IMG/VR virus record: IMGVR_UViG_3300029288_000066
Location: 64,001-128,000 of that record
Source: a virus
Taxonomy: Duplodnaviria; Caudoviricetes
Reading direction: 5' to 3' (one strand)
Length of the DNA: 64,000 bases
Within the stretch, counting starts at the first letter, position 1. Every line of letters begins with the position of its first letter. The position numbers were made by a program, and so were the translations under genes. Below are positions 1-64,000 of this stretch, one piece after another. Below the pieces are notes generated by a model. That model was not told the origin of the DNA and did not search any database. It worked only from the letters and a program-made list of their open reading frames with translations.

Positions 1-672
1 TTTTTTCAGTATATTCTTGCTTTGAAATACGTTTTCTACTCCATATTTTTCCATACAGGTTTTTTTCTTTTTATTCTTTACACTTTCATTTTGACTAGGA
101 TTTTCAACACCAAAGTTTTTTAAACATGTTATTTTCTTCTTGTTTTTCACGTCCTCACTTTTATTTGGAGAATTAACCCCATATTTTTTTAAACTTGTTT
201 TTTTTGATTTTTTTGCCACTTTTTTATTCTGCATTGGATTCTCTGCTCCATATTTTTCCATACAAGTTTTTTTCTTTTTAATCTTTACATCTTCGTTTTG
301 ATTTGGGTTCTCAACGCCAAAGTTTTTCAGACATGTTTCCTTTACTTTGTTTTTTATTATTTCACTTTGACTTATATTGTTAACTCCATATAACCTTAAA
401 TAAGTTTGTTCTTTTTTCCCCATAGAACATTTAGAGCTACAGCAATACCACCCCTGATTCTCAAAATTTATAGCATATACATAATAACGAAGACTTTTTT
501 CTTTTCCGCAAATATCACATTTTGCACGAATAATCGCACTACTTTTTCTCTTTAAATGTTTCACGGGTACCAACATTTTTTTCCCAACAAACAAATTTTC
601 GTATCCCAAATTTTTAAAATGCTTAAAATTAGAAGTGGCGACAATTATTTCAACCTCTTTAGTTAGTATCAT
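1..672 (-). CDS. Partial putative homing/mobile endonuclease (KYGV-repeat family), runs off the window start
   Basis: Not in the ORF track. ATG at 672 reads MILTKEVEIIVATSNFKHFKNLGY..CDICG..KTCLKNFGVENPNQ; clear paralog of 7558-8640 and 62423-63505. Confidence 0.8.
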   Translation of the reverse strand, partial: MILTKEVEIIVATSNFKHFKNLGYENLFVGKKMLVPVKHLKRKSSAIIRAKCDICGKEKSLRYYVYAINFENQGWYCCSSKCSMGKKEQTYLRLYGVNNISQSEIIKNKVKETCLKNFGVENPNQNEDVKIKKKKTCMEKYGAENPMQNKKVAKKSKKTSLKKYGVNSPNKSEDVKNKKKITCLKNFGVENPSQNESVKNKKKKTCMEKYGVENVFQSKNILKK

Positions 673-839
673 AGAGATTCCTCCTTACTAAAAACATCAA
701 GATGCTCTTTTAATAACCAATTAAAAAATTTGGATTTATTCTTCACGCCTAAATTTTCCAATCTCTTATATAGTTCTATTTCTATATTAAGAGTCAGATT
801 CTTCTTTTTCTTTTCTGATTCAATTTTCTTGCGTCCCAT
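669..839 (-). CDS. Small ribbon-helix-helix (RHH)-like DNA-binding protein, 56 aa
   Basis: MGRKKIESEKKKKNLTLNIEIELYKRLENLGVKNKSKFFNWLLKEHL...; ATGA overlap with the nuclease start; TATTTATA upstream. Confidence 0.75.
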   Translation of the reverse strand: MGRKKIESEKKKKNLTLNIEIELYKRLENLGVKNKSKFFNWLLKEHLDVFSKEESL

Positions 840-906
840 ATCTATAAGTTTTTAATGTTTCTTATAAATATGCAGAAAAAAAGTAAAAACAAGGATTTTC
901 TCGTGT

Positions 907-1044
907 TTATTTTTCTTTTTTTTCTAAATATTTTTTAAGTAATTGATTTACAAGCTTATTGCTATTAAACCCTCCTTCATTTAATTTTTTATAAATTTCT
1001 GGGTCAATTACTATGGTGAGTTTTTTAGTTTCTTTTTTTGCCAT
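907..1044 (-). CDS. Small RHH-like protein, 45 aa
   Basis: MAKKETKKLTIVIDPEIYKKLNEGGFNSNKLVNQLLKKYLEKKEK; paralog of 46493-46633. Confidence 0.7.
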   Translation of the reverse strand: MAKKETKKLTIVIDPEIYKKLNEGGFNSNKLVNQLLKKYLEKKEK

Positions 1045-1137
1045 GATTTATAATTTTTATATAAATATAATACAATTTTTCTTTAATTTTCAAGTAGGAT
1101 TTTTCTTTTTTTATACGAAAATAATGCAGGGAAAAGT

Positions 1138-1449
1138 TTAAACAGAAGGAATAGTCACACTCACATTTACTGTAAACCAGACAGTACTTTTTGCCAATTT
1201 TATTAAAGTATCTGCATCTCTGTACATAGTGTCATATATATCACAACGATATTCTTTACCTGTCTTTAAATCTTTTAATATAGCATTAATTCTGTCATCA
1301 CACAAAGTTAACGTGTGCGCTTTAAATTTTATATCACTTCTTAATTTATAAAAACAATCCAGCGCTATTCTACGACTCCTTTCTGGAGATAGGGGTCTCT
1401 TCATTCGAATTACTCGGCCATACTTATCATCTATTGTAATTGTTTTCAT
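1138..1449 (-). CDS. Hypothetical protein (tandem paralog of 1459-1692)
   Basis: Shares LDxFYxLRSDIKF..LTLCDD..LKDLKTGKEY with its neighbour. Confidence 0.7.
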   Translation of the reverse strand: MKTITIDDKYGRVIRMKRPLSPERSRRIALDCFYKLRSDIKFKAHTLTLCDDRINAILKDLKTGKEYRCDIYDTMYRDADTLIKLAKSTVWFTVNVSVTIPSV

Positions 1450-1458
1450 TGTTTAAAG

Positions 1459-1692
1459 TTAAAAATCAAAAAAACTACCATCAAATTTACATGTCGTCCT
1501 TTTTATAAAATCTTCTGCACTTGTAAATGGGGTGTTGTATATACTTGATTGATATTCTTTCCCAGTTTTTAAATCCTTTAAAACAATATTAACTTTGTCA
1601 TCACACAATGTCAATTGATAATGCGTAAACTTGATGTCGCTTCTTAAATTATAAAAAGAATCAAGATAATTTATTTTATTTCTCTTTTTCAT
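1459..1692 (-). CDS. Hypothetical protein (tandem paralog of 1138-1449)
   Basis: Same shared motif; in the operon downstream of recD. Confidence 0.7.
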   Translation of the reverse strand: MKKRNKINYLDSFYNLRSDIKFTHYQLTLCDDKVNIVLKDLKTGKEYQSSIYNTPFTSAEDFIKRTTCKFDGSFFDF

Positions 1693-1918
1693 TTACACTG
1701 TCTATTCCTTCTTTAACCGTTAGCCTAACAAGAGCTTCCCAATTCCAAATCCAATCATAATTTACATTTCCAGCAACTCCAATATAATACCATCCATCCC
1801 TTACAGTCCTTTCCATTTGATATCCTTTAAACTTTAATTCAGTTTTTAAATTCATTAATTGGAGCGCTGTTCTACTACAATTATGACTATAATAATAATA
1901 TTTCTTTTTACGCATCAT
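1676..1918 (-). CDS. Hypothetical protein
   Basis: Overlaps both neighbours in an operon-like arrangement. Confidence 0.6.
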   Translation of the reverse strand: MMRKKKYYYYSHNCSRTALQLMNLKTELKFKGYQMERTVRDGWYYIGVAGNVNYDWIWNWEALVRLTVKEGIDSVNEKEK

Positions 1919-4157
1919 ATTGTTTCATTTGCAACAATTCAATCAATGATGTTTGTCTCTTCGTTTGTCTTATGTTCTTTACAGCCCTGGAGAGCGAGCC
2001 TCTCTGCCCAACAAAAACACAAAGTTTTTTCGCTCTTGTAAGTCCAGTGTAAATCAGATTGCGATATAGCATATTGTAATGCTGATTCATTAGCGGAATT
2101 ATGATGGCATCAAATTCGCTTCCTTGACTTTTGTGAATTGTTATGCAATATGCAAGTTTTAACTCAAGCAATTGGTCTCTTTTGTATAAGACACTTCTGT
2201 TTTCAGTTCCAAATTCAATTAAACATTCCTTTTCTGGAGGATTGACCATAGTAATTTTTCCGATATCCCCATTGAAAACACCCAAATCATAATTGTTGAC
2301 GATTTGAATAACCCTATCTCCTTGTCTTAAAATCCTATTTTTAAGCTTAATTTCGAACTTTCCTGGTGCGGGTGGATTAACGGCATCTTGTAAAATTTCG
2401 TTGATTTTAATCGCTCCTACGTCCCCCACATTCATCGGGCATAAAATTTGTACTTCTATATCTTTCCCGTAATATTTATTTACGGTTTCCATATAAAGCT
2501 TTTTAATCATTCCAATGGCATCAATTCCATAATACAAAGTTGACCAATCTGGATAATCAGTATAATCTTTATAAGGGTCTCCAAGTTCGGAGTCCACAAA
2601 GAGACAATCCGTTTTTTGGTTCCACAAATCTGGGTCAATTAGCGGGCTATAAATTTCTGGTTCTATTCCGCTGTTAATGCCATGAGCAAATCTAATAATA
2701 TCTGAACCTTCTCCTTGTCTAAATATTTTATTTAAAACATAAGTTTTTACAAATCCGCTATTAATTAAATCTTTAAAAAACGCCCCTGGTCCTACTGGTG
2801 GCAGCTGGTCAACATCACCAATAAAAAGAATTTGACAATCTTGGGGAATAGCTCTCAATAGAGATGCTGCCAAATGTATATCCACCATGGATGTTTCGTC
2901 GACAATTATAAATTCACTATTAAGTTGAGTTTTTTCATTATGCTTAAAGCATCCTCTCACGTGGTCCCATCCCAATAGTCTGTGGATAGTCTGTGCTTGA
3001 ACGCCTATGACTTCTGTCATTCTTTGTGCTGCTCGGCCTGTTGGTGCTGCGAGTAAATAAGTAAAATTTAATACATCTAAAAGATTAATTAAATATTTGA
3101 GCTCAGTTGTCTTTCCACACCCAGGACCACCTGTAAGAACAGAGACTCCGTTGGAAACTATTTCTTTGATACTTATTAATTGCTCTTCACTTAACTGCAC
3201 TTCCTCTTCCTTTAGAGACTCTTCCCATTTGCTTATTAAAGATTCATCGGCTGGCCTTCCTGCAGTTTTCAATATATCAATCTTCTGTGCACAAAATCTT
3301 TCATCGTAAAACACCTGAACAGAATAATACCGTTTCTCTTCGGATATTGTTGATAGTTTTATTGTGTTGTCATCAACCAACTCGTCTAAAATAGCGTCAA
3401 TTTTTTCTTGAATTCTTACTTCGAGAATTTCTGTGGATTTCTTTAATATCTGATGATGCAGCAAATAGCAATGTCCATCATTTTCACCCTCAGTTAATAT
3501 ATAAATAATTCCAGCGGCAATTCTTTCTTTGCAATCTCTGGCAAACCCCATATCAAGAGCAATGTTATCCGCATATTTGAATCCTATTCCCCGAATGTCA
3601 TTTGCCATTCTATAAGGATTCTGACGAATTTGATTAATACAATCTCTTCCGTATGTTTCATATATTTTTGTTGCAAATAAAGTGCTTATGTTATAGCTCT
3701 GAAGAAAAACCATTATCTCATTAATCTCAGAATTTTGTATCCAGGAATTTTTTATTGTCTCCAACTTCTTCCTGGAAACGCCTGGCACCTCAACCAACTT
3801 ATCAATTTCGTTTTTTAAAACATTAAGCGTGTTTTCTCCAAAGTGCTGGACTATTTTTTTTGCTATTATTGGTCCTATTCCTTTAAAGAAAGTTGAGGAA
3901 AGATATTTTACCATTGCCTCTCTGGTTTCTGGTGCAATCTCAATAGCCTTGTCCGCTTTAAATTGATTTCCGTATCTTGGATTTGAAACCCACTGCCCAT
4001 GGAACTCCATGGTTAATCCTTCGTGGATTTTTAGCTGGTTCGTTGTTACTGTACACTCTTTTCCTTTGTCCTTAAGCAAAACACTCAGCACATGGTAGCC
4101 ATTTTCTTGATTAGAGTATATAATACGCTCTACACTTCCAATTATCTTTTCATCCAT
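1908..4157 (-). CDS. recD2: RecD2-type SF1B ATP-dependent DNA helicase
   Basis: N-terminal OB/HhH region, Walker A GGPGCGKTT, DETSM, GDVDQLPPVGPG, YCITIHKSQGSEF, YTGLTRAK. Confidence 0.95.
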   Translation of the reverse strand: MDEKIIGSVERIIYSNQENGYHVLSVLLKDKGKECTVTTNQLKIHEGLTMEFHGQWVSNPRYGNQFKADKAIEIAPETREAMVKYLSSTFFKGIGPIIAKKIVQHFGENTLNVLKNEIDKLVEVPGVSRKKLETIKNSWIQNSEINEIMVFLQSYNISTLFATKIYETYGRDCINQIRQNPYRMANDIRGIGFKYADNIALDMGFARDCKERIAAGIIYILTEGENDGHCYLLHHQILKKSTEILEVRIQEKIDAILDELVDDNTIKLSTISEEKRYYSVQVFYDERFCAQKIDILKTAGRPADESLISKWEESLKEEEVQLSEEQLISIKEIVSNGVSVLTGGPGCGKTTELKYLINLLDVLNFTYLLAAPTGRAAQRMTEVIGVQAQTIHRLLGWDHVRGCFKHNEKTQLNSEFIIVDETSMVDIHLAASLLRAIPQDCQILFIGDVDQLPPVGPGAFFKDLINSGFVKTYVLNKIFRQGEGSDIIRFAHGINSGIEPEIYSPLIDPDLWNQKTDCLFVDSELGDPYKDYTDYPDWSTLYYGIDAIGMIKKLYMETVNKYYGKDIEVQILCPMNVGDVGAIKINEILQDAVNPPAPGKFEIKLKNRILRQGDRVIQIVNNYDLGVFNGDIGKITMVNPPEKECLIEFGTENRSVLYKRDQLLELKLAYCITIHKSQGSEFDAIIIPLMNQHYNMLYRNLIYTGLTRAKKLCVFVGQRGSLSRAVKNIRQTKRQTSLIELLQMKQYDA

Positions 4158-4173
4158 TCTTAAATCATTTATG

Positions 4174-4181
4174 CAAATATA
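4174..4181 (-). promoter_or_regulatory. Bacteroidota sigmaA-type -7 element (TAnnTTTG) upstream of recD2
   Basis: Minus strand reads TATATTTG 17 nt before the ATG. Same motif at 6049, 37763, 41971 and 54184; TTTG lies 18-20 nt upstream at 6049, 37763 and 41971. Confidence 0.6.
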
Positions 4182-4253
4182 CTAATTTTTTTTAAAAAAT
4201 TAACCATTTTGTTTTTTTTTTGTTATATTTATATAAACGAAGAGAATTTTTTT

Positions 4254-4880
4254 ATGAAAACAGCGGAACAAAGAAAAGAGTATAGAAAGAATTATTATAA
4301 TTTTAACAAGGAAAAAATGTTAAAAAGTCAAAAAGAATATTATAATAAAAATAGTGAAAAGTTAAAAAAATCATCAAAAGAATACAGAGACAACAACAAA
4401 GAAAAAGTGTTAAAAAACAAAAAAGAATATTGTGCTTCTAATTCTGAAAAAATAAAAAAAAACAAACGAAGATATTATATTAAGAATAAAAAAGAAATTA
4501 TAGAAAAAAATAGAATTCGTGCCATAAAAAAAAGAAAAGAAGACCCATTGTATAAATTAAAGGGAAATGTAAAATGTTTGATTTATCAAAGTTTTAAAAG
4601 AAACAAATACATTAAAAAAAACAGAACAGAACAAATTTTGGGATGTTCCATAGGACAATTTAGGATGTATTTAGAAAGCAAATTTGAATCATGGATGACG
4701 TGGGAAAATTATGGATTATATAATGGACAATTAAACTTTGGATGGGATATTGACCATATAACCCCACTCTCAAAAGCAAAAACTGAAGATGATGTTATAG
4801 AACTTAATCACTATACGAATCTACAACCACTTTGTAGTAAAATTAACAGAAATGTTAAAAAAGACAATTGTATTTTTTAA
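4254..4880 (+). CDS. HNH homing-endonuclease-like protein
   Basis: Lys/Glu helical N-terminus, ILGCS..FESWMTWENYG..WDIDHITPLS..NHYTNLQPL; opposite strand to its neighbours. Confidence 0.8.
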   Translation: MKTAEQRKEYRKNYYNFNKEKMLKSQKEYYNKNSEKLKKSSKEYRDNNKEKVLKNKKEYCASNSEKIKKNKRRYYIKNKKEIIEKNRIRAIKKRKEDPLYKLKGNVKCLIYQSFKRNKYIKKNRTEQILGCSIGQFRMYLESKFESWMTWENYGLYNGQLNFGWDIDHITPLSKAKTEDDVIELNHYTNLQPLCSKINRNVKKDNCIF

Positions 4881-4890
4881 AGAACTCTTT

Positions 4891-5412
4891 TTACAATTTT
4901 GTTTTATTAACATAAGCATCTCCTGCACACCCCGCTCTACCGCAGTATTCACATTTATGTCTTATGTGTGCCCAGCAGCTTTTGTGTGCCCAGCAGCTTT
5001 TGTGTGTGCAAGGTACTCCTGCAGGATAAAACTCATAATCTACAATTTTTAAATCCATCCATTTTGTCGCCCTTATCCAGGTTATCGCCTCTTCTATAGT
5101 TTTGCAACAAAAGACAGCACCTTTGGTTTGCATTCCCCATTGGTATTTATTTTCTTTCTCGTTAATAAGAATATAAGGCTTCTTTAATGCATGAGCCATA
5201 CCCATTTCAAATGTTGAACCGAATCCAGAAGGGTTGTCTTTTGTAATACATGCAATCATTGCGTCACTTTCTGCAACCTTTTGCACTTCCATTTCAAACC
5301 AATCTAGGTTGTTGTGAAAGTCTCTGGGGTCATGCCAGACACAATTATCAATCAGTCGTCTGACCGTATCCCTCCACTCACTCCAACCTCCAGCTAAATA
5401 GATTTTCTTCAT
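4891..5412 (-). CDS. Nucleoside 2-deoxyribosyltransferase-like protein with C-terminal Cys/His tail
   Basis: KIYLAG, SDAMIA, GSTFEMGMAHALKKP motifs; 18-bp tandem duplication (HKSCWA x2) at 4965-5000. Confidence 0.7.
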   Translation of the reverse strand: MKKIYLAGGWSEWRDTVRRLIDNCVWHDPRDFHNNLDWFEMEVQKVAESDAMIACITKDNPSGFGSTFEMGMAHALKKPYILINEKENKYQWGMQTKGAVFCCKTIEEAITWIRATKWMDLKIVDYEFYPAGVPCTHKSCWAHKSCWAHIRHKCEYCGRAGCAGDAYVNKTKL

Positions 5413-5780
5413 ATTTTCTTTTGTTTCCTCAATTTTTCTTCAATTCTTTCTCTTACAATATTAGCATCATCTTTCGTTGGATGGTAATCGTTCATTAATT
5501 CTTTTGGAATGTTTTCCCACGCAGAGCCATAATATTGAACGTTGAAATTTCTTGTCTTACATTCTTTGTATAATTCATCGTACCTTTTCTTAAGATAACC
5601 TAATTTGTCATAAAAGAATTTAACGTGTCCCTTACCCAAAACAAACTCACATGGTTGGTCTTTTAATGAATATCTTCCTTTTAAAACACAATTTGGGACC
5701 CTTTTGATTTCCCTATGTTCTGCAATGAGATGTTTGTGCGATAATTCAGAAGGGAGTATTCCACAATTAATTCTTGTCAT
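5409..5780 (-). CDS. denV: Pyrimidine-dimer DNA glycosylase / endonuclease V
   Basis: MTRIN..LSHKHLIAEHREIKR..LGKGHVKFFYDKLGYL matches the T4 DenV signature. Confidence 0.92.
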   Translation of the reverse strand: MTRINCGILPSELSHKHLIAEHREIKRVPNCVLKGRYSLKDQPCEFVLGKGHVKFFYDKLGYLKKRYDELYKECKTRNFNVQYYGSAWENIPKELMNDYHPTKDDANIVRERIEEKLRKQKKI

Positions 5781-6028
5781 TATTCCTCTGTTGTATAAAC
5801 CATCCATCTATCATTATCCCAATCCCAGTGCCTGTTATCATAAGTGTCAAAAATGAAATATAGTCCGAATATTTCTATTTCAAAGCGAAACCCTGCATGG
5901 TCTGTGTGTCTGCTCCAGCTTGTAGAGATATTAAAATAACTCCAATTCTGCCAAATGCCAGACTGTAATTCTAATGATTTATTTTTGGAGAGTTTTTTGG
6001 TTGGGTTAAAAAAAAGTCTTTCTTTCAT
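5780..6028 (-). CDS. Hypothetical protein
   Basis: ORF preceded by a TAnnTTTG promoter. Confidence 0.6.
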   Translation of the reverse strand: MKERLFFNPTKKLSKNKSLELQSGIWQNWSYFNISTSWSRHTDHAGFRFEIEIFGLYFIFDTYDNRHWDWDNDRWMVYTTEE

Positions 6029-6084
6029 ATCTGTTTTCTTTTAAAAAACAAATATAAAGAAAAAAGAGTAAATAACCAAATTAT

Positions 6085-6231
6085 TTACTCCTCTTCTACA
6101 GATTCTAATTCTTTTACTTTAAGAATGCCTGACAATTCAAGATTTGCTACATAAACATTAACTAACTCCTTAACCTTTTCGAAGTCTTTTTTAGATTCGA
6201 CTTCAACCTGTAGTCTGATTTCTTTTTCCAT
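6085..6231 (-). CDS. Small hypothetical protein, 48 aa
   Basis: MEKEIRLQVEVESKKDFEKVKELVNVYVANLELSG...; below the ORF-track cut-off. Confidence 0.5.
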   Translation of the reverse strand: MEKEIRLQVEVESKKDFEKVKELVNVYVANLELSGILKVKELESVEEE

Positions 6232-6271
6232 TTTTTATTCTATAAGTATTAAAAAAAAAATGAAAATTTGA

Positions 6272-6481
6272 TTACATGCCTAATATATTTTTCTTTGCCC
6301 ATTCTACTGAAATAGTTATCTTTTCATGTAGATGTTTTTCCAAATCTTCAACCTTCTTTTTTAACTCTTCTAATTTTTTTTCTTCTATTCCCGTAAGAAG
6401 AAATTTGAGGAATTCATCCTTTTCTTTTTCATCTAACTCTAAATAAAGAGATTTGATGTTTTCTAGTTTAGATTCTGGCAT
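6272..6481 (-). CDS. Hypothetical coiled-coil protein
   Basis: ORF directly downstream of the nucleotidase. Confidence 0.6.
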   Translation of the reverse strand: MPESKLENIKSLYLELDEKEKDEFLKFLLTGIEEKKLEELKKKVEDLEKHLHEKITISVEWAKKNILGM

Positions 6482-6485
6482 AATT

Positions 6486-7043
6486 TTATTCTCCTATTTT
6501 TATGATTTTAATAATATCAGTAATTTTTTCTATTCTGTTTTTTATCGTAATTTCTTGGTTCCAGTCCCTGTTCATTAAAAAAAAGTTCTCTCCTGGGTTA
6601 CCATTAGAAATCCAATTGTCGTAATTGTGTGGGGCATCATCAATTAAATAATCCAATCCCAAACTTCCCTTGTCTTTCGTAATAAAAAGCTCATCAAACA
6701 CTAAATTGTATTTTCCGAGCCAAAGATATGTCATTGCAACCAAGTGTGGCTCCTGTGTCGTCGCACACACTAATTTCATACCATTTCGGTTAGTCCAATC
6801 CTTTAAAATTTTAAACTGAGCTACCGTTCCAGGATAAGGCTTGGTTTTAAAAAAAATGTCTTCTGGGTATTCGTTAAAGATAATGTGAAACTTATCCTTT
6901 AAAGGCATTTTGATGTGGGGGAAATCGTAATTATATGCGATGTCACTAACGATATGTTCAGGATAGTGAGTCTTAAATACCTTATTAACTCCTGACATTA
7001 AATCTCTAAGCACACCGTCTACGTCCAAACCAATTTTCTGCAT
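6486..7043 (-). CDS. 5'(3')-deoxyribonucleotidase (NT5C, HAD family)
   Basis: IGLDVDGVL and DYLIDDAPHN HAD motifs. Confidence 0.85.
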   Translation of the reverse strand: MQKIGLDVDGVLRDLMSGVNKVFKTHYPEHIVSDIAYNYDFPHIKMPLKDKFHIIFNEYPEDIFFKTKPYPGTVAQFKILKDWTNRNGMKLVCATTQEPHLVAMTYLWLGKYNLVFDELFITKDKGSLGLDYLIDDAPHNYDNWISNGNPGENFFLMNRDWNQEITIKNRIEKITDIIKIIKIGE

Positions 7044-7151
7044 TTTATAAGTAATTTTGAGTTTATACGTAAAATTGTAGTTTTTGTTTCATTATACTAC
7101 AAATATTTTGATTTATTAAACTTATTTTCTATATTTATTAAAAAACAGAAT

Positions 7152-7292
7152 ATGAAAAGCAATAAAGAATATAAGGCAATTTCTTTAAGTATAGACAAAG
7201 ATTTAAGAGATAAAATGGATGAAGCGCACATTAATAAAAGCCGCCTCATAAATGATTTAATCAAGAAACAGATTAAAAAGAAAAAAAAATAA
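7152..7292 (+). CDS. Small RHH-like protein, 46 aa
   Basis: MKSNKEYKAISLSIDKDLRDKMDEAHINKSRLINDLIKKQIKKKKK; not in the ORF track. Confidence 0.7.
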   Translation: MKSNKEYKAISLSIDKDLRDKMDEAHINKSRLINDLIKKQIKKKKK

Positions 7293-7400
7293 ATAAAATT
7301 ATTCTTCCTCATTTACAACAAATTATAAAATATTTTTATTTTTATTAACACTATTATAGTGTTTTTACTTTTTTGTACTATTTATAATAAAATTAAAGTT

Positions 7401-7553
7401 ATGGGAAGAAATAAAAAAGAAAACAAGAAGGTTAAAGTGTCAATCACTTTAGAAAAAGAATGCATTGAATTCATAGAAGAAAAAAGCATTAAAAGTAAAT
7501 CTGATTTTGTTAATTGGCTTATTCGTGAACATTTTAATAACTTAAACAAATAA
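7401..7553 (+). CDS. Small RHH-like protein, 50 aa
   Basis: MGRNKKENKKVKVSITLEKECIEFIEEKSIKSKSDFVNWLIREHF; TATTTATA at 7379. Confidence 0.75.
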   Translation: MGRNKKENKKVKVSITLEKECIEFIEEKSIKSKSDFVNWLIREHFNNLNK

Positions 7554-7557
7554 TATC

Positions 7558-8640
7558 ATGATATTAAGCACTGAAGTTGAGGTCACCATTAATACCAGCA
7601 ATTTTAAACATTACAAAGAGGCTGGGTATAAAAACATAAGGGTTAAACAAAAAATAGTTGTTCCAATAAATAAAGTTTACCACAATGGATATAATCTAAT
7701 TGAGGTTAAGTGCGATGTTTGCGGGCACATTAAAACCATAAAAATAAATAGATATTTTATTAATTTAGGCAAATGGAATATCTATGCCTGCTCTCCCAAA
7801 TGTGGTACAATCAAAACCAAAATGACTAGCATGGAAATTTATGGAGAAACATCTGCTCAAAAAAACAAAATTGTCAAAGAAAAAAAAGAAAGAACTAACA
7901 TCGAAAGATATGGTGGGACTTCTCCGAGTTGTTCAGATGTGGTTAAAAAGAAGATAAAGTGTACAAACTTAAAAAGATATGGCGTAGATAATGTCATGAA
8001 AAACAATGAATTTAAAAATAAGCAGAACAATTCTTTAATGGTAAATTATGGAGTAAAAACCCCCATACAAAATGCACATATAAGAAAAAAAATAGAAAGG
8101 ACGAACATAGAAAGATACGGTTCAAAGTCTCCTTTAGAATCAAGTGAAATAAAAGAGAAAATAAAAAAACACAATCTTAATGTTCATGGGGTTGACTATC
8201 CGTTTCAATCAAAATCCTTTAGGGACAACGCAGAAGAAGAAACCTTGTTAAGATATGGAACAAAATATGTAGCACAAATAGAAAGATTCTTTCTAAAACA
8301 ACAAAAAAATTCGTTTAATTTAAAACTACATAAGAAAACAAGACTTTTTTATAGAGGAACGTATGAAAAAGATTTTTTAGATTTTTGTTATAATAATAAA
8401 ATATATATAACAAAGGGAAAGGTTATCAAATACCATTTTCAAAATAAAACAAAAACATATTTTTCTGATTTTTACATGGAAAATATAAATTTGATAATAG
8501 AAATAAAATCAAATTATACATACAAAAGAGATTTGAAGAAAAATCTATCCAAACAAAAAGCGTGTATTAAACAAAATTATAAGTTTATTTTTATAATTGA
8601 TAAAAATTACAAAGATTTTTTAGATGCTATTAAACTATAA
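7558..8640 (+). CDS. Putative homing endonuclease: Zn ribbon, T(N/C)xERYG repeats, C-terminal PD-(D/E)xK domain
   Basis: CDVCG..CSPKC, repeated TNIERYG, YRGTYEKDF..YFSDFY..IIEIKS. Confidence 0.8.
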   Translation: MILSTEVEVTINTSNFKHYKEAGYKNIRVKQKIVVPINKVYHNGYNLIEVKCDVCGHIKTIKINRYFINLGKWNIYACSPKCGTIKTKMTSMEIYGETSAQKNKIVKEKKERTNIERYGGTSPSCSDVVKKKIKCTNLKRYGVDNVMKNNEFKNKQNNSLMVNYGVKTPIQNAHIRKKIERTNIERYGSKSPLESSEIKEKIKKHNLNVHGVDYPFQSKSFRDNAEEETLLRYGTKYVAQIERFFLKQQKNSFNLKLHKKTRLFYRGTYEKDFLDFCYNNKIYITKGKVIKYHFQNKTKTYFSDFYMENINLIIEIKSNYTYKRDLKKNLSKQKACIKQNYKFIFIIDKNYKDFLDAIKL

Positions 8641-8641
8641 A

Positions 8642-9583
8642 TTATTTTTCTTTTAGCTTAGTCATCAAATCTTCTATGTGGTAAACGTACTCACTAAATT
8701 TTTTCTCTCTTTTTGTCAAACTATTTCTTTCTAATGGCAAGTCTATTTTTATATTTTCAATAACTCGCCCTGGCCTTGAATCCATCACATATACTTTATC
8801 AGCCAAATAAACTGCTTCCTGTAGATTGTGTGTTACCATAACAAAGGTGGCATCTACTTTTTTACATAGTTCCACCCATACTTTACAAAGCAAATCATCT
8901 ATTTCAATTCCAGTCCTTACATCAAGCCCGCTTGAAATTTCATCCAATAACATAATTTTATCTCCAGAAACCAAGTTCCTTGCTATAGACACCCTTTGTA
9001 GTTGGCCGCCACTTAAAATTGGGTATTGAGCGTATTTATCCTCATGCCCTTCTAATCCAACTAATTTAATCATTTCCATGGCACGTTCTATTCTCTCTGC
9101 TTTAGAAATACCTTTTAATTCTAGCGGAATACATACGTTTCTTAGAACCGTTAACCACGGCAAAGAAGAATATTGTTGAAATACCATTCCAACTCTGTCT
9201 TTACTTGTTTGAAGCTTACCATCAATAAGAACTTCCCCAGATGTTGGTGATTGCAGTCCAGCAAAATATCTTAATATTGTTGATTTTCCGCAGCCGCTTG
9301 CCCCAACTATTACAACAAATTGCCCAGCCCCAACAACATCTTTTATTTTAAAATTCAAACCGTCAAAAACAATTTCTTTTTTTCCACTTTTGTCTGTATA
9401 AGTTTGGGAAACATTTCTAAGTTCTAAAATATCAGTTGCCCCATAATTTCCAACATCATTGAATATGTCTTTTTTTGACACAATTCTATCTTCCAAATCA
9501 GTATGTTTTTTTTCTGAATCATCCTTTACGATACCAGCAAAAACCCCTTCTTTTTTTTCTTCTTTATTAAAATAATCAGACAT
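8642..9583 (-). CDS. ABC transporter ATP-binding subunit (TauB/SsuB/nitrate type)
   Basis: GASGCGKST, LSGGQLQR, MLLDE and VTH motifs. Confidence 0.92.
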   Translation of the reverse strand: MSDYFNKEEKKEGVFAGIVKDDSEKKHTDLEDRIVSKKDIFNDVGNYGATDILELRNVSQTYTDKSGKKEIVFDGLNFKIKDVVGAGQFVVIVGASGCGKSTILRYFAGLQSPTSGEVLIDGKLQTSKDRVGMVFQQYSSLPWLTVLRNVCIPLELKGISKAERIERAMEMIKLVGLEGHEDKYAQYPILSGGQLQRVSIARNLVSGDKIMLLDEISSGLDVRTGIEIDDLLCKVWVELCKKVDATFVMVTHNLQEAVYLADKVYVMDSRPGRVIENIKIDLPLERNSLTKREKKFSEYVYHIEDLMTKLKEK

Positions 9584-9584
9584 A

Positions 9585-10391
9585 TTATGCGTATTTAAAT
9601 TTAAAGATTTTTTTATCTAACCACTTGAAAAGAATGTCTTGCAAAAATCCAATAACTATTATTATAACAATAATCGCAAAAATTTTATCTAACCTACTTT
9701 GTTTTGCAGATGTGTAAATCATTGCACCAATTCCCCCTTCATTGTTTACCATTTCTGCTACAATAATATATGTATAGGATATGGCAGTGATTACCCTAAT
9801 ATCAGAAAACAACTTTGACATAACAGAAGGCCAATACACCTTCGCAAAGGTTTGCCAGCTGTTGGCACCCAAAGTATAAATTGTATCAAGGTGGATTTTT
9901 TCCGTTTCAAAAACACGCTGAACTACCATGGGCAATAAATAAACTATAATACCAAATGCTAAAAAATTCACTTTCATTCCAGTGGAAATTCCATACCAAG
10001 CAATAAATACACCTACAAGTCCAGTAAGAGGAACATATCTTAATGCGTCAATGTATTTACTGAACATACTTCTAAAAAATGGTATCAGTGCAATTAAAAA
10101 CCCAACTGGTATAGCTAAAGCAATGGCTTTAATATATCCACCAACATTCAACTTTATAGAATATATGACGTTTGCAATTAGATTGTCTTTACTAAAAAGC
10201 TCGCCAAAAGACAATATAACGCTTTCTGGACTCGGAATTGTTTGCGGCTTAACCAAACCAGTTCCCGTAGTTATTGTATACCAGATAGCCATTAAAACAC
10301 CAAATCCAACGATTCCCACTACCAGTGAAAGGCTATCAGATATTTTTCCGCCTGATTTAAAAAGTGATTTAAGAGTTTTCATTTTTTTCAC
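9585..10391 (-). CDS. ABC transporter permease (TauC/SsuC type)
   Basis: Multiple TM helices, EAA-like loop LDTIYTLGA, IIVAEM..GIG. Confidence 0.9.
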   Translation of the reverse strand: MKKMKTLKSLFKSGGKISDSLSLVVGIVGFGVLMAIWYTITTGTGLVKPQTIPSPESVILSFGELFSKDNLIANVIYSIKLNVGGYIKAIALAIPVGFLIALIPFFRSMFSKYIDALRYVPLTGLVGVFIAWYGISTGMKVNFLAFGIIVYLLPMVVQRVFETEKIHLDTIYTLGANSWQTFAKVYWPSVMSKLFSDIRVITAISYTYIIVAEMVNNEGGIGAMIYTSAKQSRLDKIFAIIVIIIVIGFLQDILFKWLDKKIFKFKYA

Positions 10392-10401
10392 TTAAAGGAT
10401 T

Positions 10402-10433
10402 AAAAAAAGCGCTCAAGTCTTTGAGCGCTTTTT
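10402..10433 (-). terminator. Intrinsic terminator / stabilising hairpin inside the ABC operon
   Basis: AAAAAGCGCTCAA..TTGAGCGCTTTTT inverted repeat with A/T tails, between the SBP-OmpA and permease genes. Confidence 0.75.
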
Positions 10434-10448
10434 CACATTCAAAATTAA

Positions 10449-11969
10449 TTAGTCTTTAACAAGTTGGAAGTCGGTGGTTCTGTAATTTTCATCACTACCG
10501 AATGAACCTGCAGCAATGGCATGCTTTGACCCATTACCCGTTACAATGATTCTGTTTTTATCAAAACCGTACATCATAATTAAATAATCGGCAACAGCCT
10601 GGGCTCTTTCTTGAGATAATGTTATATTATATGCGGCATTTCCTGTATTATCAGTGTTACCTTCGATGCGGATTCTCGCTCCAGCATTTGTTTTGGCAAT
10701 GTCAGCAAATTCCTTAGTAATTGTTGCCTTGGATTGTCCAGTTAGGGTAAATGAGTTAGTCGGGAAATTAATTACAACTTTCTTAGTTGAATATGCTGTT
10801 TTGGTCTTCATTTCGTCGGTAGCAACATCAAATTTCTTTGACACTTCTGCTAATTGTCCGTTTCCAGTGAGAGTACATGCTTTAACAAAAGTCATATCAG
10901 AAACATCTTTCCACGACAAAGGATTATCGGCTTTTTTAATTTTTTGGTATTCACCAGACATTGATGTATAGAGCATATCTCCTGTTACGGCTTTGTTGTC
11001 TCCGATGCCAAAGAAGTTTTTATTATCGCCAGCATTTGTATATCTTACGTTATCCATTGAGGCCAGAGCATCTGCTTCTGACATTTGAAATTTATCGGCG
11101 AGTATTTTAGCGGCTTTAGCTCTTGCTCCATCCTTGTCGGCATTAAGCTCGGCAGCTCCAACCATCCATCCGTCATAAAGCTTCTGCAGCTTTTCGGAAT
11201 TCTTTTTAATATATTCTTCTTTTGCAATAAAACAGTCGGCAATAATATACATAGCCTCTTTTGTGCTTGTTAATATTTTTGCACCAGTTACTTTTTTAAC
11301 ACAGTCAATATCGTCTGGAGACCAAACAACAGCTGCGGCAACTGCACCCTGTTTAAATGTACTTGCAGCATCAATAGCATTAGGAACGGCTTTTACCTGA
11401 ATATCATCAATTGTCATTTGGTTCGCTTTTAACATATTAATTAAAAACGAATGACTTGGAGTTCCTTCAGCAACGGCCACAGATTTACCTTTAAGGTCGG
11501 AGAACTTTTCTATTGATTGGTCTACAACAATGGCATCACCACCACGAGACCAGTCTGCTTGGAATAAAATTTTAGGATTAGATAAGGCCATAGTGCCCTG
11601 TCTACTCATTTCTGTCGGAAGAGCATCCACAGTACACCACAAAAGGTCTACTTCACCAGATTCAAAGGCTTTTCTTGAAGCTACGAAATCATCGAGCAAA
11701 ACAAATTGCACCTGAATACCATATTCTTTGTAATAACGGCACTCCATGTTTGGTTCAAAGCCGTTATTCATATACTGACCTGCAGCATACCCTGGCCATG
11801 TTACCACACCGATTTTAATTACTTCTCCGCTTACTGTTTTTCCAGCAAATGAGTTGATTTTGTCCTTGAAGGAGAAATACAGTACTCCAAGAACCACTAC
11901 TACTAAGACGGCAATTACAAACCCACCTCTTGTTGTTAAGCCACCAGTTTTTGTTGTTGTTGTGTTCAT
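10449..11969 (-). CDS. Membrane-anchored ABC substrate-binding protein fused to a C-terminal OmpA peptidoglycan-binding domain
   Basis: N-terminal TM; NMT1/SsuA-like core (DWSRGGDAIV, LKGKSVAVAEGTPSH); IEGNTDNTG..LSQERAQAV OmpA motif. Confidence 0.88.
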   Translation of the reverse strand: MNTTTTKTGGLTTRGGFVIAVLVVVVLGVLYFSFKDKINSFAGKTVSGEVIKIGVVTWPGYAAGQYMNNGFEPNMECRYYKEYGIQVQFVLLDDFVASRKAFESGEVDLLWCTVDALPTEMSRQGTMALSNPKILFQADWSRGGDAIVVDQSIEKFSDLKGKSVAVAEGTPSHSFLINMLKANQMTIDDIQVKAVPNAIDAASTFKQGAVAAAVVWSPDDIDCVKKVTGAKILTSTKEAMYIIADCFIAKEEYIKKNSEKLQKLYDGWMVGAAELNADKDGARAKAAKILADKFQMSEADALASMDNVRYTNAGDNKNFFGIGDNKAVTGDMLYTSMSGEYQKIKKADNPLSWKDVSDMTFVKACTLTGNGQLAEVSKKFDVATDEMKTKTAYSTKKVVINFPTNSFTLTGQSKATITKEFADIAKTNAGARIRIEGNTDNTGNAAYNITLSQERAQAVADYLIMMYGFDKNRIIVTGNGSKHAIAAGSFGSDENYRTTDFQLVKD

Positions 11970-12039
11970 TTTCTTAATTTTTGTTTTTAATTAAAAGTTA
12001 ATAATTTTTGTTTTTACGGTAATCTATACGCAAAAAAAC

Positions 12040-12792
12040 TTAAAAAGTTACACCAAATGTCAGATAAAATTTTTCCATTTGAGGGTTAACGCACAATTGT
12101 GTCACCATTGGAAGACTGTATTGGTCATTGAATTTAATCTTATAATTATAAGCTGCGCCTACATTTACGATTCCAAACCCATCCACATTGTTCAGATAGA
12201 AATCACTTTGTCCAGTAAGCGCTCCAACATACAACTCCCAACTTTCTTTATAATACCTGGCTTCAAAATACGAAGTAAATTTTTTCTCACCAGTGTTATA
12301 TAAATCCCAACCACTATGTAATATGGTAGAGGCCGTTAGTTTTACAGGAAATCTTTTTGAACATAGCCACATTGCATCTGCCACAATATGATGAGAAACG
12401 GCTGTATCAGAATAGTTAAAATAGCTCTGAGAATTCGCAGCTCCAGATAAATCAATATAAAAATCAGTAACAGCAAACTTTAATCGGTTAAAAAATGTGT
12501 ATGATGCATACAAATCTGCTTCATAATAATTATTAAGAGTACTCAAAGAGCCTACTGTTCCAATTTCAAAATTACCAATTGTTAATCCTAAAATAGGCTG
12601 TAAATTTGGTTTGTTGTCGAGCATAGTGCCTCTCCACACGTATTGGCTTACTACACCAACATTTGCAAACGGTTCCACTTTAACTTTACAGGTATCAACT
12701 TTAGTTGAATCTGTTGTTGCGGCTGAGGATTGGTACACCAAGAATAGTGTCAGACCAACCATTAATGATATAAAAATTATAAATCTTTTCAT
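12040..12792 (-). CDS. Putative outer-membrane beta-barrel (TorF-like porin)
   Basis: Signal peptide, SQYVWRG..QP, EADLYASY, C-terminal LTFGVTF (BAM-type terminal Phe). Confidence 0.7.
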   Translation of the reverse strand: MKRFIIFISLMVGLTLFLVYQSSAATTDSTKVDTCKVKVEPFANVGVVSQYVWRGTMLDNKPNLQPILGLTIGNFEIGTVGSLSTLNNYYEADLYASYTFFNRLKFAVTDFYIDLSGAANSQSYFNYSDTAVSHHIVADAMWLCSKRFPVKLTASTILHSGWDLYNTGEKKFTSYFEARYYKESWELYVGALTGQSDFYLNNVDGFGIVNVGAAYNYKIKFNDQYSLPMVTQLCVNPQMEKFYLTFGVTF

Positions 12793-12838
12793 TTTAAATC
12801 TTCTTTTAAAATATTGCATGACTTTCTTTTTTTATTAA

Positions 12839-13846
12839 TTAAAAATATTTACCTGTTGATTCGTCTTTCTTTAAGGTTTTTATCCCTTCGGCAGATTTTT
12901 TTGATACTGGTATTAACACAGGTTCTTTGTCTGAACTAAAATCACTAAAGAACGAGTCAAATCCACCATTTTCATATTCTTCCAACATTTTCATTCCATC
13001 TTCTGCAAAAATACCCTGTTCGATGTCAATGCTTGACACAAGACTTGCAGACATGTCCATAAATCTGTCCATGGTTCCAAGTTTCTGAGAAACTTCTTCT
13101 TCCATCTTATCCAAGGCCAATTCAAACATAGCCCTGTCATTAGGATTTCCGTTTAATATAGACATGCTTGCAGTTAAAGCTGCATAAGCCTGTCTAATTG
13201 TTTTGTATTCAATTTCCTTCTGTTCTACATCATCTTTCAAATCTTCAATGACGAACCCTGAAACTTCATACATTTTTTTAAGGACAGTATAAATCTTTTG
13301 AATTTTCGAAAGAAGGTCTGTCAATTTAATAGTTCCATCTTTTCTTCTGCCAGCTTTTCTCGCTTCAATCCATGCCTGACCCTTCTGTTCTTGTTCTTTT
13401 GCGCTGGAAGCAATTCTTAAACTTTTTTCGATATCGTTTTTATTATCAGATATCTTTCTTTCCAAACCACGAATTTCACCAGAAAGCCTGGCAATGTGGT
13501 CATTCATTACCACATGGTTCTTTTCCAAATTTTCAATGTGAATTTTAATTATTGCTATTGGATTAAGTTCTACGAATACACCAGTGATGTATCTCATAAA
13601 CATTTTAAATCCAAAGGAAGCAAGATTTTGCACCTTCTTGCTTGTCACAACAAAAATTAACAAAAATAAAGCTCCGAGAAGCAACAATGCATGAAGCGTG
13701 TTGGTTAGAAGAATTATGATATAAGGGAGTAACATGTACAACCCAATGGCTGCACCAATTCCCATTAACCACAAAAAGACTTTTCCCACTTTACCTTCTG
13801 GTTTTTGAAAGAAACCTTTAACTCCTTTTTCTAAGTTGTTTTCCAT
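12839..13846 (-). CDS. Two-TM, long coiled-coil protein (PspA-like)
   Basis: Two hydrophobic helices, then NPIAII and a long heptad region. Confidence 0.65.
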   Translation of the reverse strand: MENNLEKGVKGFFQKPEGKVGKVFLWLMGIGAAIGLYMLLPYIIILLTNTLHALLLLGALFLLIFVVTSKKVQNLASFGFKMFMRYITGVFVELNPIAIIKIHIENLEKNHVVMNDHIARLSGEIRGLERKISDNKNDIEKSLRIASSAKEQEQKGQAWIEARKAGRRKDGTIKLTDLLSKIQKIYTVLKKMYEVSGFVIEDLKDDVEQKEIEYKTIRQAYAALTASMSILNGNPNDRAMFELALDKMEEEVSQKLGTMDRFMDMSASLVSSIDIEQGIFAEDGMKMLEEYENGGFDSFFSDFSSDKEPVLIPVSKKSAEGIKTLKKDESTGKYF

Positions 13847-13870
13847 TTTTTTGTTTTTAAAGTAAATAAA

Positions 13871-14578
13871 TTATTGAATATGTTGTTCGATTTTTGTTTT
13901 GTAATCAAGGATTTGAGCCTGCAATTGTGCAACCGTAACTTCAAAATCTGCCTGTTTCTGTTCAATGAAAATTTTTGAATTGGATGATTCTGTTTTTGCA
14001 ACTGCAATTTCGTCGCTGATTTTCTGAATTTCCTCCGTCAGCTTTTGAATTTGTTCGTTCTTTTCTTTTGCAGATGTAGATAGCTGCTCAACATAAGCAT
14101 CCTTTTGTTCTACCTCTTCTGAAAGTTTCCTTTGCATTTCTTTTTGGAACCCTTTTCTTTCGGATTCAATTACATTCAAATAATGGTCAATTGATTTTAC
14201 CAAATGGTCTTTAGTCATTCCATCCGAAGTGGAAAGAGTTGCAAAGACCATATTCATCTTATCTTTCTCTGCAGCTGATACGCTTGACATTTTTGTTAAA
14301 GACTGCATGAACTCCAAAAAATCGTTGCCAGGAAGATTGTTTTCCTCAATAGCAGATGACAGCTTTTCGAAAATGTCATTGTCAACGTTGCCGACCACTT
14401 GGCCAGATACTGTATTAGCTAATGGTGCAAAAGAAAGTTTTGACTTTTTAACTTCTTGCGCTGGAGCTGGAGTTTGTTTTTCTTCAGTGTTTTTCACAGA
14501 AGAGTTTTTTTCAGTAGTTTGTTCTTCTACTTCTTCGGGGGCTGCATTTACAAGACCCATTTTAGCAAAAAAATTCAT
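13871..14578 (-). CDS. Coiled-coil protein, first gene of the ABC/OmpA operon
   Basis: MNFFAKMGLV amphipathic N-terminus, PGNDFLEF, long coiled coil; ECF-type promoter at 14613-14637. Confidence 0.7.
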   Translation of the reverse strand: MNFFAKMGLVNAAPEEVEEQTTEKNSSVKNTEEKQTPAPAQEVKKSKLSFAPLANTVSGQVVGNVDNDIFEKLSSAIEENNLPGNDFLEFMQSLTKMSSVSAAEKDKMNMVFATLSTSDGMTKDHLVKSIDHYLNVIESERKGFQKEMQRKLSEEVEQKDAYVEQLSTSAKEKNEQIQKLTEEIQKISDEIAVAKTESSNSKIFIEQKQADFEVTVAQLQAQILDYKTKIEQHIQ

Positions 14579-14635
14579 AGTTTTTTAAATTAATTTTTTT
14601 TATTTGTTGACTTATACGAGAAAAAATGAAATTTG

Positions 14636-15559
14636 TTATACATAAAGTTTGTTTCTCATAATATATTCAAAAACATCATGAGTGATAACCTTTAACAATG
14701 ACTCTTTTATTTCAACATAAGAAAGAGAAGGATAAGGTCTTGTTTCCTCTTTTAGCATTACAAACAACTTCCTTGCTTGAGTGGAAGATGCAGCAGAAAC
14801 TGAATTGCCCCCTTCGTCCTGTATATAAATGTGAGGTGGCTGCAAATACCAATTAATCCAATCGTCTCTTTTTATACCATTTCTTGGAGACACAATAAAA
14901 GGAACATCCATCTTTAACAATTCATCAGAATTATACCAATCTTTTATTGTATTTGCCCTATCAATTCCTATAACAAAAGCAAACCGATAATTGTCATATT
15001 CCTTATCGTGAATTAATTTATTCAAAAGATGATATGTCTCTCCATGCAATTGATGTTTTATTTCATAATCACACACCTTAATTCTTCCATCATTTTTGGT
15101 TGCAATTTTAAGCATTTCCAACCTATGCTCTGGGGAGACCATTTCTTTGCCATCCATATGTTGATATACTGGCATCATCCATACTTCGTCAGCCCACTTG
15201 CTTACTTTTAAAACAAGCTCAGCAAGCTCTATGTGAGCTACGGTAACTGGGTCAAAAGCGCCTCCAAGTATTGCTACCTGAGTTTTTCTCCCCCTACCTT
15301 TGTATTGAAGCATTCTGCTGTGAATCTTTGCACTATTGTCTCTAATAAGTTCTGCAAAGTCCCAACCACTTTCGTTACAAAGCTGAATTAAACTAGCAAG
15401 CAAATCACCAGTCTCTTCCTTAAGGTTGGCAAGGTTTGTATAGTTACAAAGCTCTCTACACTCGCCTGCAATATCCTCCAACCTTTTTGTCAAAGGTGTA
15501 TGAATAAAGGCTTCTGTAAATACCTTATCTACTATTTCCTGTATTTTCTTGTGGTCCAA
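14636..15559 (-). CDS. nadD: MazG-like domain fused to nicotinate/nicotinamide mononucleotide adenylyltransferase
   Basis: N-terminal ECREL..LKEETGDLL; GGAFDPVTVAH, HRLEML, FVIGID and SSTQAR NadD motifs. Confidence 0.85.
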   Translation of the reverse strand: MDHKKIQEIVDKVFTEAFIHTPLTKRLEDIAGECRELCNYTNLANLKEETGDLLASLIQLCNESGWDFAELIRDNSAKIHSRMLQYKGRGRKTQVAILGGAFDPVTVAHIELAELVLKVSKWADEVWMMPVYQHMDGKEMVSPEHRLEMLKIATKNDGRIKVCDYEIKHQLHGETYHLLNKLIHDKEYDNYRFAFVIGIDRANTIKDWYNSDELLKMDVPFIVSPRNGIKRDDWINWYLQPPHIYIQDEGGNSVSAASSTQARKLFVMLKEETRPYPSLSYVEIKESLLKVITHDVFEYIMRNKLYV

Positions 15560-15561
15560 CT

Positions 15562-15765
15562 TTATTCGCTTTCATTTAGCAACTGCTTCTTGCTTTTATA
15601 TGGAAAGAATCTTCCAATAACAATACCAAGAGCGAAAATAATAACTGCTACGAGTCCCAACATAAGCTTAAAGAGAAAAACTCCAAGCGCAAGAACATAA
15701 GAACCAATAAGGCATGCAATAACAATTAATGCGATAACTAATAAGATAATTAAATACTTGTTCAT
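15562..15765 (-). CDS. Small two-TM membrane protein
   Basis: Highly hydrophobic; ECF-type promoter at 15785. Confidence 0.65.
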   Translation of the reverse strand: MNKYLIILLVIALIVIACLIGSYVLALGVFLFKLMLGLVAVIIFALGIVIGRFFPYKSKKQLLNESE

Positions 15766-16087
15766 AGTAAAAATTTTTTTAGGTTATACGTACAAAATTA
15801 AAAAAAGTTTCTTAGATTAAGAATATAAAGGTCACAATGTCCGTTATATTGTCCCTTATGTTGCTTTTTTGAAAAAGTTATCGGACATTTATAGGACATG
15901 TCCGATATTATTTTTTATCAAGAACCCATTTGCCTTTTATCCAAACTCTGTATTTTTTTAAATCATAATCATAATCCACCCACCTTTGGCAGTCATTACA
16001 AAAGTGACAATCGTGTAAGGGAGCCCAAGATGTGTTAACATGCTTACAGGGTTCTTTTTTATCTGATGTTTCCATTTTTTTTACTTA

Positions 16088-16378
16088 TTACTGAATTACA
16101 TAGCACAAAACAATTAATGCATGGTCGTCTTCTTTATAATGTTTTTTACATCCTTCCCCTGACTTACATCCCTGGTCACAAAAATATTTATGTGTAGACA
16201 TTACATCATGAATTAAAAAATATTTAGTTTTTTTGTTAGATATCATGGCTATCTCATCGCTTAATGTGCCACGCAGTTTTATGGGCTTTACGCTCCAACA
16301 ATATAGTTTCCCATCAATTAATTGTGGGTCTTTTGTGTTTTCGTCTTGAATTGGGTTGTCTACAAATATTACTTGCAT
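16088..16378 (-). CDS. Hypothetical protein
   Basis: ORF in the minus-strand run. Confidence 0.55.
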   Translation of the reverse strand: MQVIFVDNPIQDENTKDPQLIDGKLYCWSVKPIKLRGTLSDEIAMISNKKTKYFLIHDVMSTHKYFCDQGCKSGEGCKKHYKEDDHALIVLCYVIQ

Positions 16379-16390
16379 TATTATATATTT

Positions 16391-16750
16391 TTAATGACTA
16401 AAAATGTTAACATCCCCATTTAAATCTATTTTCAATCGCTTGTTGTCTTTAATAGATTCAAATTTATTTTCGAACTTTTCAGCGAATTTTTGCCAATTAT
16501 TTATATCATTAAATTTTTCGTTTTTCTCAAACAACTCAACCTGTCTGTTATATCCTATTTTTATTGACACCCAAGATGTGTGATATTGGTCTACGTCTTC
16601 AAATAGTTCCAGAGTATAATCAACATCTTTTAAATGCTTATCAATCCACTTGCTGAAAACAGATTTAATTCTATCGAAGAAAATCAGCATTTCAACATGA
16701 GTGCTCAATAAATATAATTCCTTGATAAATTTAGATTCCATCTCCATCAT
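16391..16750 (-). CDS. Hypothetical protein
   Basis: ORF in the minus-strand run. Confidence 0.55.
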   Translation of the reverse strand: MMEMESKFIKELYLLSTHVEMLIFFDRIKSVFSKWIDKHLKDVDYTLELFEDVDQYHTSWVSIKIGYNRQVELFEKNEKFNDINNWQKFAEKFENKFESIKDNKRLKIDLNGDVNIFSH

Positions 16751-17030
16751 ATAGTTTATCTATGTGACCACATTTTTTACATGGTATCATTATTGTTTCT
16801 GCTTTATGAACAATTGGCATTTGTTGACCTTCCTCAACACCATGAGCACGCTCTCTTTGCATCATTAACTTTAAATACGATTCTGAATAATATAAACTAC
16901 CATCAGCATATTCAATACAGTCTGCGTTCTTTCTTCCTTTGTTCTCTTTCAAATAATTTTCAACAAATTCAATCTGTACAGAATCCAATTTAATAGACTC
17001 CAACATACTTTTAAATTCTTCGGTTATCAT
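16731..17030 (-). CDS. Hypothetical protein
   Basis: ORF in the minus-strand run; C-terminal CxxC. Confidence 0.55.
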   Translation of the reverse strand: MITEEFKSMLESIKLDSVQIEFVENYLKENKGRKNADCIEYADGSLYYSESYLKLMMQRERAHGVEEGQQMPIVHKAETIMIPCKKCGHIDKLYDGDGI

Positions 17031-17042
17031 TTTTGCTTGTTT

Positions 17043-17561
17043 TTAAATCAATTTCTTTGGCAATCCATTTATGGCCAGATGAAAATTGCTATAGGTGCTG
17101 TCCTCTGTTACTTCTCTCCCAAACCAAGCTGGGGGGACAAAGGCATCGCACTCTTCTTCGGTGTTGAATTCGACCTCAATTGAATATAGCCCTTCCAATT
17201 TGTTTTTGTAAACATCCAAGTCGGCCTTTCTCTTACTGTCATCCAAAAACACTTCATATCTATGTTTGTGAACTGTAAGATGGTCGCATAACGGCCACAA
17301 AACACCAAATTGCGGCTTCAATATTTCTATTTCAAACTCTTCTCTTTTCTTATTTCCAAATCCCTTTATTGTTTGAAAGTATCTGTCTCCAATGCTGTAC
17401 TGGTCTTGCGTCATATAAATAACCTGCCTTAACCTATACAGATAGCTGCTTCCTATGTTTTGAATGTACCCCTGAGTTGTGTCCCCATAGATATAGTGTG
17501 ACAAATCTGGCAGGTTTTCTTTGCTAAGCAAAAACTTTCTTTCAATTTCTGTATTTTTCAT
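17043..17561 (-). CDS. CYTH-domain protein (triphosphatase/adenylate cyclase fold)
   Basis: EIERKFL, REEFEIEI, KHRY, EVEF, PAWFGREVT..YSN. Confidence 0.88.
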   Translation of the reverse strand: MKNTEIERKFLLSKENLPDLSHYIYGDTTQGYIQNIGSSYLYRLRQVIYMTQDQYSIGDRYFQTIKGFGNKKREEFEIEILKPQFGVLWPLCDHLTVHKHRYEVFLDDSKRKADLDVYKNKLEGLYSIEVEFNTEEECDAFVPPAWFGREVTEDSTYSNFHLAINGLPKKLI

Positions 17562-18093
17562 ATGCTAAAGTTTTTATCATTTCCTTTGCCTGAGTGTAGT
17601 TAAACTTAGACACATCTTCTGATATATTTAGTTTTTCGGAAATTTCTTTATGAGTATATTCTTCAATGGCATGCATATTAAAAACAAACCTGAAGCCAGG
17701 CGTTAGTCTCTTAATAATTTCCATTAACTCTACCGCAGGCACCTCGCATAAGCACTCACAATCATCTATGTTGTCTTGTAATCCTGTGGAATCTGAAACG
17801 CTGGAAAACGAAACGTGAAACTCTTTCTTTTTCCTCATGTATTCTATGGCAATATCAACCATAAATTTTTTAGCCCACTTTTCGAAGCTTTCAGAAAAAT
17901 CAAATTTGTGCAAACTGTTAAAAAGATTAATAAATGCATTTTGCAAGACAATTTCTGCTTCTTCCTTGCTTCCAATATATCTAATAAGTAAACCGAAAAA
18001 TTTTGTGCTAAATTTCGAATACAGCTCTCGCTGCGCACTCCTTTTTCCTTTCAGGCATTTTTCTATTAATAATCTTTCATCCATTGCACTCAT
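17542..18093 (-). CDS. ECF (group 4) sigma-70 factor; true start possibly 18084
   Basis: AQRELY..EAEIVLQNAFI..SFEKW (region 2) and LTPGFRFVFNMHAIEEYTHKEISEKLNIS (region 4), typical of Bacteroidota RpoE-like proteins. Confidence 0.9.
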   Translation of the reverse strand: MSAMDERLLIEKCLKGKRSAQRELYSKFSTKFFGLLIRYIGSKEEAEIVLQNAFINLFNSLHKFDFSESFEKWAKKFMVDIAIEYMRKKKEFHVSFSSVSDSTGLQDNIDDCECLCEVPAVELMEIIKRLTPGFRFVFNMHAIEEYTHKEISEKLNISEDVSKFNYTQAKEMIKTLAYEKYRN

Positions 18094-18094
18094 T

Positions 18095-18119
18095 TATACG
18101 CAAGAAAATTAAAAAAGTT
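18095..18119 (-). promoter_or_regulatory. ECF-type promoter AAC-N16-CGTATA directly upstream of the ECF sigma gene
   Basis: Minus strand AAC-TTTTTTAATTTTCTTG-CGTATA; one of about 20 copies. Confidence 0.8.
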
Positions 18120-18501
18120 ATTTCTCTGGCAATAACATTTCTCCAAAAAGTTTTCGCAATTGCTTTTCAGTCAACCTTCTCTTTTTCTTTGGAACATATT
18201 CTTTGAAGTCATCAGACTTTCTTATCTCTTCAACATATTTCCACAAATCCTCCACGTTGGTTAAATCTACCACTTCCTCTCCCTTTTCATCAAACACAAT
18301 TCTTTTTACATCTTCCCACAACCACCAACTTATCCAATCTTCACCCGCTTCTGAATAATGAGATTTTAAAAGAATTGTTATAACATCATGCAAACCTTCT
18401 TTAAGATTTAAATCATCAAATCCAAACTTATAAAGTTTCATGCTTTTATCAGAATCTTTCTTGAGCAGCAAAATAATTTGTTGAAACGCCTCGAATGTCA
18501 T
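18118..18501 (-). CDS. Hypothetical protein
   Basis: ORF with a DWISWWLWE motif. Confidence 0.65.
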   Translation of the reverse strand: MTFEAFQQIILLLKKDSDKSMKLYKFGFDDLNLKEGLHDVITILLKSHYSEAGEDWISWWLWEDVKRIVFDEKGEEVVDLTNVEDLWKYVEEIRKSDDFKEYVPKKKRRLTEKQLRKLFGEMLLPEK

Positions 18502-18505
18502 ATTG

Positions 18506-19117
18506 TTAAATTTTATCGTATTTATTTCTTAACACTTGAATCACGTCCCATGCGTCTTCCACCGCAGTATGGGTTACGCCTTTTTCTATTCCAGCTCTTT
18601 TTAAACACTCATCTAAAGATGGTAACACTTCGTCTTTTCTCCAATCAACGTATAGGGTTGAGGGGTCGATTATTCTTCGACTGAAGAGCGGCGCTACCAA
18701 TTCTTTCCATCCTGGAACGTTTACCAAGAATCTTCCGTCAAAAGATGCATAGTTTTTGCCAGCAATGTTGTTTTTTTTAGAATACTTATTTTTTTCTACC
18801 AAACACACTGTTAGCCACTGCTCAAACTTTTCAGCCAATTGCCATTCTTTTATAATATTGAACTCCTTTGTCATCCTAGCTCTTTCTTCACCATCTGCTG
18901 TAGAAAAATCAGACAATATCTTTATTATTCTTTGATTCATATTTAAAGCAAAAACACTTCCAGAAAGAACTCCTCGCTCTATTATACAATTGAACTTTGG
19001 AACATCTTCGTAATTTAAAAGGCTTTCAGTGTCTTCTACAACAGCACCAAACTCTAATATTAGGTCTGTTTCTGGATTAACTCCAGTTGTTTCTAAATCT
19101 ATGCTTATTATAATCAT
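18506..19117 (-). CDS. DEDDh 3'-5' exonuclease
   Basis: SIDLETTG, GKNYASFD, HTAVEDA. Confidence 0.85.
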   Translation of the reverse strand: MIIISIDLETTGVNPETDLILEFGAVVEDTESLLNYEDVPKFNCIIERGVLSGSVFALNMNQRIIKILSDFSTADGEERARMTKEFNIIKEWQLAEKFEQWLTVCLVEKNKYSKKNNIAGKNYASFDGRFLVNVPGWKELVAPLFSRRIIDPSTLYVDWRKDEVLPSLDECLKRAGIEKGVTHTAVEDAWDVIQVLRNKYDKI

Positions 19118-19171
19118 AACTTTTAATTTAAAACATTTAAATGCAATAATAAGAATAAAAAACGAAACTGC

Positions 19172-19203
19172 AAAAAAAATCCCCACTTTTTTATGGTGGG
19201 GAC
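19172..19203 (-). terminator. Intrinsic terminator
   Basis: TCCCCAC/GTGGGGA stem with an A-run on the plus strand. Confidence 0.65.
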
Positions 19204-19208
19204 TAATA

Positions 19209-19988
19209 TTAAGTTTTTTTTATGTTTATAATTGTTTTTAATCTATCCAGTTCTCTTTTGGCCACCGCAGCCTTTTCAAAATCATCATCTTCTATATATT
19301 TTTTCAATTGAATGTTTAAAATTTCTATTTTATTTTTATTCATTTGCTCGTTATTTTGATTTTTCCTGATTTTCAACCTTTCCTCTTCCGTTTTATAATA
19401 AGCTATCTCAAACAATATGCAACGAATGGCCTCATATAAAGTTATCCTAGTTGCAGCGTCAAAAAAAGAAATGAGATTCTCATCATCCATGCTTTCGCAC
19501 CCCTCATGATAATTATCCCTGTAAACTTCTACTAAATTGTTTTGCGATATTTTTATATTTTTTAATTCATTAACTGAACAAATACTTATAGGTATAAACA
19601 AATCAAACCCATCACTTGTTTTACCCATTCCCACAAATACAGGAAATAAGTCAATCGTACTTACTTTGTCAAAAGTAAGAAGCTCAAAAATCTTTGATAT
19701 TTCTAAAAAATCCAACTTAAAATCACCTTCATCGACCAAATCTTCGTCCAACATCTTTCCAAATTCTCCCAACTTCCTTCCATTTAATTCTTGACAGAAA
19801 ACAACATCAAATACATCTTTATCTCCAACAATCAACTTAAAGAAAGTACCAAATGTTACATCCTCATCAATCTCCACTTCACAAGACAAATAGTTTTTTA
19901 AACCTTTTACAGCACTAATCTTAACATCCTTGTCTACAGTTTCTTCCAGAAAGATTTTTCCGCTTTTTTTTATTTTTATTATTTTCAT
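19209..19988 (-). CDS. Hypothetical protein with C-terminal UVR motif
   Basis: LKKYIEDDDFEKAAVAKRELDRL; TATTTATA upstream at 20005. Confidence 0.7.
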   Translation of the reverse strand: MKIIKIKKSGKIFLEETVDKDVKISAVKGLKNYLSCEVEIDEDVTFGTFFKLIVGDKDVFDVVFCQELNGRKLGEFGKMLDEDLVDEGDFKLDFLEISKIFELLTFDKVSTIDLFPVFVGMGKTSDGFDLFIPISICSVNELKNIKISQNNLVEVYRDNYHEGCESMDDENLISFFDAATRITLYEAIRCILFEIAYYKTEEERLKIRKNQNNEQMNKNKIEILNIQLKKYIEDDDFEKAAVAKRELDRLKTIINIKKT

Positions 19989-20100
19989 ATCTAGTCAGAT
20001 TTTATATAAATAACTAAACATTTTCTAAATTTAGAAAAATTTTTTTCTTTTTTCAATCATTAAATTTTGTTGTTTTGTTTTTTTTTTATATATTTACAAA

Positions 20101-20340
20101 TAGTTAACGTTCGTTTGTATTTTTATTGGCATATCAAATGACATGGGTTCAAATCCCATATACTCCACTAAGACATTAATTACAAAAGGGGTATGAAGGC
20201 ATTAGAATTTGATAGAGTGGGTAAAGAGAGAGTGTTAGCAAAAGCTTTAAACGGCGAAAATTTTATAAAAGAAGCTATGGCTCTAGCCAAAATGAGTTAC
20301 AGCCAAGCACCTGTTAACACCCTTGCGGCGTAAATAGGTA
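20101..20340 (+). ncRNA. ssrA: Circularly permuted (two-piece) tmRNA; outer ends approximate
   Basis: The T arm (ATGGG-TTCAAAT-CCCAT) and 3' acceptor strand ATACTCC-A (20143-20167) precede the 5' strand GGGGTAT (20188-20194), giving a G3.U70 pair. TATCAAA/TTTGATA helix; tag ORF 20253-20333 GENFIKEAMALAKMSYSQAPVNTLAA*. Confidence 0.88.
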
Positions 20341-20341
20341 T

Positions 20342-20375
20342 AAAAGCCCTCTCTCCTTTAGGTTTGAGGGTTTTT
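20342..20375. terminator. Bidirectional terminator between tmRNA and the convergent HNH gene
   Basis: AAAAGCCCTC...GAGGGTTTTT. Confidence 0.65.
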
Positions 20376-21132
20376 ACATCTTATTCCTTTTGGTTATACA
20401 GTTATCAAAAGCATCTAAAGGTTGAAAATTTGTGTAATGATTTAGTCTATATATTTCTTCTTCTTCTGTTTTTGCAGATGATATTGGAATTATATGGTCT
20501 AGTTGCCAGAATTTATTCTTTATCATTTTTTCATTTTTAAATCTTCCAACGTTATTCCAACACATCCAAGGCTCAAATTTGCTTTCCAAATACAATTTAA
20601 ACTCCTCAAAAGAACATCCAAGTATTTGTTCAGTCTTTGTGTTTTTTTTAAAACCACTTGTTCTTAACGAGCTACTTATTAAGCTTCTAATGTTGCCGCT
20701 CAATTTATATAGCGGGTCTTCATTTCTCTTCCGCTTGTTAAAACTATTAAGGTAAGATGGGTTCTTTATTTTCCACAACTTATCATATTCTTTTTTATAT
20801 TCTGGATGAGTTATTTTAAACTTTATTGTTCTTTGTTTTATTTTATCTCTGTTCTTTTCTCTTGATGCTTTTGCTTTCTTTTTAGAACATAATATGCAAA
20901 AACAATGAAGCCCATCTTTCTTAGATTTGCTTTTCCAAAATTCTTCAATTGGGCTTTCTACTTTACAACAGGGGCATATTTTAAATCCACGTTTTGCTTT
21001 TTTTCTAATTAAACCACCTTCTCCTTTACATTTCTTACATACAGATGCATATCCGTCTTTTTTAGTTCTATTTCTATAAAACCATTTAACATCTTTTTCA
21101 ACACAGCAACATTTACAAAATTTTGTTTCCAT
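20374..21132 (-). CDS. HNH endonuclease with two N-terminal Zn-ribbon repeats
   Basis: CKCC..DGYASVCKKC, CPCC..DGLHCFCILC; ILGCS..WQLDHIIPIS..NHYTNFQPL. Confidence 0.8.
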   Translation of the reverse strand: METKFCKCCCVEKDVKWFYRNRTKKDGYASVCKKCKGEGGLIRKKAKRGFKICPCCKVESPIEEFWKSKSKKDGLHCFCILCSKKKAKASREKNRDKIKQRTIKFKITHPEYKKEYDKLWKIKNPSYLNSFNKRKRNEDPLYKLSGNIRSLISSSLRTSGFKKNTKTEQILGCSFEEFKLYLESKFEPWMCWNNVGRFKNEKMIKNKFWQLDHIIPISSAKTEEEEIYRLNHYTNFQPLDAFDNCITKRNKM

Positions 21133-21134
21133 TT

Positions 21135-21485
21135 TTAGTCTGTTATAAAACACCTTATTTCATTTGGCAAATTAGAACCCTGCAGGTACAAATATATTTT
21201 TTTATACTTATTCTCTTCAATAAAATCAATAAAGGTAAATTTTTTAGAAAATCTAAAGGCTTGAGTTAAATCGGGGCAATTAACAATGTGAATATTATAT
21301 CCAAACAACTTTATAAGCTCTTCTATCTGTGATTCTATCAGAATAATCTTTTTAGCTTTCACATCTTCACCTATGAAAAAATGAATTTTGTTTGACATAT
21401 CAGTTTTTTCATGCTCACATATTTCCTGAAATTCTCTCTTTAGTTCAGAGTCAATCCTTATTGTGATATTTTCTTCTTTTTTCAT
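21135..21485 (-). CDS. RHH-like DNA-binding protein
   Basis: ENITIRIDSELKREFQEICEHEKTDMSNKI; directly upstream of the HNH gene. Confidence 0.7.
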   Translation of the reverse strand: MKKEENITIRIDSELKREFQEICEHEKTDMSNKIHFFIGEDVKAKKIILIESQIEELIKLFGYNIHIVNCPDLTQAFRFSKKFTFIDFIEENKYKKIYLYLQGSNLPNEIRCFITD

Positions 21486-21599
21486 AATTTATGTTTTAAT
21501 TGTTACAATGTTATAACAATGTTTATACATAAATATATAAAAAAAAATTAAAAAATCAAAATTTTAAAAATATTACAGCAAGAACTTCTATAACCCTGT

Positions 21600-21624
21600 A
21601 ACCTTTTTACTTTTTTATCGTAAT
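21600..21624 (+). promoter_or_regulatory. ECF-type promoter AAC-N16-CGTAAT upstream of the RpoD-like sigma gene
   Basis: AAC-CTTTTTACTTTTTTAT-CGTAAT with exact 16-nt spacing. Confidence 0.65.
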
Positions 21625-21664
21625 AGTTAAAAAACCTAACCTAACACGAATTAAACTACCGCCT

Positions 21665-22564
21665 ATGAGAGCTCTGAAAATTTCCCAACAGATTACAAAA
21701 AGACAGTCAGAATCATTTCAAAGATATTTAAATGAGATTGCAAGAATAAGCAAAGCAAAGACGCTGACAGGAGAAGAAGAAGTAGAACTAGCAGAAAGAA
21801 TTAAACTCGGAGACAAAAAAGCAGAAACTGAATTAATAGAAAGAAACTTAAGATTTGTTGTAAGTGTAGCAAAACAATACCAAAACGAATTTTGCCCACT
21901 AGAAGATTTGGTAAGTGAAGGCAACATAGGACTTATAAAAGCAGCTAAAAAATTCGACCCAGCAAGAGGATTTAAGTTCATATCATACGCTGTGTGGTGG
22001 ATTAGACAGTCAATTTTGTGTTATTTAAGCGATTGTTCAAGAACAATAAGAATTCCTCTCAATAAAATAAATCAAATAAATAAAATTAAAAAAATTCAAG
22101 AGTCATTTGAGCAAGAATATAGCAGAAAGCCAACCACGGATGAAATTGTTGACATTTTGGACTACGAGATTGATTCGGAAGAGTTAGAAAGGTTATTTTC
22201 AATTGACGGTGGTCTTCAATCATTAAACGCTGAGATTGTAAGTAATAAATCAAAAAAAACCGATGGTAGTGGAACAACTCTTGAGGGTCTATTGATTGAT
22301 TACACTGCCAGAAATACAGATGAAAATTTGGAGGACGAAGATTTAAAAAGAATCGTTAAGGAAATATTGAGTAAAATGCCTTATAAGCATAGAACTGTCA
22401 TTGAATTGTATTATGGATTAACTGGACAAGAGCCTAAAACCCTTGATGAAATTGGGAGGCACCTTGATTTGACCAGGGAAAGAATCAGGCAAGTTAAAAA
22501 TGCTGCGATAAGATATTTGGGAAATTCGAAAAACACCAAACTTATGAGTCCATATATGAAATAA
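21665..22564 (+). CDS. RpoD/SigA-like sigma-70 factor (short Bacteroidota type)
   Basis: MRALKISQQITKRQSES..YL; NLRFVVSVAKQYQ; FDPARGFKFISYAVWWIRQSI; TLDEIG..LTRERIRQV. Confidence 0.95.
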   Translation: MRALKISQQITKRQSESFQRYLNEIARISKAKTLTGEEEVELAERIKLGDKKAETELIERNLRFVVSVAKQYQNEFCPLEDLVSEGNIGLIKAAKKFDPARGFKFISYAVWWIRQSILCYLSDCSRTIRIPLNKINQINKIKKIQESFEQEYSRKPTTDEIVDILDYEIDSEELERLFSIDGGLQSLNAEIVSNKSKKTDGSGTTLEGLLIDYTARNTDENLEDEDLKRIVKEILSKMPYKHRTVIELYYGLTGQEPKTLDEIGRHLDLTRERIRQVKNAAIRYLGNSKNTKLMSPYMK

Positions 22565-22585
22565 TAGAAATATATTAAAAAAAGT

Positions 22586-22617
22586 AAAGCCAAGTTTTTT
22601 TAAGACTTGGCTTTTTT
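22586..22617 (+). terminator. Intrinsic terminator after the sigma gene
   Basis: AAAGCCAAGT..ACTTGGCTTTTTT. Confidence 0.75.
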
Positions 22618-22650
22618 GTTTATCTTTCCTATATTTAAAATAAAAATTAT

Positions 22651-23352
22651 ATGGAAAAAGACGTTTTTAAAAATTTGCTAACCGATTTATATAACATTTA
22701 CAACCCAGCCAATATTCAATACGTTGAGGATTTGGTTGAAAGTTATAACAGACAAGAGTTCGATGCTCTGAAAAACATTTTTATTAAATACAACAGAAAG
22801 TCTGCTCCCTATTACGACCCAGAAATTGGAACCGATAAATACGTGCTGGATTTAATTAAAGAATACAACTCAGGACTGAGAAGCTTGGAAAACGTAGACC
22901 TGAAAGAAAAACATCAAGAAAAAACAGAAATTCTTGAACAAAAAACAAAAGAGGATGAAACCAAAAAGATTGAAAACCTTCAAAATGAAGTAAAGGAAAA
23001 AGTCACTGGAGAAGTAGATAAAAAACTTGAAGCTATTGCGAAAACTTTCTCTGACAAAGAAGATGCTTTTAAAAAACAATTAGAGACGATTTACAGCGAC
23101 TTTGAAAAAAAGATGGGAACACTTAAAGAAAGCAACGATGATGTCACCATTCGAATCTTTTCCACGTATTCTAACTCAGAACTAGACCTGCCTAACAAAA
23201 AAATAATAGCTGGACTTGGAAAGGGCTCCAGGTTAATCATAAAAGACAAGGGGGGGAAAACTATCGGATTAGAAATTGTTGATATAACTTATGATGGTGT
23301 TTCTGAATTAAGCGGAAAACCCCTTGTGGAAATATTTGTAGAGAAGGTTTAA
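22651..23352 (+). CDS. Hypothetical protein with central coiled coil
   Basis: 233-aa ORF with TATTTAAA upstream. Confidence 0.7.
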   Translation: MEKDVFKNLLTDLYNIYNPANIQYVEDLVESYNRQEFDALKNIFIKYNRKSAPYYDPEIGTDKYVLDLIKEYNSGLRSLENVDLKEKHQEKTEILEQKTKEDETKKIENLQNEVKEKVTGEVDKKLEAIAKTFSDKEDAFKKQLETIYSDFEKKMGTLKESNDDVTIRIFSTYSNSELDLPNKKIIAGLGKGSRLIIKDKGGKTIGLEIVDITYDGVSELSGKPLVEIFVEKV

Positions 23353-23705
23353 TTCTTGTTTTTCAATCTTTCTTTTAACAATCTATCTTTACACCTTCCT
23401 TGGTAAAACCCTGTTGTGCCCTGCTTAAGAAAGCAAGCTCCTCCCAACTTCTTTTCTATTTTATTCATTAATTCATGAACGTCTTTCCATTCCTCATTGA
23501 CCCTAAACAAAATCAACCCATCTTCAGTACAATAATTAATGATTTCATTTCCCAGGTCTGCAATAAGCAAAACTCCGTCTAAAAAAACATCACTTGTTGG
23601 GGCTATATATCCAATTAACAAAGTATCGCTATGTAACGAATCTTTTTTTTGAGCAACAGCCACAGTGCTTAAAAAAAACAAAAAAATAATAAAGAGTTTT
23701 CTCAT
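23349..23705 (-). CDS. Hypothetical exported protein
   Basis: Sec signal peptide MRKLFIIFLFFLSTVAVA-Q; TATTTATA at 23718. Confidence 0.65.
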   Translation of the reverse strand: MRKLFIIFLFFLSTVAVAQKKDSLHSDTLLIGYIAPTSDVFLDGVLLIADLGNEIINYCTEDGLILFRVNEEWKDVHELMNKIEKKLGGACFLKQGTTGFYQGRCKDRLLKERLKNKN

Positions 23706-23746
23706 TTTTGTCTTTATTATAAATAGTGTTTTTTTTAATCTTTATG

Positions 23747-24226
23747 TCAGCTGTTTTTTAGTTCGTCACGCAGTTTTGTTAAAACTTTTCCAAGAAGATT
23801 CTGCCCTGGCCAATCTTTGGAGTCTGTCTTCTTCGCATCATCCTCATTCAATCCGATGCCCCAAATTCGGTCAAATGGTGATGCTTCACAGATTTTTTTA
23901 TCCCCAGTAGCAAGCAAAACCTTTTTAAGAACCTCGTTCTGTGTAAACTTTGCTTTGCACCCAACGGTCATAACATCAAACTTAACCTTATCCCAAAGAG
24001 TTGAATTGAATGGTGTCACTTGTTTTCCCAGCTTCTTTATTTCATGAGGGTCAGAAATTTTCATAATTTTATCTGCCGTTGTAAAATCAGCCATTAATGT
24101 GGCCTTAGCCCACATCATATACTGTTCAGAGTTTTCAAACTTTTGTCCATCCACTTCAAACTTTGCTGGATGCCAGTTGGAAAACGGAGAATTTGATTTC
24201 CAAAAAAATTCGTATTTATTTTCCAT
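23747..24226 (-). CDS. NADAR (YbiA-like) family protein
   Basis: FSNW..SEQYMM.AKA..KKLGKQV..KAKFTQN..LLATG..EASPFDRIWGIG..GQNLLG. Confidence 0.92.
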   Translation of the reverse strand: MENKYEFFWKSNSPFSNWHPAKFEVDGQKFENSEQYMMWAKATLMADFTTADKIMKISDPHEIKKLGKQVTPFNSTLWDKVKFDVMTVGCKAKFTQNEVLKKVLLATGDKKICEASPFDRIWGIGLNEDDAKKTDSKDWPGQNLLGKVLTKLRDELKNS

Positions 24227-24240
24227 TTCTTTTTATTTTT

Positions 24241-24978
24241 TTAATCGTGTAATTCATACGACGGTGGCTCTATTATAGATTTCATATCTTCCATCCTTTT
24301 ATACTTATAACTTCTACTCGCATCACCACCATCATCAATAAGACTAAGATATTCAGAAATTTTCTTGGCATATATTTCACCGTCAATATATGCAACGTTT
24401 CTTCGTTGAGTTATCATAGGCGCATCAGGAGACTCATCTTCAAAATAAATCACATATTCTCTCTTCATCTTTTCGTTCATACTTTCGACTATCCCTGGTC
24501 TAACCCCATTATTCCAAGCCTTCTCTGGCTTCATTATGTATTCGCTGGCGGAACCTTCCTGTATTTTCTCCATTGCTCTAACCATAGAGGATGAAACATG
24601 CTCATATCTTCTGTCGCATGGAATGAACACCATCTTAATTCTTGGGTCCTGGTCTTCCATTACCCTGAGCTGGTTTACTTCAAAGTCAAGGTCGGCACCG
24701 TTTCTTAATCCCCTCACGACTGTAACGTCATATCCTTCCTCCACCTTCTTATTGACATAATCAACAAGAAATCCTTTAAATTCTTCTACTTTTTTATTGG
24801 GGGGCAATTGACGTTTCAGCGTTTCTAATCTGCTGATTTTTTCGTCAACTTTCTTTTCTGGGTTAACGCCTATGGCTATTATAACCTCGTCAAAGATTGC
24901 TTCAGCCTTTTCCAAAATTGACAGATGCCCAATTGTCATTGGGTTGAAGCTTCCTGGATATATTGCTAATCTCTTCAT
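24241..24978 (-). CDS. coaD: Phosphopantetheine adenylyltransferase with C-terminal extension
   Basis: AIYPGSFNPMTIGH, VRGLRNGADLDFE, VSSSMVR. Confidence 0.9.
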   Translation of the reverse strand: MKRLAIYPGSFNPMTIGHLSILEKAEAIFDEVIIAIGVNPEKKVDEKISRLETLKRQLPPNKKVEEFKGFLVDYVNKKVEEGYDVTVVRGLRNGADLDFEVNQLRVMEDQDPRIKMVFIPCDRRYEHVSSSMVRAMEKIQEGSASEYIMKPEKAWNNGVRPGIVESMNEKMKREYVIYFEDESPDAPMITQRRNVAYIDGEIYAKKISEYLSLIDDGGDASRSYKYKRMEDMKSIIEPPSYELHD

Positions 24979-25059
24979 GGTGTTTTTTTCTTTTATACGA
25001 AAAAATTCAAAATAAGTTTTTTTCTACATATTTATGTAATACAATAATACAAAAAAAAT

Positions 25060-25917
25060 ATGAAAAAACAAAATTCAGACCTTATTAAATTTGCAAAAGA
25101 ATTTGCATATGCCTATAGTCCACACACAAACAGAATAGATAAATTGACTTTGTTCGACTATCAAAAGAAAATGCTAGAGTCACTTGAGAAGAATAAATTC
25201 ACTATCATTAAACATAGCAGACAAGTTGGAGTTGATACAGCCGTGGCCATAGATATTGCTCATTTTGTTGTGAAAAATGGCAACAAAAGAGCTCTTGTCA
25301 TTTCTACTAATGCAGACTGTGCTATACATTTTTTGGAAAAAATAAAAACAATTCTTTATCATGCAAATGAAACTCCTGTTATAAACAACAAGAAAAGTGT
25401 TGAATTAAAAAACAACAGCAAAATAACAGTAACTGGATACGACCCATGTTCCACAAAGGGGTTTAATTGTGATTTAATTTATATAAACAATTTCGAATGG
25501 TTAAATGACCCACAACAGGTTTTTTTAACATCAACCATGTTGTTAAAAAGTAGCGTTGGTAGACTTATAATATCATCTACTCCCCAATATAAAGAAGACT
25601 TCTTTTATAGATTGTGGACTAATTCAGCAAAAAAAATAAACGATTTTAAACAAATAAATGTTACATGGAAGCAATGTCCATATTTTGATGCTGCCTGGTA
25701 TGAAAAAATGTGCAAAATGTATAATCACGACCCAGACAAAATAGCAACAGAAATAGAAGGAAAATTTATAGACAAAAAAGAGAAGAAGAAAAAAGTAGCA
25801 ATTAATATAAGATTAGACAAACAAAAGAAGGAGAAAATTCTAATCAAAATGAAACAAAAAAACATAAGCTCCATAACGGATTACATCATGGAGCTTATTG
25901 ATAGGGATTTAGGATAA
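25060..25917 (+). CDS. Terminase-ATPase-like domain (degenerate) fused to a C-terminal RHH
   Basis: LFDYQKK, IIKHSRQVGVDT, LIISSTP..FFYRLW, VTWKQCP; C-terminal INIRLDKQKKE..SITDYIMELI. Confidence 0.65.
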   Translation: MKKQNSDLIKFAKEFAYAYSPHTNRIDKLTLFDYQKKMLESLEKNKFTIIKHSRQVGVDTAVAIDIAHFVVKNGNKRALVISTNADCAIHFLEKIKTILYHANETPVINNKKSVELKNNSKITVTGYDPCSTKGFNCDLIYINNFEWLNDPQQVFLTSTMLLKSSVGRLIISSTPQYKEDFFYRLWTNSAKKINDFKQINVTWKQCPYFDAAWYEKMCKMYNHDPDKIATEIEGKFIDKKEKKKKVAINIRLDKQKKEKILIKMKQKNISSITDYIMELIDRDLG

Positions 25918-25918
25918 A

Positions 25919-26632
25919 TTATTTTTTCTTCTTTTCAAGAATGTTATCAATCAAATGATATTCTTTTGCTTCAACAGCGCTCATCCAGCAATCACGGTCT
26001 GAATCTTTTTCAACCTTTTTAAATGGTTGTTTTGAATGGAGGGCAATAATGTCATAAAGTTCTTTCTTCATCTTGTTAATTTCTGCCGCTGCAATCTCTA
26101 TATCAGAAGCCTGCCCATAAGCTCCGCCCATTGGCTGATGAATTAATGTTCTTGAGTGTTTTAATGCACTTCTGTGTCCTTCAGCGCCAGCACATAGCAG
26201 AACAGCTGCCATTGATGCTGCTATCCCAGTATTCACCGTTACAATTCTTGGAGCAACATATTGCATTAAATCATAAATACCAAGTCCTGCATATACCGAG
26301 CCGCCTGGAGAATTTAGATATATATTAATGTCCGCATCTTTGTCTACTGATTCTAAAAACAGCAATTGGGCATTAACAATGTTGGCAATCATATCGTCGA
26401 TAGGAAGACCAAGAAAAATGATTCTGTCAGCCATAAGCCTCGAAAATACGTCCATCGAAATTGCATTCATTTTTCTCTCCTCAATAATGTTGGGGGTCAT
26501 TGCAACAGGTCCTGCCGCATTAACTCCAAGAGTAGTTCTCTTGTTTATTGCAGAATGATAGTTGTGTAAAGTCATGCTACTAATTCCCCTATGCCCCATG
26601 GCATATTTTTCAAATTCACTTCTGTTCTTCAT
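25919..26632 (-). CDS. clpP: ATP-dependent Clp protease proteolytic subunit
   Basis: MDVFSRLMADRIIFLG, YLNSPGGSVYAG, AASMAA, IHQP, DRD. Confidence 0.97.
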   Translation of the reverse strand: MKNRSEFEKYAMGHRGISSMTLHNYHSAINKRTTLGVNAAGPVAMTPNIIEERKMNAISMDVFSRLMADRIIFLGLPIDDMIANIVNAQLLFLESVDKDADINIYLNSPGGSVYAGLGIYDLMQYVAPRIVTVNTGIAASMAAVLLCAGAEGHRSALKHSRTLIHQPMGGAYGQASDIEIAAAEINKMKKELYDIIALHSKQPFKKVEKDSDRDCWMSAVEAKEYHLIDNILEKKKK

Positions 26633-26664
26633 GTTAGATTTATTTTTAGTTGGTTATTTTAATT

Positions 26665-27672
26665 TTACAATCCCATTTCTTCTTGAATGATTAATTCGTT
26701 CCCTATGTTGTTTAAATCTTTAGTTTTTAAAGAAACTCTTTCTAGGTCTTCTGTGAATTCCTCTTTTAAAACTTTCGCCTGCACCCTTAATCTCTCTTGG
26801 TTTTCATATTTTTTAACCAAAGATAGTTTTTTGTTTAAATCTGAATCAATAGCTTTCTTTATTGCACCCAATTTTGTGTTTGAATCTCTCATTTCTTTGA
26901 ATACCTTCTTTGTTTCTTCTAAGCTGTGATGGTAAAGATATATGTTGGGAAAAACTTCTGCAACTTTCTCTAGTTTTTGATATTCACAATGAGGATAAAG
27001 CGGCGGATAAGCCGTTGCTGTTGATTCGTGGAAAATAAAAACATTCTCTGGTGATTTAGCTATAGATTCGTATAGTGCTGGATTCGTTTCGCTAATTATT
27101 TCAGTAATTGGAACATTGATATCTCCACTATAAATCAGAAATAAATCTTCACCACCCTTTTTGAAATTAAAAACAAACCCCGCAGATGGGAAGTCTTTAT
27201 AATGGTGACTTGTCGTTTCTACTTTATGAATTATCATATTCAAATTGTCATATAAAACACCAGGATTCGAATTGATTTCATAACTATCTTCGCTGTGACC
27301 ACAAACATCTCTCAGGTATTTTTCAAGATTCGGCTTTAAAGAAGGAATACATTCTATTTTCACAGGTTTCTTTTGTACAAAATATTTGTGATAAACAAGA
27401 GTGGACAAACTTCCTATATGGTCTTCGTGACAATGGGTGATGAACACACAATCAATGCCATCAACTAAATCTTTTTCTCTCAGCTCCGTATATACCGTGG
27501 AACCACAATCAACCAAAATGGTTCCCACAGCCGTTCTTATAATGGCACTTGAATTCTTTTCTTTTAAATCAAAAGCGCCGCCCGTTCCCAAAAAGCTTAT
27601 TTCAACTATTGGAGATTTTCCTGTATTCCTAAGTAAAGAATTTATTTTCGATTTTAATATAAACTTTGCCAT
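26665..27672 (-). CDS. Metallo-beta-lactamase-fold hydrolase (RNase Z/Apyc1-like)
   Basis: FLGTGGAF, LVDCG, ITHCHEDHIG, YSGD, FHE, LYH. Confidence 0.8.
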   Translation of the reverse strand: MAKFILKSKINSLLRNTGKSPIVEISFLGTGGAFDLKEKNSSAIIRTAVGTILVDCGSTVYTELREKDLVDGIDCVFITHCHEDHIGSLSTLVYHKYFVQKKPVKIECIPSLKPNLEKYLRDVCGHSEDSYEINSNPGVLYDNLNMIIHKVETTSHHYKDFPSAGFVFNFKKGGEDLFLIYSGDINVPITEIISETNPALYESIAKSPENVFIFHESTATAYPPLYPHCEYQKLEKVAEVFPNIYLYHHSLEETKKVFKEMRDSNTKLGAIKKAIDSDLNKKLSLVKKYENQERLRVQAKVLKEEFTEDLERVSLKTKDLNNIGNELIIQEEMGL

Positions 27673-27715
27673 TACACCTTTTTCTTATATTATACGAAAA
27701 AATATGTTTTTTGTT

Positions 27716-28666
27716 TTATATTTTATCTAGGTTTAGTAATGTTTTCTTAATCGTAGTCTTGGTTAACTCTTTTGCCTTTTTTATTTCTAAAGTTTTAAGC
27801 AATTTGTTTAAAGTAAGGTCGCAGTACTCATCAATCCAATCTCCAACATAATACAACTTTCTGCTCCCAGCAATCAGTCCAAATAAAATTGGGTCTTTTG
27901 CCTTTTCCTTTTGAGCTTTGGTCAATTCTGTTGAGTCTCCAATTTTGTCAAAATGTAACACAACATAGTTATCAAACGCTCCATGCTCATCAAGTTTGTT
28001 CTTTATTTCCACCACTTCGGAAGGAATAATACGAACAAAATTCCTCAAATAAGTCAATTTTAAAACTTTACCTGGAACTTTTGAGAGTTCGAAAAATTTT
28101 ACAACATCCTCCTCGTCAACATATTTTATTTTATCCAATTTTAATAAATGCAATTGTCTTAGAATGACGTTTCTTTTCGAAGCCAGAATTTCTACCAATG
28201 CTGTTTGATTGTTTTCCGATGCTGTTTTTATTGCATCTATGTAAAATTCCACAGACTCTGGTTTAACATCAAGCTCTTTAATAGAGTCATGAATGTTTTT
28301 GAAGAACAAATCTATATCTTGATATTTTACGGCTCCTGCTTTAATTTTGTTTGGATTCCCAGACGTTATTAACTTAACAAATTTAAGTTTTGCCCAATTA
28401 ATTATGGTGCGATTCTGAGAATATACATAATCTGCATATGCACGCAATGTTACATCTTCACCTCTCACATTCGTAGAAGAAGATTGTAAAAAACCTCTCA
28501 ATGTTTCTCCGCCCATATTAACGGTAGAAGGCATGAACAACCTGCCATCTGGAAGAGTAACTATGTTGCTACCTTCAACATTATTTGAGTCCTCAGTGTT
28601 TTTTTTCTTTAAGCCTTTATCAATCCAGAAACTTTCAAAAATTTCTAATCTACCTTGGTTTATCAT
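27716..28666 (-). CDS. Conserved-looking phage hypothetical protein
   Basis: 316-aa ORF; FDNYVVLHFD..KDPILFG..LYYVGDWIDEYCDLT. Confidence 0.75.
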   Translation of the reverse strand: MINQGRLEIFESFWIDKGLKKKNTEDSNNVEGSNIVTLPDGRLFMPSTVNMGGETLRGFLQSSSTNVRGEDVTLRAYADYVYSQNRTIINWAKLKFVKLITSGNPNKIKAGAVKYQDIDLFFKNIHDSIKELDVKPESVEFYIDAIKTASENNQTALVEILASKRNVILRQLHLLKLDKIKYVDEEDVVKFFELSKVPGKVLKLTYLRNFVRIIPSEVVEIKNKLDEHGAFDNYVVLHFDKIGDSTELTKAQKEKAKDPILFGLIAGSRKLYYVGDWIDEYCDLTLNKLLKTLEIKKAKELTKTTIKKTLLNLDKI

Positions 28667-28689
28667 AATTTACTTTTTAATTTATATTA

Positions 28690-28905
28690 TTACCAATCTG
28701 AACCATGAAAACTAATGTCACAAAAACACGTAGATTTCATTAGTCTTCTTTTAAATTCTTCTTTAGTGATTTTCTCTTCGTGAAAAGAAAACTGATAGTT
28801 TTTTCTATCCCATCCGTCTGGGTCAAATATTTTCAACTTATATTTTTTTGGCACTAATTCATACCACTCCTGAGAGTTCTTTAGTTCAGCGTCTTTTTCT
28901 TCCAT
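28690..28905 (-). CDS. Hypothetical protein
   Basis: DPDGWDR motif; own promoter at 28917. Confidence 0.65.
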   Translation of the reverse strand: MEEKDAELKNSQEWYELVPKKYKLKIFDPDGWDRKNYQFSFHEEKITKEEFKRRLMKSTCFCDISFHGSDW

Positions 28906-28950
28906 TGTTTTTAATTTATACGCAAATGTACAAAAAAGTTTTTTAATATC

Positions 28951-29457
28951 CTAACAATTTCTTCCACAATTTTGATACATTCTCCAAACAGCATAATTTC
29001 TTTCGAGATAAATCGGTGTCGGCATCCCCAACGTTAAATGAAGCCCCCACTTTCCATCTCTGGAATAGCCCATTTGCTCTCTCAGGTCTTTTAATTCATC
29101 ACATCTCACCCTAAACCATACATGCTTACCATTTGTCCTGGGAGACATCTCATAAATGAATTTAATATCTTTGTTGTGATATAATCCTTTAAATTTTTCC
29201 CAATTGTCTTTATCGGTTTCTTCTCCATTAATTACGCTAATGTGAGAACCAAATGCTGGGCGCTGCAGCTTTATTCCATGCTGCCTTTCATAGAACCATG
29301 AATAATATGCACCAAATTCGTTGTCTGCCCCTAAAGAAACAATAACCCACCAGGGTTTGAACATTTTACCCGATGGGTCGCATATGGCTTTGGGGTCAAA
29401 TACAATCTTCCCCTGATATTCTACCAATTGTTCATTTTCAAAATCAAGGCTGTACAT
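28951..29457 (-). CDS. 2H phosphoesterase-like protein
   Basis: Two HxS/T motifs: SHISVI and LHLTLG. Confidence 0.7.
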   Translation of the reverse strand: MYSLDFENEQLVEYQGKIVFDPKAICDPSGKMFKPWWVIVSLGADNEFGAYYSWFYERQHGIKLQRPAFGSHISVINGEETDKDNWEKFKGLYHNKDIKFIYEMSPRTNGKHVWFRVRCDELKDLREQMGYSRDGKWGLHLTLGMPTPIYLERNYAVWRMYQNCGRNC

Positions 29458-29908
29458 TTTTGTTTAACTTCTCTTTTACAATTTGAGAAACAATTTTTCC
29501 ATCGGCCTGACCTGCATATTTTGAATTAAAAGCTCCCATTACACTACCCATTTCTTTCATAGATGTAGCTCCAATTTCTAAAATTAAAGAATCGACAATC
29601 TTCTCAACATCTTCTTTGCTCATTTGAGCTGGCAGATAAGTGTTAAGGATTTCAATTTCCTTCAAAATGTCTTCTGGGACTTCACGCCCTGCAGCTTCGC
29701 ACTCTGTTTTAGTAACCTCATGGTTCTTTTTGAGTTTCTTTAAAACTGCCAAAATTCCATCATCGTTTAAATGAAATCCCACGGCACCACGACCATCTTC
29801 CAGTGCCACTTCTCCCAAAATAACTTGAATTAAGCTTCTTTTTACAATGTCTCTTGACATCAAGGCTTTTTTCAAATCTTCTTTTAATTTTTCTTTAAGT
29901 GTTTGCAT
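29444..29908 (-). CDS. GatB/YqeY domain protein
   Basis: LKEDLKKALM..EIEILNTYLPAQMS..ATSMKEMGSVM..ADGKIVSQIVK. Confidence 0.9.
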   Translation of the reverse strand: MQTLKEKLKEDLKKALMSRDIVKRSLIQVILGEVALEDGRGAVGFHLNDDGILAVLKKLKKNHEVTKTECEAAGREVPEDILKEIEILNTYLPAQMSKEDVEKIVDSLILEIGATSMKEMGSVMGAFNSKYAGQADGKIVSQIVKEKLNKNVQP

Positions 29909-29918
29909 AATTGTTTTT

Positions 29919-30353
29919 TTAACAAAATTCTAATTCCTTTTTATTTTTAACACAATATTCCATTCCTTCAGCCAGCTTTAATGCCTGTATTTTGTCATAG
30001 TCTTCATCATTCCAATCTTTGATTAGCTCTCTTAATCTGGGCGCAATCTTTTTACATTGACCTGCTGTTAAATGTCCCTCACAATCACTATGATTTAATA
30101 AATCAACTATGGGGTCTTGTATTTTGTCCCATTTTAAAGGCCCTTTTGGAAGCCAACTGAAGCTTTCGTCAATGACTTTTGTTCCAACAGTCTTTATAGT
30201 TTTTTCTACCTTTGAATATTCATCATATCCAGGAATCCAAAACCCTTCCATTAAACTAAGGCAAATCCCAATTTCCATTGCCAGTCGCTCTCTAAAAATA
30301 TCAAATCCAGAATAAGCCCACTGTGCATCTGCATGATTAAAACCTAAACCCAT
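29919..30353 (-). CDS. Hypothetical protein
   Basis: YSGF..FR..LLNHSDCEG motif. Confidence 0.7.
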   Translation of the reverse strand: MGLGFNHADAQWAYSGFDIFRERLAMEIGICLSLMEGFWIPGYDEYSKVEKTIKTVGTKVIDESFSWLPKGPLKWDKIQDPIVDLLNHSDCEGHLTAGQCKKIAPRLRELIKDWNDEDYDKIQALKLAEGMEYCVKNKKELEFC

Positions 30354-30372
30354 AAAATTATTTTTAAATTAA

Positions 30373-30627
30373 TTAAATAAAATTCTCTCTGAACCAAGCT
30401 TTTGGAACGTTTTCGTCAATCCACTTCAAAGCTTCTGGCTTAACAAATGTAAACAAAAAATCGTACATTTCTTCCTCATAGATTTCACAATCAGAGTCCC
30501 AAGATATTTGATATTCGTCCGATATTCCGTCTATTGTTGGCATAGCTATATCCATCACCTTTTGAGCTTGTTGCTCAAACATTCCAAGATGAACCAGAGC
30601 ATTCTCTATTTTTTGCCTGACAGTCAT
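30373..30627 (-). CDS. Hypothetical protein
   Basis: ECF-type promoter at 30635. Confidence 0.65.
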   Translation of the reverse strand: MTVRQKIENALVHLGMFEQQAQKVMDIAMPTIDGISDEYQISWDSDCEIYEEEMYDFLFTFVKPEALKWIDENVPKAWFRENFI

Positions 30628-30709
30628 AACGGTGTATACGAATAAAACTAAATAAAGTTATAAAAAAAAGAAAAAAATTCAATATTTATATAAAACAAAC
30701 CATAAAACC

Positions 30710-31051
30710 ATGAAAAAAAAAGAAGTTGTATTAAAAGAGTTAAGAAAAATCGTCAGAAAGGTAATTGATGAAAATAGTGTCATAAAAAATATAAACGCTA
30801 CAAAAAGACCTTTCACTGTTAGATATGTAAGCCCAAACAAAGATAGAGGAAACGCATTGTACTATACAACGTATGCATCAAATGAAGCTGATGCAAAAAG
30901 ACAAGCGATGGCAAATCCAAAATTTACAAAGTATATGGAATTTGAAATAAGAACTAAGTCTTTTAGAAGAAGGGATTTATATGCTTACATTACTAAAAAT
31001 CTCCAAGACATAGGAAAAGTTCAATTCTTCGAAGGCGACCCCCGTGACTAG
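30710..31051 (+). CDS. Hypothetical protein with LRKIVRKVIDE N-terminal leader
   Basis: TATTTATA at 30683; leader resembles that of 49374-50057. Confidence 0.7.
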   Translation: MKKKEVVLKELRKIVRKVIDENSVIKNINATKRPFTVRYVSPNKDRGNALYYTTYASNEADAKRQAMANPKFTKYMEFEIRTKSFRRRDLYAYITKNLQDIGKVQFFEGDPRD

Positions 31052-31071
31052 TAAACTGTGCTCTTTTACAA

Positions 31072-31380
31072 TTAAGATTCTGAATAGATATCAAAAAGTA
31101 CATTGTTATATGACAATGCTGTGTTTTTTAATTTTTCAACAAGCACATCTAGTTGTTTGTGCGTTAAATGTTCAAATTTAACTTCCCATCTTTTAAAGAA
31201 AAAATTCTCACCATAATCTTCAATACATCTCACAACTGTTTCATGGTCGAAATCATTTCTAGTATCATGAAACTCTAACCACACTTCAACACCGTTTAAT
31301 TCAACATTAGACTCTATGTGCTTAAGGAGTATTTCCAAACACTCTTTGCTAATTTCATGTGAAATATCACTATCTTCCAC
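31072..31380 (-). CDS. Hypothetical protein
   Basis: Acidic ORF; start uncertain. Confidence 0.5.
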   Translation of the reverse strand: MEDSDISHEISKECLEILLKHIESNVELNGVEVWLEFHDTRNDFDHETVVRCIEDYGENFFFKRWEVKFEHLTHKQLDVLVEKLKNTALSYNNVLFDIYSES

Positions 31381-31485
31381 ATACGCATATGTTTCTTGTA
31401 TTTTACCATCTGGAATATAATCATCTTCATAAAAATCGTCCCAAATATTGATTGGGATTCTCTCTGTATTTTCTATAATATTAAT

Positions 31486-32424
31486 TTAAATTATCCACTT
31501 AGCAATACGATTATCAAGAGAAAAAAGACAGTCCCTTTCTTCAACTTCTTCTTCAAGGATGTACTTTTTAAAATTCATGTAATACAAATTCCCTGGGCAC
31601 CCGAACAATGTTTTGTATGCTTGGAAAATTGTTTCATTTACATAAAAGAAAATCGTTTTTACATATATTCCTTTCGAGATTTTATTCATTTTAAAAATGG
31701 TTGGTTTAACCTCCATCCAAGTTTCATTGCTCATACGGCTCAATTGTATTTTTTGAACCACTTCAAGAATTTGCAGCATTCTTTCTCTTGCAGCAGATTC
31801 TTCATCTCCCAGATTCATTACAAGTTCATCATGAGAAACAAAAATAATATTATCTGGAGGAAGAATCTTTTCCAAATCTTCAACCAATTTCAAGATGTGA
31901 TAATGCTGAATATGTTGAAATCTCTTTGGGTTTAAGTTTCCAAAGACAACCTGCCTGAAACTTTTGCTGAATGAGACTACTGGATGAATTTTTAAATCAG
32001 CACATAATTCTATCCAACTTCTTTTCATTTCATTGTTCTGGTCAAAAATCTTCATAGACTGAAAATTTGCACTTGAGAAATCCAAAGAAAGCATAAAATT
32101 ACCTTCATACATTTTCAGGTGGTCTTTCGTATAGAACTTGGTCTGAGAATAATCAAATTCTTGGCACTTTTTATAAGCTTCTGACGTGGCTAAATAGTTT
32201 TTGATGGTTTCATATACATAGCCCATTTTGTAATGTCCTACGTTGTTATATCCATTTTCTTTCAACCAATCTTCAAATTCAGAATAATTATTTACAGTCA
32301 AAACAATATCCTTAAACTCAAAAGACTTTGAAAGTGTGTTGATATAGTATTCAAAATGTTCTTCAACAGGAATGTTGAGCTTAAAAAGCTTAGCGAATTC
32401 TGCAATCTCTTTAATCTTTTTCAT
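31486..32424 (-). CDS. Hypothetical protein with possible polymerase-palm-like motifs
   Basis: LSLDFSSANF and FVSHDELV; coupled to the upstream nucleotidyltransferase. Confidence 0.6.
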   Translation of the reverse strand: MKKIKEIAEFAKLFKLNIPVEEHFEYYINTLSKSFEFKDIVLTVNNYSEFEDWLKENGYNNVGHYKMGYVYETIKNYLATSEAYKKCQEFDYSQTKFYTKDHLKMYEGNFMLSLDFSSANFQSMKIFDQNNEMKRSWIELCADLKIHPVVSFSKSFRQVVFGNLNPKRFQHIQHYHILKLVEDLEKILPPDNIIFVSHDELVMNLGDEESAARERMLQILEVVQKIQLSRMSNETWMEVKPTIFKMNKISKGIYVKTIFFYVNETIFQAYKTLFGCPGNLYYMNFKKYILEEEVEERDCLFSLDNRIAKWII

Positions 32425-33592
32425 AGAATTCTTTTCTTATTTTATTTGTTAAATTTTCAATAAATTTATGGTCGACTTTGTTTGGAAGATTTGATTTTTC
32501 AAACAATTCATCCATTTTCGCAATTTTTTCTTCTGCGGTTTTAATCAAAGTGTCCAAATCAACTTTTCCGTGCCTGATATCAAGCAATTCTTTTGCATTT
32601 GGTCTTCTTACAACAATTCCTTTGCCTTCGGCAATTTCGATAGACATATCAATTAGCCTCATACAATGAAGCATGTTTTTCCCATCAATTTTTTGTCCAT
32701 GACTCTCAACATCAACCCATCTCTGCATATTTCTTGTTTTCAGCCAATTTTGATATTTGCTATAATCTTTGCAGTGCTGGGTATAAGCATCTTTGTTATA
32801 AGAGAAAACGCAAACTGGTTTTTCTCCCTTCGGAATAGAACTTAATCTTAAATTGTTGGAAATCCCTGCGTTTTCTGAGCCGCCTTCTTTTTCGAGACCC
32901 TTATATCCTAACCCAACGGTTTTGCTTTGTTCCTTAAGAACTTTTTTGTTGTGTTCTTTATCTACTTCTTCCATACACTTTGCAAAACAAAGATGTGCTT
33001 TCGAATCATAGAAAAGTGCGAACATATTCGTTGCGTTTGATACGTTTACGACGCCACAAAATTTTTGTTCATAATTATAATCCTTTAAAAACCCCTTCAA
33101 TTTTCTTGTTCCATATCCATCAATCACAAAGCAAAAGTCAATAGGGTTTTTTCTGGTTACCTTATTCTTTTCCCAGTTCATCATTTTATCCTGGCCTTTA
33201 GCTTTTTTTATTTGAGCTCTGGAATAGCCCCCAAAAGAATCAGCACATTTTTTTGTGATAAACTTATCCATTTCATTCAAAACCAAATCAAAAATTGGGT
33301 GTTTTGACACAACACAATCTTTGGGACTGTTCAAAAGCTCCAATAGTGTAGGATTTGCAGTTTCAATAAGCTGCATAAATTCGCTTAATTCAAATCCAAC
33401 AAAATCTTTATTAACGTGAACTTGTGGAATAAACCCGTACAAATAATCAGGAAGAATGTAAACAAATTTTTTGTCCACATCACTTTCTGGAGTATTCGTT
33501 CCATATGCTTGAGAACCGACAATTGTTTCAAAAACAATCCAATTGTTAGCTTTCAAAAATTCATAAAACTTTTCCGAACTTACATTTACCAT
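32411..33592 (-). CDS. Pol-beta-superfamily nucleotidyltransferase (YcgL-like)
   Basis: VGSQAYGTNTPESDVD, ANPTLLELL, DGKNMLHCMRL, LLDIRHG. Confidence 0.85.
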   Translation of the reverse strand: MVNVSSEKFYEFLKANNWIVFETIVGSQAYGTNTPESDVDKKFVYILPDYLYGFIPQVHVNKDFVGFELSEFMQLIETANPTLLELLNSPKDCVVSKHPIFDLVLNEMDKFITKKCADSFGGYSRAQIKKAKGQDKMMNWEKNKVTRKNPIDFCFVIDGYGTRKLKGFLKDYNYEQKFCGVVNVSNATNMFALFYDSKAHLCFAKCMEEVDKEHNKKVLKEQSKTVGLGYKGLEKEGGSENAGISNNLRLSSIPKGEKPVCVFSYNKDAYTQHCKDYSKYQNWLKTRNMQRWVDVESHGQKIDGKNMLHCMRLIDMSIEIAEGKGIVVRRPNAKELLDIRHGKVDLDTLIKTAEEKIAKMDELFEKSNLPNKVDHKFIENLTNKIRKEFYEKD

Positions 33593-34662
33593 TATTTCCT
33601 TGGTTTAATATTTTCTGAATCTTTAATCTTTTCAAAAATCTCTTTTTCTTTATCAGATAAGTTTTGTGGAGTAAAAACACGGACATCAATATATAAATCT
33701 CCTCTATAATTTGTTCCCGCTTTATACATTCCTTTTCCCTCAACCCTTAATCTTGTTCCACTTTGAACTCCTGGTGTAATGACAACCTTTATTGTTCCCC
33801 CCTCGATTGTCTTAACTTCCAAATCTTTTCCAAATATTGCTTCACATATACTAAGGTGACACGTTGTATATAATTCAGAATCTTGACGTGTTACTGAATC
33901 ATTAAAAGCTTCTTCAACAATAACAAACAAGTTTCCGTTTGGTCCTCCATTCTTAGATACATTTCCAGCACCAATAAACTGTAATGTGTCACCGTTTTTC
34001 ACACTTCTTGGTATTTGCAAATCGACTTCTTCGTCTTTAAATGTTGTTTTTTTACCACCACAAGAACTACATGTTGCTTGAATTATTTTTCCGCTTCCAC
34101 CGCAATTTTGACAAGGTTCTTGCGACATAAAACTTCCGACCATGGTGTTTTTTACTCTTTTTATCCATCCAGAACCTTGACAGTCTGGACATGGATGAAC
34201 AGAAGAGTCGTTTGCTGCACCAGTACCTTTACAAACTTCACAAAGGACTTCCCTTTTATATTTTACCTTTTTTGTTATTCCAGAGAAAACATCTTCCAAA
34301 TCCAGAGTAATCTTCATTCTTAAATCTGTTCCTCTGTTATGTTGTTGATTTGCTTGTTGAAATGGGTTTCTTCCGCCAAAGAACTGTTCGAATATATCAT
34401 CTACATTAAAACCCCCGCCAAAACCCCCAAATCCACCTGGCATTCCCTGAAAATCTCCACCATCATATCTCTTTCTTTTTTCTTCGTCACCAATTACAGA
34501 ATAAGCCTCTGCAATTTCTTTAAACCTCTCCTCAGACTGTGCATTTCCTGGGTTTTTGTCAGGATGATGCTTTAACGCCAACTTACGATAAGCTTTTTTT
34601 ATCTCATCCAATGACGCCGCCTTGGGAACTCCCAAAATTTCATAATAGTCTTTTCTAGCCAT
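33592..34662 (-). CDS. dnaJ: Chaperone DnaJ
   Basis: J domain with HPD, G/F region, four CxxCxGxG-type repeats. Confidence 0.97.
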
Positions 34663-34696
34663 ATTAGTTTATACGAAAATAATAGAAAAAAGTTTT

Positions 34697-34727
34697 AAAA
34701 AAACCCCAGATTATACTGAGGTTTTTC
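34697..34727 (-). terminator. Probable intrinsic terminator
   Basis: AAAAACCCCAG..CTGAGGTTTTT imperfect stem. Confidence 0.55.
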
Positions 34728-34732
34728 CTAAT

Positions 34733-35689
34733 TTATGCGGATGGACTTTCAATAGATTCAGGAGGAGGAAGTTGTACGGGTGGCACAAAAACCTTAACTT
34801 CTTCTGTCATCGATTTAATTCTAAGATAATTGGTTGCTAATGCGACGACATCCTTTTCACAATATTTTGCAATTCTTGGCAAATCTTTTTCAACCCAGAA
34901 AATATCCTTTACCTGGCTTCCGTCAATATCATCTTTTGATGATGCCGTGCCAAATATGTCAGAAAGAGAATCAAGGCTTACGGCGGCATCCCACACGCCA
35001 AAACTCCAAGTTTCCTTGGTATCAATGATGGGATTTTGCTCCCATGGTTTCAAGTGAGCATAATCAAACATTGCAGGAAGCTGGAATCCGTTTATAATCA
35101 TTCTTTTTGCTATAAAAGGAAAATCGAACACTCTGCCGTTGTGTGCACAAAGAGCCCAAAAATCGGCTGGATTCTTTTCATATTTTCCAGCAAGCTTGTT
35201 TAAGATTGGTCCCAATTTTTCATGATTAATCAAATCATTCAAAAGAACTTTTTCATCTTCATTGGAAAAAGTGATGATTTTAATAGAGTAGAAATCTTTC
35301 CCTTCATCCTTCCACATTACACCAATAGAGATACAGAGAATTCTTCCAAACTCTGGGAAGATTGGAGCTTTAGTGTTATACAATTCTGTCCCAACTTCCA
35401 ACTTAAATCCCTTAAAAACATCCTCTGTGGTTAACTCTTCTGCCTTTTTCTTTTTTACAGTTTTCTTTTTTCCGCTTTCTGGTTCCGCTACGGCAACTTC
35501 TTCTTTTAACGAAGATTTTGAGCTAAGAAATTCTGTGTATCTTAAATTCAAGGCAGCTTCGAATTCTTTTTTAAATCTCTTTTGGAAAAGCCCTTGTTGA
35601 TGTTCGGTCAAATCACAAAAGTTTGCCTTTTGACTTGTTGTTTCTATATCAAGAAACAAAATTCGGTTTAATGGTTTTAGGTCTAGCAT
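34733..35689 (-). CDS. PolB-related 3'-5' exonuclease
   Basis: FLDIET, PEFGRILCISIG, AHNGRVFDFPFI, YCEKDV. Confidence 0.88.
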   Translation of the reverse strand: MLDLKPLNRILFLDIETTSQKANFCDLTEHQQGLFQKRFKKEFEAALNLRYTEFLSSKSSLKEEVAVAEPESGKKKTVKKKKAEELTTEDVFKGFKLEVGTELYNTKAPIFPEFGRILCISIGVMWKDEGKDFYSIKIITFSNEDEKVLLNDLINHEKLGPILNKLAGKYEKNPADFWALCAHNGRVFDFPFIAKRMIINGFQLPAMFDYAHLKPWEQNPIIDTKETWSFGVWDAAVSLDSLSDIFGTASSKDDIDGSQVKDIFWVEKDLPRIAKYCEKDVVALATNYLRIKSMTEEVKVFVPPVQLPPPESIESPSA

Positions 35690-35701
35690 AGGTTTGGTTT
35701 A

Positions 35702-36577
35702 TTATTTTAAGTTTTCTTTTTTCTTGGTAAACACATTCTCTGTTGAATCTGATGTAATCCCATATTCAAACTTAATCCTTTCACACTTTAATATTTTATT
35801 ATAAAAGTTGTTTGGAAATGTATCCAGCAGTGTGTTGTTCTGATTTGCGAGCACCTGACACTCTTTTTCAATATTAAAATAGCCCTCACGTTGACTTGTG
35901 ATAAAATTGCTTAAATCCGCATAAAATTTCGTGAACTCATCATAAGGAATTTGCTGATTTTCTTGTATCCACTTCCACGTTACCTTTTCACCATCTTTAC
36001 GGTTTTCCATTATTATTTTAGTAACCTGAATAAATGTTTCCTTGTTGACATTTGTTATTTTTTCTTTTTGTAAATAAGTTTTCCACAACTTATCATAGAA
36101 ACCCTTTTTTTCTTCTACTTTCTGAGTGTAGGTATTGTGATACATTTTTGATTTGTTGTAAACATTTTTACAGTCAATAACAATAGATTTAAGAAATCCA
36201 AACAAATAAAAAGCAGCCACAATTGCCACTATCCACCAAATAATTTTTTTGAAGTTTATTTGCTTTTTTGGTGTGTCCTTTTCCTCTCTTTCTGTCCTTT
36301 CACTCCTTGGTTCATAGTTTTTGTAAAGAAAGGACAAAGGTCCTTTGTCTTCATCCGACATAACCAAGTCAGCAATAACACATATAGTAAATACCGCCGT
36401 AATTCCAATTGTTAATGAAGATATTATTACATGAAATGCTCCAAATGACAGGTGTGCTCCATCATCATCTCCAATAAGTGGCACATCCCACAATGCCATT
36501 GTAATGCCAATTAATAAAAATGACACTATTGCACCAAGCACAATAGCCCAAGTTCTACTCATTAAATTTTTTTTCAT
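35702..36577 (-). CDS. Three-TM membrane protein with C-terminal helical domain
   Basis: Three hydrophobic segments; promoter variant AAC-N16-CGTATT at 36615. Confidence 0.7.
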   Translation of the reverse strand: MKKNLMSRTWAIVLGAIVSFLLIGITMALWDVPLIGDDDGAHLSFGAFHVIISSLTIGITAVFTICVIADLVMSDEDKGPLSFLYKNYEPRSERTEREEKDTPKKQINFKKIIWWIVAIVAAFYLFGFLKSIVIDCKNVYNKSKMYHNTYTQKVEEKKGFYDKLWKTYLQKEKITNVNKETFIQVTKIIMENRKDGEKVTWKWIQENQQIPYDEFTKFYADLSNFITSQREGYFNIEKECQVLANQNNTLLDTFPNNFYNKILKCERIKFEYGITSDSTENVFTKKKENLK

Positions 36578-36637
36578 TTTATATAATTTTTAAATTATTG
36601 TTTTTATTTCCTTTAATACGAAAAAAAATGAAAAATG

Positions 36638-37201
36638 TTATAGCTTACTCAATTCTTTAAGTATTCGAGCTGTATTTATGGCATCATCGACTCCTCTGTG
36701 ACAAGTCCCTTCGAATTCAACTCCCATCTTTTTCAAAGCATTTGAAACGCTCGTAGATTGTTTCAGCCCATACTTAAAGGCGTACCATTCTCCTAAATTA
36801 AAATGTGTTTTTCCAAATGGATATTTAACTTTTTTAAGAGCGCACTCTTTTTCAAACGCAACCCTGTCATAATCTCCCCAGCTGAACCACATTCTTTTGT
36901 CTGCCTGAAACTCATCAATCAAAATCTTGCATGCTTTTTTAAACGAAACCCCATTTTTTTCAACAAACTCAGGAGTTAATGTAGTTAATTTTGTACAGAA
37001 CTCGCTTATTTCTGAAAGTGCTGGCTTAACAATTATGCTTCTTGATTGTATCATTTCTTTCGTAAAATAATCCACACAGGCAACCCCAATTTCAATAATT
37101 TCTTTGTGCTGGCCGATTGGCGGATTCCCCATCCAACAACACGCCTCAATATCCACAACCAATGCGAAACTATTCTTTTTTTCTCTCTTTATTTTCATCA
37201 A
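36638..37201 (-). CDS. DEDDh exonuclease (ERI-1/KapD-like)
   Basis: VVDIEACC, EIIEIG, FCTKLT, SWGDYD, HRGVDDA. Confidence 0.88.
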   Translation of the reverse strand: MMKIKREKKNSFALVVDIEACCWMGNPPIGQHKEIIEIGVACVDYFTKEMIQSRSIIVKPALSEISEFCTKLTTLTPEFVEKNGVSFKKACKILIDEFQADKRMWFSWGDYDRVAFEKECALKKVKYPFGKTHFNLGEWYAFKYGLKQSTSVSNALKKMGVEFEGTCHRGVDDAINTARILKELSKL

Positions 37202-37754
37202 TTTTTATGTATTTAGGAGGAACCGCATCTGTCAAATAAACATCATTATCTGTTTTGTAGAATTTATATCCCTCATTATTCATTTGTTTTGCTTCAATTA
37301 TTAGCACTGCGGCCTCAACTCCCTTTTGGTGTCTTGACCCTGTGTTTTTTGCCTTATCCATATTTTCTTCTGAATACAAATGAACGTGATGTCTATTCAT
37401 CTTTTTCAACCCTTCTTTCATAATAGAAGGTAAAAATCTTGGCGCTGTTCCGTGATACAACTTAAACGGAGGAACTATCGGCTTCAATTGTAAATCAACA
37501 TCAATTGAGTGTCCTTGATTTGCCATTATGAGAGTTTCATCATCATTAAATTTGAATCTTTGTTTATCGGAGGTTTTTACCACTTCTTTCAAATCTTCAA
37601 AAGTAAATTCAATTTTGTCTTGAGACTTCTCTATCAACAAATCAACATCAGCCCATCCATTCTTGTCCAGTGTAATCCCAATGGCACCTGGATTGTGCCG
37701 TAAGACATATGATAAATGCTTACTAATCTTTGTTATCTTTTCTTTATAATTCAT
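37170..37754 (-). CDS. kptA: RNA 2'-phosphotransferase (Tpt1/KptA)
   Basis: SKHLSYVLRH, DKQRF, ANQGHS, LYHGT, RHHVHL. Confidence 0.95.
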   Translation of the reverse strand: MNYKEKITKISKHLSYVLRHNPGAIGITLDKNGWADVDLLIEKSQDKIEFTFEDLKEVVKTSDKQRFKFNDDETLIMANQGHSIDVDLQLKPIVPPFKLYHGTAPRFLPSIMKEGLKKMNRHHVHLYSEENMDKAKNTGSRHQKGVEAAVLIIEAKQMNNEGYKFYKTDNDVYLTDAVPPKYIKIDENKERKKE

Positions 37755-37796
37755 AATTCATGCAAAAGTAATAAATAAAAACCATATATCAAAACA

Positions 37797-38678
37797 TTAT
37801 ATTTCAACTTTTGTTGTATTGATAAATGCGTTATACAATCCTATTGGGTTTTGATTTGGCGCAAGACCCGACACCTGGCCATCTCCTGTTTCAACAACCA
37901 TCCAACCACCATTTTCCTTTTCAGCAAAATCAACCGTGTAAAAAACACTAGCTGCACGCATAGCATAAGCCACTGCGTTTATTAGATTTTCTGGAGGCTT
38001 TGGTAAATCAATTAAAGCAGAATCAATATTACTGTTCTGTTCCGCCGCAGCAACTTTTCCTTTAAATACAAATATTCTCCACTCATTAACTTCACCAGCA
38101 TATTTTTTCAACTCAACAAACTCACGGAAAGCAACTCCTTCATTGAAAAGCTTTCCTCTGGCTTCAATAAAACGATTTACAACGTCTTCCAGTTGTTCGT
38201 GAGTGGTTTCCTTCGGAATCCTGAATAAGCCAGGAATGAATTTTTCTGATTTTACATAATCTTTAAGAACTATTCCATCAGGGAACTGGTCAAACATTTC
38301 TCCCAAAGTTTCTTTATCAAACTTATCGGAAAACAAAGTTTTTGCTGTATATGGTTCAATAAACTTATATGAATTTTTCAAATAATGACATTGAGCATAT
38401 GCGCCTGGATTTGTGTAAAGATAGTGACCTCTTTCTGAGAGCGATTTAAATAACTTTTCATACTCAGTTGGCGTTAGCATCCAACCCCTAAGAATAACTC
38501 TGTAATTCCCTTCTTTAATGTTGGAAAATTTAATTTTTCCTTCGTCAGCTAATAGGTCATGGTCATATCCCAAAGCCTCAAACCCTAATAAATTAGAAAT
38601 TTTTAATTCGTTCTCAAAATTAGAATCTACCCTATCTGATTTGCAAGGGTCGCAGGGAAATAGTATTTTTGGTTGCAT
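37797..38678 (-). CDS. ATP-grasp domain protein
   Basis: RGWML, LKDYVKSEK, EWRIF, FYTVD, VVETGDGQVSGL. Confidence 0.8.
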   Translation of the reverse strand: MQPKILFPCDPCKSDRVDSNFENELKISNLLGFEALGYDHDLLADEGKIKFSNIKEGNYRVILRGWMLTPTEYEKLFKSLSERGHYLYTNPGAYAQCHYLKNSYKFIEPYTAKTLFSDKFDKETLGEMFDQFPDGIVLKDYVKSEKFIPGLFRIPKETTHEQLEDVVNRFIEARGKLFNEGVAFREFVELKKYAGEVNEWRIFVFKGKVAAAEQNSNIDSALIDLPKPPENLINAVAYAMRAASVFYTVDFAEKENGGWMVVETGDGQVSGLAPNQNPIGLYNAFINTTKVEI

Positions 38679-38688
38679 AAATTATGGT

Positions 38689-38886
38689 TTAATAGCAATC
38701 AAATGTTGCTTTCATTTCTTCTAAAAAATGTTTTTGTTTGTCTGACAATTTACAGCCAGGGGCTGTCATAGTAAACCCATGCTCGATATATTCAACAACT
38801 TCTTTTGTCGTTACATCTAAGGCTGCTGCAAGCAATTCAATTGCTTCTTCGGCCTTTACTAAATTAATTTCTGTAATTTCTCCCAT
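38689..38886 (-). CDS. Hypothetical protein
   Basis: Start MGEITE directly after the upstream stop. Confidence 0.55.
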   Translation of the reverse strand: MGEITEINLVKAEEAIELLAAALDVTTKEVVEYIEHGFTMTAPGCKLSDKQKHFLEEMKATFDCY

Positions 38887-38888
38887 TG

Positions 38889-39347
38889 TTATGATTCTTT
38901 TAATTTGTAATATCCATAAACACATCTTGTTCCATCACGACTGCAGTCATGAGTGTCATTTATAATCCCATCAATCACTGCAACCATATGCTTGCTTACA
39001 CTAACCACCAATCTGCCCTTTGGAAGCTCTTCTTCTTTCAAATGCACTTTACATCCTTGCCCCACAAACATCGTTGGAACCCATATAAGCCCAAGAGACT
39101 CCATATAATCATTGAACCATTTTCTTTTCGAATTTATTCCATGTGCAGCAGTACGTACACCTTCTTCGTGTTTTGCTTTTTTTCTCTTTCCTTTTCTTTG
39201 TGTCGCATTACCATTCGCCAACACATCATAAACCTCTTGATATGGCCTCCCAGTTGCAATACAAATTGCACGACAAACACAATCGTCAGCATGCCCTTTA
39301 TATCCAGCCGCTGCTCGTCCTCCGTCGTTTTCTTTAAATTCTGTCAT
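38889..39347 (-). CDS. Conserved-looking phage hypothetical protein
   Basis: NDGGR..DCVCRAI..HMVAVIDG..D; possible Cys/His catalytic pair. Confidence 0.7.
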   Translation of the reverse strand: MTEFKENDGGRAAAGYKGHADDCVCRAICIATGRPYQEVYDVLANGNATQRKGKRKKAKHEEGVRTAAHGINSKRKWFNDYMESLGLIWVPTMFVGQGCKVHLKEEELPKGRLVVSVSKHMVAVIDGIINDTHDCSRDGTRCVYGYYKLKES

Positions 39348-39352
39348 GTTTC

Positions 39353-40246
39353 TTAAAATATTAAACTCCCGTGGTCATCCCACCTCGAATATAATTTACA
39401 ATTTTCTCTCAGAATGAGATATTTATATGTGTCCTTTACTTCTTTTGACATACAGTCTTCATCAAGAACAACTCCCATCCCATTATAGCTATATTTGACC
39501 GCTCCAAATGGAAGAATTTCTAACGACTGTCCCTGAGATTTTATAAAGCTACCAATGTTTTCAAACCTATCTTCATTCATTCTGTTTTCTTCTATCCAAG
39601 TGTCAATATCCTTATGTTCATTTGTTTTGGAAGAATACAACTTTCTGAAAGTAACCTGGTCGGCGCCAAGGTCTGCTGCACGTCTCAACATCATAGCTGG
39701 GGCATCTTTATCATAAACATTTGTCATATTAAGCGACAAACGGAGGTTGAAATTGTTTTCTTTTATTCTTTTACATACATCTTCAATTTCAAAAAACAAT
39801 TCTGGACTTATTCCACAAATTTTAGCGTTGTTTGTATTGTCAAATATATCTGACAAGGATAATGAAATGGTAGTAACTCCAATCTTTTCTTTTAAAAAAA
39901 GAAGATTTTCGTTTGTTAGCATAACTCCAGATGTTTGAATCTCAACCCAAAGATATGGACTTGGCAATTCTTTGTTTATATTAGAAAAAAACGTGAGAAA
40001 CCTTCTGTTTTGCAACGCCTCTCCAGTTCCTGTTAACATTACAGTGTTACAATTGTTATCTCGTGAAAATTTTAACCTTTTATAAAATTGATTTCTGTAT
40101 TCATCAACAACTTCATCCCTATCTTCTATATTTCCCCATGTACGCAAACATGGATAATCGTTTTCGTGAAGCCTTGACACACAAAACTTGCATTTGTTAA
40201 CACAACCCTTTGTTGGCACGCATACTGATAAACTTTGTACATTCAT
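39353..40246 (-). CDS. Radical SAM protein
   Basis: CxxxCxxC (CVNKCKFC), LTGTGE. Confidence 0.88.
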   Translation of the reverse strand: MNVQSLSVCVPTKGCVNKCKFCVSRLHENDYPCLRTWGNIEDRDEVVDEYRNQFYKRLKFSRDNNCNTVMLTGTGEALQNRRFLTFFSNINKELPSPYLWVEIQTSGVMLTNENLLFLKEKIGVTTISLSLSDIFDNTNNAKICGISPELFFEIEDVCKRIKENNFNLRLSLNMTNVYDKDAPAMMLRRAADLGADQVTFRKLYSSKTNEHKDIDTWIEENRMNEDRFENIGSFIKSQGQSLEILPFGAVKYSYNGMGVVLDEDCMSKEVKDTYKYLILRENCKLYSRWDDHGSLIF

Positions 40247-40422
40247 TGTCTTTTATTTTTAATTCTTATACTAATTTATACGTTTTTTCAACAAAAAAGT
40301 TTCAAATCAAAAAATTTAAAAAATTTTTTTATATTTAATATTGAGCAACCTTTCCTTTGAATTGTATTTGGGGGTTGTTTTTTATTTTTATTTATTTAAA
40401 ACACCTAATTTATGAATTGACG

Positions 40423-40800
40423 ATGGAAAACAAATCTTTTGGACCTCATTTGACACTTGATTTAAGCAAGTGTAACAAAGACAGATTATCAGATTATAAT
40501 TTTGTTTTTAAACTCTTAAACGAGTTGCCCGAAATAATAGGAATGACGAAAATAATACAACCGTATGTGTTCCCATATAACGGTCTGGTGCCAGAAGATA
40601 AAGGAATAACGGGTATAGTAATTATAGCCGAAAGCCACATCTCAATTCACACATTCGAAGAAAAAGATTATGTTTTTATAGACGTGTTCTCTTGCAAGGG
40701 ATTTGACGTAGAAATTGCAAAGAAATACTTCGTGGAAGCATTCGAAGCAAAAGAAGCAACCATAAATGTTGTCGAAAGAGGATTGGACTTTCCTAGATAA
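40423..40800 (+). CDS. speD: S-adenosylmethionine decarboxylase proenzyme (short class)
   Basis: GPHLTLD, GITGIVIIAESHISIHT, DVFSC, ERG. Confidence 0.9.
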   Translation: MENKSFGPHLTLDLSKCNKDRLSDYNFVFKLLNELPEIIGMTKIIQPYVFPYNGLVPEDKGITGIVIIAESHISIHTFEEKDYVFIDVFSCKGFDVEIAKKYFVEAFEAKEATINVVERGLDFPR

Positions 40801-40803
40801 TTT

Positions 40804-41772
40804 TTAATATCCAAGAATATGAGCAAAAATCAAAGGAGCAACAATAGTTGCATCGCTTTCTATCCAATGTCTTGGAGTGTTTATTGATAGCTTTTGCCAT
40901 GTGATTTTTTCAGAAACTTGACAATTAGAAAATCCGCCAAAACTAGTGTGCCCATCTGTAATTTGGCAATAATAACTCCATTCTTGAACATTAATTTTTA
41001 AATCTTGTATTAATAATGGCACTAAAGTTTGACACGAATCGCCACTTATGCCTCCCCCAATCTGAAAAAATCCAATTCCTTGTCCATCACAATTTTTTTG
41101 ATACCAGTCGATAGTTGAAATCATATATTCCATTCCAGTTTTAAGAATTTCAATATTAATGTCTTTTCTAATGCATGCAGCCGCAAACATATTGCCAATT
41201 GTTGAATCTTCCCATCCAGCAACAACAATAGGCAAGTTTTTTTCAGCAGCAGCCACCACCCAAGAATTCTTTGGGTCAATCTGATAATATTGTGCAAGTT
41301 TTCCGCTAAGTATAAGCTCATAAAAGTATTCATGTGGGAACCTTCTTATCCCATTTTTTTTATCGTCTTTCCAAAGTTCCAACATGTGCGATTCAATTCT
41401 TCTAAAAGCTTCTTCTTCTGGAATACAAGTGTCTGATACACGGTTCATTTGTCTTTCAAGCAATGCCTTATCATCTTCTGGTGACAAATCTCTCCAATTT
41501 GGCACTCTCTCGTAAAAAATATGAGCCACCAAGTTAAAAACGTCTTCTTCGAGATTGGCACCAGTGCTGGAAATTGCATGCACCTTGTCCTGTCTAATCA
41601 TTTCTGCCAGCGTTTTTCCTATCTCAGCTGTACTCATTGCTCCAGCAAGAGAAATCATCATTTTTCCACCTTTTTTAAGATGCTCTTCATACCCTTTAGC
41701 TGCATCCACCAAAGCTGCAGCGTTAAAATGCAGAAAATTATCCTGCAAGAATTTTTTTACTTCTCCGTTCAT
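40804..41772 (-). CDS. Deoxyhypusine synthase-like protein
   Basis: LHFNAA, AGAMSTAE, TGANLEED, GWEDSTIG, IGGGISGD, EKITWQKL (catalytic Lys region), ESDATIVAP. Confidence 0.92.
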   Translation of the reverse strand: MNGEVKKFLQDNFLHFNAAALVDAAKGYEEHLKKGGKMMISLAGAMSTAEIGKTLAEMIRQDKVHAISSTGANLEEDVFNLVAHIFYERVPNWRDLSPEDDKALLERQMNRVSDTCIPEEEAFRRIESHMLELWKDDKKNGIRRFPHEYFYELILSGKLAQYYQIDPKNSWVVAAAEKNLPIVVAGWEDSTIGNMFAAACIRKDINIEILKTGMEYMISTIDWYQKNCDGQGIGFFQIGGGISGDSCQTLVPLLIQDLKINVQEWSYYCQITDGHTSFGGFSNCQVSEKITWQKLSINTPRHWIESDATIVAPLIFAHILGY

Positions 41773-41951
41773 GATTGTATTTTATTTTTTAATAAGGAAA
41801 TTTGTAATTTAAGCATTGCAATTTCAACTTGGAGAAGTGCTTCTTTCGTTTCAAAGGTCTCATCATTTTCACCAGACCTTATCATTACAGCTTCATCGTG
41901 TATCTCCTGACAAAAAGCTGGTCTTAATAATCTTTCTTTAATTTCGCTCAT
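41769..41951 (-). CDS. Small hypothetical protein
   Basis: Start MSEIKERLL after TAnnTTTG at 41971. Confidence 0.55.
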   Translation of the reverse strand: MSEIKERLLRPAFCQEIHDEAVMIRSGENDETFETKEALLQVEIAMLKLQISLLKNKIQS

Positions 41952-42001
41952 AAGTATAAGTTTTAGAATGCAAATATAATAATTATTTTTTAGAAACAAA
42001 A

Positions 42002-45000
42002 TTACATTTTCATCCCAGTAATATAAATAAATTTATCTCTACGTTCAATTTTTCCAACGATTTTGAATCCAGCTTCGGTAATTAAATTAGCAAGCTCTTC
42101 TTCTGAACCTTCTTCTTCATATTTCTTTGCAGTTTCTGCAATATGAATTACACCACCAAAAGCTAATACACGGTAGGCCTCTGTAATATATTCCTTGTAG
42201 TTGGTTCCCCACAGTGCCAAACTGAATACGGCAACATCTACACTTTCGCTCTCCAAATGTGCACTTACATCTTTAATGTCGCAAGCAATAACAGAATCGT
42301 CACAAGCTATGTGGTCAAAAGCAAATACCTGATTGTTTGGTATGCAATGACGCATTTTGTTTTCTCCGCAACCAAAGTCAGCAACAATAGACCTTCGGTT
42401 CTTAATTTTTGTGGCAATATATTCATAAGGAATTTCATTCCACTCCTTCATGCTCTCATTACGTAATGCATGATAATGGAACCAAGAGTCTGGATTGTCA
42501 GCAAATTCGTTGTGCATTGTGGTAGAATGTAATGTTTTTCCACGTCTGTTGAATTCTGACAATTCTGAATTAATTCTATGTCTGCGTTCTTCACCTTCAA
42601 TTATTTCAGGATAAAGATTAATTTGTGTAGCACTTCTTTCTTCCCCAATAATTTGTCCTTGATTAATTCTGTCTTTCCAAAGTTGGAGTGATTTCTGCGA
42701 CTTTTTAAACATTGTGCCTGCTGTTGGCATAATTCTAGAAGGAATAATTCCATCGACAGCGGCATCGGCCAACGTCTTTTTATTTTTAATTAAATTAAGT
42801 CTTTGAATGTCCCATGACCAAATTTCTCCTTCTCCCAGCTCTACTTTAACTTGAGGAATAATAAATTCTACATTATCAAAAATTGAGCCCTGGCGAAAAA
42901 TTCTTCCCTTTAGCTGAGTGTATTCAGAATCAGTCCAAGGAAGCGTAATTAAAATCATTCTATCGCAAATTTCCTGAAGACCATCAACGCCAGTACCAAT
43001 GGGTTTGGAGCCAATAAGAACATCAATATTCCCATCAACAAAATCTGCTAAATTTTGGTCTCTAAAGTAAGGAGACTCGTCCCCTGTGTATGTCGCAGTT
43101 GTAAATCCAAGTGACTGAACAAATTCTTCAATTCGTTCTACAATTCCTGTGGTAAAATAAGTATAGATAATAACGCCTTTGCGAATATAATTGGCTATCA
43201 TCCTAAACTTTTCATCCAATAACATTTTCTCAACATCAACGTATTCACTTGGTCGAAGTGCTAACAAATCATCTAACAAATAATTCGCAGTAGCACTAAG
43301 ATTCGTCATGTTCTGACCAGTTAATTCGTTGACGCCAATGTCATATTTGGGAATAAATCTCAACCCATTAAGAATTAATTGTCTGAAAATGTTAAGGGCA
43401 TTTGCAAGACTTTTTCTTGTTTCCAAATCTTCATACTCAAGTCCAGTCATAAGATTAAGAAGCGATTTCGCTTCAAAAAGATTATTAATTACTGGTGTTG
43501 CAGACATAACCAACGTATAGAAACTTGCGTTTGTTTCTCTAATTCTCCCAAGAAGTCTGTTTAAGACAATTCTCCTCAATGTCTCATTGTTATCGTCACG
43601 TTGTTTTGAGTTATGAACTTCATCAATGACAACAAAGTCAACCTGATTATTGTTTGTCAAGGATTGACACATTTCTTCAGAATATCCTTGCTGAAATTTT
43701 TCATAATTAAGAATGAGATAATTATGTCTGCTTCTATCAAAAATATAATTATCTTTATATTCAGTAAAAACCAAACTATCTGGATATACATTCTTAATTG
43801 CTTTGCAAGTCTGCTTAATTGTAGAATTAAGAGCAACAACAAGTGTTAAGGCAGCATCAATTTCTCTGCTGGCAATAATAAATGACAAAGTTTTCCCTGC
43901 ACCTGTCCCCGACCAGTTTCCATAAGACTTGTTTTTGAGCAACCTCTGAACTGTTAATTTCTGCATTAAGTTTGGTTCATGCTCAAAAGAATATCCAGCT
44001 GGTACGGTATAATTTACAACCTTATTGTACTCTTCAAAGAATAAATTTTTGATTGTTGTGAAATACGTTCCACCAATTTCATCTCTTAATGTTTCTACAT
44101 AACCAATATCATTTAGAACTTGGTTCCATAATTTACGCAATTTGTACTGTACAAGACTCTCTATTGCCTCTTCGTCCATTGTGGCATATAAAGAGTTGTC
44201 AAGAGAGTGTAAATCGGCTATGGGGTTAATTTGAGGCAATTTTGTTTCATCAATTGCGCTTACTGATGTGATTTCTTCGTCAACATCATCCACTTCAATA
44301 AAATCTTCATCCTCATTATTAATAACTTCGTCAACATCTTCAACAGAAATAATGCTATTTGCATCTGGAGAAGTTTCATTTGATTCATCTTCAAGACGCT
44401 CTCTCAACTCTTGCAAGGTGGCAATACGCTCATCAGTATCAGCTTCAGTGTTAATTAAAGGACGAAAATCAATTGGCAAGTTTCCCTGACCTATGATAAT
44501 TGATAATTCAATTGGGTCCATTGTAAGAAGGTCTGAAGACTCAAGAGAGTTTAATAAAGAAAGCTTGTGAGATTTTCTCCATCCATGATTGCATATTGAA
44601 CAACCTTGCCCCTGCAAGTGATTTGCTGGAATCTGTTCAAACATTCCATGAATTGGGCAAATAATTTTAACTTTAGTATCTGTATTTACATACTCTGCCA
44701 AAGAATAATCATATTTGTCTCCGTGAACCTTTTTGGCCTTATTAAGAAATTCTTCTCGTGAAAGTTTATAAAATCCACTACACCTTGGACAACCTTGACT
44801 TTTTAAGTGAACACTTGGCCTTTGTTCAAATTCACCATGAACTGGACATATAATTTTAATGTTAGTGTCAGTGTTTACATATTTTACTAATGAATAATCA
44901 TAATTATCTCCGTGGATTTGTTTAGCTTTCTTAATAAATTCACCATTTGTTAATTTTATATTTCCTGCACATTTCCCGCACCCATTCCCCATTAAATGAT

Positions 45001-45745
45001 TGCTTGGGACTTGTTCAAACTCTCCGTGTTTTGGACAAATTATTTTTACTTTTGTGCCTGAATTCTTACACTCAACCAATGAATAATCATATTTATTTCC
45101 GTGTATACCTTTAGCCTTTTGAATAAATTCTTCTGTTGTTAAAATCGTATTGCCCGCACACTTTTGACATCCATTACCAGCAATATGAGAGCCTGGCGTT
45201 TGTTCAAATTCATAATTACATTGACGGCATTTAATTTTTACCTTTGTGTTGGCATTGACATATTCTACACTACTGTAATCAAATTTATCTCCGTGAATAT
45301 CCTTGGACTTTTGGACAAACTCTATTAATGTTTGTTTTTGAGCACTATTTGTTTTATCTCTCCCACAAATAGGACATCCAGACCCAAATAGGTGTGAGTA
45401 GGGTGATTGTTCAAATTCATTATTATGTTTTACACATTTAACAACAACTTTGTTTTTACAACCTACATATTTAACCTTTGAATAATCATATTTGTCACCG
45501 TGAATAGCTTTAGCTTTTTGAATAAACGTTTCTGTTGTCAAAGCTACATTGCCCGCACATCTTGGGCAATCTGATTTTTTATCAATATGAGATTTTTTTG
45601 TTTGTTCAAAAATGCCGTGAACATAACACTGAATTTTAACGGGCGTTGTTGTGTTTACATACTCCACCAAAGAATAATCATACTTATCACCGTGAATAGC
45701 TTTTGCTTTCTGGATAAAAGACTCCGTTGTCATTTTCGTTGCCAT
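42002..45745 (-). CDS. Fusion: six Zn-binding DUF723-like repeats + SF2 helicase/ATPase + Rrp8-like SAM methyltransferase
   Basis: Six FIxKAKxIHGDKYDYS..CPxHGxFEQ..GCxxC repeats; GTGAGKT, DEVH, SATP, GTGVDGLQ, QLKGRIFR; ADFGCGE, DVAVFSLALWGTN, EAYRVL..GG.IHIAE. Confidence 0.85.
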   Translation of the reverse strand: MATKMTTESFIQKAKAIHGDKYDYSLVEYVNTTTPVKIQCYVHGIFEQTKKSHIDKKSDCPRCAGNVALTTETFIQKAKAIHGDKYDYSKVKYVGCKNKVVVKCVKHNNEFEQSPYSHLFGSGCPICGRDKTNSAQKQTLIEFVQKSKDIHGDKFDYSSVEYVNANTKVKIKCRQCNYEFEQTPGSHIAGNGCQKCAGNTILTTEEFIQKAKGIHGNKYDYSLVECKNSGTKVKIICPKHGEFEQVPSNHLMGNGCGKCAGNIKLTNGEFIKKAKQIHGDNYDYSLVKYVNTDTNIKIICPVHGEFEQRPSVHLKSQGCPRCSGFYKLSREEFLNKAKKVHGDKYDYSLAEYVNTDTKVKIICPIHGMFEQIPANHLQGQGCSICNHGWRKSHKLSLLNSLESSDLLTMDPIELSIIIGQGNLPIDFRPLINTEADTDERIATLQELRERLEDESNETSPDANSIISVEDVDEVINNEDEDFIEVDDVDEEITSVSAIDETKLPQINPIADLHSLDNSLYATMDEEAIESLVQYKLRKLWNQVLNDIGYVETLRDEIGGTYFTTIKNLFFEEYNKVVNYTVPAGYSFEHEPNLMQKLTVQRLLKNKSYGNWSGTGAGKTLSFIIASREIDAALTLVVALNSTIKQTCKAIKNVYPDSLVFTEYKDNYIFDRSRHNYLILNYEKFQQGYSEEMCQSLTNNNQVDFVVIDEVHNSKQRDDNNETLRRIVLNRLLGRIRETNASFYTLVMSATPVINNLFEAKSLLNLMTGLEYEDLETRKSLANALNIFRQLILNGLRFIPKYDIGVNELTGQNMTNLSATANYLLDDLLALRPSEYVDVEKMLLDEKFRMIANYIRKGVIIYTYFTTGIVERIEEFVQSLGFTTATYTGDESPYFRDQNLADFVDGNIDVLIGSKPIGTGVDGLQEICDRMILITLPWTDSEYTQLKGRIFRQGSIFDNVEFIIPQVKVELGEGEIWSWDIQRLNLIKNKKTLADAAVDGIIPSRIMPTAGTMFKKSQKSLQLWKDRINQGQIIGEERSATQINLYPEIIEGEERRHRINSELSEFNRRGKTLHSTTMHNEFADNPDSWFHYHALRNESMKEWNEIPYEYIATKIKNRRSIVADFGCGENKMRHCIPNNQVFAFDHIACDDSVIACDIKDVSAHLESESVDVAVFSLALWGTNYKEYITEAYRVLAFGGVIHIAETAKKYEEEGSEEELANLITEAGFKIVGKIERRDKFIYITGMKM

Positions 45746-46032
45746 AATGTCTTCGTTTTGTTTCTATTATATTATACGAAAAAAACGGAGAAAAGTTACT
45801 TCTTTTCTACCTTTTGTTCATCGCCCACTTTTGGCTTGTCACTTTCCTTTGTTTCTTTTTTAATACGGTTAATATCTTTTCTTACTGGTTCGCTTGGATT
45901 TTGAGTGGTTGTCTTTGTGAATTCTTCTTTTTTAGTTATTTCATTCATAATGCTTTATTTTAAATCAAAAACTGAATTGTTCTCGACTGCTCAAATATAC
46001 TTAAAAATTAAAAATTTTTCAATCTTTTTTTA

Positions 46033-46386
46033 TTAATTCCAATTAAAATGATTCAACCATTCCTCACGCAATGAATCTGGAACTTTTAACCAATTATTCT
46101 TCTCACAAATTTTACCTTCTTCTCCAAAGGTTGGAATAAAACTGATATGAACCTCTTTCTCAAAATCCTCAAAACAATATTTTATTGATAATGCTCCAAT
46201 TTTGTTAAATTCCAAATTTGAAATTTTTACTTGTAAATTTAATTTCTCGAAAAAATATTCTTGTAATTTATTCTTTAAAACCACCATTTCAAACCTGTCT
46301 TTGTCTGGGTCGTATTCTATTGGGCTTTCTTCAAAAAAGTCATTCATTATTTCTACGAGCTTTTGTTCTTTTTCCCCAGTTTCCAT
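46033..46386 (-). CDS. Hypothetical protein
   Basis: TATATTTG upstream. Confidence 0.6.
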   Translation of the reverse strand: METGEKEQKLVEIMNDFFEESPIEYDPDKDRFEMVVLKNKLQEYFFEKLNLQVKISNLEFNKIGALSIKYCFEDFEKEVHISFIPTFGEEGKICEKNNWLKVPDSLREEWLNHFNWN

Positions 46387-46492
46387 AAATACAGTTATTT
46401 AATTTGACACAAATATATAAAAAAGTTTCCAAGAAAAGAAATTTTTGTTTTTTAACTGTAATTTTCCTATATTTACTAAAAAATCAAAGTTT

Positions 46493-46633
46493 ATGGCAAG
46501 AGAAAAGAAAAAAACAAAGGAAATAACAATATCTGTATCTGCAAAAGTTTTTAATGAATTAGAAGAAAAAAAATACAACAAAAACAAGTTAATTGTCAGT
46601 TTATTAGAAAAATATTTGTCAGAAAACAAATAA
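46493..46633 (+). CDS. Small RHH-like protein
   Basis: MAREKKKTKEITISVSAKVFNELEEKKYNKNKLIVSLLEKYL; paralog of 907-1044. Confidence 0.7.
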   Translation: MAREKKKTKEITISVSAKVFNELEEKKYNKNKLIVSLLEKYLSENK

Positions 46634-46701
46634 ATTTTTAGCTATTTAGCTAATTTTATTTTTTTTACCTATTTATAAGAAACAATTAAAACTTATAAGC
46701 C

Positions 46702-46857
46702 ATGGGAAGAAAAAAAATATCACCAGAGAATAAAGTGAAAACCTTAAAAGTCTACATTCCAGAAGAGCTCTACAAAAAACTGGAAGAAAAAGACATTAAA
46801 AACAAGTCTAAGCTTTTTAATTGGCTTTTGGAACAACATTTTGGTTTCACTGAATAA
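46702..46857 (+). CDS. Small RHH-like protein, 51 aa
   Basis: MGRKKISPENKVKTLKVYIPEELYKKLEEKDIKNKSKLFNWLLEQHF; paralog of 669-839; not in the ORF track. Confidence 0.75.
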   Translation: MGRKKISPENKVKTLKVYIPEELYKKLEEKDIKNKSKLFNWLLEQHFGFTE

Positions 46858-46867
46858 TCTTAACTGT

Positions 46868-47704
46868 ATGGAAAGCGAAGTTATAATAAGAAAATGTGGC
46901 GTATGTCGCATACCAAAGCCGTTAAGCGAATTTGGCAAAAATAAAGCTATGAAATATGGCCATAGATATGTTTGCATTGAATGCAGGCGAAATAAAGTTG
47001 TTAGAGTTAAAGAAATAATTCCAGATGGTTTTAAAAAATGTGGGTTCTGCAAAGACATTAAAGAGATTTCTGAATTTAACGTAGACAAACACACAAAAAC
47101 GGGATTTGCTTCTTATTGTAAAGAGTGCAACAAAGGAAAACTGTTTGTAAAATACAGAAAAACTCATGTTTTAAAAGTTAAAGAAATTTTGCCAGAAGGA
47201 TTAAAACGTTGTAGTAAGTGTAAGGATGTAAAATTAAAAGAAGACTTTGGTATAAATAAAAATACAAATGATGGATTGAGATATTATTGTAAATCGTGTA
47301 GAAATAAAGATTACGATAAAGAAAAAAGACGTAAGTATATTAATAAATGGTCTAATGAATATAACAAAAAAAATCCACACATAATGGCTTGGAGAAACCT
47401 GCTAAAACACTCATTAGAACGTCTTGGGAAGAAAAAAGAAGATTACACATCAAAACTGCTTGGTTATTCTGCTATTGATTTGAAAAGATATATAGAGGAT
47501 TTATTTACGGATGGAATGTCTTGGGATAACTATGGAGAATGGCACATAGACCACAAAAAGGCAGTTTCTAAGTTCAACAAGGACACACATCCTTCTATCG
47601 TTAATTCATTGAGTAATTTGCAACCACTTTGGGCTACAAGTAGGTGGATAAATGGAGTTTTTTATCTGGGAAATCTAAATAAAAACAATAGAGATATCAT
47701 TTAA
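46868..47704 (+). CDS. HNH endonuclease with three Zn-ribbon repeats
   Basis: Three CxxC..CxxC repeats; LLGYS..GMSWDNYGEWHIDH..NLQPLW. Confidence 0.8.
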   Translation: MESEVIIRKCGVCRIPKPLSEFGKNKAMKYGHRYVCIECRRNKVVRVKEIIPDGFKKCGFCKDIKEISEFNVDKHTKTGFASYCKECNKGKLFVKYRKTHVLKVKEILPEGLKRCSKCKDVKLKEDFGINKNTNDGLRYYCKSCRNKDYDKEKRRKYINKWSNEYNKKNPHIMAWRNLLKHSLERLGKKKEDYTSKLLGYSAIDLKRYIEDLFTDGMSWDNYGEWHIDHKKAVSKFNKDTHPSIVNSLSNLQPLWATSRWINGVFYLGNLNKNNRDII

Positions 47705-48089
47705 CCACTTCGCTTTTATATAAACCCATTTCTTCAAGCATTTTATCAACCTTTTCCCAATCTATAAAAGGCCTTGGATGCAATTCTGGGTCGAACTTAA
47801 GAGGGACGCCCAGGGCAGCATCATCAATAATTAATTGGCCATAAGCTTTTGGACTTTTCGTCCAAGTGTGTTGGTCGGGGTTCTTTTGGATTCCGTATAA
47901 TGGGATTTCATTATCATTAAACCACTTAACCGCAGCGTCTAAAAATTCATCACTTCTCATTGTAAACAAAATGAGATTATGCCCGTTTTTAATAAGTTTT
48001 TTTAAAATTGGTACAGCACCAATATCCCCTCCAATCTCAGGGAAGCTATGCAACACTACAGTCCCGTCATAATCCAAAATTATATCCAT
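47697..48089 (-). CDS. HAD-superfamily phosphatase-like protein
   Basis: ILDYDGTV, LILFTMR, KAYGQLIIDD. Confidence 0.8.
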   Translation of the reverse strand: MDIILDYDGTVVLHSFPEIGGDIGAVPILKKLIKNGHNLILFTMRSDEFLDAAVKWFNDNEIPLYGIQKNPDQHTWTKSPKAYGQLIIDDAALGVPLKFDPELHPRPFIDWEKVDKMLEEMGLYKSEVVK

Positions 48090-48090
48090 A

Positions 48091-48432
48091 TTATATTTCT
48101 CTTTTTAATATCAAGATTTGTTTCTTTGATGTTTTAAGAAATATAAAGTTTTTCAAGAACAATGTCAAATTATTTTCGATGTTTGTGTCAAATAAATTTT
48201 CAAACCCAAAAATATGTATTTTAAGAGCCCAATCTTTATTTGATATGATTCCAAAGAGAAAGTCTCCAACATCAATAGTTTCCACTTTCCCAGATACAAT
48301 AGAACAATTAATATCGACATCTTCGGAAATACTTTCTCCGTTGATGGACATCTGCTTGTTTTTAAATCTAGCCTTTATATCTTGGCTAAACAGACCCTGC
48401 TGTTTTAATATTTCTGATAATTTGATTAGCAT
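48091..48432 (-). CDS. Hypothetical protein
   Basis: ECF-type promoter at 48440. Confidence 0.65.
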   Translation of the reverse strand: MLIKLSEILKQQGLFSQDIKARFKNKQMSINGESISEDVDINCSIVSGKVETIDVGDFLFGIISNKDWALKIHIFGFENLFDTNIENNLTLFLKNFIFLKTSKKQILILKREI

Positions 48433-48487
48433 ATACACTTATACGGAAAAACACGAAAAAAGTTCATATTTATAAAAAAATATTATT

Positions 48488-48760
48488 ATGAAAGAATTTT
48501 TAGAAAACTACAAGAAAAAAGACTGCAAAACATGGATTGGAAGTATGATACAAATTCTTGTTTTTAACAACCTGGCTAGATTAGGATTTTTTTCTCTTTT
48601 AACAATAATCGGCGGAATTGGAATTGGCATTTTTCAAAGCATTGCAACAATATGGGTTGTTTTATTTTTCTCTGGACTTGTTTATCTTGCAATATTCATT
48701 TTAGTTGCAATTGCTTTTGCATGGATTATAAACCCCATTAGAAGTTTGAAAAATAAATGA
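48488..48760 (+). CDS. Small membrane protein
   Basis: Two to three TM segments; TATTTATA at 48467. Confidence 0.65.
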   Translation: MKEFLENYKKKDCKTWIGSMIQILVFNNLARLGFFSLLTIIGGIGIGIFQSIATIWVVLFFSGLVYLAIFILVAIAFAWIINPIRSLKNK

Positions 48761-49182
48761 TGACTTTTATTTTTATTGTTATTTTGTTAATCGCCGCTGC
48801 AATAAGTGACGCAGCTATGGATACCATAGAATTTCACTTTGAGAGGTCTATATTCTCTGGCTTAAAAAAATGGGACAATTGGTTTAATCCTGCAGTGAGC
48901 TGGAAAAACAAATATAAGAATCATGACCCCCTACAAGGACCAGCGTTCTTTGGAAGTACGACGTTTCTTATTTGGACAACCGATGCCTGGCATTTTTTCC
49001 AAATGCTAATGCTAACCAGCTTTCAAGTTGCTATAATACTTGGAATAAATTATATATTTTTTCAAGGATTTTACTTTTGGAAAATATTGCTGATAGACAT
49101 TGGAATGTTATCAATAGCAAAGCTTCTTTATGGAACAATATTCGAAGCGTTTTGGAGAAAGATTTTTGTTAAGAAGAAATAA
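48757..49182 (+). CDS. Membrane protein
   Basis: AAMD..SWKNKY..FFGSTT..TDAWHFF; ATGA-coupled to the upstream gene. Confidence 0.7.
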   Translation: MMTFIFIVILLIAAAISDAAMDTIEFHFERSIFSGLKKWDNWFNPAVSWKNKYKNHDPLQGPAFFGSTTFLIWTTDAWHFFQMLMLTSFQVAIILGINYIFFQGFYFWKILLIDIGMLSIAKLLYGTIFEAFWRKIFVKKK

Positions 49183-49373
49183 AACTCATCAAGCAGAATG
49201 GACTTCTCTTGTTTCTGCTTTCGCATCCTTAAGATTATATTTCTTAGACACGGCCAATGTTTCTTTTCTGAAAAAAACACTAAGTAATTTTAATTTTAAT
49301 TTAGAACAAAATCCTAACTTTTTCATTTTTAATAGTATTTGTTATTAGTTTATACGAAATTTTTACGAAAAAG

Positions 49374-50057
49374 TTACCATTCCTTAGAAAAAATAGCTGC
49401 TGGATAATGTTTATGGGCATAGTCCATCCAAATTTTCATTATTTTTCCCTTTTCTTCTTGATTTATAATAGGATTTTCTTCCATAAAGTAATTAAGATAA
49501 CTGCTTGCTACGTCATCTATTGGAATCTTTTTTATTTTTGCCTCTCTGTAAAAACCAGCAATCATTGCTGGAATTTCATCCCTTGATACGAAATAACCAT
49601 ACTTATCTTCAAGTTCCACCCTTTTCCTTATGCTAAGAGGTTTTGCTCTTCCTGGAATATAGTTTTTTCCCTTCTGCTGGGTCAGATGCTCAATCTCATA
49701 CCTTACAACACGATTTAACTCAGCGTTTATGTCAACATACATGAGGCGCTCTATTTCTCTGTTTGGAGCATCTATGTCAACTTCCATTCTAACAGTTTTG
49801 GTACTAAGCAAAGTCTCTCCACCAATCCTATAAAAACCCCCTTCTTTATCTATGGTTCTTTTTACGAAAACATAAAGCTTCATGTTGATTGGCGTCTTAT
49901 ATTTAAAAAGATATCCTTCCTCTTTTTTTCTGCTGACCTTCGAATCTCTTATAAGCTTCCAGATATCGTTAACGATTTTTCCAGAAACCCAGTCAAACCT
50001 TCCCTCATTCAACAAGTCGTCAATAACTTCTCTTACTATTTCCCTTACAATATCCAT
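49374..50057 (-). CDS. Hypothetical protein with IVREIVREVIDDLLNE leader and degenerate zincin-like motif
   Basis: VRYEIEHLTQ (HExxH-like with the first His lost) and downstream EIPA; TATTTATA at 50080. Confidence 0.65.
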   Translation of the reverse strand: MDIVREIVREVIDDLLNEGRFDWVSGKIVNDIWKLIRDSKVSRKKEEGYLFKYKTPINMKLYVFVKRTIDKEGGFYRIGGETLLSTKTVRMEVDIDAPNREIERLMYVDINAELNRVVRYEIEHLTQQKGKNYIPGRAKPLSIRKRVELEDKYGYFVSRDEIPAMIAGFYREAKIKKIPIDDVASSYLNYFMEENPIINQEEKGKIMKIWMDYAHKHYPAAIFSKEW

Positions 50058-50101
50058 AAACAATAATCAACAATTTGTTTATAAATATTTAAAAAAAATA
50101 T

Positions 50102-50368
50102 CTATTTATCAGCCACTGGCTGCCATCTTAGTTTATCATTTTTTATGGCCTTATTTATCCACCTCATTAGAAACATAACCTTTTCTTGTATGTTAAACGT
50201 AGCATCACCAACCTCTGCTCTTTCGCTAACGTCAACAGGAACCGTATACATTAAGTCTTCAACTACATAATTATACATCAAATTAGAACCAATACAGCAA
50301 TCAAGTGTTGCCATATTGCCGTCTTTAACCATTTGTGTTACTGTGTGCTTTAGATTTTCCATCTTCAT
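50102..50368 (-). CDS. Hypothetical protein
   Basis: VPVD..EVGDATF..EK..LMRWI. Confidence 0.65.
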   Translation of the reverse strand: MKMENLKHTVTQMVKDGNMATLDCCIGSNLMYNYVVEDLMYTVPVDVSERAEVGDATFNIQEKVMFLMRWINKAIKNDKLRWQPVADK

Positions 50369-50479
50369 TAAATTTTGAAATCATTTCCTTCATTCTGTTT
50401 TCTCGCTTGATTAGCATATTCTTTAATTTCAACTTTGCTTCATCAGAGAGTTCTCCAATTGGGATAAGCGTTATACCAT

Positions 50480-51103
50480 TCATAATTTTTGTTCTTCTAA
50501 ACTGATTAAATATTCAAGCTCTTCATTTATTTCTTTTGAAAATTCTTTGTATAATTCTTTTCCAAGCTTTGTTCTAAACTTTAAAACCTTATAAAAACTT
50601 TCCTGATTCTCCAGCTGTTTTTTATAGTCAATTTTTGACTCCTTCTGCAAACCCAAATAATTTGCCTGCAGTCTCGTCGGTTCAAAAAGTTGTGTCATAT
50701 CAGCATCTCTTATTACCTTTTGCTGGGTACTTAATTTGTCGTCATCAATCTTATAGGGAAATTCCGTTGCATCAAGAATTTCATTAATTTTTTCTAAATC
50801 AAAATCAAGTTCACTTTCTTTCAAAAACTCCTTAACCCCTTCTTTAGCATTCTTTATGTTTACATCATCTTTCTGCTCTCCAGCCGTATGATTGTAATCG
50901 TGAAAAATTGCTGCAATTAATAGCTCCTTCATTTCTTTGTCACTTAGTTTTTCAACCTTACCAATGTAGTAAGAAAAAACCGTTACGATTATGTTGTGAT
51001 TTAAATTGTGATACGGAGAATAGAGAGATTTACTGTTCTCAATAATGAAGCTTAGCGCCTTGCCTAAACATTCAAATTTTTTAAAGACTTTTACGAAATT
51101 CAT
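50480..51103 (-). CDS. HD-domain phosphohydrolase
   Basis: PYHNLNH, AAIFHDYNH, IRDAD. Confidence 0.85.
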   Translation of the reverse strand: MNFVKVFKKFECLGKALSFIIENSKSLYSPYHNLNHNIIVTVFSYYIGKVEKLSDKEMKELLIAAIFHDYNHTAGEQKDDVNIKNAKEGVKEFLKESELDFDLEKINEILDATEFPYKIDDDKLSTQQKVIRDADMTQLFEPTRLQANYLGLQKESKIDYKKQLENQESFYKVLKFRTKLGKELYKEFSKEINEELEYLISLEEQKL

Positions 51104-51165
51104 ATACTTATATTTTAATTTTTAATAAATATAATGTTAAAAATTAAAAATATAAATACAATTTG

Positions 51166-51238
51166 TAGAAATGATTGGATTTGAACCAACGACCTTTTCC
51201 ATGTCACGGAAACGCTCTGCCAACTGAGCTACACTTCT
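51166..51238 (-). tRNA. tRNA-Val(GAC)
   Basis: Cloverleaf; anticodon arm TTTCC-GTGACAT-GGAAA; T loop TTCAAAT. Confidence 0.9.
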
Positions 51239-51242
51239 ATAG

Positions 51243-51343
51243 TAAGAGTCCGAAGTCTTTTTGCCCTTCCTCTTATCCATTCCGCCACAGAATGGCTTAA
51301 GCCTCCAGGGGATGACCGCTGACTGAAGGACTCTCTAGACCCC
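51243..51343 (-). ncRNA. Unidentified ~100-nt rod-like structured RNA
   Basis: Nested stems AGAGTCC/GGACTCT, AGTC/GACT and CCATTC/GAATGG; GC-rich, non-coding, between tRNAs. Confidence 0.45.
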
Positions 51344-51425
51344 GTATATCAGCTTTTACATTTTAATTTAAGTGACGGTTTAAACTTATAAATGTCACTT
51401 ATAAATATGTAAAAGTTTTGGGTTG

Positions 51426-51500
51426 TGGAAACACTTGGATTCAAACCAAGGACCCTCTGGTTGTAGGCCAGATGCTCTAAATCAGCTGAGCTATGCTTCC
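51426..51500 (-). tRNA. tRNA-Val(TAC), atypical C33
   Basis: Cloverleaf; TCTGG-CCTACAA-CCAGA. Confidence 0.85.
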
Positions 51501-51508
51501 GAAATTAG

Positions 51509-51581
51509 TGGGAGTGGAGGGAATCGAACCCCCTAAAAATTGGATGTAACCCAACTGCCCCAGCCGTTAGACGCCACTCCC
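51509..51581 (-). tRNA. tRNA-Val(TAC), divergent D arm
   Basis: GGGAGTG/CACTCCC acceptor stem; GTTGG-GTTACAT-CCAAT; T loop TTCGATT. Confidence 0.8.
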
Positions 51582-51589
51582 GTAAAAAA

Positions 51590-51944
51590 AATAAGATGAG
51601 CATAGCCAGAGTTCTGTTTTATTTTAGCATTTGTCTGGCAAAATGACTCGTCAAACTGCCGTTAGCCTCTACCAGGTCATTATAGAATTGAAGGTTCCCA
51701 TTCTAGACCCATTTGAGTTGCACACCGCCATTTGGCTATTTATTTAAAATAAACGTTGCACCAGTAATAACGATTGTAATTCGTGGCTTTCGGGTTACTG
51801 ATTTATTTGGCGCACTCTAACCCATTTTTCTATTTTGATGCCAATCCTAACAACTTTAACATTACAATCTTCTGATTCCTTCTTAATGATGTGCTCTGAG
51901 CTTCCTCATGTATTAATTACATGCGCTAAATCCTCTTTCTTATT
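51590..51944 (-). ncRNA. rnpB: RNase P RNA (ends approximate)
   Basis: Conserved regions in order: GAGGAAGCTCAGAGC (CR I), GTGCAAC, AGACAAATG (CR IV), ACAGAACTCTGGCTA (CR V, pairs with CR I to form P4); terminal ATAAGA/TCTTAT P1. Confidence 0.85.
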
Positions 51945-52814
51945 TTTATTAATTTTCCATCGTTTTTTTTGACAGTTATCCGAACAAAATCTTTTATGAT
52001 TATATTCTGTGTTAAATTTTTTCCCACAAAACCCACAAGTTCTATTTAAATAACTTTCTTTTACTATTGTTTCCCATTTGTGATTATAACATACAACTGG
52101 ACTTATTCCGATAAAATTTAAAAACTCAAAAACCTTTTTATTTGGTATTATAATTCTATTGGTACTCTCTTTTAAATAGGCATCAAACTCATAAAAATTC
52201 AATTTTTCAATTAAAACTTTATTATCTTCTTTGGAAAATGAATCAGTGCAAAAAACAGCCCCAACCTGATTATCTAAAGTCCCATCCCCTAAATACCAAT
52301 GCAGAACAACGGTTCTGTTAAGTTCTATATCTTTGGGAACTATTTTTTTTCCATTTGGATACCACTTTTCTCTTAATTTAGTAAAACACTTATTTGCTCT
52401 TGATGTTATAGTAAAATAATCATTCCCGTTGCTATATCCACTATGCCCTTTTCCGCTGTACTGTGACAACTCAAATCCAAGTTGTTCTGCTAAAAAATCA
52501 ATGTATTCTTTAAAAACACAAGAATGAGTAAAAGATGAATTTTGGTTATTGATTATTCTTTTGCAATGTCCATCAGAAAGTAAAGACCCATTTATAACAT
52601 CTAAGTCATTTTTTGTCAAAACTATTTCTTCTAAATTCTTTTTTGACTCATCTGAACACCTTAAAGAACAAAATCTGTTTGCCTTATGTTTCCTTTTTAG
52701 AAATTCAGCTCCACAAATTTCACATCTTCCTTTAATATAATATTCATAACCAGTACCGCTTTTACGTTTTTTTTTGTAAGAACCATCTTTTGTTATTTCG
52801 AAATCTCCTATCAT
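51906..52814 (-). CDS. LAGLIDADG homing endonuclease with flanking Zn ribbons
   Basis: INGSLLSDG and LHWYLGDG motifs, FCTDSF; 3' end overlaps the 5' end of RNase P RNA. Confidence 0.85.
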   Translation of the reverse strand: MIGDFEITKDGSYKKKRKSGTGYEYYIKGRCEICGAEFLKRKHKANRFCSLRCSDESKKNLEEIVLTKNDLDVINGSLLSDGHCKRIINNQNSSFTHSCVFKEYIDFLAEQLGFELSQYSGKGHSGYSNGNDYFTITSRANKCFTKLREKWYPNGKKIVPKDIELNRTVVLHWYLGDGTLDNQVGAVFCTDSFSKEDNKVLIEKLNFYEFDAYLKESTNRIIIPNKKVFEFLNFIGISPVVCYNHKWETIVKESYLNRTCGFCGKKFNTEYNHKRFCSDNCQKKRWKINKNKKEDLAHVINT

Positions 52815-52889
52815 ATATTTATTCTTTTATATAAATATATACAAAAAAGGAGAAAAAACAAAATTATTAAAAATAATGTTTCAAACAAC

Positions 52890-53132
52890 TTATTTTCTCA
52901 TCAGAATCCCACCCCTCCAGGTCAAACCTTTTCCCCAGTAATACTTTCCATCCTTTGACATTGCCCAAACATTCATGGCCTCATCCATGTATACTGGAAG
53001 ATTTTCAAATTGCTCCATGGCAATTTTTGTTTTTGTTCTTCTTCTAAAAATTCTGTTGGCAAATCTTTTATCTTTTTTTTCAGACCCCCCACCAATGCCA
53101 AAAATGGGAGTTTTTCTTCTTGAGTTGCTCAT
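52890..53132 (-). CDS. Small basic protein within the tRNA region, 80 aa
   Basis: MSNSRRKTPIFG..SEKKDKRFANRIFRRRTK..WAMSKDGKYYW. Confidence 0.7.
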   Translation of the reverse strand: MSNSRRKTPIFGIGGGSEKKDKRFANRIFRRRTKTKIAMEQFENLPVYMDEAMNVWAMSKDGKYYWGKGLTWRGGILMRK

Positions 53133-53229
53133 GTTTTCTAAATTTAAAAATTTAAAAGACCGCAGAGCTCCTTCCATTAAAATAACTTTTCATGATAATT
53201 TCTTTTTTATAAATATTTTTAAAAAACTG

Positions 53230-53301
53230 TTGTTCTGCAGGGACTCGAACCCCGACTATCTTCATCCAGAGTGAAGCGTGTTGCCATTACACTACAGAAC
53301 A
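53230..53301 (-). tRNA. tRNA-Gln(CTG)
   Basis: U1-A72 pair; CTTCA-CTCTGGA-TGAAG. Confidence 0.9.
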
Positions 53302-53306
53302 ATTTG

Positions 53307-53386
53307 TACCCTCCGCAGGACTCGAACCTGCAATTTCAGCTCCAATTACGATTACAAAGTTCGTAGCTTTGCTCGGCTAGGAAGGC
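53307..53386 (-). tRNA. Atypical tRNA-Arg(ACG)-like RNA lacking a D arm, with long variable region
   Basis: GCCTTCC/GGAGGGT acceptor stem, 8-nt connector, CAAAG-CTACGAA-CTTTG, ~23-nt variable region, GCAGG-TTCGAGT-CCTGC. Confidence 0.7.
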
Positions 53387-53391
53387 ATTTG

Positions 53392-53465
53392 TGACCCTTG
53401 AGGGATTCAAACCCCCAACCCCGAAATCCGTAGTTTCGTGCTCTATTCAGTTGAGCTAAAAGGCC
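53392..53465 (-). tRNA. tRNA-Arg(ACG)
   Basis: Cloverleaf; CGAAA-CTACGGA-TTTCG. Confidence 0.9.
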
Positions 53466-53470
53466 GTTTG

Positions 53471-53543
53471 TGGAACTGGGTGTCTTCGACACACCGACCC
53501 ATTGCTGTTCAGACAATTGCTCTTCCAACTGAGCTACAGTTTC
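53471..53543 (-). tRNA. tRNA-Phe(GAA), atypical T loop
   Basis: ATTGT-CTGAACA-GCAAT; T loop GTCGAAG; one acceptor-stem mismatch. Confidence 0.8.
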
Positions 53544-53551
53544 TTGTTTTG

Positions 53552-53625
53552 TGGAACCTCCCAGATTTGAACTGGGGCAAACCTGGATTTTCGGTCCAGT
53601 GCTCTACCAACTGAGCTAAGGTTCC
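53552..53625 (-). tRNA. tRNA-Phe(GAA), atypical C33
   Basis: CTGGA-CCGAAAA-TCCAG. Confidence 0.88.
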
Positions 53626-53724
53626 ATTAATTCTCAAATCTGAGCGGCTGGGTAGGTAGCATTTTGCATACACCACTCAAACTTGAGAATAATTTTTAAT
53701 CACAACATGTCAAAGACCTTGATG

Positions 53725-53800
53725 TTGCCTCACTAGGATTCGAACCTAGACATGCTTTTTCCGTCAAAGGGAAACGTGCGGCCAATTACACTATAAGGCA
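53725..53800 (-). tRNA. tRNA-Gln(TTG)
   Basis: U1-A72 pair; TTTCC-CTTTGAC-GGAAA; 8-nt variable loop. Confidence 0.85.
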
Positions 53801-53805
53801 ATTTG

Positions 53806-53878
53806 TGGAGATAGCAGAACTTGAATCTGCGACTTTCACGTCTTCAGCGTGACACTCTACCATCTGAGTTACATCTCC
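53806..53878 (-). tRNA. tRNA-Phe(GAA)
   Basis: TCACG-CTGAAGA-CGTGA. Confidence 0.9.
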
Positions 53879-53899
53879 ATTATTTAAAGAACTTTCTTG

Positions 53900-53973
53900 C
53901 TATTCTGCCTGGGCTCGAACCAGGACTCTTTTGAACCAAAATCAAACGTGTTTGCCAATTACACCACAGAACA
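53900..53973 (-). tRNA. tRNA-Gln(TTG)
   Basis: TTTGA-TTTTGGT-TCAAA; discriminator G. Confidence 0.9.
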
Positions 53974-53989
53974 ATATTTTAAAGAACAT

Positions 53990-54023
53990 AAAAAAACCCC
54001 AGGGTTTTTGACCTTGGGGTTTT
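53990..54023 (-). terminator. Attenuator terminator in front of the tRNA array
   Basis: Minus strand ACCCCAAGGT-CAAAA-ACCCTGGGGT followed by a T run, ending 16 nt before the first tRNA. Confidence 0.85.
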
Positions 54024-54043
54024 CATTAAATTATATATTTAGT

Positions 54044-54139
54044 TTAACGACATAACACAGCCAAGGTCTTTAGTGCTTGTTGCACAAAAAACACCACCTG
54101 AAAAAAGCGCTGACTTGATATGTTTGTTAAATTTTTCAT
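54044..54139 (-). CDS. Leader (attenuator) peptide MKNLTNISSQRFFQVVFFVQQALKTLAVLCR
   Basis: ATG with A-rich upstream region; codons 10-21 encode only Gln/Arg/Phe/Val; contains antiterminator strand GACCTTGG (54061-54068). Confidence 0.85.
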   Translation of the reverse strand: MKNLTNISSQRFFQVVFFVQQALKTLAVLCR

Positions 54140-54177
54140 TACTTTCTTTTTTATTTAAATAGTTCAATTTTTTACTT

Positions 54178-54202
54178 TCTACGCAAAGATACAAAAAAAG
54201 TT
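54178..54202 (-). promoter_or_regulatory. Overlapping ECF-type (AAC-N16-CGTAG) and host-type (TATCTTTG) promoters for the tRNA leader
   Basis: Minus strand AAC-TTTTTTTGTATCTTTG-CGTAGA. Confidence 0.7.
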
Positions 54203-54243
54203 ACATTAAATGCAAGAAAAAATCAAATTATTTTTATTTTATT

Positions 54244-54546
54244 TTATTTTGAGTCGTGTTTTTTAGCAATAGCTGGCGTCTTCATTTTCATTATTTGTCC
54301 AGCATTTGTTCTTCCATCATAGTCAACATCTACTACAATACTGCCACATTCAGTACACCATCTTGCCACTTGAGAACTTCCGCCATAAGTGGATTCTGCT
54401 TCTAATATCACAATTAATTTGTGATTTCCTTTTAAACATTCTTCCATAATTTCACTTTTATATTTTATTACACTTTTCCTGATGCTTGGTATCAGTCCAA
54501 CATTTATCAAACTCTTCACAATTCCTGCAGTGGTCAATGTATTCAT
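54244..54546 (-). CDS. Hypothetical protein
   Basis: RWCTECGSIVVD motif; start uncertain. Confidence 0.55.
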   Translation of the reverse strand: MNTLTTAGIVKSLINVGLIPSIRKSVIKYKSEIMEECLKGNHKLIVILEAESTYGGSSQVARWCTECGSIVVDVDYDGRTNAGQIMKMKTPAIAKKHDSK

Positions 54547-54602
54547 CTCCTATAACACCAAATAAATGCAATATATCTTGCATTGCATATCTTCGGTCAC
54601 CC

Positions 54603-54896
54603 TCACTCATCCCGTAAAGCCATTAATATTCCTTTAAGCACCTCCTTTTTGCTCAACTCATACATAAATTCAATCCTATAATATGGTTCTGTGCTCATTG
54701 TTGGAGTTGAATAGTGGACAAGCTTAAATAGAACAATATCTCTATTTTCAATGCTATCACATTTAACTGAACACACATCGCAGCCATCAACATTATAGCC
54801 GCTTTCTTTCATGTATTCTTTTATTTGTTGGCGTAAGTCTGTTTTTTCATTTATTACCACCAAACCAAAATCTTTTTTAATGTCACTGTTTTCCAT
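54603..54896 (-). CDS. Hypothetical protein
   Basis: ORF in the minus-strand run. Confidence 0.55.
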   Translation of the reverse strand: MENSDIKKDFGLVVINEKTDLRQQIKEYMKESGYNVDGCDVCSVKCDSIENRDIVLFKLVHYSTPTMSTEPYYRIEFMYELSKKEVLKGILMALRDE

Positions 54897-54903
54897 ATTA
54901 TAG

Positions 54904-55185
54904 TTATGCACAATTAAAACGTATATGAAAGTAATGCTGTGCTATGAATCCATCTTTTACTTTCATAAAAAAAGTTATCTCGTAATTTGGATTTAAATTT
55001 TTTGAACAATAGTGATTATATAATAAATCGTGCATTCTTTTCAAATCGTAATCTATTATAACATCTCCTTCTATATCCATTTCGTGTCCGCAAGAACAAG
55101 TCGTGTTAAATCCATTATCCCTTAATAATTTTACGATTTCTCTTACGGGCTCTTCAATATTTTCTTCGTACCAATTCATATTCAA
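54904..55185 (-). CDS. Hypothetical protein inside an attC-like cassette
   Basis: IVKLLRDNGFNTTCSCGH motif. Confidence 0.65.
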   Translation of the reverse strand: MNMNWYEENIEEPVREIVKLLRDNGFNTTCSCGHEMDIEGDVIIDYDLKRMHDLLYNHYCSKNLNPNYEITFFMKVKDGFIAQHYFHIRFNCA

Positions 55186-55205
55186 AAAATTTAATTATTA
55201 ACTGT

Positions 55206-55259
55206 GCATAACAAAGTGTAAAAAACATTAAAACGATTTTTTACACTCAACCGTTATGT
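55206..55259 (+). repeat. attC-like palindromic site
   Basis: GCATAAC...AGTGTAAAAAA/TTTTTTACACT...GTTATGT. Confidence 0.55.
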
Positions 55260-55436
55260 TTAATTATTTTTGTTTTAATTCTTCAATCAAAAGTTTTTTT
55301 ACTTGCTTTCTAATTTTTTTAGGTATCACTATTTCTGGGACGCCTTCTTCAACTGTTATTGCAGATTCAATTTGAAAGGCTTCGCATTTAATTATTTTGG
55401 TTTTCAGTTTTAAATTTATCTCTTTCATAATTTATA

Positions 55437-55625
55437 TTATTTTACCTTACGCACTTTCTTTTTAATAAAAATTTCCCTGTGTGTGTCCCATCTACAATAT
55501 TTCCGTTCAACACACATCGGTCCTTGTCCAAATATACATAAGCTACAAGGGTTTTTATCAAGCTGTTCCTTTAACGATTTGTCGTCATCGAAATTTTTAC
55601 TTTCTACAATAAGATTAAGTTCCAT
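55437..55625 (-). CDS. Small Cys-rich hypothetical protein
   Basis: ORF in the minus-strand run. Confidence 0.5.
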   Translation of the reverse strand: MELNLIVESKNFDDDKSLKEQLDKNPCSLCIFGQGPMCVERKYCRWDTHREIFIKKKVRKVK

Positions 55626-55634
55626 TTTATTTAA

Positions 55635-55928
55635 TTATTTGATTTGTTTACCGTTAAGTATCATTCCCAATGCAGAATCATCACTGCTGTCTTCCCAATG
55701 CTTTTTCAAAATTTGTTTTATTTCATCTATAAGACCCTTTTCAATTTTACCATCTAATTTGAGTATTACATTTTCATAAGCATCAGCCTGTGCTTTTTTG
55801 CAGATATAAACTGCATCGCTTCTGTCTAAGAATTGATGGTTTTCAAATTCTTCTTTGAACAGGTTTCTCCAATATCCTCCAGAACTAACTTGCCTACAAA
55901 AGATATCTTTCCATGATTCTTTTTCCAT
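55635..55928 (-). CDS. Hypothetical protein
   Basis: ORF in the minus-strand run. Confidence 0.6.
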   Translation of the reverse strand: MEKESWKDIFCRQVSSGGYWRNLFKEEFENHQFLDRSDAVYICKKAQADAYENVILKLDGKIEKGLIDEIKQILKKHWEDSSDDSALGMILNGKQIK

Positions 55929-55934
55929 ATTTTA

Positions 55935-56411
55935 TTATTCAGTATTTTTAAAAATTCCCTTTTTCTTTAAAAAATATTCTTTCAGCATTTCTCGTCTCAA
56001 CTCGATATGTTTCACTATCCATTCATGCCCAGCATCAACACGTTTTCCCCCATATTCATAATAATGACACAGAGGAAGCGTTGTTCTGCTCAATTGGGTT
56101 GCTTTGTCAAAATATTTTTTTAATTTTACATCTATGGCATTTTTTATCTTGGCTTTAATAACATCGTCAACAACTTTTTCTTCTTTCTTTACAAGTTCTT
56201 TGCCAAGCTTTTTTGCCGCATGACCGCTCAGAGTTTTAAATCTTTCTTCACCTGAAAACAACCAATACCAATATCCTTCGATGGAATCAAAGTCTCCATC
56301 TACTAATGTAATCGGAGTATAGGAAAAATTACTAAGCCATCTTCCAAGTTTCGTTTTTGCCCTGGAATATATGTTAATGTGGGTTGTTCCGTCTTCACCT
56401 TCAATAATCAT
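55935..56411 (-). CDS. Phage protein, possibly a distant NADAR-fold member
   Basis: DGTTHINIYS..LGRWLSNF..FDSIEGYW..AKKLGK. Confidence 0.6.
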   Translation of the reverse strand: MIIEGEDGTTHINIYSRAKTKLGRWLSNFSYTPITLVDGDFDSIEGYWYWLFSGEERFKTLSGHAAKKLGKELVKKEEKVVDDVIKAKIKNAIDVKLKKYFDKATQLSRTTLPLCHYYEYGGKRVDAGHEWIVKHIELRREMLKEYFLKKKGIFKNTE

Positions 56412-56431
56412 ATCAATTTTTATATAAATAA

Positions 56432-56511
56432 TGCTGGATTGCCAACTCACCGTATGGGGCGTGGAGAGTAGGACTCTCGGCCAATGTTGACAGTTTATGC
56501 CCACTCCAGCA
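56432..56511. ncRNA. Unidentified 80-nt GC-rich structured element
   Basis: TGCTGGA/TCCAGCA, TGTCAAC/GTTGGCA and GAGAGT/ACTCTC stems in an intergenic gap. Confidence 0.45.
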
Positions 56512-56515
56512 CATT

Positions 56516-56971
56516 TTATCTACTAACTTTAATGTCTGCTTCTGGGTACCTATAACAAGCACCCAGGTAATCTTCAACGAAATTAACAAGACCGTTGTAA
56601 GTGCCCCACCCGTTTTCTGGGTTAAGTTTTTTGTATTTTTCTGGTTCTATTTTAAGCTTGTGTAATCCTTCACGCAATGGGTCAATCAACTCTTTTGCTT
56701 TTGTAATTTCAAGCTCTTCTGGTCTCCATAAATGTTTGTATATGCCAGCCTCCTCAGCCATATCAGTCAAATTATGAGTGATATTCGCAGAAAAAACCTC
56801 ATCACTTTCAACCTCTTGCGGCACCAATTTGACAGGTTCTCTTCCAGGATTTCTTTTGTTCCATTCCTCTATGGAAATTTCCTTTGTTTGTCCGCCTTCA
56901 CGAACAAATATACCAGATGATTCTTTTACCACCGCAGCACCTTTAAGATTTAAAGAAATATCTAAGCTCAT
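56516..56971 (-). CDS. Conserved-looking phage hypothetical protein
   Basis: MSLDI..ANITHNL..M..AG..NPENGWGTY. Confidence 0.75.
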   Translation of the reverse strand: MSLDISLNLKGAAVVKESSGIFVREGGQTKEISIEEWNKRNPGREPVKLVPQEVESDEVFSANITHNLTDMAEEAGIYKHLWRPEELEITKAKELIDPLREGLHKLKIEPEKYKKLNPENGWGTYNGLVNFVEDYLGACYRYPEADIKVSR

Positions 56972-57206
56972 TTTAACCTCCCTTTATTCCAAAGTTATTT
57001 TTCCATTTAAAATATCTTCTCTGATTTTTTCTTTATCTTCAAAGACTTCTTTAATGAAGTGAACACTCTTTGGGTCGGTTAATTCTTCCAGCTGCTGTAG
57101 CAGCATAGCTCTGCCATCTGGAACATTCATTTGTATTACTTTTCCTTTTTCTTTTTCCATGCTTGTAAAATTGGTTTGTCTCTTATACGAAAAAATATTT
57201 TAAAGG

Positions 57207-57569
57207 TTACTTGGATATTGTAATTGTAGAATAAAAATCTATATTAACTGGTGTGCTTGCATATCTAACAAATTTGCCATCTAATTGTGAATCAATCTCT
57301 AAAAGCACATAATCTATTGGCATTTCAGCAAAATAAAGTTTGACGAGATTTTTCCCCATCTTCCCTGGAGAAAATTTGTAATATTTAATTTCTTTATTAA
57401 CTTCATTCAGCATATTCCAAAGATTCTCAGAAAAGATTTCTATCACTGGAGTATATATCGACAAATAATCCTTTTTTTTAGAAATCAAGCCATAATAATA
57501 AAGAAGCCTGTAAACGCCGCCTAATATTTCAAACGATGGAATCTTGTCTTTATATAATATTTCCATTTC
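57207..57569 (-). CDS. Hypothetical protein
   Basis: Likely start MEMEILY; start uncertain. Confidence 0.5.
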   Translation of the reverse strand, partial: EMEILYKDKIPSFEILGGVYRLLYYYGLISKKKDYLSIYTPVIEIFSENLWNMLNEVNKEIKYYKFSPGKMGKNLVKLYFAEMPIDYVLLEIDSQLDGKFVRYASTPVNIDFYSTITISK

Positions 57570-57918
57570 CTTCCTTTCTGTGCAAAAAACAATCTTGGGT
57601 ATGATACTGAAATGTGTTTGGAATAAATAAAACATCCTTTTTTTGCTTCTCACAATACCCAAAATTAATCATTGCTTCTTTTTTATTAAACTGGAACTTC
57701 ATAGATTCTGCTTCTGTCATCAGTCTATCCCACATTTCCAAATCATAAAATCTATCTTTATACCACTTTGCTTTTTTAATTATCTTTCCTCTTATTAAAT
57801 GAAAATAGTCTAATTGCATTTTGTGGCTAAAAGCCGATGATTCTTCAAATTTCTGAAGATTTCTTTTCATAAAAAAACAATCGTTACAATTACAGTCTAA
57901 TTTTTGTAACTCTATCAT
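57550..57918 (-). CDS. Hypothetical protein
   Basis: DCNCNDC..GYC..C.H motif. Confidence 0.65.
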   Translation of the reverse strand: MIELQKLDCNCNDCFFMKRNLQKFEESSAFSHKMQLDYFHLIRGKIIKKAKWYKDRFYDLEMWDRLMTEAESMKFQFNKKEAMINFGYCEKQKKDVLFIPNTFQYHTQDCFLHRKEGNGNII

Positions 57919-57936
57919 GCCTGCAGAATTACATTT

Positions 57937-58332
57937 TTAAGTATATTTTATCACAAAATCCACACAAGCGTTATAAACAGCCCTGTGAGATACTTGTAGA
58001 ATTGCATCTTGATAAATTTCTTTATCCGTTTCTTCTTTTTTTAGGTCACAGACCCCTTTATGCTGCACTACATTGACATATCCGTCTGGTTTTGATGTGT
58101 CGTGCCACTCTTGAATGAAAACCTCTGTCTCGTCATCTTTTATCGAAAGTAAAACTCTCATTTTATACCCGTCTCTTGGGTTATGGTTTATTTTGTGCAT
58201 AATCCACCTTAAAAATTCGAATCCAATTACTGGGTCATGTGGAGAAAATTGACTGTAATCTGCTTCATCATATCCAAGATACTTAAAAAGAATCTTGTTG
58301 TATTTTTTTGGATTTGCTAGATAATTTTCCAT
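57937..58332 (-). CDS. Hypothetical protein
   Basis: ORF in the minus-strand run. Confidence 0.6.
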   Translation of the reverse strand: MENYLANPKKYNKILFKYLGYDEADYSQFSPHDPVIGFEFLRWIMHKINHNPRDGYKMRVLLSIKDDETEVFIQEWHDTSKPDGYVNVVQHKGVCDLKKEETDKEIYQDAILQVSHRAVYNACVDFVIKYT

Positions 58333-58334
58333 AT

Positions 58335-59063
58335 CTAAAACAACTTTGGATTGTTAATATATGATAAGACACGTTCTGACAACTTTGCAGCAGTGTTTTC
58401 TCCAAAATCATCAATTGTTTCTTCGGTTTCTTCGTTGATTAAATCTCTCCAAACCAATTTGCTTTTTACCGTTGTATATGGTTTTGAAAACGTAAACCAA
58501 CACTTATGCAAAAAACTATAAGCCCTTTTGGGAACTCTTTTGTAAATTACACGCTCAGTTGGGGGTTTCTGTGGAAGAGTCTTCTTAATTTTTTTTTCTT
58601 TTTTTATAGGAGTGCCAAGAATTTTTATTTTTTTATTTTTTAATAGCCATATTAGAACCATTGCCAATGCATTGGAGAGTTTTTTGTTCGATTCTGACAC
58701 CAATATTTCAAGGTCTCTTGACAACTTATTATCTTTATAATATGCAATTGGGGAATCTGTCAAATATTTAATGCATAGACAATAAGAAGACCAACCATTG
58801 TGGTTATGTTTTATTTCTTTTGGAAGAATTTTTAACAACTCTTCTGTGGTAAATGTAGAAGTTATTTGTTTTTGGGTTTCTTTATTTCTTCTATCAAAAT
58901 GAAATCCAAAAACATTAGTATCTTTTACTTTAAAAGGTATAAGAAAACTTGCTTTTGTAAACTGGCTATGGTCATATATTGCATAACTAGTTGTTTGGTC
59001 TACTCCTAATTTTTTAAGAGTTTTTGCGTATTTTAAATCGCAAGTAATATCTTTTAATTCCAC
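58335..59063 (-). CDS. Hypothetical protein
   Basis: AKTLKKLGVDQ..FTTEELLKILP. Confidence 0.65.
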   Translation of the reverse strand: MELKDITCDLKYAKTLKKLGVDQTTSYAIYDHSQFTKASFLIPFKVKDTNVFGFHFDRRNKETQKQITSTFTTEELLKILPKEIKHNHNGWSSYCLCIKYLTDSPIAYYKDNKLSRDLEILVSESNKKLSNALAMVLIWLLKNKKIKILGTPIKKEKKIKKTLPQKPPTERVIYKRVPKRAYSFLHKCWFTFSKPYTTVKSKLVWRDLINEETEETIDDFGENTAAKLSERVLSYINNPKLF

Positions 59064-59067
59064 AATA

Positions 59068-59568
59068 TTAAACTCCCATTAATTTATCAAGCTCCTCCCA
59101 CATAGAATCAACGTGCCCAGGAACATATAACTGCTCTTTAAAATGAGCATACTCTTTTTTGTACATCTTACTCATTCCGTGACCGCTTTTAACAGAGTGT
59201 CTTGTATTTGCAAGTCTGTCGGCCACTTTGATTTTTACCGCTTGAGCATTCTGCTTTAAATCATCATAGAACTTTTGGCTTTTTCTCTCTTTTCTATTCC
59301 TCCCCCTTTCGTCTGTACACAAAAAAACAACTTCGGCAATTTCAATCCCAAATGCTTCTTTCAAGTCATTATAAGACAAATCGGTGCCCTCCAAAATATC
59401 ATGAAGTCGACATTGAATCCTACTTGAGACATCAGCGCAACCATGGTCAATTAAGACCTGTTCTGTTTCATCCAAATGAACATAATACTCCTGGTTTCCA
59501 TATCTCTGCAGAGAATGCCACTTTGCAGCAAACTGTACAGCCTCTAAATATTTTTCACTAAGCTCCAT
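59068..59568 (-). CDS. Stand-alone RSH-type HD hydrolase (small alarmone hydrolase / Mesh1-like)
   Basis: AVQFAAKWH..Q..Y..H, LHDILEGT, FG.EIA, KVADRLAN. Confidence 0.8.
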   Translation of the reverse strand: MELSEKYLEAVQFAAKWHSLQRYGNQEYYVHLDETEQVLIDHGCADVSSRIQCRLHDILEGTDLSYNDLKEAFGIEIAEVVFLCTDERGRNRKERKSQKFYDDLKQNAQAVKIKVADRLANTRHSVKSGHGMSKMYKKEYAHFKEQLYVPGHVDSMWEELDKLMGV

Positions 59569-59569
59569 A

Positions 59570-60718
59570 TTATCTATAAGTACGACGAACAACTTTTGTG
59601 TTCCAAATGTTTAAATATTTTTTATTTTTTTTATTCTGTTTTATTGCAAATCTAATTACCTTGGGATGAGAGAAACCAATAGCAAGATTGCATAAATCAA
59701 CACGCCCATTGTCTTTGAAAATATAATCCACTTTTTCGTGCAAATAACTTGCAATTTGTCCTGCCTTTTTGTTAGACAACAGCCCATTTAGAAGTCCATC
59801 AAAAAGAACCACTGTGTTTCTTTGCGCCGTATCCACAACTTCCTTTAAAAAATCTGCATTGAAGCATTCAACATCAAAGAATTCTATAACAGAGTAAAAT
59901 TTGTTTCTTACAATGTCATAATGTTTTAAAAACGCCAGCGCTATTTCCTGATTCATATAATACTTTTCTGCTGTAATTTTTTCTATATAAGGAGGATACT
60001 TTTTTGCGATTTCCAAAATTTGTTCTTCCGTCAATTTACTTGGCTCTATACAACTTAAAAAAAGTGGAGAAACGGAATATGCAAATCCTTGTATTTTTTC
60101 ATTATTAAACACTCTTAATGGAGAAGAGAAATTTTTCAAATGTTGGTCATAAAATTGTGAAACCTTTTCGTCACGCTTTACAATATTAAGAGTAAACAGC
60201 ATCAAGGATTCATCTACAAGTTCTTTTTTGATGTAGTGTATTAACGTCACTTCTTTTTCAATGGCTTTGGCGGCCTGCTCTTTGGTGTAGTTCTTTACCT
60301 TTAATATAGAACTCGGCTTTAAATCAATTGCCATTTGAACATCTTCTTCCGTTGGTTCATTGATATACTCAATGTTGTCGGGGTCTTTGGCAATTACAAT
60401 TGATTTTGAATTTTCATCTTGCACACTGGCAAACTGTATGGCTGCTGGATTTTGATAAATGGCTGTTAAAACCATTTCTTTTGTTTGCTCTGGCATAATA
60501 GAAAGCTGCATTCCATCGACCAGAAGTCTTTGCAACTTGTTTATATACCTTTCAACATTAAGCGTGTTAACGCCATCGGCATTGAGCCCAAGTGCAGCAG
60601 ATTTTACAACAATTTCTTGTGTGAAATCTCCTAAAATCTTAGGATTGTAAATGAGTAGTCCTTTTGAGCTTTTGTTAAGCCTTTTATCAACTTGTTCACT
60701 TGTACAACAATTTTCCAT
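59570..60718 (-). CDS. Helical repeat protein
   Basis: Repeats of the type QTKEMVLTAIYQNPAAIQF / PTEEDVQMAIDLKPSSI. Confidence 0.65.
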   Translation of the reverse strand: MENCCTSEQVDKRLNKSSKGLLIYNPKILGDFTQEIVVKSAALGLNADGVNTLNVERYINKLQRLLVDGMQLSIMPEQTKEMVLTAIYQNPAAIQFASVQDENSKSIVIAKDPDNIEYINEPTEEDVQMAIDLKPSSILKVKNYTKEQAAKAIEKEVTLIHYIKKELVDESLMLFTLNIVKRDEKVSQFYDQHLKNFSSPLRVFNNEKIQGFAYSVSPLFLSCIEPSKLTEEQILEIAKKYPPYIEKITAEKYYMNQEIALAFLKHYDIVRNKFYSVIEFFDVECFNADFLKEVVDTAQRNTVVLFDGLLNGLLSNKKAGQIASYLHEKVDYIFKDNGRVDLCNLAIGFSHPKVIRFAIKQNKKNKKYLNIWNTKVVRRTYR

Positions 60719-60735
60719 GTTTTCAAAATTTATAA

Positions 60736-62166
60736 TTAACGATTTCTTTTCATTTTTAATTCTCTTTGAGCCTCTCTTTCCTGAGTTTTCTTCTTTTCCA
60801 ATCTTCTTTCTTTAAAGGTAGGTCCAGAGTTTTTGTCCTTTATGTTTAATAAAGGCTTTAGTCTATCAATAATGGTAGCAGTCGGCTCAATAGCCGCTTC
60901 AATCATCTTTGAGCTTTTATACGAATTCGGAGCCTCATCTATAGTGCCACGCACAACCGAAGTAGAATATATTCCTTCCATTTGTTTTCTAAAAGTATCC
61001 ATGTCAAGAGTCTCTTTTGCTTTTGTTCTTGACATGCATCTTCCAGCCCCATGAGGTGAAGAAAAATTCCACTCAACATTTGATTTGCCTTCGCAAACCA
61101 ATATTCCATCTCTCATATTGAATGGGATAATCATTCTCTCTCCAACATAAGAACGGATAGCACCTTTACGAATAATAAAATCCCTAAAGTCAATAAAATT
61201 ATGGATACTTTCTATTTTATCAACTGGGATAATTCCTCCTAATATATTACAAACAATATTAAGCATCATTTCTCTGTTGAACTGTGCGTATTTTTGGGCG
61301 ACAAGCATATCAATAAGATATTCAAAAGCAGCGTTTCCTTCCAAAAATTCCATTCCTTTAACATCAAAATCGAAATCAAGGCCTAATTCTTTTTTTGCCT
61401 CAGAAATTAAAGAAGAAATCTTTGATTTATCTTCAGTGTTTTTTGTGATTTCTTCAATTTTGGCTCTTAAAATGTCGTTTCTGTTGTGGTCAAGTCCCTT
61501 CTTTGCCTTGTCCTGGTGATATTCACAAATCATTTTTCCAAAATTTCTTGACCCAGAGTGAATAGTTACCCAAACATCCCCACAACTATCTGATTTTGAG
61601 ACTTCTATAAAGTGATTGCCCCCACCGAGAGTTCCAATTGACAACTCAGCACGATTTGGCTTCATTCCAATCTTCTTACATAAAGCTCCAAAATCTTTAT
61701 AATCGTATTTACTGTAAGAATAGTTAGTTCCAAATTTTACATTATAAGCCCTAATAAAGGCCAGCATTTCATTATTAAGCACTTCCCAATGAAAGTATTT
61801 ATCAAATGAAAATTTATCATTAAAATTGAATTTAAATTCTTTTTCGTGAGTATTAATTCCCATAGGAACGTCTCTTCTTAATCTATCATCGAATTCTTTT
61901 AAAGTAATGGTTAATTTGCTACCAATGTTTGCTGATAGCATACCGCAGCCTATATCCACAGAGACGACATTAGGAATTATTTTAATTCCCATAGGCATTG
62001 TAAATCCAACACAACTTCCCTTCCCTGCGTGTCCGTCTGGCATTACAACAACTCTATTATCGAATGCAACATGACTAATCATCCTATAAACTTGATTAAT
62101 CATTTCCTGTTCAAACTCATCAATTGTTAAATATGCCGTTGTAAATTTCCCCTTAAGCTCTATCAT
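60736..62166 (-). CDS. rtcB: RtcB RNA ligase with basic C-terminal tail
   Basis: MPDGHAG, VDIGCG, GTLGGGNHFIE, HSGSR, HNFID, HGAGR, DEAPNSYK. Confidence 0.95.
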   Translation of the reverse strand: MIELKGKFTTAYLTIDEFEQEMINQVYRMISHVAFDNRVVVMPDGHAGKGSCVGFTMPMGIKIIPNVVSVDIGCGMLSANIGSKLTITLKEFDDRLRRDVPMGINTHEKEFKFNFNDKFSFDKYFHWEVLNNEMLAFIRAYNVKFGTNYSYSKYDYKDFGALCKKIGMKPNRAELSIGTLGGGNHFIEVSKSDSCGDVWVTIHSGSRNFGKMICEYHQDKAKKGLDHNRNDILRAKIEEITKNTEDKSKISSLISEAKKELGLDFDFDVKGMEFLEGNAAFEYLIDMLVAQKYAQFNREMMLNIVCNILGGIIPVDKIESIHNFIDFRDFIIRKGAIRSYVGERMIIPFNMRDGILVCEGKSNVEWNFSSPHGAGRCMSRTKAKETLDMDTFRKQMEGIYSTSVVRGTIDEAPNSYKSSKMIEAAIEPTATIIDRLKPLLNIKDKNSGPTFKERRLEKKKTQEREAQRELKMKRNR

Positions 62167-62261
62167 AATACAATATTTTTAACGTATACGAATTTTTTTA
62201 TTAAAAGTTGCCAATTTAATAATTTTTTATTATATTTATAATAAAGTAAAATTAAAGTAAT

Positions 62262-62414
62262 ATGAAAGTAAAAAAAAATTTTAAGTTGTGTAATTTTCAG
62301 TTGCCAGTTGAGATATGTGATTATCTACAAAATGTTTCATCCAAAGAATATATGTCTATGACCCAATATGTAATTCAATTAATAAGAAAAGACAAAAACA
62401 AAAAAACTAAATAA
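62262..62414 (+). CDS. Small RHH-like protein, 50 aa
   Basis: MKVKKNFKLCNFQLPVEICDYLQNVSSKEYMSMTQYVIQLIRKD; TATTTATA at 62233. Confidence 0.7.
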   Translation: MKVKKNFKLCNFQLPVEICDYLQNVSSKEYMSMTQYVIQLIRKDKNKKTK

Positions 62415-62422
62415 TTTAAAAA

Positions 62423-63505
62423 ATGTTATTAACTACACACTGTATGGTGACTATATATTCAAGTAGAATAAAAAACTACTATAATTCTATAGGATATGAA
62501 TGCAAAATTCATGATAAAATTAAAGTTAAAATAGAGCACATATTTAAAACTGTTAGAGGGAAGGTTGATGTCAAGTGCGACTACTGCGATAAAATACAAA
62601 AAATAAAATATTCGAAATTTTTACGTAGTACGAAGCATAATACATGCAAATATGCTTGCTGTAACTCTTGCGGCGGCCTAAAATCAAAAGAATTTTTAAA
62701 TCAGAATTTTAATGTTATTAATGTAAGTCAACTTGAGTCTGTTAAGAATAAGAAAATAATAAAAAGTCAGCAGGCATATGGAGTTAACAACGTAAGCCAA
62801 TCAAAAATAATACAAAATAAAGTTAAAAGAACAAAGAAAAAAAGATATGACGATGAAAATTATGTTAACATCAAAAAGATAAAAGAAACTAAATTAAAAA
62901 GATATGGAGACCAAAATTATGGAGCATTTGGCAGTATTTACTATAATAAAAAAATAAAAGAAAAATATGGAGACATAAATCCGAGCAACACACCAGAGGC
63001 AAGACAAAAGTCAAAAAACACATCAATTAAAAATTATGGAGTTGAGTATCCTTCTCAAAGTAAAATCATAAAAGACAAAACTGCAAAAACAAACATAGAA
63101 AGATATGGAGTTGTAGCTCCATTACAAAACTCAGAAATATTTAGCAAAAATCAAAAAAACGCTTTTAAATTAAAATTACACAAAGAGACTGGCCTTTATT
63201 ATAGAGGAACATATGAAAAACATTTTTTGGATTATTGTTTTATCCAAAACATTGATGTTGCCCCTGGGTTACCTATGTCATATTTTTATAAAGACAAAAT
63301 GAAAGTTTATCATTCTGATTTTTATTTAAAGCAATATAATTTAATAATAGAGATTAAAAGCAAATATTATTACGAAAAATATTTAGAAAGAAATTTGGCC
63401 AAACAAAAAGCTTGTATAAAACAAGGCTATGATTTTATTTTTATAATAGATAAAAACTATGAGTGTTTTGAAAATATTTTAAATAAAGTTTCTAATTTAC
63501 CTTAA
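62423..63505 (+). CDS. Putative homing endonuclease, paralog of 7558-8640
   Basis: VKCDYC, YGV repeats, FKLKLHKETGLYYRGTYEK..SDFY..IIEIKS..KQKACIKQ. Confidence 0.8.
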   Translation: MLLTTHCMVTIYSSRIKNYYNSIGYECKIHDKIKVKIEHIFKTVRGKVDVKCDYCDKIQKIKYSKFLRSTKHNTCKYACCNSCGGLKSKEFLNQNFNVINVSQLESVKNKKIIKSQQAYGVNNVSQSKIIQNKVKRTKKKRYDDENYVNIKKIKETKLKRYGDQNYGAFGSIYYNKKIKEKYGDINPSNTPEARQKSKNTSIKNYGVEYPSQSKIIKDKTAKTNIERYGVVAPLQNSEIFSKNQKNAFKLKLHKETGLYYRGTYEKHFLDYCFIQNIDVAPGLPMSYFYKDKMKVYHSDFYLKQYNLIIEIKSKYYYEKYLERNLAKQKACIKQGYDFIFIIDKNYECFENILNKVSNLP

Positions 63506-63728
63506 TAAATCTGTGTAAGCTAAAACAGTTCTTTAAAATTGGAGAATCGCAAAATCTGCACCAGCTTATGTTGTCATCGAATCCATATAATTCTAGCAAG
63601 TCATCTCCACAGGCTGGGCACTTTAATACAGACCTTACTTTATATGTTTCTTTTATTTTTAAATATTTTGATTTTTCACCAATATATTTAACAATATCAC
63701 CGCTTTTAACAATCTCTTTTTCTGTCAT
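63492..63728 (-). CDS. Small Zn-ribbon hypothetical protein
   Basis: CPAC..CRFC. Confidence 0.55.
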   Translation of the reverse strand: MTEKEIVKSGDIVKYIGEKSKYLKIKETYKVRSVLKCPACGDDLLELYGFDDNISWCRFCDSPILKNCFSLHRFIKVN

Positions 63729-63982
63729 CGCTTACACTTTAAATGATACATCCCAGCATAGTATCTATAGCGTGGTGAGCCCACTTTTCTAAAAGGTCTT
63801 CTGTTGTTAAAGAACTTTATTTTATCTATCCCACAGTTTTTAAAAAGTTCATTTACCAAAAGACACTCTTCGATTGGAACCCTAAAATTAGTTCCTGCTT
63901 TATAATAAGAATTTTTATTTGAAATGTCTTTAAACCCCTCTATATCGTGATTTAAATTTAACTCAACTATCTCGAACCCCAT
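63725..63982 (-). CDS. Hypothetical protein
   Basis: ATGA-coupled to the downstream ORF. Confidence 0.5.
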   Translation of the reverse strand: MGFEIVELNLNHDIEGFKDISNKNSYYKAGTNFRVPIEECLLVNELFKNCGIDKIKFFNNRRPFRKVGSPRYRYYAGMYHLKCKR

Positions 63983-64000
63983 ACGAATATGTGCTGCAAG

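Follow-up and report, generated by a model that had tools for sequence, protein, structure and literature searches.

The window analysed here is a stretch of 64,000 nucleotides, bases 64001-128000 of a 228,886-bp IMG/VR virus record whose completeness is estimated at 82%. Between the minus-strand genes at 19209-19988 and 20374-21153 lies a gap of 385 bp, which carries a circularly permuted tmRNA (ssrA) gene on the plus strand. Its acceptor piece comes first (20103-20167) and comprises the 3′ strands of three helices (P2c, P2b and P2a), a GAC (20140-20142), a T arm with a 5-bp stem and a TTCRAWT-type loop (ATGGG/TTCAAAT/CCCAT, 20143-20159), the 3′ strand of the acceptor stem, ATACTCC (20160-20166), and the discriminator A20167 (A73). 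The GAC, T arm and acceptor strand were read from the sequence, and the 5′ end at 20103 was placed from the outermost stalk pair and a promoter-like site. The discriminator is followed by CT; CCA is not encoded.

An intervening sequence of 20 nt (20168-20187) separates the discriminator from G1 of the acceptor 5′ strand, GGGGTAT (20188-20194), which pairs with ATACTCC at all seven positions and includes G3.U70. This strand opens the 5′ part of the coding piece (20188-20252), followed by the D-loop analogue GAAGGCATTAGA, the 5′ strands of the stalk and 13 nt ending in TTTAAAC. The stalk and linker thus occupy the 58 nt between GGGGTAT and the tag frame, and 65 nt separate the 5′ end from the resume codon. 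The tag frame (20253-20333) has no start codon. It runs from the resume codon GGC at 20253 through 26 codons ending in ...TLAA to the stop TAA (20331-20333) and encodes the tag GENFIKEAMALAKMSYSQAPVNTLAA. The order acceptor 3′ half, intervening sequence, acceptor 5′ half, tag is that of permuted tmRNA genes. The initial annotation had placed the T arm, ATACTCC plus A, the 20-nt spacer, GGGGTAT and the tag at exactly these positions, and its 7-bp acceptor stem with G3.U70 is likewise borne out.

Upstream of the acceptor piece the sequence is AT-rich and intergenic. A tandem duplication or assembly artefact was rejected, since neither a tag nor pseudoknots are found there. Because the neighbouring upstream gene is read from the other strand, a promoter dedicated to the tmRNA must lie within 19989-20102. 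Pattern matching found a promoter-like TTTG-N19-TATATTTA of the Bacteroidota -33/-7 style at 20066-20096 (plus), which would put the transcript start near 20103. As the promoter of the tmRNA this site is suggestive only; in the AT-rich window the motif is not enriched (11 found versus 7.3 ± 3.0 expected). The same promoter-like sequence (TTTG, T-run, TATATATTTA) occurs at 21530-21560 and 52832-52862, both on the minus strand. Sites that share it may form a phage promoter class, though the general motif is not enriched.

Downstream lies a terminator hairpin (20341-20376) with an 11-bp stem, an A-run and a U-run, seen in the minimum free energy (MFE) fold and shared with the convergent gene; a simple terminator scanner misses it because the hairpin loop is above the scanner's limit. 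The gene converging on this terminator (20374-21153, minus) is of HNH type, and a stretch of ~90 nt in it is ~80% identical to HNH / endonuclease VII genes of Flavobacterium phages. A synteny search through this flanking gene found no homologue and no tmRNA relatives in viral contigs, as would suit a mobile homing-endonuclease gene beside the tmRNA. Two sigma factor genes also flank the locus (17542-18093, minus; 21665-22564, plus), one ECF-like with regions 2 and 4, the other of full sigma-70 type with regions 1.2, 2, 3 and 4.

Detection and folding of the tmRNA

ARAGORN independently called a permuted tmRNA with exactly the tag given above. We then have a second line in the Rfam model RF04321 (tmRNA_permuted), a covariance model built from bacterial sequences and independent of phage sequences. 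It matched 20109-20333 across all of its 213 positions and scored 37.7 bits (E = 5e-4 when the complete window is searched with all 4227 families; 4.2e-7 for RF04321 alone in the 229-kb genome). The gathering score of this model is 47 bits, and at gathering scores Rfam reported nothing at the tmRNA locus. The covariance-model check suggested in the initial annotation therefore succeeds in the alignment, which is end to end, and falls short in the score. None of the lineage-specific models RF01849, RF01850 and RF01851 reached its gathering score on the phage gene: beta_tmRNA gave 17.8 bits against a cut-off of 84, and the alpha and cyano models scored lower. For annotation, this means that the curated cut-off of Rfam misses divergent AT-rich members that ARAGORN finds.

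The third line is the unconstrained MFE fold of 20100-20378, compared with 200 shuffles. T arm and acceptor stem both appear in it, the latter bridging the spacer, and so does a stalk of 28 bp made up of three segments; the fold as a whole has a stability of z = -2.99 (1 of the 200 shuffles folds equally well). The segments are P2a, 8 bp (20132-20139 / 20207-20214), P2b, 8 + 2 bp (20120-20130 / 20217-20227), and P2c, 10 bp (20103-20112 / 20230-20239), all on the plus strand. The stalk is a long P2 helix in the position of the anticodon arm, linking the tRNA-like to the mRNA-like domain. No mismatch is present in the acceptor stem, the T stem or P2a. The TTTGATA/TATCAAA helix noted earlier corresponds to P2a and is real, with 8 rather than 7 bp. 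Together, ARAGORN, the full-length RF04321 alignment and the fold uphold the initial assignment of a permuted, pseudoknot-poor tmRNA gene.

These results bear on whether the locus holds a tmRNA at all. A chance tRNA-like element or att-site remnant, next to a small protein gene, could in principle be mistaken for one, and two observations lend this some colour. ARAGORN alone is insufficient: at L429:1773-2156 its permuted search shows a false-positive mode, as a spurious permuted call (tag VHNLYRRMEKDNRTTIFFEI) there overlaps the 3′ end of a genuine one-piece Bacteroidota tmRNA. Moreover, an ATG at 20193 in frame with the tag creates a 46-codon open reading frame (20193-20333, plus), which gene callers will report as a hypothetical protein. 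We rejected this frame as a protein gene and see it best as a tmRNA artefact, as its ATG lies within the acceptor stem and its 46-aa product has no homologue among 5.8 billion proteins. In addition, three independent lines agree on the tmRNA, and the family described below shares RNA structure but not peptide upstream of the resume codon. The absence of a tmRNA from the locus is therefore highly improbable.

The initial annotation had most pseudoknots missing, and the absence appears to be complete. Only 13 nt, ending in TTTAAAC, separate P2c from the resume codon; after it come two hairpins within and at the end of the tag frame, then the 11-bp terminator hairpin and nothing else. This leaves no space for PK1 upstream of the resume codon or for PK2-4 after the tag. 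As modelled, the phage RNA apparently lacks any pseudoknot. PK1 is important in E. coli where no hairpin takes its place, and the apparent absence of all pseudoknots counts against a functional tmRNA.

Phage relatives and covariation of the helices

IMG/VR was scanned for the signature of GAC, T arm and CTCCA-CT, which gave more than 117 loci. ARAGORN, run over the 359 loci listed, made 64 permuted and 112 one-piece tmRNA calls. Among the matches listed, the permuted genes fall into two classes, with the resume codon lying either 56-70 nt or 78-137 nt from the 5′ end. With 65 nt, the phage gene belongs to the short class and has its CTCCA-CT end, TTTAAAC-GGC and the stalk between leader and coding piece. 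Members of the short class among these matches resume at GGC after A/U-A-A-A/C-Y, have spacers of 5-214 nt and lack PK1. These permuted tmRNAs without pseudoknots form a large class found in uncultured phages.

In 11 lineage representatives among the matches listed, the acceptor stem is paired at 7/7 and the T stem at 5/5 positions, and every one has G3.U70. Covariation in these representatives, with 2-4 pair types, is seen at acceptor positions 5-7 and T positions 1-2, and P2a is found in all 11 with differing sequences. MAFFT followed by RNAalifold recovered only the T arm and acceptor stem of the family, because the outer stalk cannot be aligned by sequence. The stalk was thus tested without alignment, by the folding energy gained on combining leader and coding piece of cognate and non-cognate lineages. 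Cognate partners gained -10.9 versus -5.4 kcal/mol for non-cognate ones (Mann-Whitney p = 1.6e-5, 9 lineages among the matches listed). The cognate partner of the phage gene ranked first in both row and column of this duplex test, and its 28-bp stalk is the strongest cognate interaction of the 9 lineages tested.

The gathering score of RF04321 was passed by 11 of the 13 relatives among the matches listed (47.4-70.3 bits), with L100 and the phage gene failing it; for the 13, none of RF01849, RF01850 and RF01851 was reported at gathering score. The closest relatives among the matches listed are L100, L240 and L299, from crAss-like gut phages. They share with the phage gene the TTATTGG lead-in and the GGTAAA/TTTATT P2b, have a 17-nt spacer and encode tags starting with GNNF or GNTF. 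In GenBank/RefSeq the locus is already annotated as 'transfer-messenger RNA, SsrA' in cr10_1 (NC_055875) and cr50_1 (NC_055868). A literature search found no published structural description of the class, only tmRNA lists from automated annotation, so that the class is apparently publicly annotated yet undescribed.

Several searches aimed at nearer relatives. A generic pattern scan of viral contigs for T arm and acceptor returned mostly tRNAs and prophage ends, and surfaced L100. The exact 23-mer of T arm plus acceptor had 0 viral matches and three unrelated metagenome matches, and a back-translated pattern for the tag N-terminus had none. Overall, no close relative of the phage gene was found in the viral, metagenome and protein collections searched. 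With the alpha-like, cyano-like, Bacteroidota and one-piece phage groups alike, the tRNA-like halves share an identity of 0.55-0.65, which favours none of these groups as the source of the permutation. In its layout the leader (ACG..TGTA..TTATTGG..GAC) mirrors the P2 3′ strand of host-type and phage one-piece genes; this is what a permutation breaking just 5′ of P2, together with loss of PK2-4, would leave.

Some spacers in the family hold further RNAs. In L334:103-421 an Rfam tRNA match (171-242) lies inside the tmRNA_permuted match, a complete tRNA gene within the spacer, and in L299:834-1202 the spacer is a 214-nt tRNA-like insert. From such tRNA-bearing spacers a single precursor would yield three RNAs. 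We also observed hatchet ribozymes, RAGATH-7, RAGATH-9 and RAGATH-22 within a few kb of the tmRNA genes of the crAss-like L100, L240, L279, L280 and L299, all above Rfam gathering scores.

The family comparison also allows the possibility of a decaying relic of a phage tmRNA, no longer functional, to be weighed. The low Rfam score could be read in this way, as could the D-loop analogue, which is TTAGAA in place of the TTTGAC or TTCGAC of relatives, and the collections searched hold no close relatives showing purifying selection. Against decay, the helices are intact, with acceptor stem, T stem and P2a free of mismatches and a stalk stronger than in any other lineage tested; the tag frame is open and ends in LAA, the terminator is present, and a full-length SmpB is retained (see below). 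We consider a relic quite unlikely, and favour a gene that is still in use.

Tag, SmpB, ClpP and the predicted rescue pathway

The phage encodes its own ClpP (25919-26632, minus; PF00574, 240 bits), as the initial annotation had it. The protein passes NCBIfam NF001368 (264 versus a cut-off of 249) and fails the head-maturation type (90 versus 120 bits). Aligned end to end with ClpP of Bacteroidota (Flavobacteriales, Sphingobacteriaceae, Bacteroidales and others), it shows 58-65% identity, and only a handful of the 64 ClpP matches are labelled otherwise. Judged by this protein, the host is of Bacteroidota type. The phage ClpP, presumably with host ClpX/ClpA as its partner, is the probable protease for chains tagged with LAA.

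Tags were compared with those of the five Bacteroidota genomes with the closest ClpP, in which the tmRNA is one-piece and 365-370 nt long (123-140 bits on RF00023), with the tags GENNYALAA (three genomes), GESNYAMAA and GEDNSYAMAA. The phage tag shares with GENNYALAA its first and last three residues and its GGC GAA AAT start, as expected from the earlier remark that it starts like Bacteroidota tags and ends in LAA. Between these ends lie 20 extra residues, versus three in the host tag, making the phage tag 17 residues longer. The commonest tag length in bacteria is 10 aa (PMC11915505). Tags of 20-30 aa were called in 38 of the 112 one-piece phage tmRNAs sampled among the loci listed, and permuted ones reach 29 aa (ARAGORN tag calls, used uncurated). 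A tag of 26 aa, described earlier as unusually long, is long for bacteria and ordinary for phage tmRNAs. In the tmRNA database, Bacteroidota assemblies have 24,380 standard and 48 permuted genes.

A search for smpB and clpX elsewhere in the genome, proposed with the initial annotation, yielded the first and not the second. SmpB is a 147-aa ORF at ~51.07-51.52 kb of the genome record on the minus strand (Pfam match 51075-51494; PF01668, 168 bits), outside the window and upstream of the tmRNA by ~33 kb. The NCBIfam equivalog cut-offs are passed (169 versus 130 bits), and residues 7-143 align with solved SmpBs, the C-terminal GK..YDK tail included; the gene is intact and its product full-length. 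In the 17 other short-class phage records among the matches listed, SmpB was found in none (0/17), and four of these are at least 94% complete. A 310-kb phage with an SmpB 52% identical to this one has a one-piece tmRNA of 405 nt, whose acceptor stem is identical to the one described here and whose tag has 20 aa.

Genes for ClpX, AlaRS and a CCA-adding enzyme of class II were not found in the genome record, which covers an estimated 82% of the genome. The tRNA genes of the phage also lack an encoded CCA, so 3′ trimming and CCA addition are needed anyway. Directly upstream of clpP lies a gene for an MBL-fold hydrolase (26665-27672, minus), which matches RNase Z over its N-terminal half only (54 bits, cut-off 293) and anti-Pycsar Apyc1 with 39.5 bits (cut-off 50). 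The matches point weakly to a role in tRNA 3′ processing or in cyclic-nucleotide degradation.

An rnpB gene had been reported in the window. No Rfam model of RNase P RNA matched at gathering score or at E <= 0.1 over the window, nor at E <= 10 on 51400-53200, and RF00010 had no match over the whole genome. What is present beside the tRNA array is a CR-I-like GAGGAAGCTCAG and a CR-V-like ACAGAACTCTGGCTAT, ~290 nt apart on the minus strand (~51906-51600), possibly a reduced RNase P RNA at 51600-51906. The earlier suggestion that the phage carries much of its own rescue and degradation route holds for the tmRNA, SmpB and ClpP, and fails, as far as the record extends, for ClpX, the CCA-adding enzyme and AlaRS. 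By its gene content the phage would supply three parts and depend on the host for the rest.

Taken together, we interpret the locus as probably a functional two-piece tmRNA gene of a jumbo phage infecting a Bacteroidota-type host. Following the established tmRNA pathway, one transcript of ~275 nt would run from ~20103 to the terminator at 20376. The initial annotation gave the gene about 240 nt; the transcript probably reaches the terminator, and the mature pieces would be longer in sum. RNase P would cleave 5′ of G20188, the 20-nt trailer after A20167 would be trimmed and the host CCA-adding enzyme would add CCA, resulting in an acceptor piece of ~68 nt and a coding piece of ~190 nt. These would be held together by 35 base pairs, 7 in the acceptor stem and 28 in the stalk (P2a, P2b, P2c). 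Host AlaRS would recognize G3.U70 and A73 and charge the RNA with alanine, and phage SmpB would carry it to ribosomes that have stalled on mRNAs which are broken or lack a stop codon. Translation would resume at GGC 20253 and add the 26-residue tag ending in LAA, and the tagged chain would be degraded by ClpP, of which a phage copy is available, with a host unfoldase. The purpose may be to prevent ribosomes from being tied up in the infected cell, for instance after cleavage of mRNAs or tRNAs by host defences.

Alternatively, the RNA could bind SmpB and ribosomes with a main role other than tagging for proteolysis, either as a competitor or modulator of host trans-translation or with a tag that is not a Clp degron. 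The divergent tRNA-like domain, a private SmpB that none of the 17 related phage records among the matches listed has, and the 17 residues by which the tag exceeds that of the host would suit such a role, and a precedent is cited in PMC11915505, where the tag-less tmRNA of mycobacteriophage DS6A is reported to inhibit host tmRNA. The tag frame is nevertheless intact here, with the conserved resume context of the family and a canonical C-terminal LAA; the phage carries ClpP, and many phage tmRNAs have long tags with AA at the end. We regard a non-tagging role as unlikely.

Within the preferred reading, a functional tagging tmRNA, the data may be taken one step further. The system could be private and partly orthogonal, with an SmpB-contacting elbow (TTAGAA for TTTGAC) matched to the phage SmpB and a long tag with host-degron-like ends, cleared by phage ClpP and host unfoldase. 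Its pseudoknot-free two-piece design could have come from a one-piece gene of Bacteroidota type, in an event separate from those in the three bacterial lineages with permuted genes. We offer this as a speculative extension and consider it improbable.

Comparison with known tmRNAs

The initial annotation compared the gene with the two-piece tmRNAs of three bacterial lineages. This background omits known and annotated phage two-piece tmRNAs (PMC9004378; NC_055875), and it is the tmRNAs of crAss-like phages (cr10_1, NC_055875; cr50_1, NC_055868) that resemble the phage gene most broadly: a permuted gene in a Bacteroidota phage, with the TTATTGG lead-in, an 8-bp P2a, the GGTAAA/TTTATT P2b, the CTCCA-CT end without CCA, a spacer of 17-20 nt in some members and no PK1. 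They also have ~60 nt from the 5′ end to a GGC after TTTAAAY, and tags that start with G-N/E-N-F. The differences are in the genome (a 229-kb jumbo phage here, ~100 kb in crAss-like phages), the tag (26 aa ending in LAA versus 13-14 aa ending in VA, GA or AA), the D-loop analogue, which is divergent here, and the Rfam score, which is lower. SmpB and ClpP are encoded here, whereas the crAss-like records are without SmpB. The tRNA-like halves are ~65-73% identical.

Bacterial two-piece tmRNAs (Keiler et al. 2000 and Sharkady and Williams 2004, as cited in PMC9004378 and PMC11915505) are represented by the alphaproteobacterial (Caulobacter), betaproteobacterial and cyanobacterial models RF01849, RF01850 and RF01851. 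They share with the phage gene the permutation, G3.U70 and a tag ending in AA, and presumably also the processing logic of RNase P and 3′ maturation that gives base-paired acceptor and coding pieces. In contrast, they keep pseudoknots, encode CCA and resume at Ala codons, whereas the phage gene lacks pseudoknots and an encoded CCA and resumes at a Gly codon, and their lineage-specific models do not recognise it (beta, 17.8 versus 84 bits). The one-piece tmRNA of Bacteroidota (GENNYALAA) resembles the phage gene in its GGC (Gly) resume codon, the three residues at either end of the tag, the arrangement of the P2 3′ strand (ACG..TGTA..TTATT..GAC) and the lack of an encoded CCA. It differs as an unpermuted host gene of 365-370 nt with four pseudoknots and 123-140 bits on RF00023.

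Among phages, two-piece tmRNAs have been published for marine myophages, Methylophilales phage Melnitz and pelagimyophages (PMC9004378). These are likewise phage-borne permuted ssrA genes found by ARAGORN, and were proposed to maintain the hijacked translation machinery. They are of the alpha type with tags starting with A, some with a glutamine riboswitch (PMC9004378), whereas the gene described here belongs to the short class of Bacteroidota phages and is accompanied by a phage SmpB. In huge phages, tmRNA and SmpB can both occur within a large set of translation genes (Al-Shayeb et al. 2020, PMC7162821), as in this jumbo phage, but the genes are listed there without gene form or structure, and the tmRNA of the related 310-kb phage is one-piece, not permuted.

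The phage gene is thus a real, divergent member of a widespread class of two-piece phage tmRNAs, and a probably functional one. What is unusual here is mainly its partnership with phage SmpB and ClpP, the long host-mimicking tag and the divergent tRNA-like domain. It provides a well-defined phage case with three parts for rescue and degradation (tmRNA, SmpB, ClpP), the host being left with processing, charging and unfolding. It shows how reduced a tmRNA can be with all conserved pairings kept, in two pieces totalling ~260 nt and without pseudoknots, and offers a natural minimal scaffold for testing the needs of trans-translation and the specificity of the phage SmpB/tmRNA pair.

Follow-up and report, generated by a model that had tools for sequence, protein, structure and literature searches.

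The Gln/Phe/Arg/Val tRNA array

The 229-kb genome of an uncultured jumbo phage, whose viral status is that of its IMG/VR/CheckV record, carries the same tRNA in two or three wholly different versions. In the window, the 64,000-nt stretch analyzed here (positions 64,001 to 128,000 of record IMGVR_UViG_3300029288_000066), 11 tRNA genes for only the amino acids Gln, Phe, Arg and Val are located at 51165-53973 on the minus strand (Table 1). The gene-call check proposed in the first-pass annotation bore out the array: ARAGORN recovered ten tRNAs, and Rfam/Infernal added the Val gene at 51509, all 11 scoring above the RF00005 gathering score of 29 bits that was used as the threshold for tRNA membership (33.7-66.3 bits). 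Ten of the genes fold into well-formed cloverleaves, the gene at 53306-53386 being aberrant, and all 17 acceptor, anticodon and T pairs are unbroken in nine of the 11 genes. CCA is encoded by none of the 11 genes, as had been claimed, and a class-II CCA-adding enzyme was not found in the virus record, so that addition by the host is inferred. Gln(CUG) 53229 and Gln(UUG) 53899 have the same acceptor 5' strand and D arm. Rfam matched no known RNA family in the spacers and no group I intron flanking the LAGLIDADG gene, even at E<=1. The 3' half of the 51239-51424 spacer and the region 51582-51718 have the element GGGTCTAGA...CCTGG.AGGCT in common, both copies of which lie directly upstream of a Val tRNA.

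Table 1. Positions and characteristics of the tRNA genes, leader elements, spacers and RNA-repair genes in the window (all on the minus strand).
Feature	Position	Characteristics	Score or support
RtcB RNA ligase	60736..62166	context: repair of tRNA breaks	PF01139, E 1.1e-58
31-codon leader ORF	54044..54139	codons 10-21 = QRFFQVVFFVQQ, only Gln, Arg, Phe, Val	
Intrinsic terminator	53990..54023	hairpin and U-run	-17.0 kcal/mol
tRNA-Gln(UUG)	53899..53973	loop UUUUGGU (G37, U38), discriminator G	58.9 bits, ARAGORN and Rfam
tRNA-Phe(GAA)	53805..53878	loop CUGAAGA (G37)	66.3 bits
tRNA-Gln(UUG)	53724..53800	loop CUUUGAC, 8-nt variable loop	55.5 bits
98-nt spacer	53626..53723	long imperfect hairpin, no Rfam family	-29 kcal/mol, z -4.5
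tRNA-Phe(GAA)	53551..53625	loop CCGAAAA (C33)	64.3 bits
tRNA-Phe(GAA)	53470..53543	loop CUGAACA (C37), A2.C71 mismatch, T loop GUCGAAG	43.5 bits
tRNA-Arg(ACG)	53391..53465	loop CUACGGA (G37)	53.9 bits
Aberrant 81-nt tRNA-like gene	53306..53386	Gln(UUG)-like cloverleaf or Arg(ACG) hairpin	33.7 bits
tRNA-Gln(CUG)	53229..53301	loop CUCUGGA (G37)	65 bits
95-aa ORF within the array	52890..53177	no family	
LAGLIDADG homing-endonuclease gene	51906..52814	splits the array	PF03161, E 6.8e-25
tRNA-Val(UAC)	51509..51581	loop GUUACAU (G32/U38), G8 C9 replacing U8	41 bits, Rfam only
tRNA-Val(UAC)	51425..51500	loop CCUACAA (C33)	61 bits
186-nt spacer	51239..51424	structured	z -3.2
tRNA-Val(GAC)	51165..51238	loop GUGACAU (G32/U38)	64.1 bits
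Tpt1/KptA RNA 2'-phosphotransferase	37170..37754		PF01885, E 1.4e-49
RlaP nucleotidyltransferase	32411..33592	RNA-repair pathways	PF10127, E 9.9e-19

Five amino-acid-sorted modules, one of them this array, make up the tRNA arrays of the virus record, which has about 57 tRNA genes and in which 16 anticodons are present in two to four copies. The number of tRNA copies is not correlated with the amino-acid usage of the phage (rho 0.12, P 0.62); Trp, with 1.2% usage, has three genes, Gln, with 3%, has four, and Glu, with 7.7%, has none in this 82%-complete record. Related arrays were sought in several ways. A distant BLASTN search of the array against a cultured-phage database returned five short single-tRNA matches and no related array, while RtcB led to two contigs (52% identity) with no nearby tRNAs, one of which, G001, carries a 13-tRNA array elsewhere on the contig. 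The flanking HD protein led to no relatives, and among 13 other tRNA-rich phages no tRNA exceeded 76% identity to any of the 11. DnaJ as a clue to the host gave a best match of 44% with taxonomically scattered matches, and ten large ORFs compared with PHROGs matched nothing but replication proteins, structural proteins being absent.

Core positions are aberrant in three of the 11 genes (53306, 53470 and 51509), which may be non-functional in translation. The lowest-scoring of them, 53306-53386, is folded by both ARAGORN and Infernal as a deviant Gln(TTG)-like cloverleaf in which G18G19 are missing, A31 and A39 are mismatched, position 37 is U and the variable region is 16 nt long. To read it as an Arg(ACG) tRNA with the loop CUACGAA requires a hairpin that abolishes the D arm; its acceptor stem is similar to that of the Arg(CCU) tRNA of the same genome, and its predicted identity as a second Arg tRNA is ambiguous. 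Of the two Arg loops reported in the first-pass annotation, CTACGGA (53391) therefore stands, whereas CTACGAA is upheld only in part, given the Gln-like fold. It is conceivable, albeit doubtful, that this part of the panel is non-translational and consists of tRNA-like RNAs or decaying genes. The three members score 33.7, 43.5 and 41 bits compared to 54-66 bits for the others, they lack G18G19, U8 or T54 or have a pyrimidine at 37, and the genome also encodes a Ro/TROVE protein and further tRNA-like non-coding RNAs. However, their stems are whole but for one mismatch each, and they stand in register within the array.

Divergence and anticodon loops of same-anticodon copies

The repeated anticodons of the module are each represented by two to three copies with unrelated helices. 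Identity between same-anticodon copies is 0.36 in the acceptor stem, 0.48 in the D stem, 0.28 in the anticodon stem and 0.55 in the T stem, versus 0.31, 0.42, 0.33 and 0.51 between tRNAs of different amino acids, so that same-anticodon copies resemble each other no more than tRNAs of different amino acids do. Moreover, tRNAs with the same amino acid and different anticodons are more similar than same-anticodon copies. The unrelated stems described beforehand were thus confirmed, with a result far from chance; same-genome Val(TAC) duplicates in 41 Bacteroidota genomes are identical across the 41 nt compared. In 24 same-anticodon pairs genome-wide, 216 double-sided changes preserve pairing versus 29 broken positions. 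As the copies are unlike and yet their stems are paired, sequence comparison indicates that they are selected, long-separate tRNA lineages rather than decaying duplicates. The first-pass annotation had placed this diversification in the anticodon arms. The loops do differ at positions 32, 33, 37 and 38 among same-anticodon copies, but the acceptor, D and T stems show just as little relatedness, which means that the diversification is not restricted to the anticodon arm, and identical loops are kept in 6 of 16 duplicated anticodon families genome-wide. Anticodon stems with zero identity are in excess in this genome (7 vs. 2.55, P about 0.008, uncorrected); this excess was not replicated in other phages (3 vs. 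2.66), and over-dispersion of the anticodon stems is hence only suggestive. In other tRNA-rich phages the acceptor stems of same-anticodon copies are kept similar (7.2 vs. 4.7 of 14, P<0.001), the T stems are also similar (P 0.003), and the anticodon stems are at the random level.

All loop differences quoted earlier for Phe, Gln(TTG) and Val(TAC) were found again when the loops were read from the structures: CTGAAGA (53805), CCGAAAA (53551) and CTGAACA (53470) for Phe(GAA), TTTTGGT (53899) and CTTTGAC (53724) for Gln(TTG), and CCTACAA (51425) and GTTACAT (51509) for Val(TAC), to which CTCTGGA (53229) for Gln(CTG) and GTGACAT (51165) for Val(GAC) are added. In 7 of the 11 genes the anticodon loop has the canonical 7-nt form, in which position 33 is U and position 37 a purine, the exceptions being C33 (n=2), C37 (n=1) and U37 (n=1). 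The two copies with C33 (Phe 53551 and Val 51425) and the two Val tRNAs with G32/T38 (51509 and 51165) were both reported correctly. Genome-wide, C33 occurs in 5 of 57 tRNAs, and a partner with U33 exists for each. In cellular elongator tRNAs C33, G32.U38 and C37 are almost unknown (PMC5041475). The phages G001 and G005 contain a Val(TAC) tRNA with C33 as well, the loop in G001 being the CCUACAA of 51425, and the G37 Phe loop of 53805 is likewise found in other phages. Both Val(TAC) loop types of this phage occur elsewhere, each as the sole Val(TAC) type of other phages. Among 313 phage tRNAs G32 was found in six cases, five of which are Val; by this distribution, G32 is a Val-specific lineage trait common to several phages, and a reading of G32/T38 as a local escape mutation is contradicted. 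Both Val(TAC) loop types were absent in searches of 201 and 101 Bacteroidota genomes, which may not be the group of the host; a control pattern for this search matched in 39 of 41 Bacteroidota genomes. The single match to a Val loop was without anticodon-stem pairing and was rejected as chance. In 41 Bacteroidota genomes the Val(TAC) loops are only TTTACAC or CTTACAA. A scan of IMG/VR for Phe tRNAs with C33 gave only three unrelated small contigs.

Copies that were acquired at different times from other phages or hosts, aided by homing-endonuclease traffic, would form a harmless redundancy, and their diversity would reflect separate origins and not selection to differ. This passive accretion is in line with the at least one endonuclease-like ORF that is present in each array, including the LAGLIDADG gene at 51906-52814, with the Val(TAC) loop types that stand alone in other phages, and with the greater likeness of tRNAs for the same amino acid with different anticodons, as expected for an origin from different lineages. 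It is nevertheless unlikely, since the stems are unbroken through hundreds of compensatory differences, since most tRNA-rich phages sampled have one gene per anticodon, so that redundancy is not the default outcome, and since the leader codons described below cover the tRNA species of the array, which argues for an integrated unit. Alternatively, the copies might be suited to the synthetases or modification enzymes of different hosts or infection phases and would then widen the host range instead of conferring nuclease resistance. Position 37 governs MiaA- and TrmD-type enzymes. The copies vary at modification-directing positions, with A or G at 37, and discriminators and acceptor pairs vary as well, the Gln copies having G73 or A73. 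Such a compatibility panel appears quite improbable, because no cellular tRNA set sampled is known to have C33, G32.U38 or C37 (PMC5041475) and these states therefore do not have the look of mimicry of another host's tRNAs.

Leader peptide, terminator and RNA-repair genes

Upstream of the array, the codon run of the leader ORF matches the array's amino acids at 12 of 12 positions (empirical P about 0.001), and codon-matched leaders are present at 5 of 5 arrays (P 0.001, 0.025, 0.007, 0.011 and 0.001). The 5' arm of the terminator, CCAAGGUC, can alternatively pair with GACCUUGG in the leader, with a predicted -17.4 kcal/mol compared to -17.0 for the terminator itself. A regulated-codon run in a short ORF, a terminator and a competing pairing are thus predicted, which make the element a candidate leader-peptide attenuator, and the fit of the array with an upstream attenuator proposed earlier is upheld; an equivalent of region 1 was not identified. 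Amino-acid operons of the trp, his, phe and leu type contain leader-peptide attenuators, in which regulatory codons are likewise clustered in a short ORF and a terminator competes with another pairing. While they control biosynthetic enzymes, the element described here precedes tRNAs for the very same codons: downstream of the leader there are only tRNA genes and the homing endonuclease, and no genes for amino-acid biosynthesis or transport. Furthermore, RtcB, Tpt1 and RlaP are encoded together with an RNase T-family exonuclease in the same genome (Pfam), which constitutes a predicted RtcB-type repair set.

A proposed replacement tRNA pool and its alternatives

Our preferred reading, to which we assign a probability of roughly 45%, is that the phage encodes a nearly complete replacement tRNA pool, of which the array is the Gln/Phe/Arg/Val module and in which diverse copies would hedge against tRNA-cutting defence. 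The redundant copies would probably sustain protein synthesis when host tRNAs are destroyed. Transcription of the module would start from a promoter upstream of the 31-codon leader, and upon stalled decoding of Gln, Arg, Phe or Val codons the leader run and the alternative pairing would permit read-through of the terminator. A tRNase reading one loop or anticodon-stem sequence could then not remove all adapters of a codon, cut tRNAs would be mended by RtcB, Tpt1 and RlaP, and 3' ends would be completed by the CCA-adding enzyme of the host. The copies would have been assembled from long-separate tRNA lineages rather than diversified in place. For the panel of nuclease-resistant variants that had initially been proposed, the folded copies, the rare loop states, the missing correlation with usage, the repair genes and the matched leader argue in favour, whereas the divergence is not specific to the anticodon arm and the loops are identical in 6 of 16 duplicated families. 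Escape from nucleases is plausible from the gene sequences, and the hypothesis has been published before (PMC10264068, PMC11464382, PMC11555353). Counted against it is that gamma-toxin, the sole nuclease for which data on C33 were located, is unaffected by C33 (PMC2275089). A more specific and rather unlikely version is a demand-switched "shadow" set, in which the leader peptide of each group would activate orthogonal tRNAs on stalled decoding; the members that break the rules, through C33, G32.U38, a pyrimidine at 37 or a long variable arm in a class I tRNA, would be a phage-specific class that is competent for elongation and unseen by loop- or stem-reading tRNases.

The replacement pool can be compared with several known systems. 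The T5 tRNA-Lys evades AriB, which cuts in the stem at 40/41, via changes in the anticodon stem-loop (PMC11464382), and tRNA-Tyr of the same phage works against a retron effector (PMC11555353). These tRNAs, acting against PARIS (AriB) and retron-Eco7, also have the host anticodon and belong to a large tRNA array (PMC11464382, PMC11555353). However, in T5 each anticodon has a single variant, with an anticodon stem-loop unlike that of the host and with resistance proven experimentally, whereas here two to four unrelated bodies per anticodon are predicted from the gene sequences, and the C33 and G32.U38 loop states exceed the changes in T5. For the tRNA sets of cluster C1 mycobacteriophages, van den Berg et al. 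(2023) put forward the "anticodon loop mutation" hypothesis (PMC10264068). These phages similarly have a large tRNA complement, non-cellular loop positions and no fit to codon compensation; that study compared phage with known host and known VapC/MazF sites, in contrast to the within-genome redundancy and whole-molecule divergence found here (PMC10264068). RNA repair by RtcB/RlaP kits in jumbo phages has been reviewed (PMC7824862). The combination of tRNA genes with RNA-repair enzymes is also seen in T4, in which Rnl1/Pnkp repair PrrC-cut tRNA-Lys (PMC7824862), and T4 tRNA genes without CCA depend on 3' completion by the host as well; T4 has eight single-copy tRNAs and uses Rnl1/Pnkp, while RtcB, Tpt1 and RlaP are present here. 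Bacterial tRNA operons share tandem genes with several per anticodon, but the Val(TAC) copies in the Bacteroidota sampled are identical over 41 nt, whereas the copies of this phage are no closer than unrelated tRNAs.

In the fast-moving field of tRNA-cutting immunity, the phage tRNAs known to evade cleavage have a single variant for each anticodon. To keep several unrelated bodies for one anticodon, with folding maintained by selection, would be a different strategy if the replacement-pool reading is true. The array could serve as a naturally occurring collection of variant loops and stems for assays with PrrC, RloC, colicins, VapC, AriB, PtuAB and Cas13-type nucleases, recurrent elongator tRNAs with C33 and G32.U38 are relevant to the strictness of the "invariant U33" rule, and arrays with codon-matched leaders could render the sensing of tRNA shortage directly testable.

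The phage-specific loop states and the putatively stall-sensing leaders would fit equally if the phage itself destroyed host tRNAs, its own tRNAs were spared by their odd features, and the leaders timed expression to host tRNA loss. Yang et al. 2021, cited in PMC10264068, describe a virus-driven loss of host tRNAs, yet no phage-encoded tRNase was identified in the non-exhaustive annotation made here, and we consider such self-marking very unlikely. Finally, the least probable explanation is that extra copies boost supply for much-used or host-rare codons: the anticodons for CAA, TTT and GTT/GTA, the codons preferred by this AT-rich genome, do occur in duplicate, but the missing correlation with phage usage and the Trp, Gln and Glu gene numbers given above agree with the earlier rejection of codon-bias compensation, and greater supply needs no unrelated sequences, cellular duplicates being identical.

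Composition of the array and of the whole tRNA complement

The array comprises 11 tRNA genes as determined by ARAGORN and Infernal combined, and its elements are listed in transcription order in the table. All anticodon loops quoted in the first-pass annotation were found at the claimed positions, including C33 in two genes and G32/T38 in two Val genes, and CCA is encoded by none of the 11. The proposed second Arg tRNA held only in part: its loop CTACGAA exists, but only in an alternative six-pair hairpin without a D arm. With both ARAGORN and Infernal, the aberrant 81-nt gene takes a Gln(UUG)-like but deviant cloverleaf fold (33.7 bits) that lacks G18G19 and has an A31.A39 mismatch, U37 and a 16-nt variable region; its acceptor stem is similar to that of the phage's tRNA-Arg(CCU), so that the gene may be of either Gln or Arg identity. 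Three low-scoring array members may be non-translational. GGGTCTAGA and CCTGG.AGGCT are common to a pair of related structured elements, each directly upstream of a Val tRNA; the genome has no further copy, and neither element has a match in Rfam.

Features of the phage record (g, genome coordinates; otherwise window coordinates)
Feature	Position	Strand
tRNA array	51165-53973	minus
1, tRNA-Gln(UUG)		minus
2, tRNA-Phe		minus
3, tRNA-Gln(UUG)		minus
4, 98-nt hairpin spacer		minus
5 and 6, tRNA-Phe, tRNA-Phe		minus
7, tRNA-Arg(ACG)		minus
8, aberrant 81-nt tRNA-like gene	53306-53386	minus
9, tRNA-Gln(CUG)		minus
10, 95-aa ORF		minus
11, LAGLIDADG homing-endonuclease gene		minus
12 and 13, tRNA-Val(UAC), tRNA-Val(UAC)		minus
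14, structured spacer		minus
15, tRNA-Val(GAC)		minus
Related structured elements	51239-51350, 51582-51718	minus
Similar leaders	54044-54139; g ~194100-194190	
Permuted tmRNA (ARAGORN call)	20078-20424	plus
Full DnaJ	33592-34662	minus
RNase T-family exonuclease	36638-37201	
Radical SAM protein	39353-40246	minus
Deoxyhypusine synthase homologue	40804-41772	minus
Partial tRNA-like match	g 139637-139708	minus
Long-variable-arm class I tRNAs	g 154092-154177, 155101-155188, 174760-174846, 177479-177569, 192298-192377	
GOLLD RNA	g 168325-168729 (stretch L007, 925-1329)	minus
Small SRP RNA match	g 169196-169283 (L007, 1796-1883)	minus
tRNA-Ala(UGC)	g 175277-175352	
Solitary tRNA(CUA)	g 196604-196678	minus
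Cas3-like HD-helicase	g 198756-201095	
Ro/TROVE protein	g 213494-215089	
ClpB-like double AAA+ protein	g 216155-218212	

The whole record, a single IMG/VR contig of 228,886 bp (33% G+C, classed as linear) whose positions 64001-128000 form the window, carries about 57 tRNA genes on a single strand, grouped as five amino-acid-sorted arrays and one solitary CUA suppressor, and 16 anticodons are present in 2-4 copies each. Neither ARAGORN nor Infernal detected a tRNA-Glu in the record despite Glu making up 7.7% of codons, and because the record is estimated to be 82% complete, a further array may be missing. Among the other tRNA-rich phages compared, which were reached via a shared odd tRNA-Ala, most have one gene per anticodon, only phage G011 is rich in duplicates (11 anticodons) and a few others have two or three, so that the redundancy is unusual even for tRNA-rich phages.

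The solitary tRNA is of the amber suppressor type; TAG terminates 16 of 177 long ORFs, and partial stop-codon reassignment is possible. One tRNA-like sequence at the upstream edge of the Leu/Cys array is matched only in part (30.5 bits, covering model positions 7-64); its variable arm is long and its loop reads CTAAAAA. Stem-forming variable arms, normally found in Leu, Ser and Tyr tRNAs, occur here in 80-91 nt class I tRNAs for Asn, Met, Asp and Trp, and at other phage loci (including L013) in those for Thr, Val, Gly, Ala, Ile and Glu. The tRNA-Ala(UGC), located beyond the window, has an unusual D arm (TGGGACTGCT..GTGGTC, G8 G9). Matches to it were found at 26 places (L014-L039) on 25 IMG/VR contigs, the largest of 315 kb; its 85% identity across distant phages marks it as a conserved phage-specific tRNA lineage. 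Of 53 tRNA genes across the genome, 49 have a C directly 3' of the discriminator (background 14%) and 34 have a CAA trailer (background 2.3%), extended to CAAA in 30 (e.g., 51160-51166 and 53302-53306 in the window), while a few genes beyond the window apparently encode CCA. Maturation could possibly proceed by RNase T-type trimming that halts at C74, followed by CCA completion.

Divergence between same-anticodon copies

The tRNAs were cut into arms and 24 same-anticodon pairs of the phage were compared. Identity, with that between tRNAs for different amino acids in brackets, was 0.36 (0.31) in the acceptor stem, 0.48 (0.42) in the D stem, 0.28 (0.33) in the anticodon stem, 0.67 (0.63) in the loop flanks and 0.55 (0.51) in the T stem. 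In no arm is likeness significantly above chance, which bears out the claim of unrelated stems, and tRNAs that share an amino acid but not an anticodon are closer to each other than same-anticodon copies are. The anticodon arms do differ between copies as had been proposed, but the divergence spans the whole molecule, whereas same-genome Val(TAC) copies in 41 Bacteroidota genomes are identical across the 41 nt compared. All 17 acceptor, anticodon and T pairs are intact in 9 of the 11 window genes, and in paralogue stems 216 positions changed on both sides yet remained paired versus 29 that were broken. Judged by their sequences, the copies are maintained, long-separate lineages and not recent duplicates or pseudogenes in decay.

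Seven of the 24 pairs share none of the 10 anticodon-stem bases (2.55 expected; P about 0.008, uncorrected), an excess that was not repeated in other phages. There, same-anticodon copies resemble each other in the acceptor stem (7.2 vs. 4.7 of 14, P<0.001) and also in the T stem (P 0.003), and their anticodon stems are exactly at the random level, as would be expected if the anticodon stem were free, or pushed, to change.

Anticodon loops and explanations of the redundancy

Elongator tRNAs are described as having a nearly invariant U33 (PMC5041475). Five of the 57 phage genes (Phe, Val-UAC, Ala-UGC, Thr-UGU, Gly-UCC) have C33 instead, each with a same-anticodon U33 copy, which is not significant alone since 65% of genes have a partner. 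C33 is also found in Val(UAC) of phages G001 and G005 and in Glu(UUC) of G010 and G011. G32 is present in 6 of 313 phage tRNAs, and five of these are Val tRNAs across four genomes, so that G32/U38 is a trait common to Val tRNAs of several phages rather than a local mutation. Pattern searches returned no G32/T38 Val(UAC) loop in 201 Bacteroidota genomes and no C33 Val(UAC) loop in 101; the control pattern matched 39 of 41 genomes, with TTTACAC or CTTACAA loops only. The Phe G37 and Gln CTTTGAC loops are frequent in other phages.

Under the best reading, to which we assign a probability of roughly 0.45, the phage would have a tRNA supply of its own that is self-contained and tolerates damage, with putative tRNase evasion. 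Stalled decoding of the module's codons would switch the module on, unlike tRNA bodies would prevent any single sequence-reading tRNase from removing every adapter for a codon, and repair enzymes would back up the supply. Precedents are the T5 tRNA-Lys, which evades AriB, a nuclease cutting the anticodon stem at 40/41, by stem-loop changes (PMC11464382), and the T5 tRNA-Tyr, which counters a retron effector (PMC11555353); these are experimentally backed single variants. Gamma-toxin is unaffected by C33 and blocked by a purine at position 32 (PMC2275089). The earlier interpretation as a nuclease-resistant panel gains partial support, although the loop-mutation hypothesis had already been published in 2023 (PMC10264068); what this phage adds is how redundant the set is, how far whole tRNA bodies diverge, and that rule-breaking loops recur. 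In 6 of 16 duplicated families identical loops sit on differing stems (Asn, Tyr, Arg-UCU, Met, three of four Lys, two of three Trp), which counts against a loop-centred account.

Rivals to the tRNA-supply reading are passive accretion of copies via endonuclease traffic, multi-host compatibility and self-marking against a phage-encoded tRNase. Gene dosage is the least supported, as copy number is uncorrelated with amino-acid usage (rho 0.12, P 0.62; Trp, 1.2% of usage, has three genes and Glu none), in agreement with the initial rejection of codon-bias compensation.

Leader peptides, RNA repair and other encoded functions

Upstream of the array's first tRNA lies a 31-codon ORF whose codons 10-21 are QRFFQVVFFVQQ. 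Its CAG, CGC, UUU, GUG and CAA codons are readable by the array's tRNA species, of which Val(GAC) alone lacks a cognate codon in the run. A predicted terminator follows (-17.0 kcal/mol), and its 5' arm could alternatively pair with a leader segment (-17.4 kcal/mol). A matched peptide window precedes all five arrays (empirical P 0.001, 0.025, 0.007, 0.011 and 0.001), and sequence together with predicted folding confirms candidate attenuators at these arrays. Two leaders begin alike (MKNLTNIS... and MKNKVGNIS...), which suggests a duplicated family rather than independent inventions.

The window encodes RtcB, Tpt1/KptA, RlaP and an RNase T-family exonuclease, and a Ro/TROVE protein is encoded outside it, a gene set matching the RNA-repair repertoire of jumbo phages (reviewed in PMC7824862). 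The table also lists a radical SAM protein, DnaJ, and, outside the window, Cas3-like and ClpB-like proteins. The deoxyhypusine synthase homologue (E 5e-40) is translation-related and unexpected in a phage. A permuted tmRNA whose tag would have 26 residues is predicted by ARAGORN, but no Rfam tmRNA family scored above threshold in the window. Outside the window, a GOLLD RNA (185.9 bits) lies near a match to the bacterial small SRP RNA (47.2 bits).

Follow-up and report, generated by a model that had tools for sequence, protein, structure and literature searches.

Codon-matched leader ORFs at the heads of phage tRNA arrays point to trp-type attenuation of tRNA genes

A leader ORF and a terminator ahead of tRNA genes

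Why would a phage place a short open reading frame and an intrinsic terminator between a promoter and a set of tRNA genes? The locus that raises this question lies in a stretch of 64,000 nucleotides (the window) that makes up bases 64001-128000 of a single virus record of 228,886 bp with a G+C content of 32.8%; the phage itself is uncultured. Our answer, to which we assign a probability of roughly 0.8, is that the locus is a ribosome-mediated transcription attenuator of the trp type whose regulated products are tRNA genes.

The anatomy of the locus can be read directly from the minus strand, on which the original prediction had placed a promoter, an ORF, a terminator and a first tRNA gene, and on which all of these elements are indeed present. 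A promoter-like block and 5' untranslated region (54150..54216, with TTG at 54215-54213 and a TAnnTTTG-type -7 box at 54191-54184) precede a leader ORF of 31 codons and a stop (54139-54044). Codons 10-21 of this ORF, which had been singled out as a sensor run (54112-54077), read QRFFQVVFFVQQ as claimed, and immediately 3' of them lies GACCTTGG (54068-54061), the putative 5' strand of an antiterminator. The intrinsic terminator that follows (53990..54023) comprises a hairpin at 54019-53997, with a 5' arm at 54019-54010 that includes CCAAGGTC (54017-54010) and a 3' arm at 54004-53997, and seven T at 53996-53990. A BoxA-like box, an exact match to GYTCTTTAANA, occupies 53977..53987, between the T-run and the first tRNA gene, which begins at 53973. 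Eight tRNA genes fill 53229..53973 on the same strand (Gln-TTG, Phe, Gln-TTG, Phe, Phe, Arg-ACG, an atypical 81-nt gene and Gln-CTG), with a second BoxA-like box, bearing one mismatch, in a 98-nt gap among them (53718-53708). The locus therefore combines features by which a trp-type attenuator is recognized: a short start-to-stop ORF in the 5' leader with a promoter-like block upstream of it, regulatory codons that are clustered and correspond to the genes under control, and an intrinsic terminator that separates the leader ORF from those genes.

The tRNA content of the array is largely as predicted. Rfam models find the expected 11 tRNA genes downstream of the leader, exclusively of Gln, Phe, Arg and Val isotypes, and ARAGORN finds 10 at its default setting, the second Val-TAC gene appearing only at a relaxed threshold. 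The exception is the gene called originally as a second Arg-ACG: this atypical 81-nt gene (33.7 bits) is Gln-TTG according to ARAGORN, and either call leaves the same four isotypes.

The three Val tRNA genes (TAC, TAC, GAC; 51165..51581, minus strand) lie apart from the others, and the caution that they stand about 2.4 kb downstream was well placed, as two ORFs intervene. An insertion on the minus strand (51906..53177) separates them from the Gln, Phe and Arg genes and encodes a 95-aa ORF without a family match and a 302-aa LAGLIDADG homing endonuclease. Because no separate leader precedes the Val genes and a search upstream of them revealed no strong minus-strand terminator, they most plausibly form the far end of the same operon, apparently split by a mobile insertion carrying a homing endonuclease. 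Other arrays of this phage also contain inter-tRNA gaps of about 830-1040 bp, at least two of which encode HNH-type endonuclease motifs; around the endonuclease ORFs, Rfam models gave no match to group I introns.

Leader codons and the anticodons behind them

The phage encodes at least 53 tRNA genes for 19 amino acids, every one of them on the minus strand (ARAGORN, whole genome), and these genes are sorted by isotype into six arrays: Gln/Phe/Arg-ACG/Val (C1, the array in the window), Leu/Cys (C2), Lys/Ile/Met (C3), Asn/His/Thr (C4), Asp/Gly/Ala/Tyr/Met/Pro (C5) and Ser/Arg-TCT,CCT/Trp (C6). Genome-wide recoding of TAG was considered as an explanation for a tRNA with a CTA anticodon and was set aside, since reading through TAG lengthens ORFs little. 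At the heads of all six arrays we find a common layout of promoter, ATG-initiated ORF of 23-31 codons, hairpin and T-run, BoxA-like box and tRNA genes, and each of the six leader ORFs holds a run of codons readable by the array behind it. In genome coordinates (window coordinates plus 64000), and again on the minus strand, the C2 leader (139907-139827) has a Leu/Cys run, the C3 leader (152618-152535) an Ile/Lys run with Met codons at its start, the C4 leader (155521-155432) a His/Asn/Thr run, the C5 leader (177733-177662) codons for Gly, Tyr, Pro, Ala, Asp and Met, and the C6 leader (194158-194072) a Ser/Trp/Arg run.

The correspondence between leader codons and array anticodons is a direct observation, and its specificity can be counted. 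Taking as readable those codons that the anticodons of an array decode under standard wobble, we find that every row and every column of a 6 x 6 matrix of leaders by arrays peaks on the diagonal, and the true assignment of the six leaders ranks first among all 720 permutations. The runs are also rare in the genome as a whole. When stop-free 12-codon windows in all six frames were scored against each array, the C1 run was the only one in the genome with 12 of 12 codons readable by its array (the next best had 10), and it samples five of the six distinct anticodons of that array. The C4 run likewise ranked first without a tie, and the others were tied at ranks 2-5 (C6), 2-6 (C3), 5-25 (C2) and 8-23 (C5). 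That these rare matching loci all lie within a few hundred bases upstream of their own arrays is not chance.

The match extends below the level of the amino acid. Each leader samples most anticodons of its own array one or more times: the Thr leader contains ACG, ACC and ACA ahead of anticodons CGT, GGT and TGT, and the Ile/Lys leader contains ATA and AAG ahead of Ile-TAT and Lys-CTT. In all four leaders that contain Arg codons, the codon family follows the anticodon of the array, with CGC ahead of ACG and AGA or AGG ahead of TCT or CCT. The AGY codons of the Ser leader correspond to a Ser-GCT gene that is detected at a relaxed threshold. The match is not complete: some run codons, such as those for Lys and Ile in the C4 leader and for Ser in the C3 leader, lack a cognate tRNA in the array behind them.

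Matching cassettes also occur in other phage records, to which nucleotide similarity was a poor guide. A blastn comparison of the phage with a phage collection returned isolated tRNA matches only, neither the promoter block nor the extended box had a match in exact-pattern scans of IMG/VR, and a search with the ORF upstream of the C1 leader retrieved one locus, at 48% identity, that has no tRNA genes. An RtcB homologue (52% identity) led to a relative, IMGVR_UViG_3300020048_000063, in which an array of Pro, Ala (two genes), Thr, Gly (three), Val (two), Thr (two) and Arg-TCT tRNAs is preceded by a 35-codon leader (L014 4269-4162, minus strand) whose run is made almost entirely of Arg (AGG/AGA), Thr, Val, Ala, Pro and Gly codons. 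Directly 3' of this run, a 9-nt segment complements the 5' arm of the terminator that follows; a 225-aa ORF with a class II aminoacyl-tRNA synthetase core (PF00587) stands between this terminator and the tRNA genes, and a BoxA-like box lies immediately ahead of the first of them. The public record LR745206.1 (634,780 bp), with 61 tRNA matches, has array-matched leaders and terminators at three of the five array heads examined, their codons being His/Lys/Phe/Ser/Trp, Met/Asn/Leu/Thr/Val/Ile/Arg and Pro/Gln/Asp; the other two heads lack a leader. Taking the six cassettes described above with the four in these two records, none of 100,000 random pairings equalled the true pairing of leaders with arrays. 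Co-variation of leader codons with array content, proposed originally as a comparison to be made in related phages, is thus borne out over ten cassettes in three phage records, down to the Arg codon family.

These data bear on what the leader would sense. Leader-peptide attenuators such as those of trp and his do not distinguish an absent tRNA from an uncharged one. The same attenuator, unchanged in its workings, could therefore report amino-acid starvation, the signal being a lack of Gln, Arg, Phe or Val conveyed by uncharged tRNA, and runs that combine several amino acids do resemble the multivalent ilv leaders. We nonetheless regard a starvation sensor as unlikely. Production of tRNA gives no relief from a shortage of amino acids; an Arg codon family that follows the anticodon of its own array would be pointless for sensing arginine, and a leader that samples nearly every isoacceptor of its array likewise speaks against that purpose, as does the presence in the phage of genes for RNA repair, RtcB and an RlaP-family nucleotidyltransferase. 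These two genes fit a phage concern over tRNA damage.

Codon runs that complement the anticodons of an array, as they do by definition, might also pair with the tRNAs directly and without a ribosome, in the manner of a T-box specifier. We give this next to no credence: each run keeps the reading frame of an ATG-to-stop ORF, and its codons are contiguous, leaving no space for tRNAs to bind side by side. The Rfam T-box model (specifier loop and T-box sequence) has no match in 48000-58000 at E values up to 1, and no bulge resembling the acceptor-binding bulge of a T-box is seen.

The terminator, its alternative partner and the BoxA-like box

If ribosomes on the leader are to govern transcription of the arrays, as trp-type attenuation supposes, the terminator should have an alternative partner whose availability depends on where the ribosome stands. 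All six leaders are followed by a strong hairpin and a U-run (-11 to -21 kcal/mol), the C1 hairpin folding at -11.3 kcal/mol ahead of seven U. The best duplex that the upstream RNA can form with the 5' arm of the terminator sits immediately 3' of the codon run, with a probability of 0.01 or less in C1-C4 when compared with dinucleotide shuffles of the upstream RNA. Individually, the duplexes reach -13.1 kcal/mol (p 0.002) in C1, -16.7 kcal/mol (p 0.002) in C2, -13.2 kcal/mol (p 0.01) in C3 and -15.8 kcal/mol (p <0.002) in C4; in C5 the duplex is weak (-10.2 kcal/mol, p 0.2), and in C6 it is absent by this measure (-6.3 kcal/mol, p 0.8). The antiterminator of one LR745206.1 cassette is weak as well, so that about seven of the ten cassettes (seven or eight, depending on the count) show pairing between the terminator arm and a segment immediately behind the run.

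Since terminator sequences differ among the cassettes, this pairing can be tested as covariation. Over the ten cassettes, a leader and its own terminator arm form a duplex of -12.5 kcal/mol on average, as against -7.2 kcal/mol for mismatched combinations; the cassette's own leader is the best partner for six of the ten arms, and none of 100,000 random pairings of leaders with arms reached the observed duplex total. The alternative pairing and its covariation are thus observed, as is the exact 8-nt complementarity that had been claimed for C1, between GACCTTGG at 54068-54061 and CCAAGGTC at 54017-54010 in the 5' arm. Together with the shuffle probability of 0.002, these results support the proposed terminator and antiterminator pair.

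How the position of a ribosome could choose between the two structures depends on the time at which they form. Equilibrium folding of RNA that includes the complete terminator gives the terminator the advantage for most positions of a stalled ribosome, which means that the switch must be kinetic; we therefore judged equilibrium folding the wrong model and replaced it with one of the nascent transcript, in which the RNA ends at the 5' arm of the terminator and a ribosome footprint is placed at each codon. The 3:4 hairpin of the trp leader is likewise its most stable structure, and the trp switch is kinetic too. Under the nascent-transcript model, eight of the ten cassettes keep the 5' arm sequestered until the A site comes to lie near the end of the run and free it when the ribosome moves further on, so that the boundary falls about where the run ends. 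A mutually exclusive antiterminator set by ribosome position is accordingly found in C1 (8-bp exact complement, covariation and footprint boundary) and is missing in C6. The concern that stalls late in the C1 run might mask the antiterminator strand is mostly removed by this model, but it holds for a stall at the last Gln codon, which would still cover the strand. In the same model, C1 RNA without a ribosome already favours the antiterminator, and termination would therefore need a closely following ribosome; tight coupling of transcription and translation in the likely Bacteroidota host is an assumption of our model of C1 termination.

The matched C6 leader that lacks an antiterminator, along with BoxA-like boxes that hint at the involvement of Rho or Nus factors, raises the question of whether leader translation acts by a route other than the intrinsic terminator, be it Rho-dependent polarity, shielding of the RNA from RNases by ribosomes or precursor processing. 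We think this very unlikely as an account of the cassettes. Under Rho polarity, a stalled ribosome would cut the output of tRNA and so create positive feedback on the shortage, which has the wrong sign, and an antiterminator that co-varies with its terminator lies right behind the run in seven or eight of the ten cassettes. Codon tracking, co-varying pairing and footprint geometry all support the interpretation as a trp-type attenuator with which the analysis began, of which regulated read-through would be the consequence.

The flanking elements of the cassettes differ from the leaders in how they have been conserved. A near-identical promoter block is common to C1, C2, C4 and C5, and the 5' untranslated region that follows it is common to C1, C2 and C4; the C6 promoter is a variant of the shared block, and the C3 promoter is different. 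Downstream of this constant module, the leader ORFs, terminators and antiterminator strands diverge. The combination of TTG with a TAnnTTTG-type -7 element is what we take to be the Bacteroidota type of promoter. A Shine-Dalgarno core occurs in only 13 of 135 long ORFs of the phage, whose start regions are A-rich, and the C1-C4 leaders share this A-rich, Shine-Dalgarno-free start context, consistent with their being translated. A match to the Bacteroidales-type small SRP RNA, just below threshold, was also noted in the phage. From the promoter type, the Shine-Dalgarno-free starts and this sub-threshold match, we infer that the host belongs to the Bacteroidota.

The box behind the terminators matches the consensus GYTCTTTAANA exactly, a consensus that Baniulyte et al. 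derived for gamma-proteobacteria and not for Bacteroidota, the likely host here (PMC5725501). If G is also accepted at the eighth position, the genome holds 20 such boxes where about 5 would be expected, an enrichment of about 4-fold. Sixteen of the 20 lie on the coding strand, 12 of these within 200 nt of a tRNA gene, and they occupy a set place before the arrays and also occur behind some tRNAs. The C1 box stands, as a BoxA/Nus antitermination site would, upstream of a stable-RNA operon, and it may recruit Nus factors that shield the long untranslated array from Rho. The gap of about 16 nt between the C1 T-run and the first tRNA gene is filled by the box, leaving no room for a separate promoter, so that the box would be transcribed by read-through only.

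This gap also bears on the possibility that the ORF and terminator form a separate unit, either the gene of a small peptide or the end of an upstream operon, with the box belonging to a promoter of the tRNA genes themselves. The conserved position of the box before the arrays, and its occurrence behind some tRNAs, could be read in this way, and the Leu/Cys leader superficially resembles a lipoprotein signal peptide. Yet the T-run and the first tRNA gene are no more than about 16 nt apart, and the box is an exact match to the BoxA RNA consensus, unlike the TAnnTTTG-type promoter box of this genome. A separate unit would furthermore leave unexplained both the ten leaders that match ten arrays codon for codon and the pairing of each leader with its own terminator arm, and we consider it very unlikely indeed.

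A probable supply of tRNA on demand

Read as a trp-type attenuator, the C1 cassette suggests the following course of events. Transcription would begin at the promoter near 54190, and the leader ORF would be translated as it emerges from RNA polymerase. As long as decoding of the Gln, Arg (CGN), Phe and Val codons in the run is fast, the ribosome would cover 54068-54061 and reach the stop codon; with the antiterminator strand masked, the hairpin at 54019-53997 would form and the transcript would end at the T-run. When charged tRNA is scarce for any codon of the run, decoding would slow and the ribosome would wait inside the run, leaving 54068-54061 free to pair with the 5' arm of the terminator and allowing RNA polymerase to read through. 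The extended transcript would then include the BoxA-like box, which may load host Nus factors against Rho, followed by the very tRNAs that relieve the shortage. The phage thus probably makes this block of tRNAs only when ribosomes decode the matching codons slowly, and the six codon-matched cassettes would provide separate negative feedback on the supply of charged tRNA for each tRNA set.

That attenuators of this kind respond to tRNA dosage is evident from the pheA attenuator, in which deletion of one of the two tRNA-Phe genes causes 6- to 7-fold derepression (PMC3082878). The trigger during infection may be a defence nuclease, loss of the host tRNA pool once the host is shut off, or codon mismatch. 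We consider it likely that giant phages in general possess a modular, self-tuning tRNA supply, in which each isotype-sorted array stands under its own leader-peptide sensor of codon-level demand that samples almost every isoacceptor, and in which the missing set is transcribed when defence nucleases cleave the host tRNAs, or when these decay after shut-off or mismatch the codon use of the phage. Such cassettes would constitute the first class of attenuator whose output is the sensed tRNAs, and would be widespread in huge phages.

The closest relatives of this arrangement are the attenuators of amino-acid operons in E. coli and Salmonella (trpL, hisL, pheL, leuL, thrL and ilvGMEDA), which share with it a short ORF, clustered regulatory codons and a terminator directly behind. 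In them, too, an antiterminator that excludes the terminator has its 5' strand immediately behind the regulatory codons, so that ribosome position reads the supply of charged tRNA, and the ilv leader is multivalent, as are the phage leaders. In contrast, the output of these operons is biosynthetic enzymes and that of the phage cassettes is tRNA genes; the phage leaders sample isoacceptors and codon families, covering up to six or seven amino acids per leader, and six cassettes operate in parallel with one promoter module and a BoxA-like box behind each terminator. The pheST operon of E. coli, with its pheM leader, provides an example of leader-peptide attenuation of a gene of the translation apparatus by charged-tRNA feedback, although it regulates a synthetase and senses a single amino acid, whereas the phage cassettes regulate tRNA genes; the class II synthetase-core ORF between terminator and tRNAs in IMGVR_UViG_3300020048_000063 is a further point of resemblance. 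T-box riboswitches similarly sense tRNA status by codon-anticodon recognition and switch between terminator and antiterminator, but they differ from the phage cassettes in binding a single uncharged tRNA themselves, with no ribosome involved, and in acting on synthetase and amino-acid genes. With the BoxA/Nus antitermination of rrn operons, the phage cassettes share an exact GYTCTTTAANA ahead of a long untranslated stable-RNA operon; the phage box is instead located downstream of a conditional terminator in a tRNA operon, and its binding by NusB/NusE is putative.

For the regulated product itself, we found no precedent. No account of leader-peptide attenuation of tRNA genes, phage or bacterial, emerged from full-text searches of the literature, in agreement with the original statement that no attenuator with the sensed tRNAs as its output was known. 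The E. coli genes pheU and pheV were examined for an attenuator-like leader as a possible precedent and rejected: the region upstream of pheV in K-12 contains only a promoter, with no Phe-rich ORF or terminator, and the pheU and pheV transcripts are reported to have leaders of 3-4 nt (PMC7049720). Published phage tRNA arrays, as far as we found, are treated as simply expressed. The large tRNA complement, RtcB and RlaP of this phage agree with a role of such arrays in replacing a depleted host pool; here, by contrast, each array is apparently gated by demand. The mechanism is classic. What is new is the regulated product, the multivalent sensing at the level of isoacceptors, the six-fold modular use in one phage and the coupling to BoxA.

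Genes for tRNA are usually described as controlled at their promoters, by growth rate and the stringent response. If confirmed, our findings would extend classic attenuation to a new class of regulated product. The cassettes would then be compact, modular sensors of decoding speed for chosen codons, which could report tRNA depletion, for example by anticodon nucleases, and could aid the annotation of tRNA operons in uncultured phages. For the phages themselves, confirmation would mean that tRNA arrays are demand-regulated modules and not passive cargo, and it would offer a handle on why large phages carry near-complete sets of tRNAs, whether as replacements for a damaged or decaying host pool or for the tuning of codon usage.

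Departures from the common cassette layout

The Lys/Ile cassette, which lies outside the window in the same phage genome, has neither the shared promoter block nor the BoxA-like box (a match to GYTCTTTAANA, usually found between leader terminator and first tRNA), and it carries, after its leader terminator and before the first Lys tRNA, a second, Lys-rich mini-ORF of 10 codons (genome 152445-152413, minus strand; genome coordinates are window coordinates plus 64,000). Ahead of the leader ORF of the Ser/Arg/Trp cassette stands a 50-codon ORF (genome 194307-194155, minus strand), whose stop overlaps the leader start in an ATGA. Because no antiterminator was detectable in the Ser/Arg/Trp cassette, it may work differently.

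Unusual RNAs in and around the arrays

A minus-strand tRNA with anticodon CTA (genome 196604-196678), labelled Pyl by ARAGORN, is predicted from its anticodon to be an amber suppressor. Since TAG read-through lengthens long ORFs by only ~5%, and TAG is the stop of 11 of the 135 long ORFs, genome-wide TAG recoding is not obvious. Repeated tRNA-like elements that start 5' with GTGGCAAT occur on the minus strand at genome 139637-139708, 155227-155299, ~153950 and ~175200, directly behind a BoxA-like box; in two arrays such an element is the first product after the attenuator, and the Rfam matches are only weak ones, to tRNA or YrlA (Y RNA-like). ARAGORN also reports a permuted tmRNA candidate at window 20078-20424, on the plus strand, opposite to nearly all genes, which may be a false positive.

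With a score of 185.9 bits, a GOLLD RNA (RF02032; genome 168325-168729, minus strand) located outside the window clears the Rfam gathering score (150), and it has BoxA-like boxes upstream at genome 169104 and 169445. A BoxA-like box likewise precedes a phage-encoded match to the Bacteroidales-type small SRP RNA (RF04183; genome ~169191-169293, minus strand), and although this match falls slightly short of the gathering score (53.3 against 55.2 bits), it is a hint that the host belongs to the Bacteroidota.

Endonucleases, repair enzymes and a synthetase-like protein

The window's tRNA array is interrupted by a LAGLIDADG homing-endonuclease gene (window 51906-52814, minus strand), and other arrays contain inter-tRNA gaps of ~830-1040 bp (genome 138398-139341, 151024-152062, 154178-155100, 175353-176182, 176259-177292 and 192893-193899), at least two of which encode HNH-type endonuclease motifs. 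Mobile endonucleases appear to target these arrays often. An RtcB tRNA-splicing/repair ligase (window 60736-62166, minus strand; phrog_1075, E 8.5e-118) and an RlaP-family RNA-repair nucleotidyltransferase (window 32411-33592, minus strand; PF10127) together look like a tRNA-repair toolkit beside the regulated arrays. In the relative IMGVR_UViG_3300020048_000063, the attenuator terminator is separated from the tRNA array by an ORF of 225 aa (positions 3380-4057 of the extracted stretch L014, minus strand) that carries a class II aaRS core (PF00587, 30.7 bits). The leader of this relative would control both the tRNAs and a synthetase-like protein.
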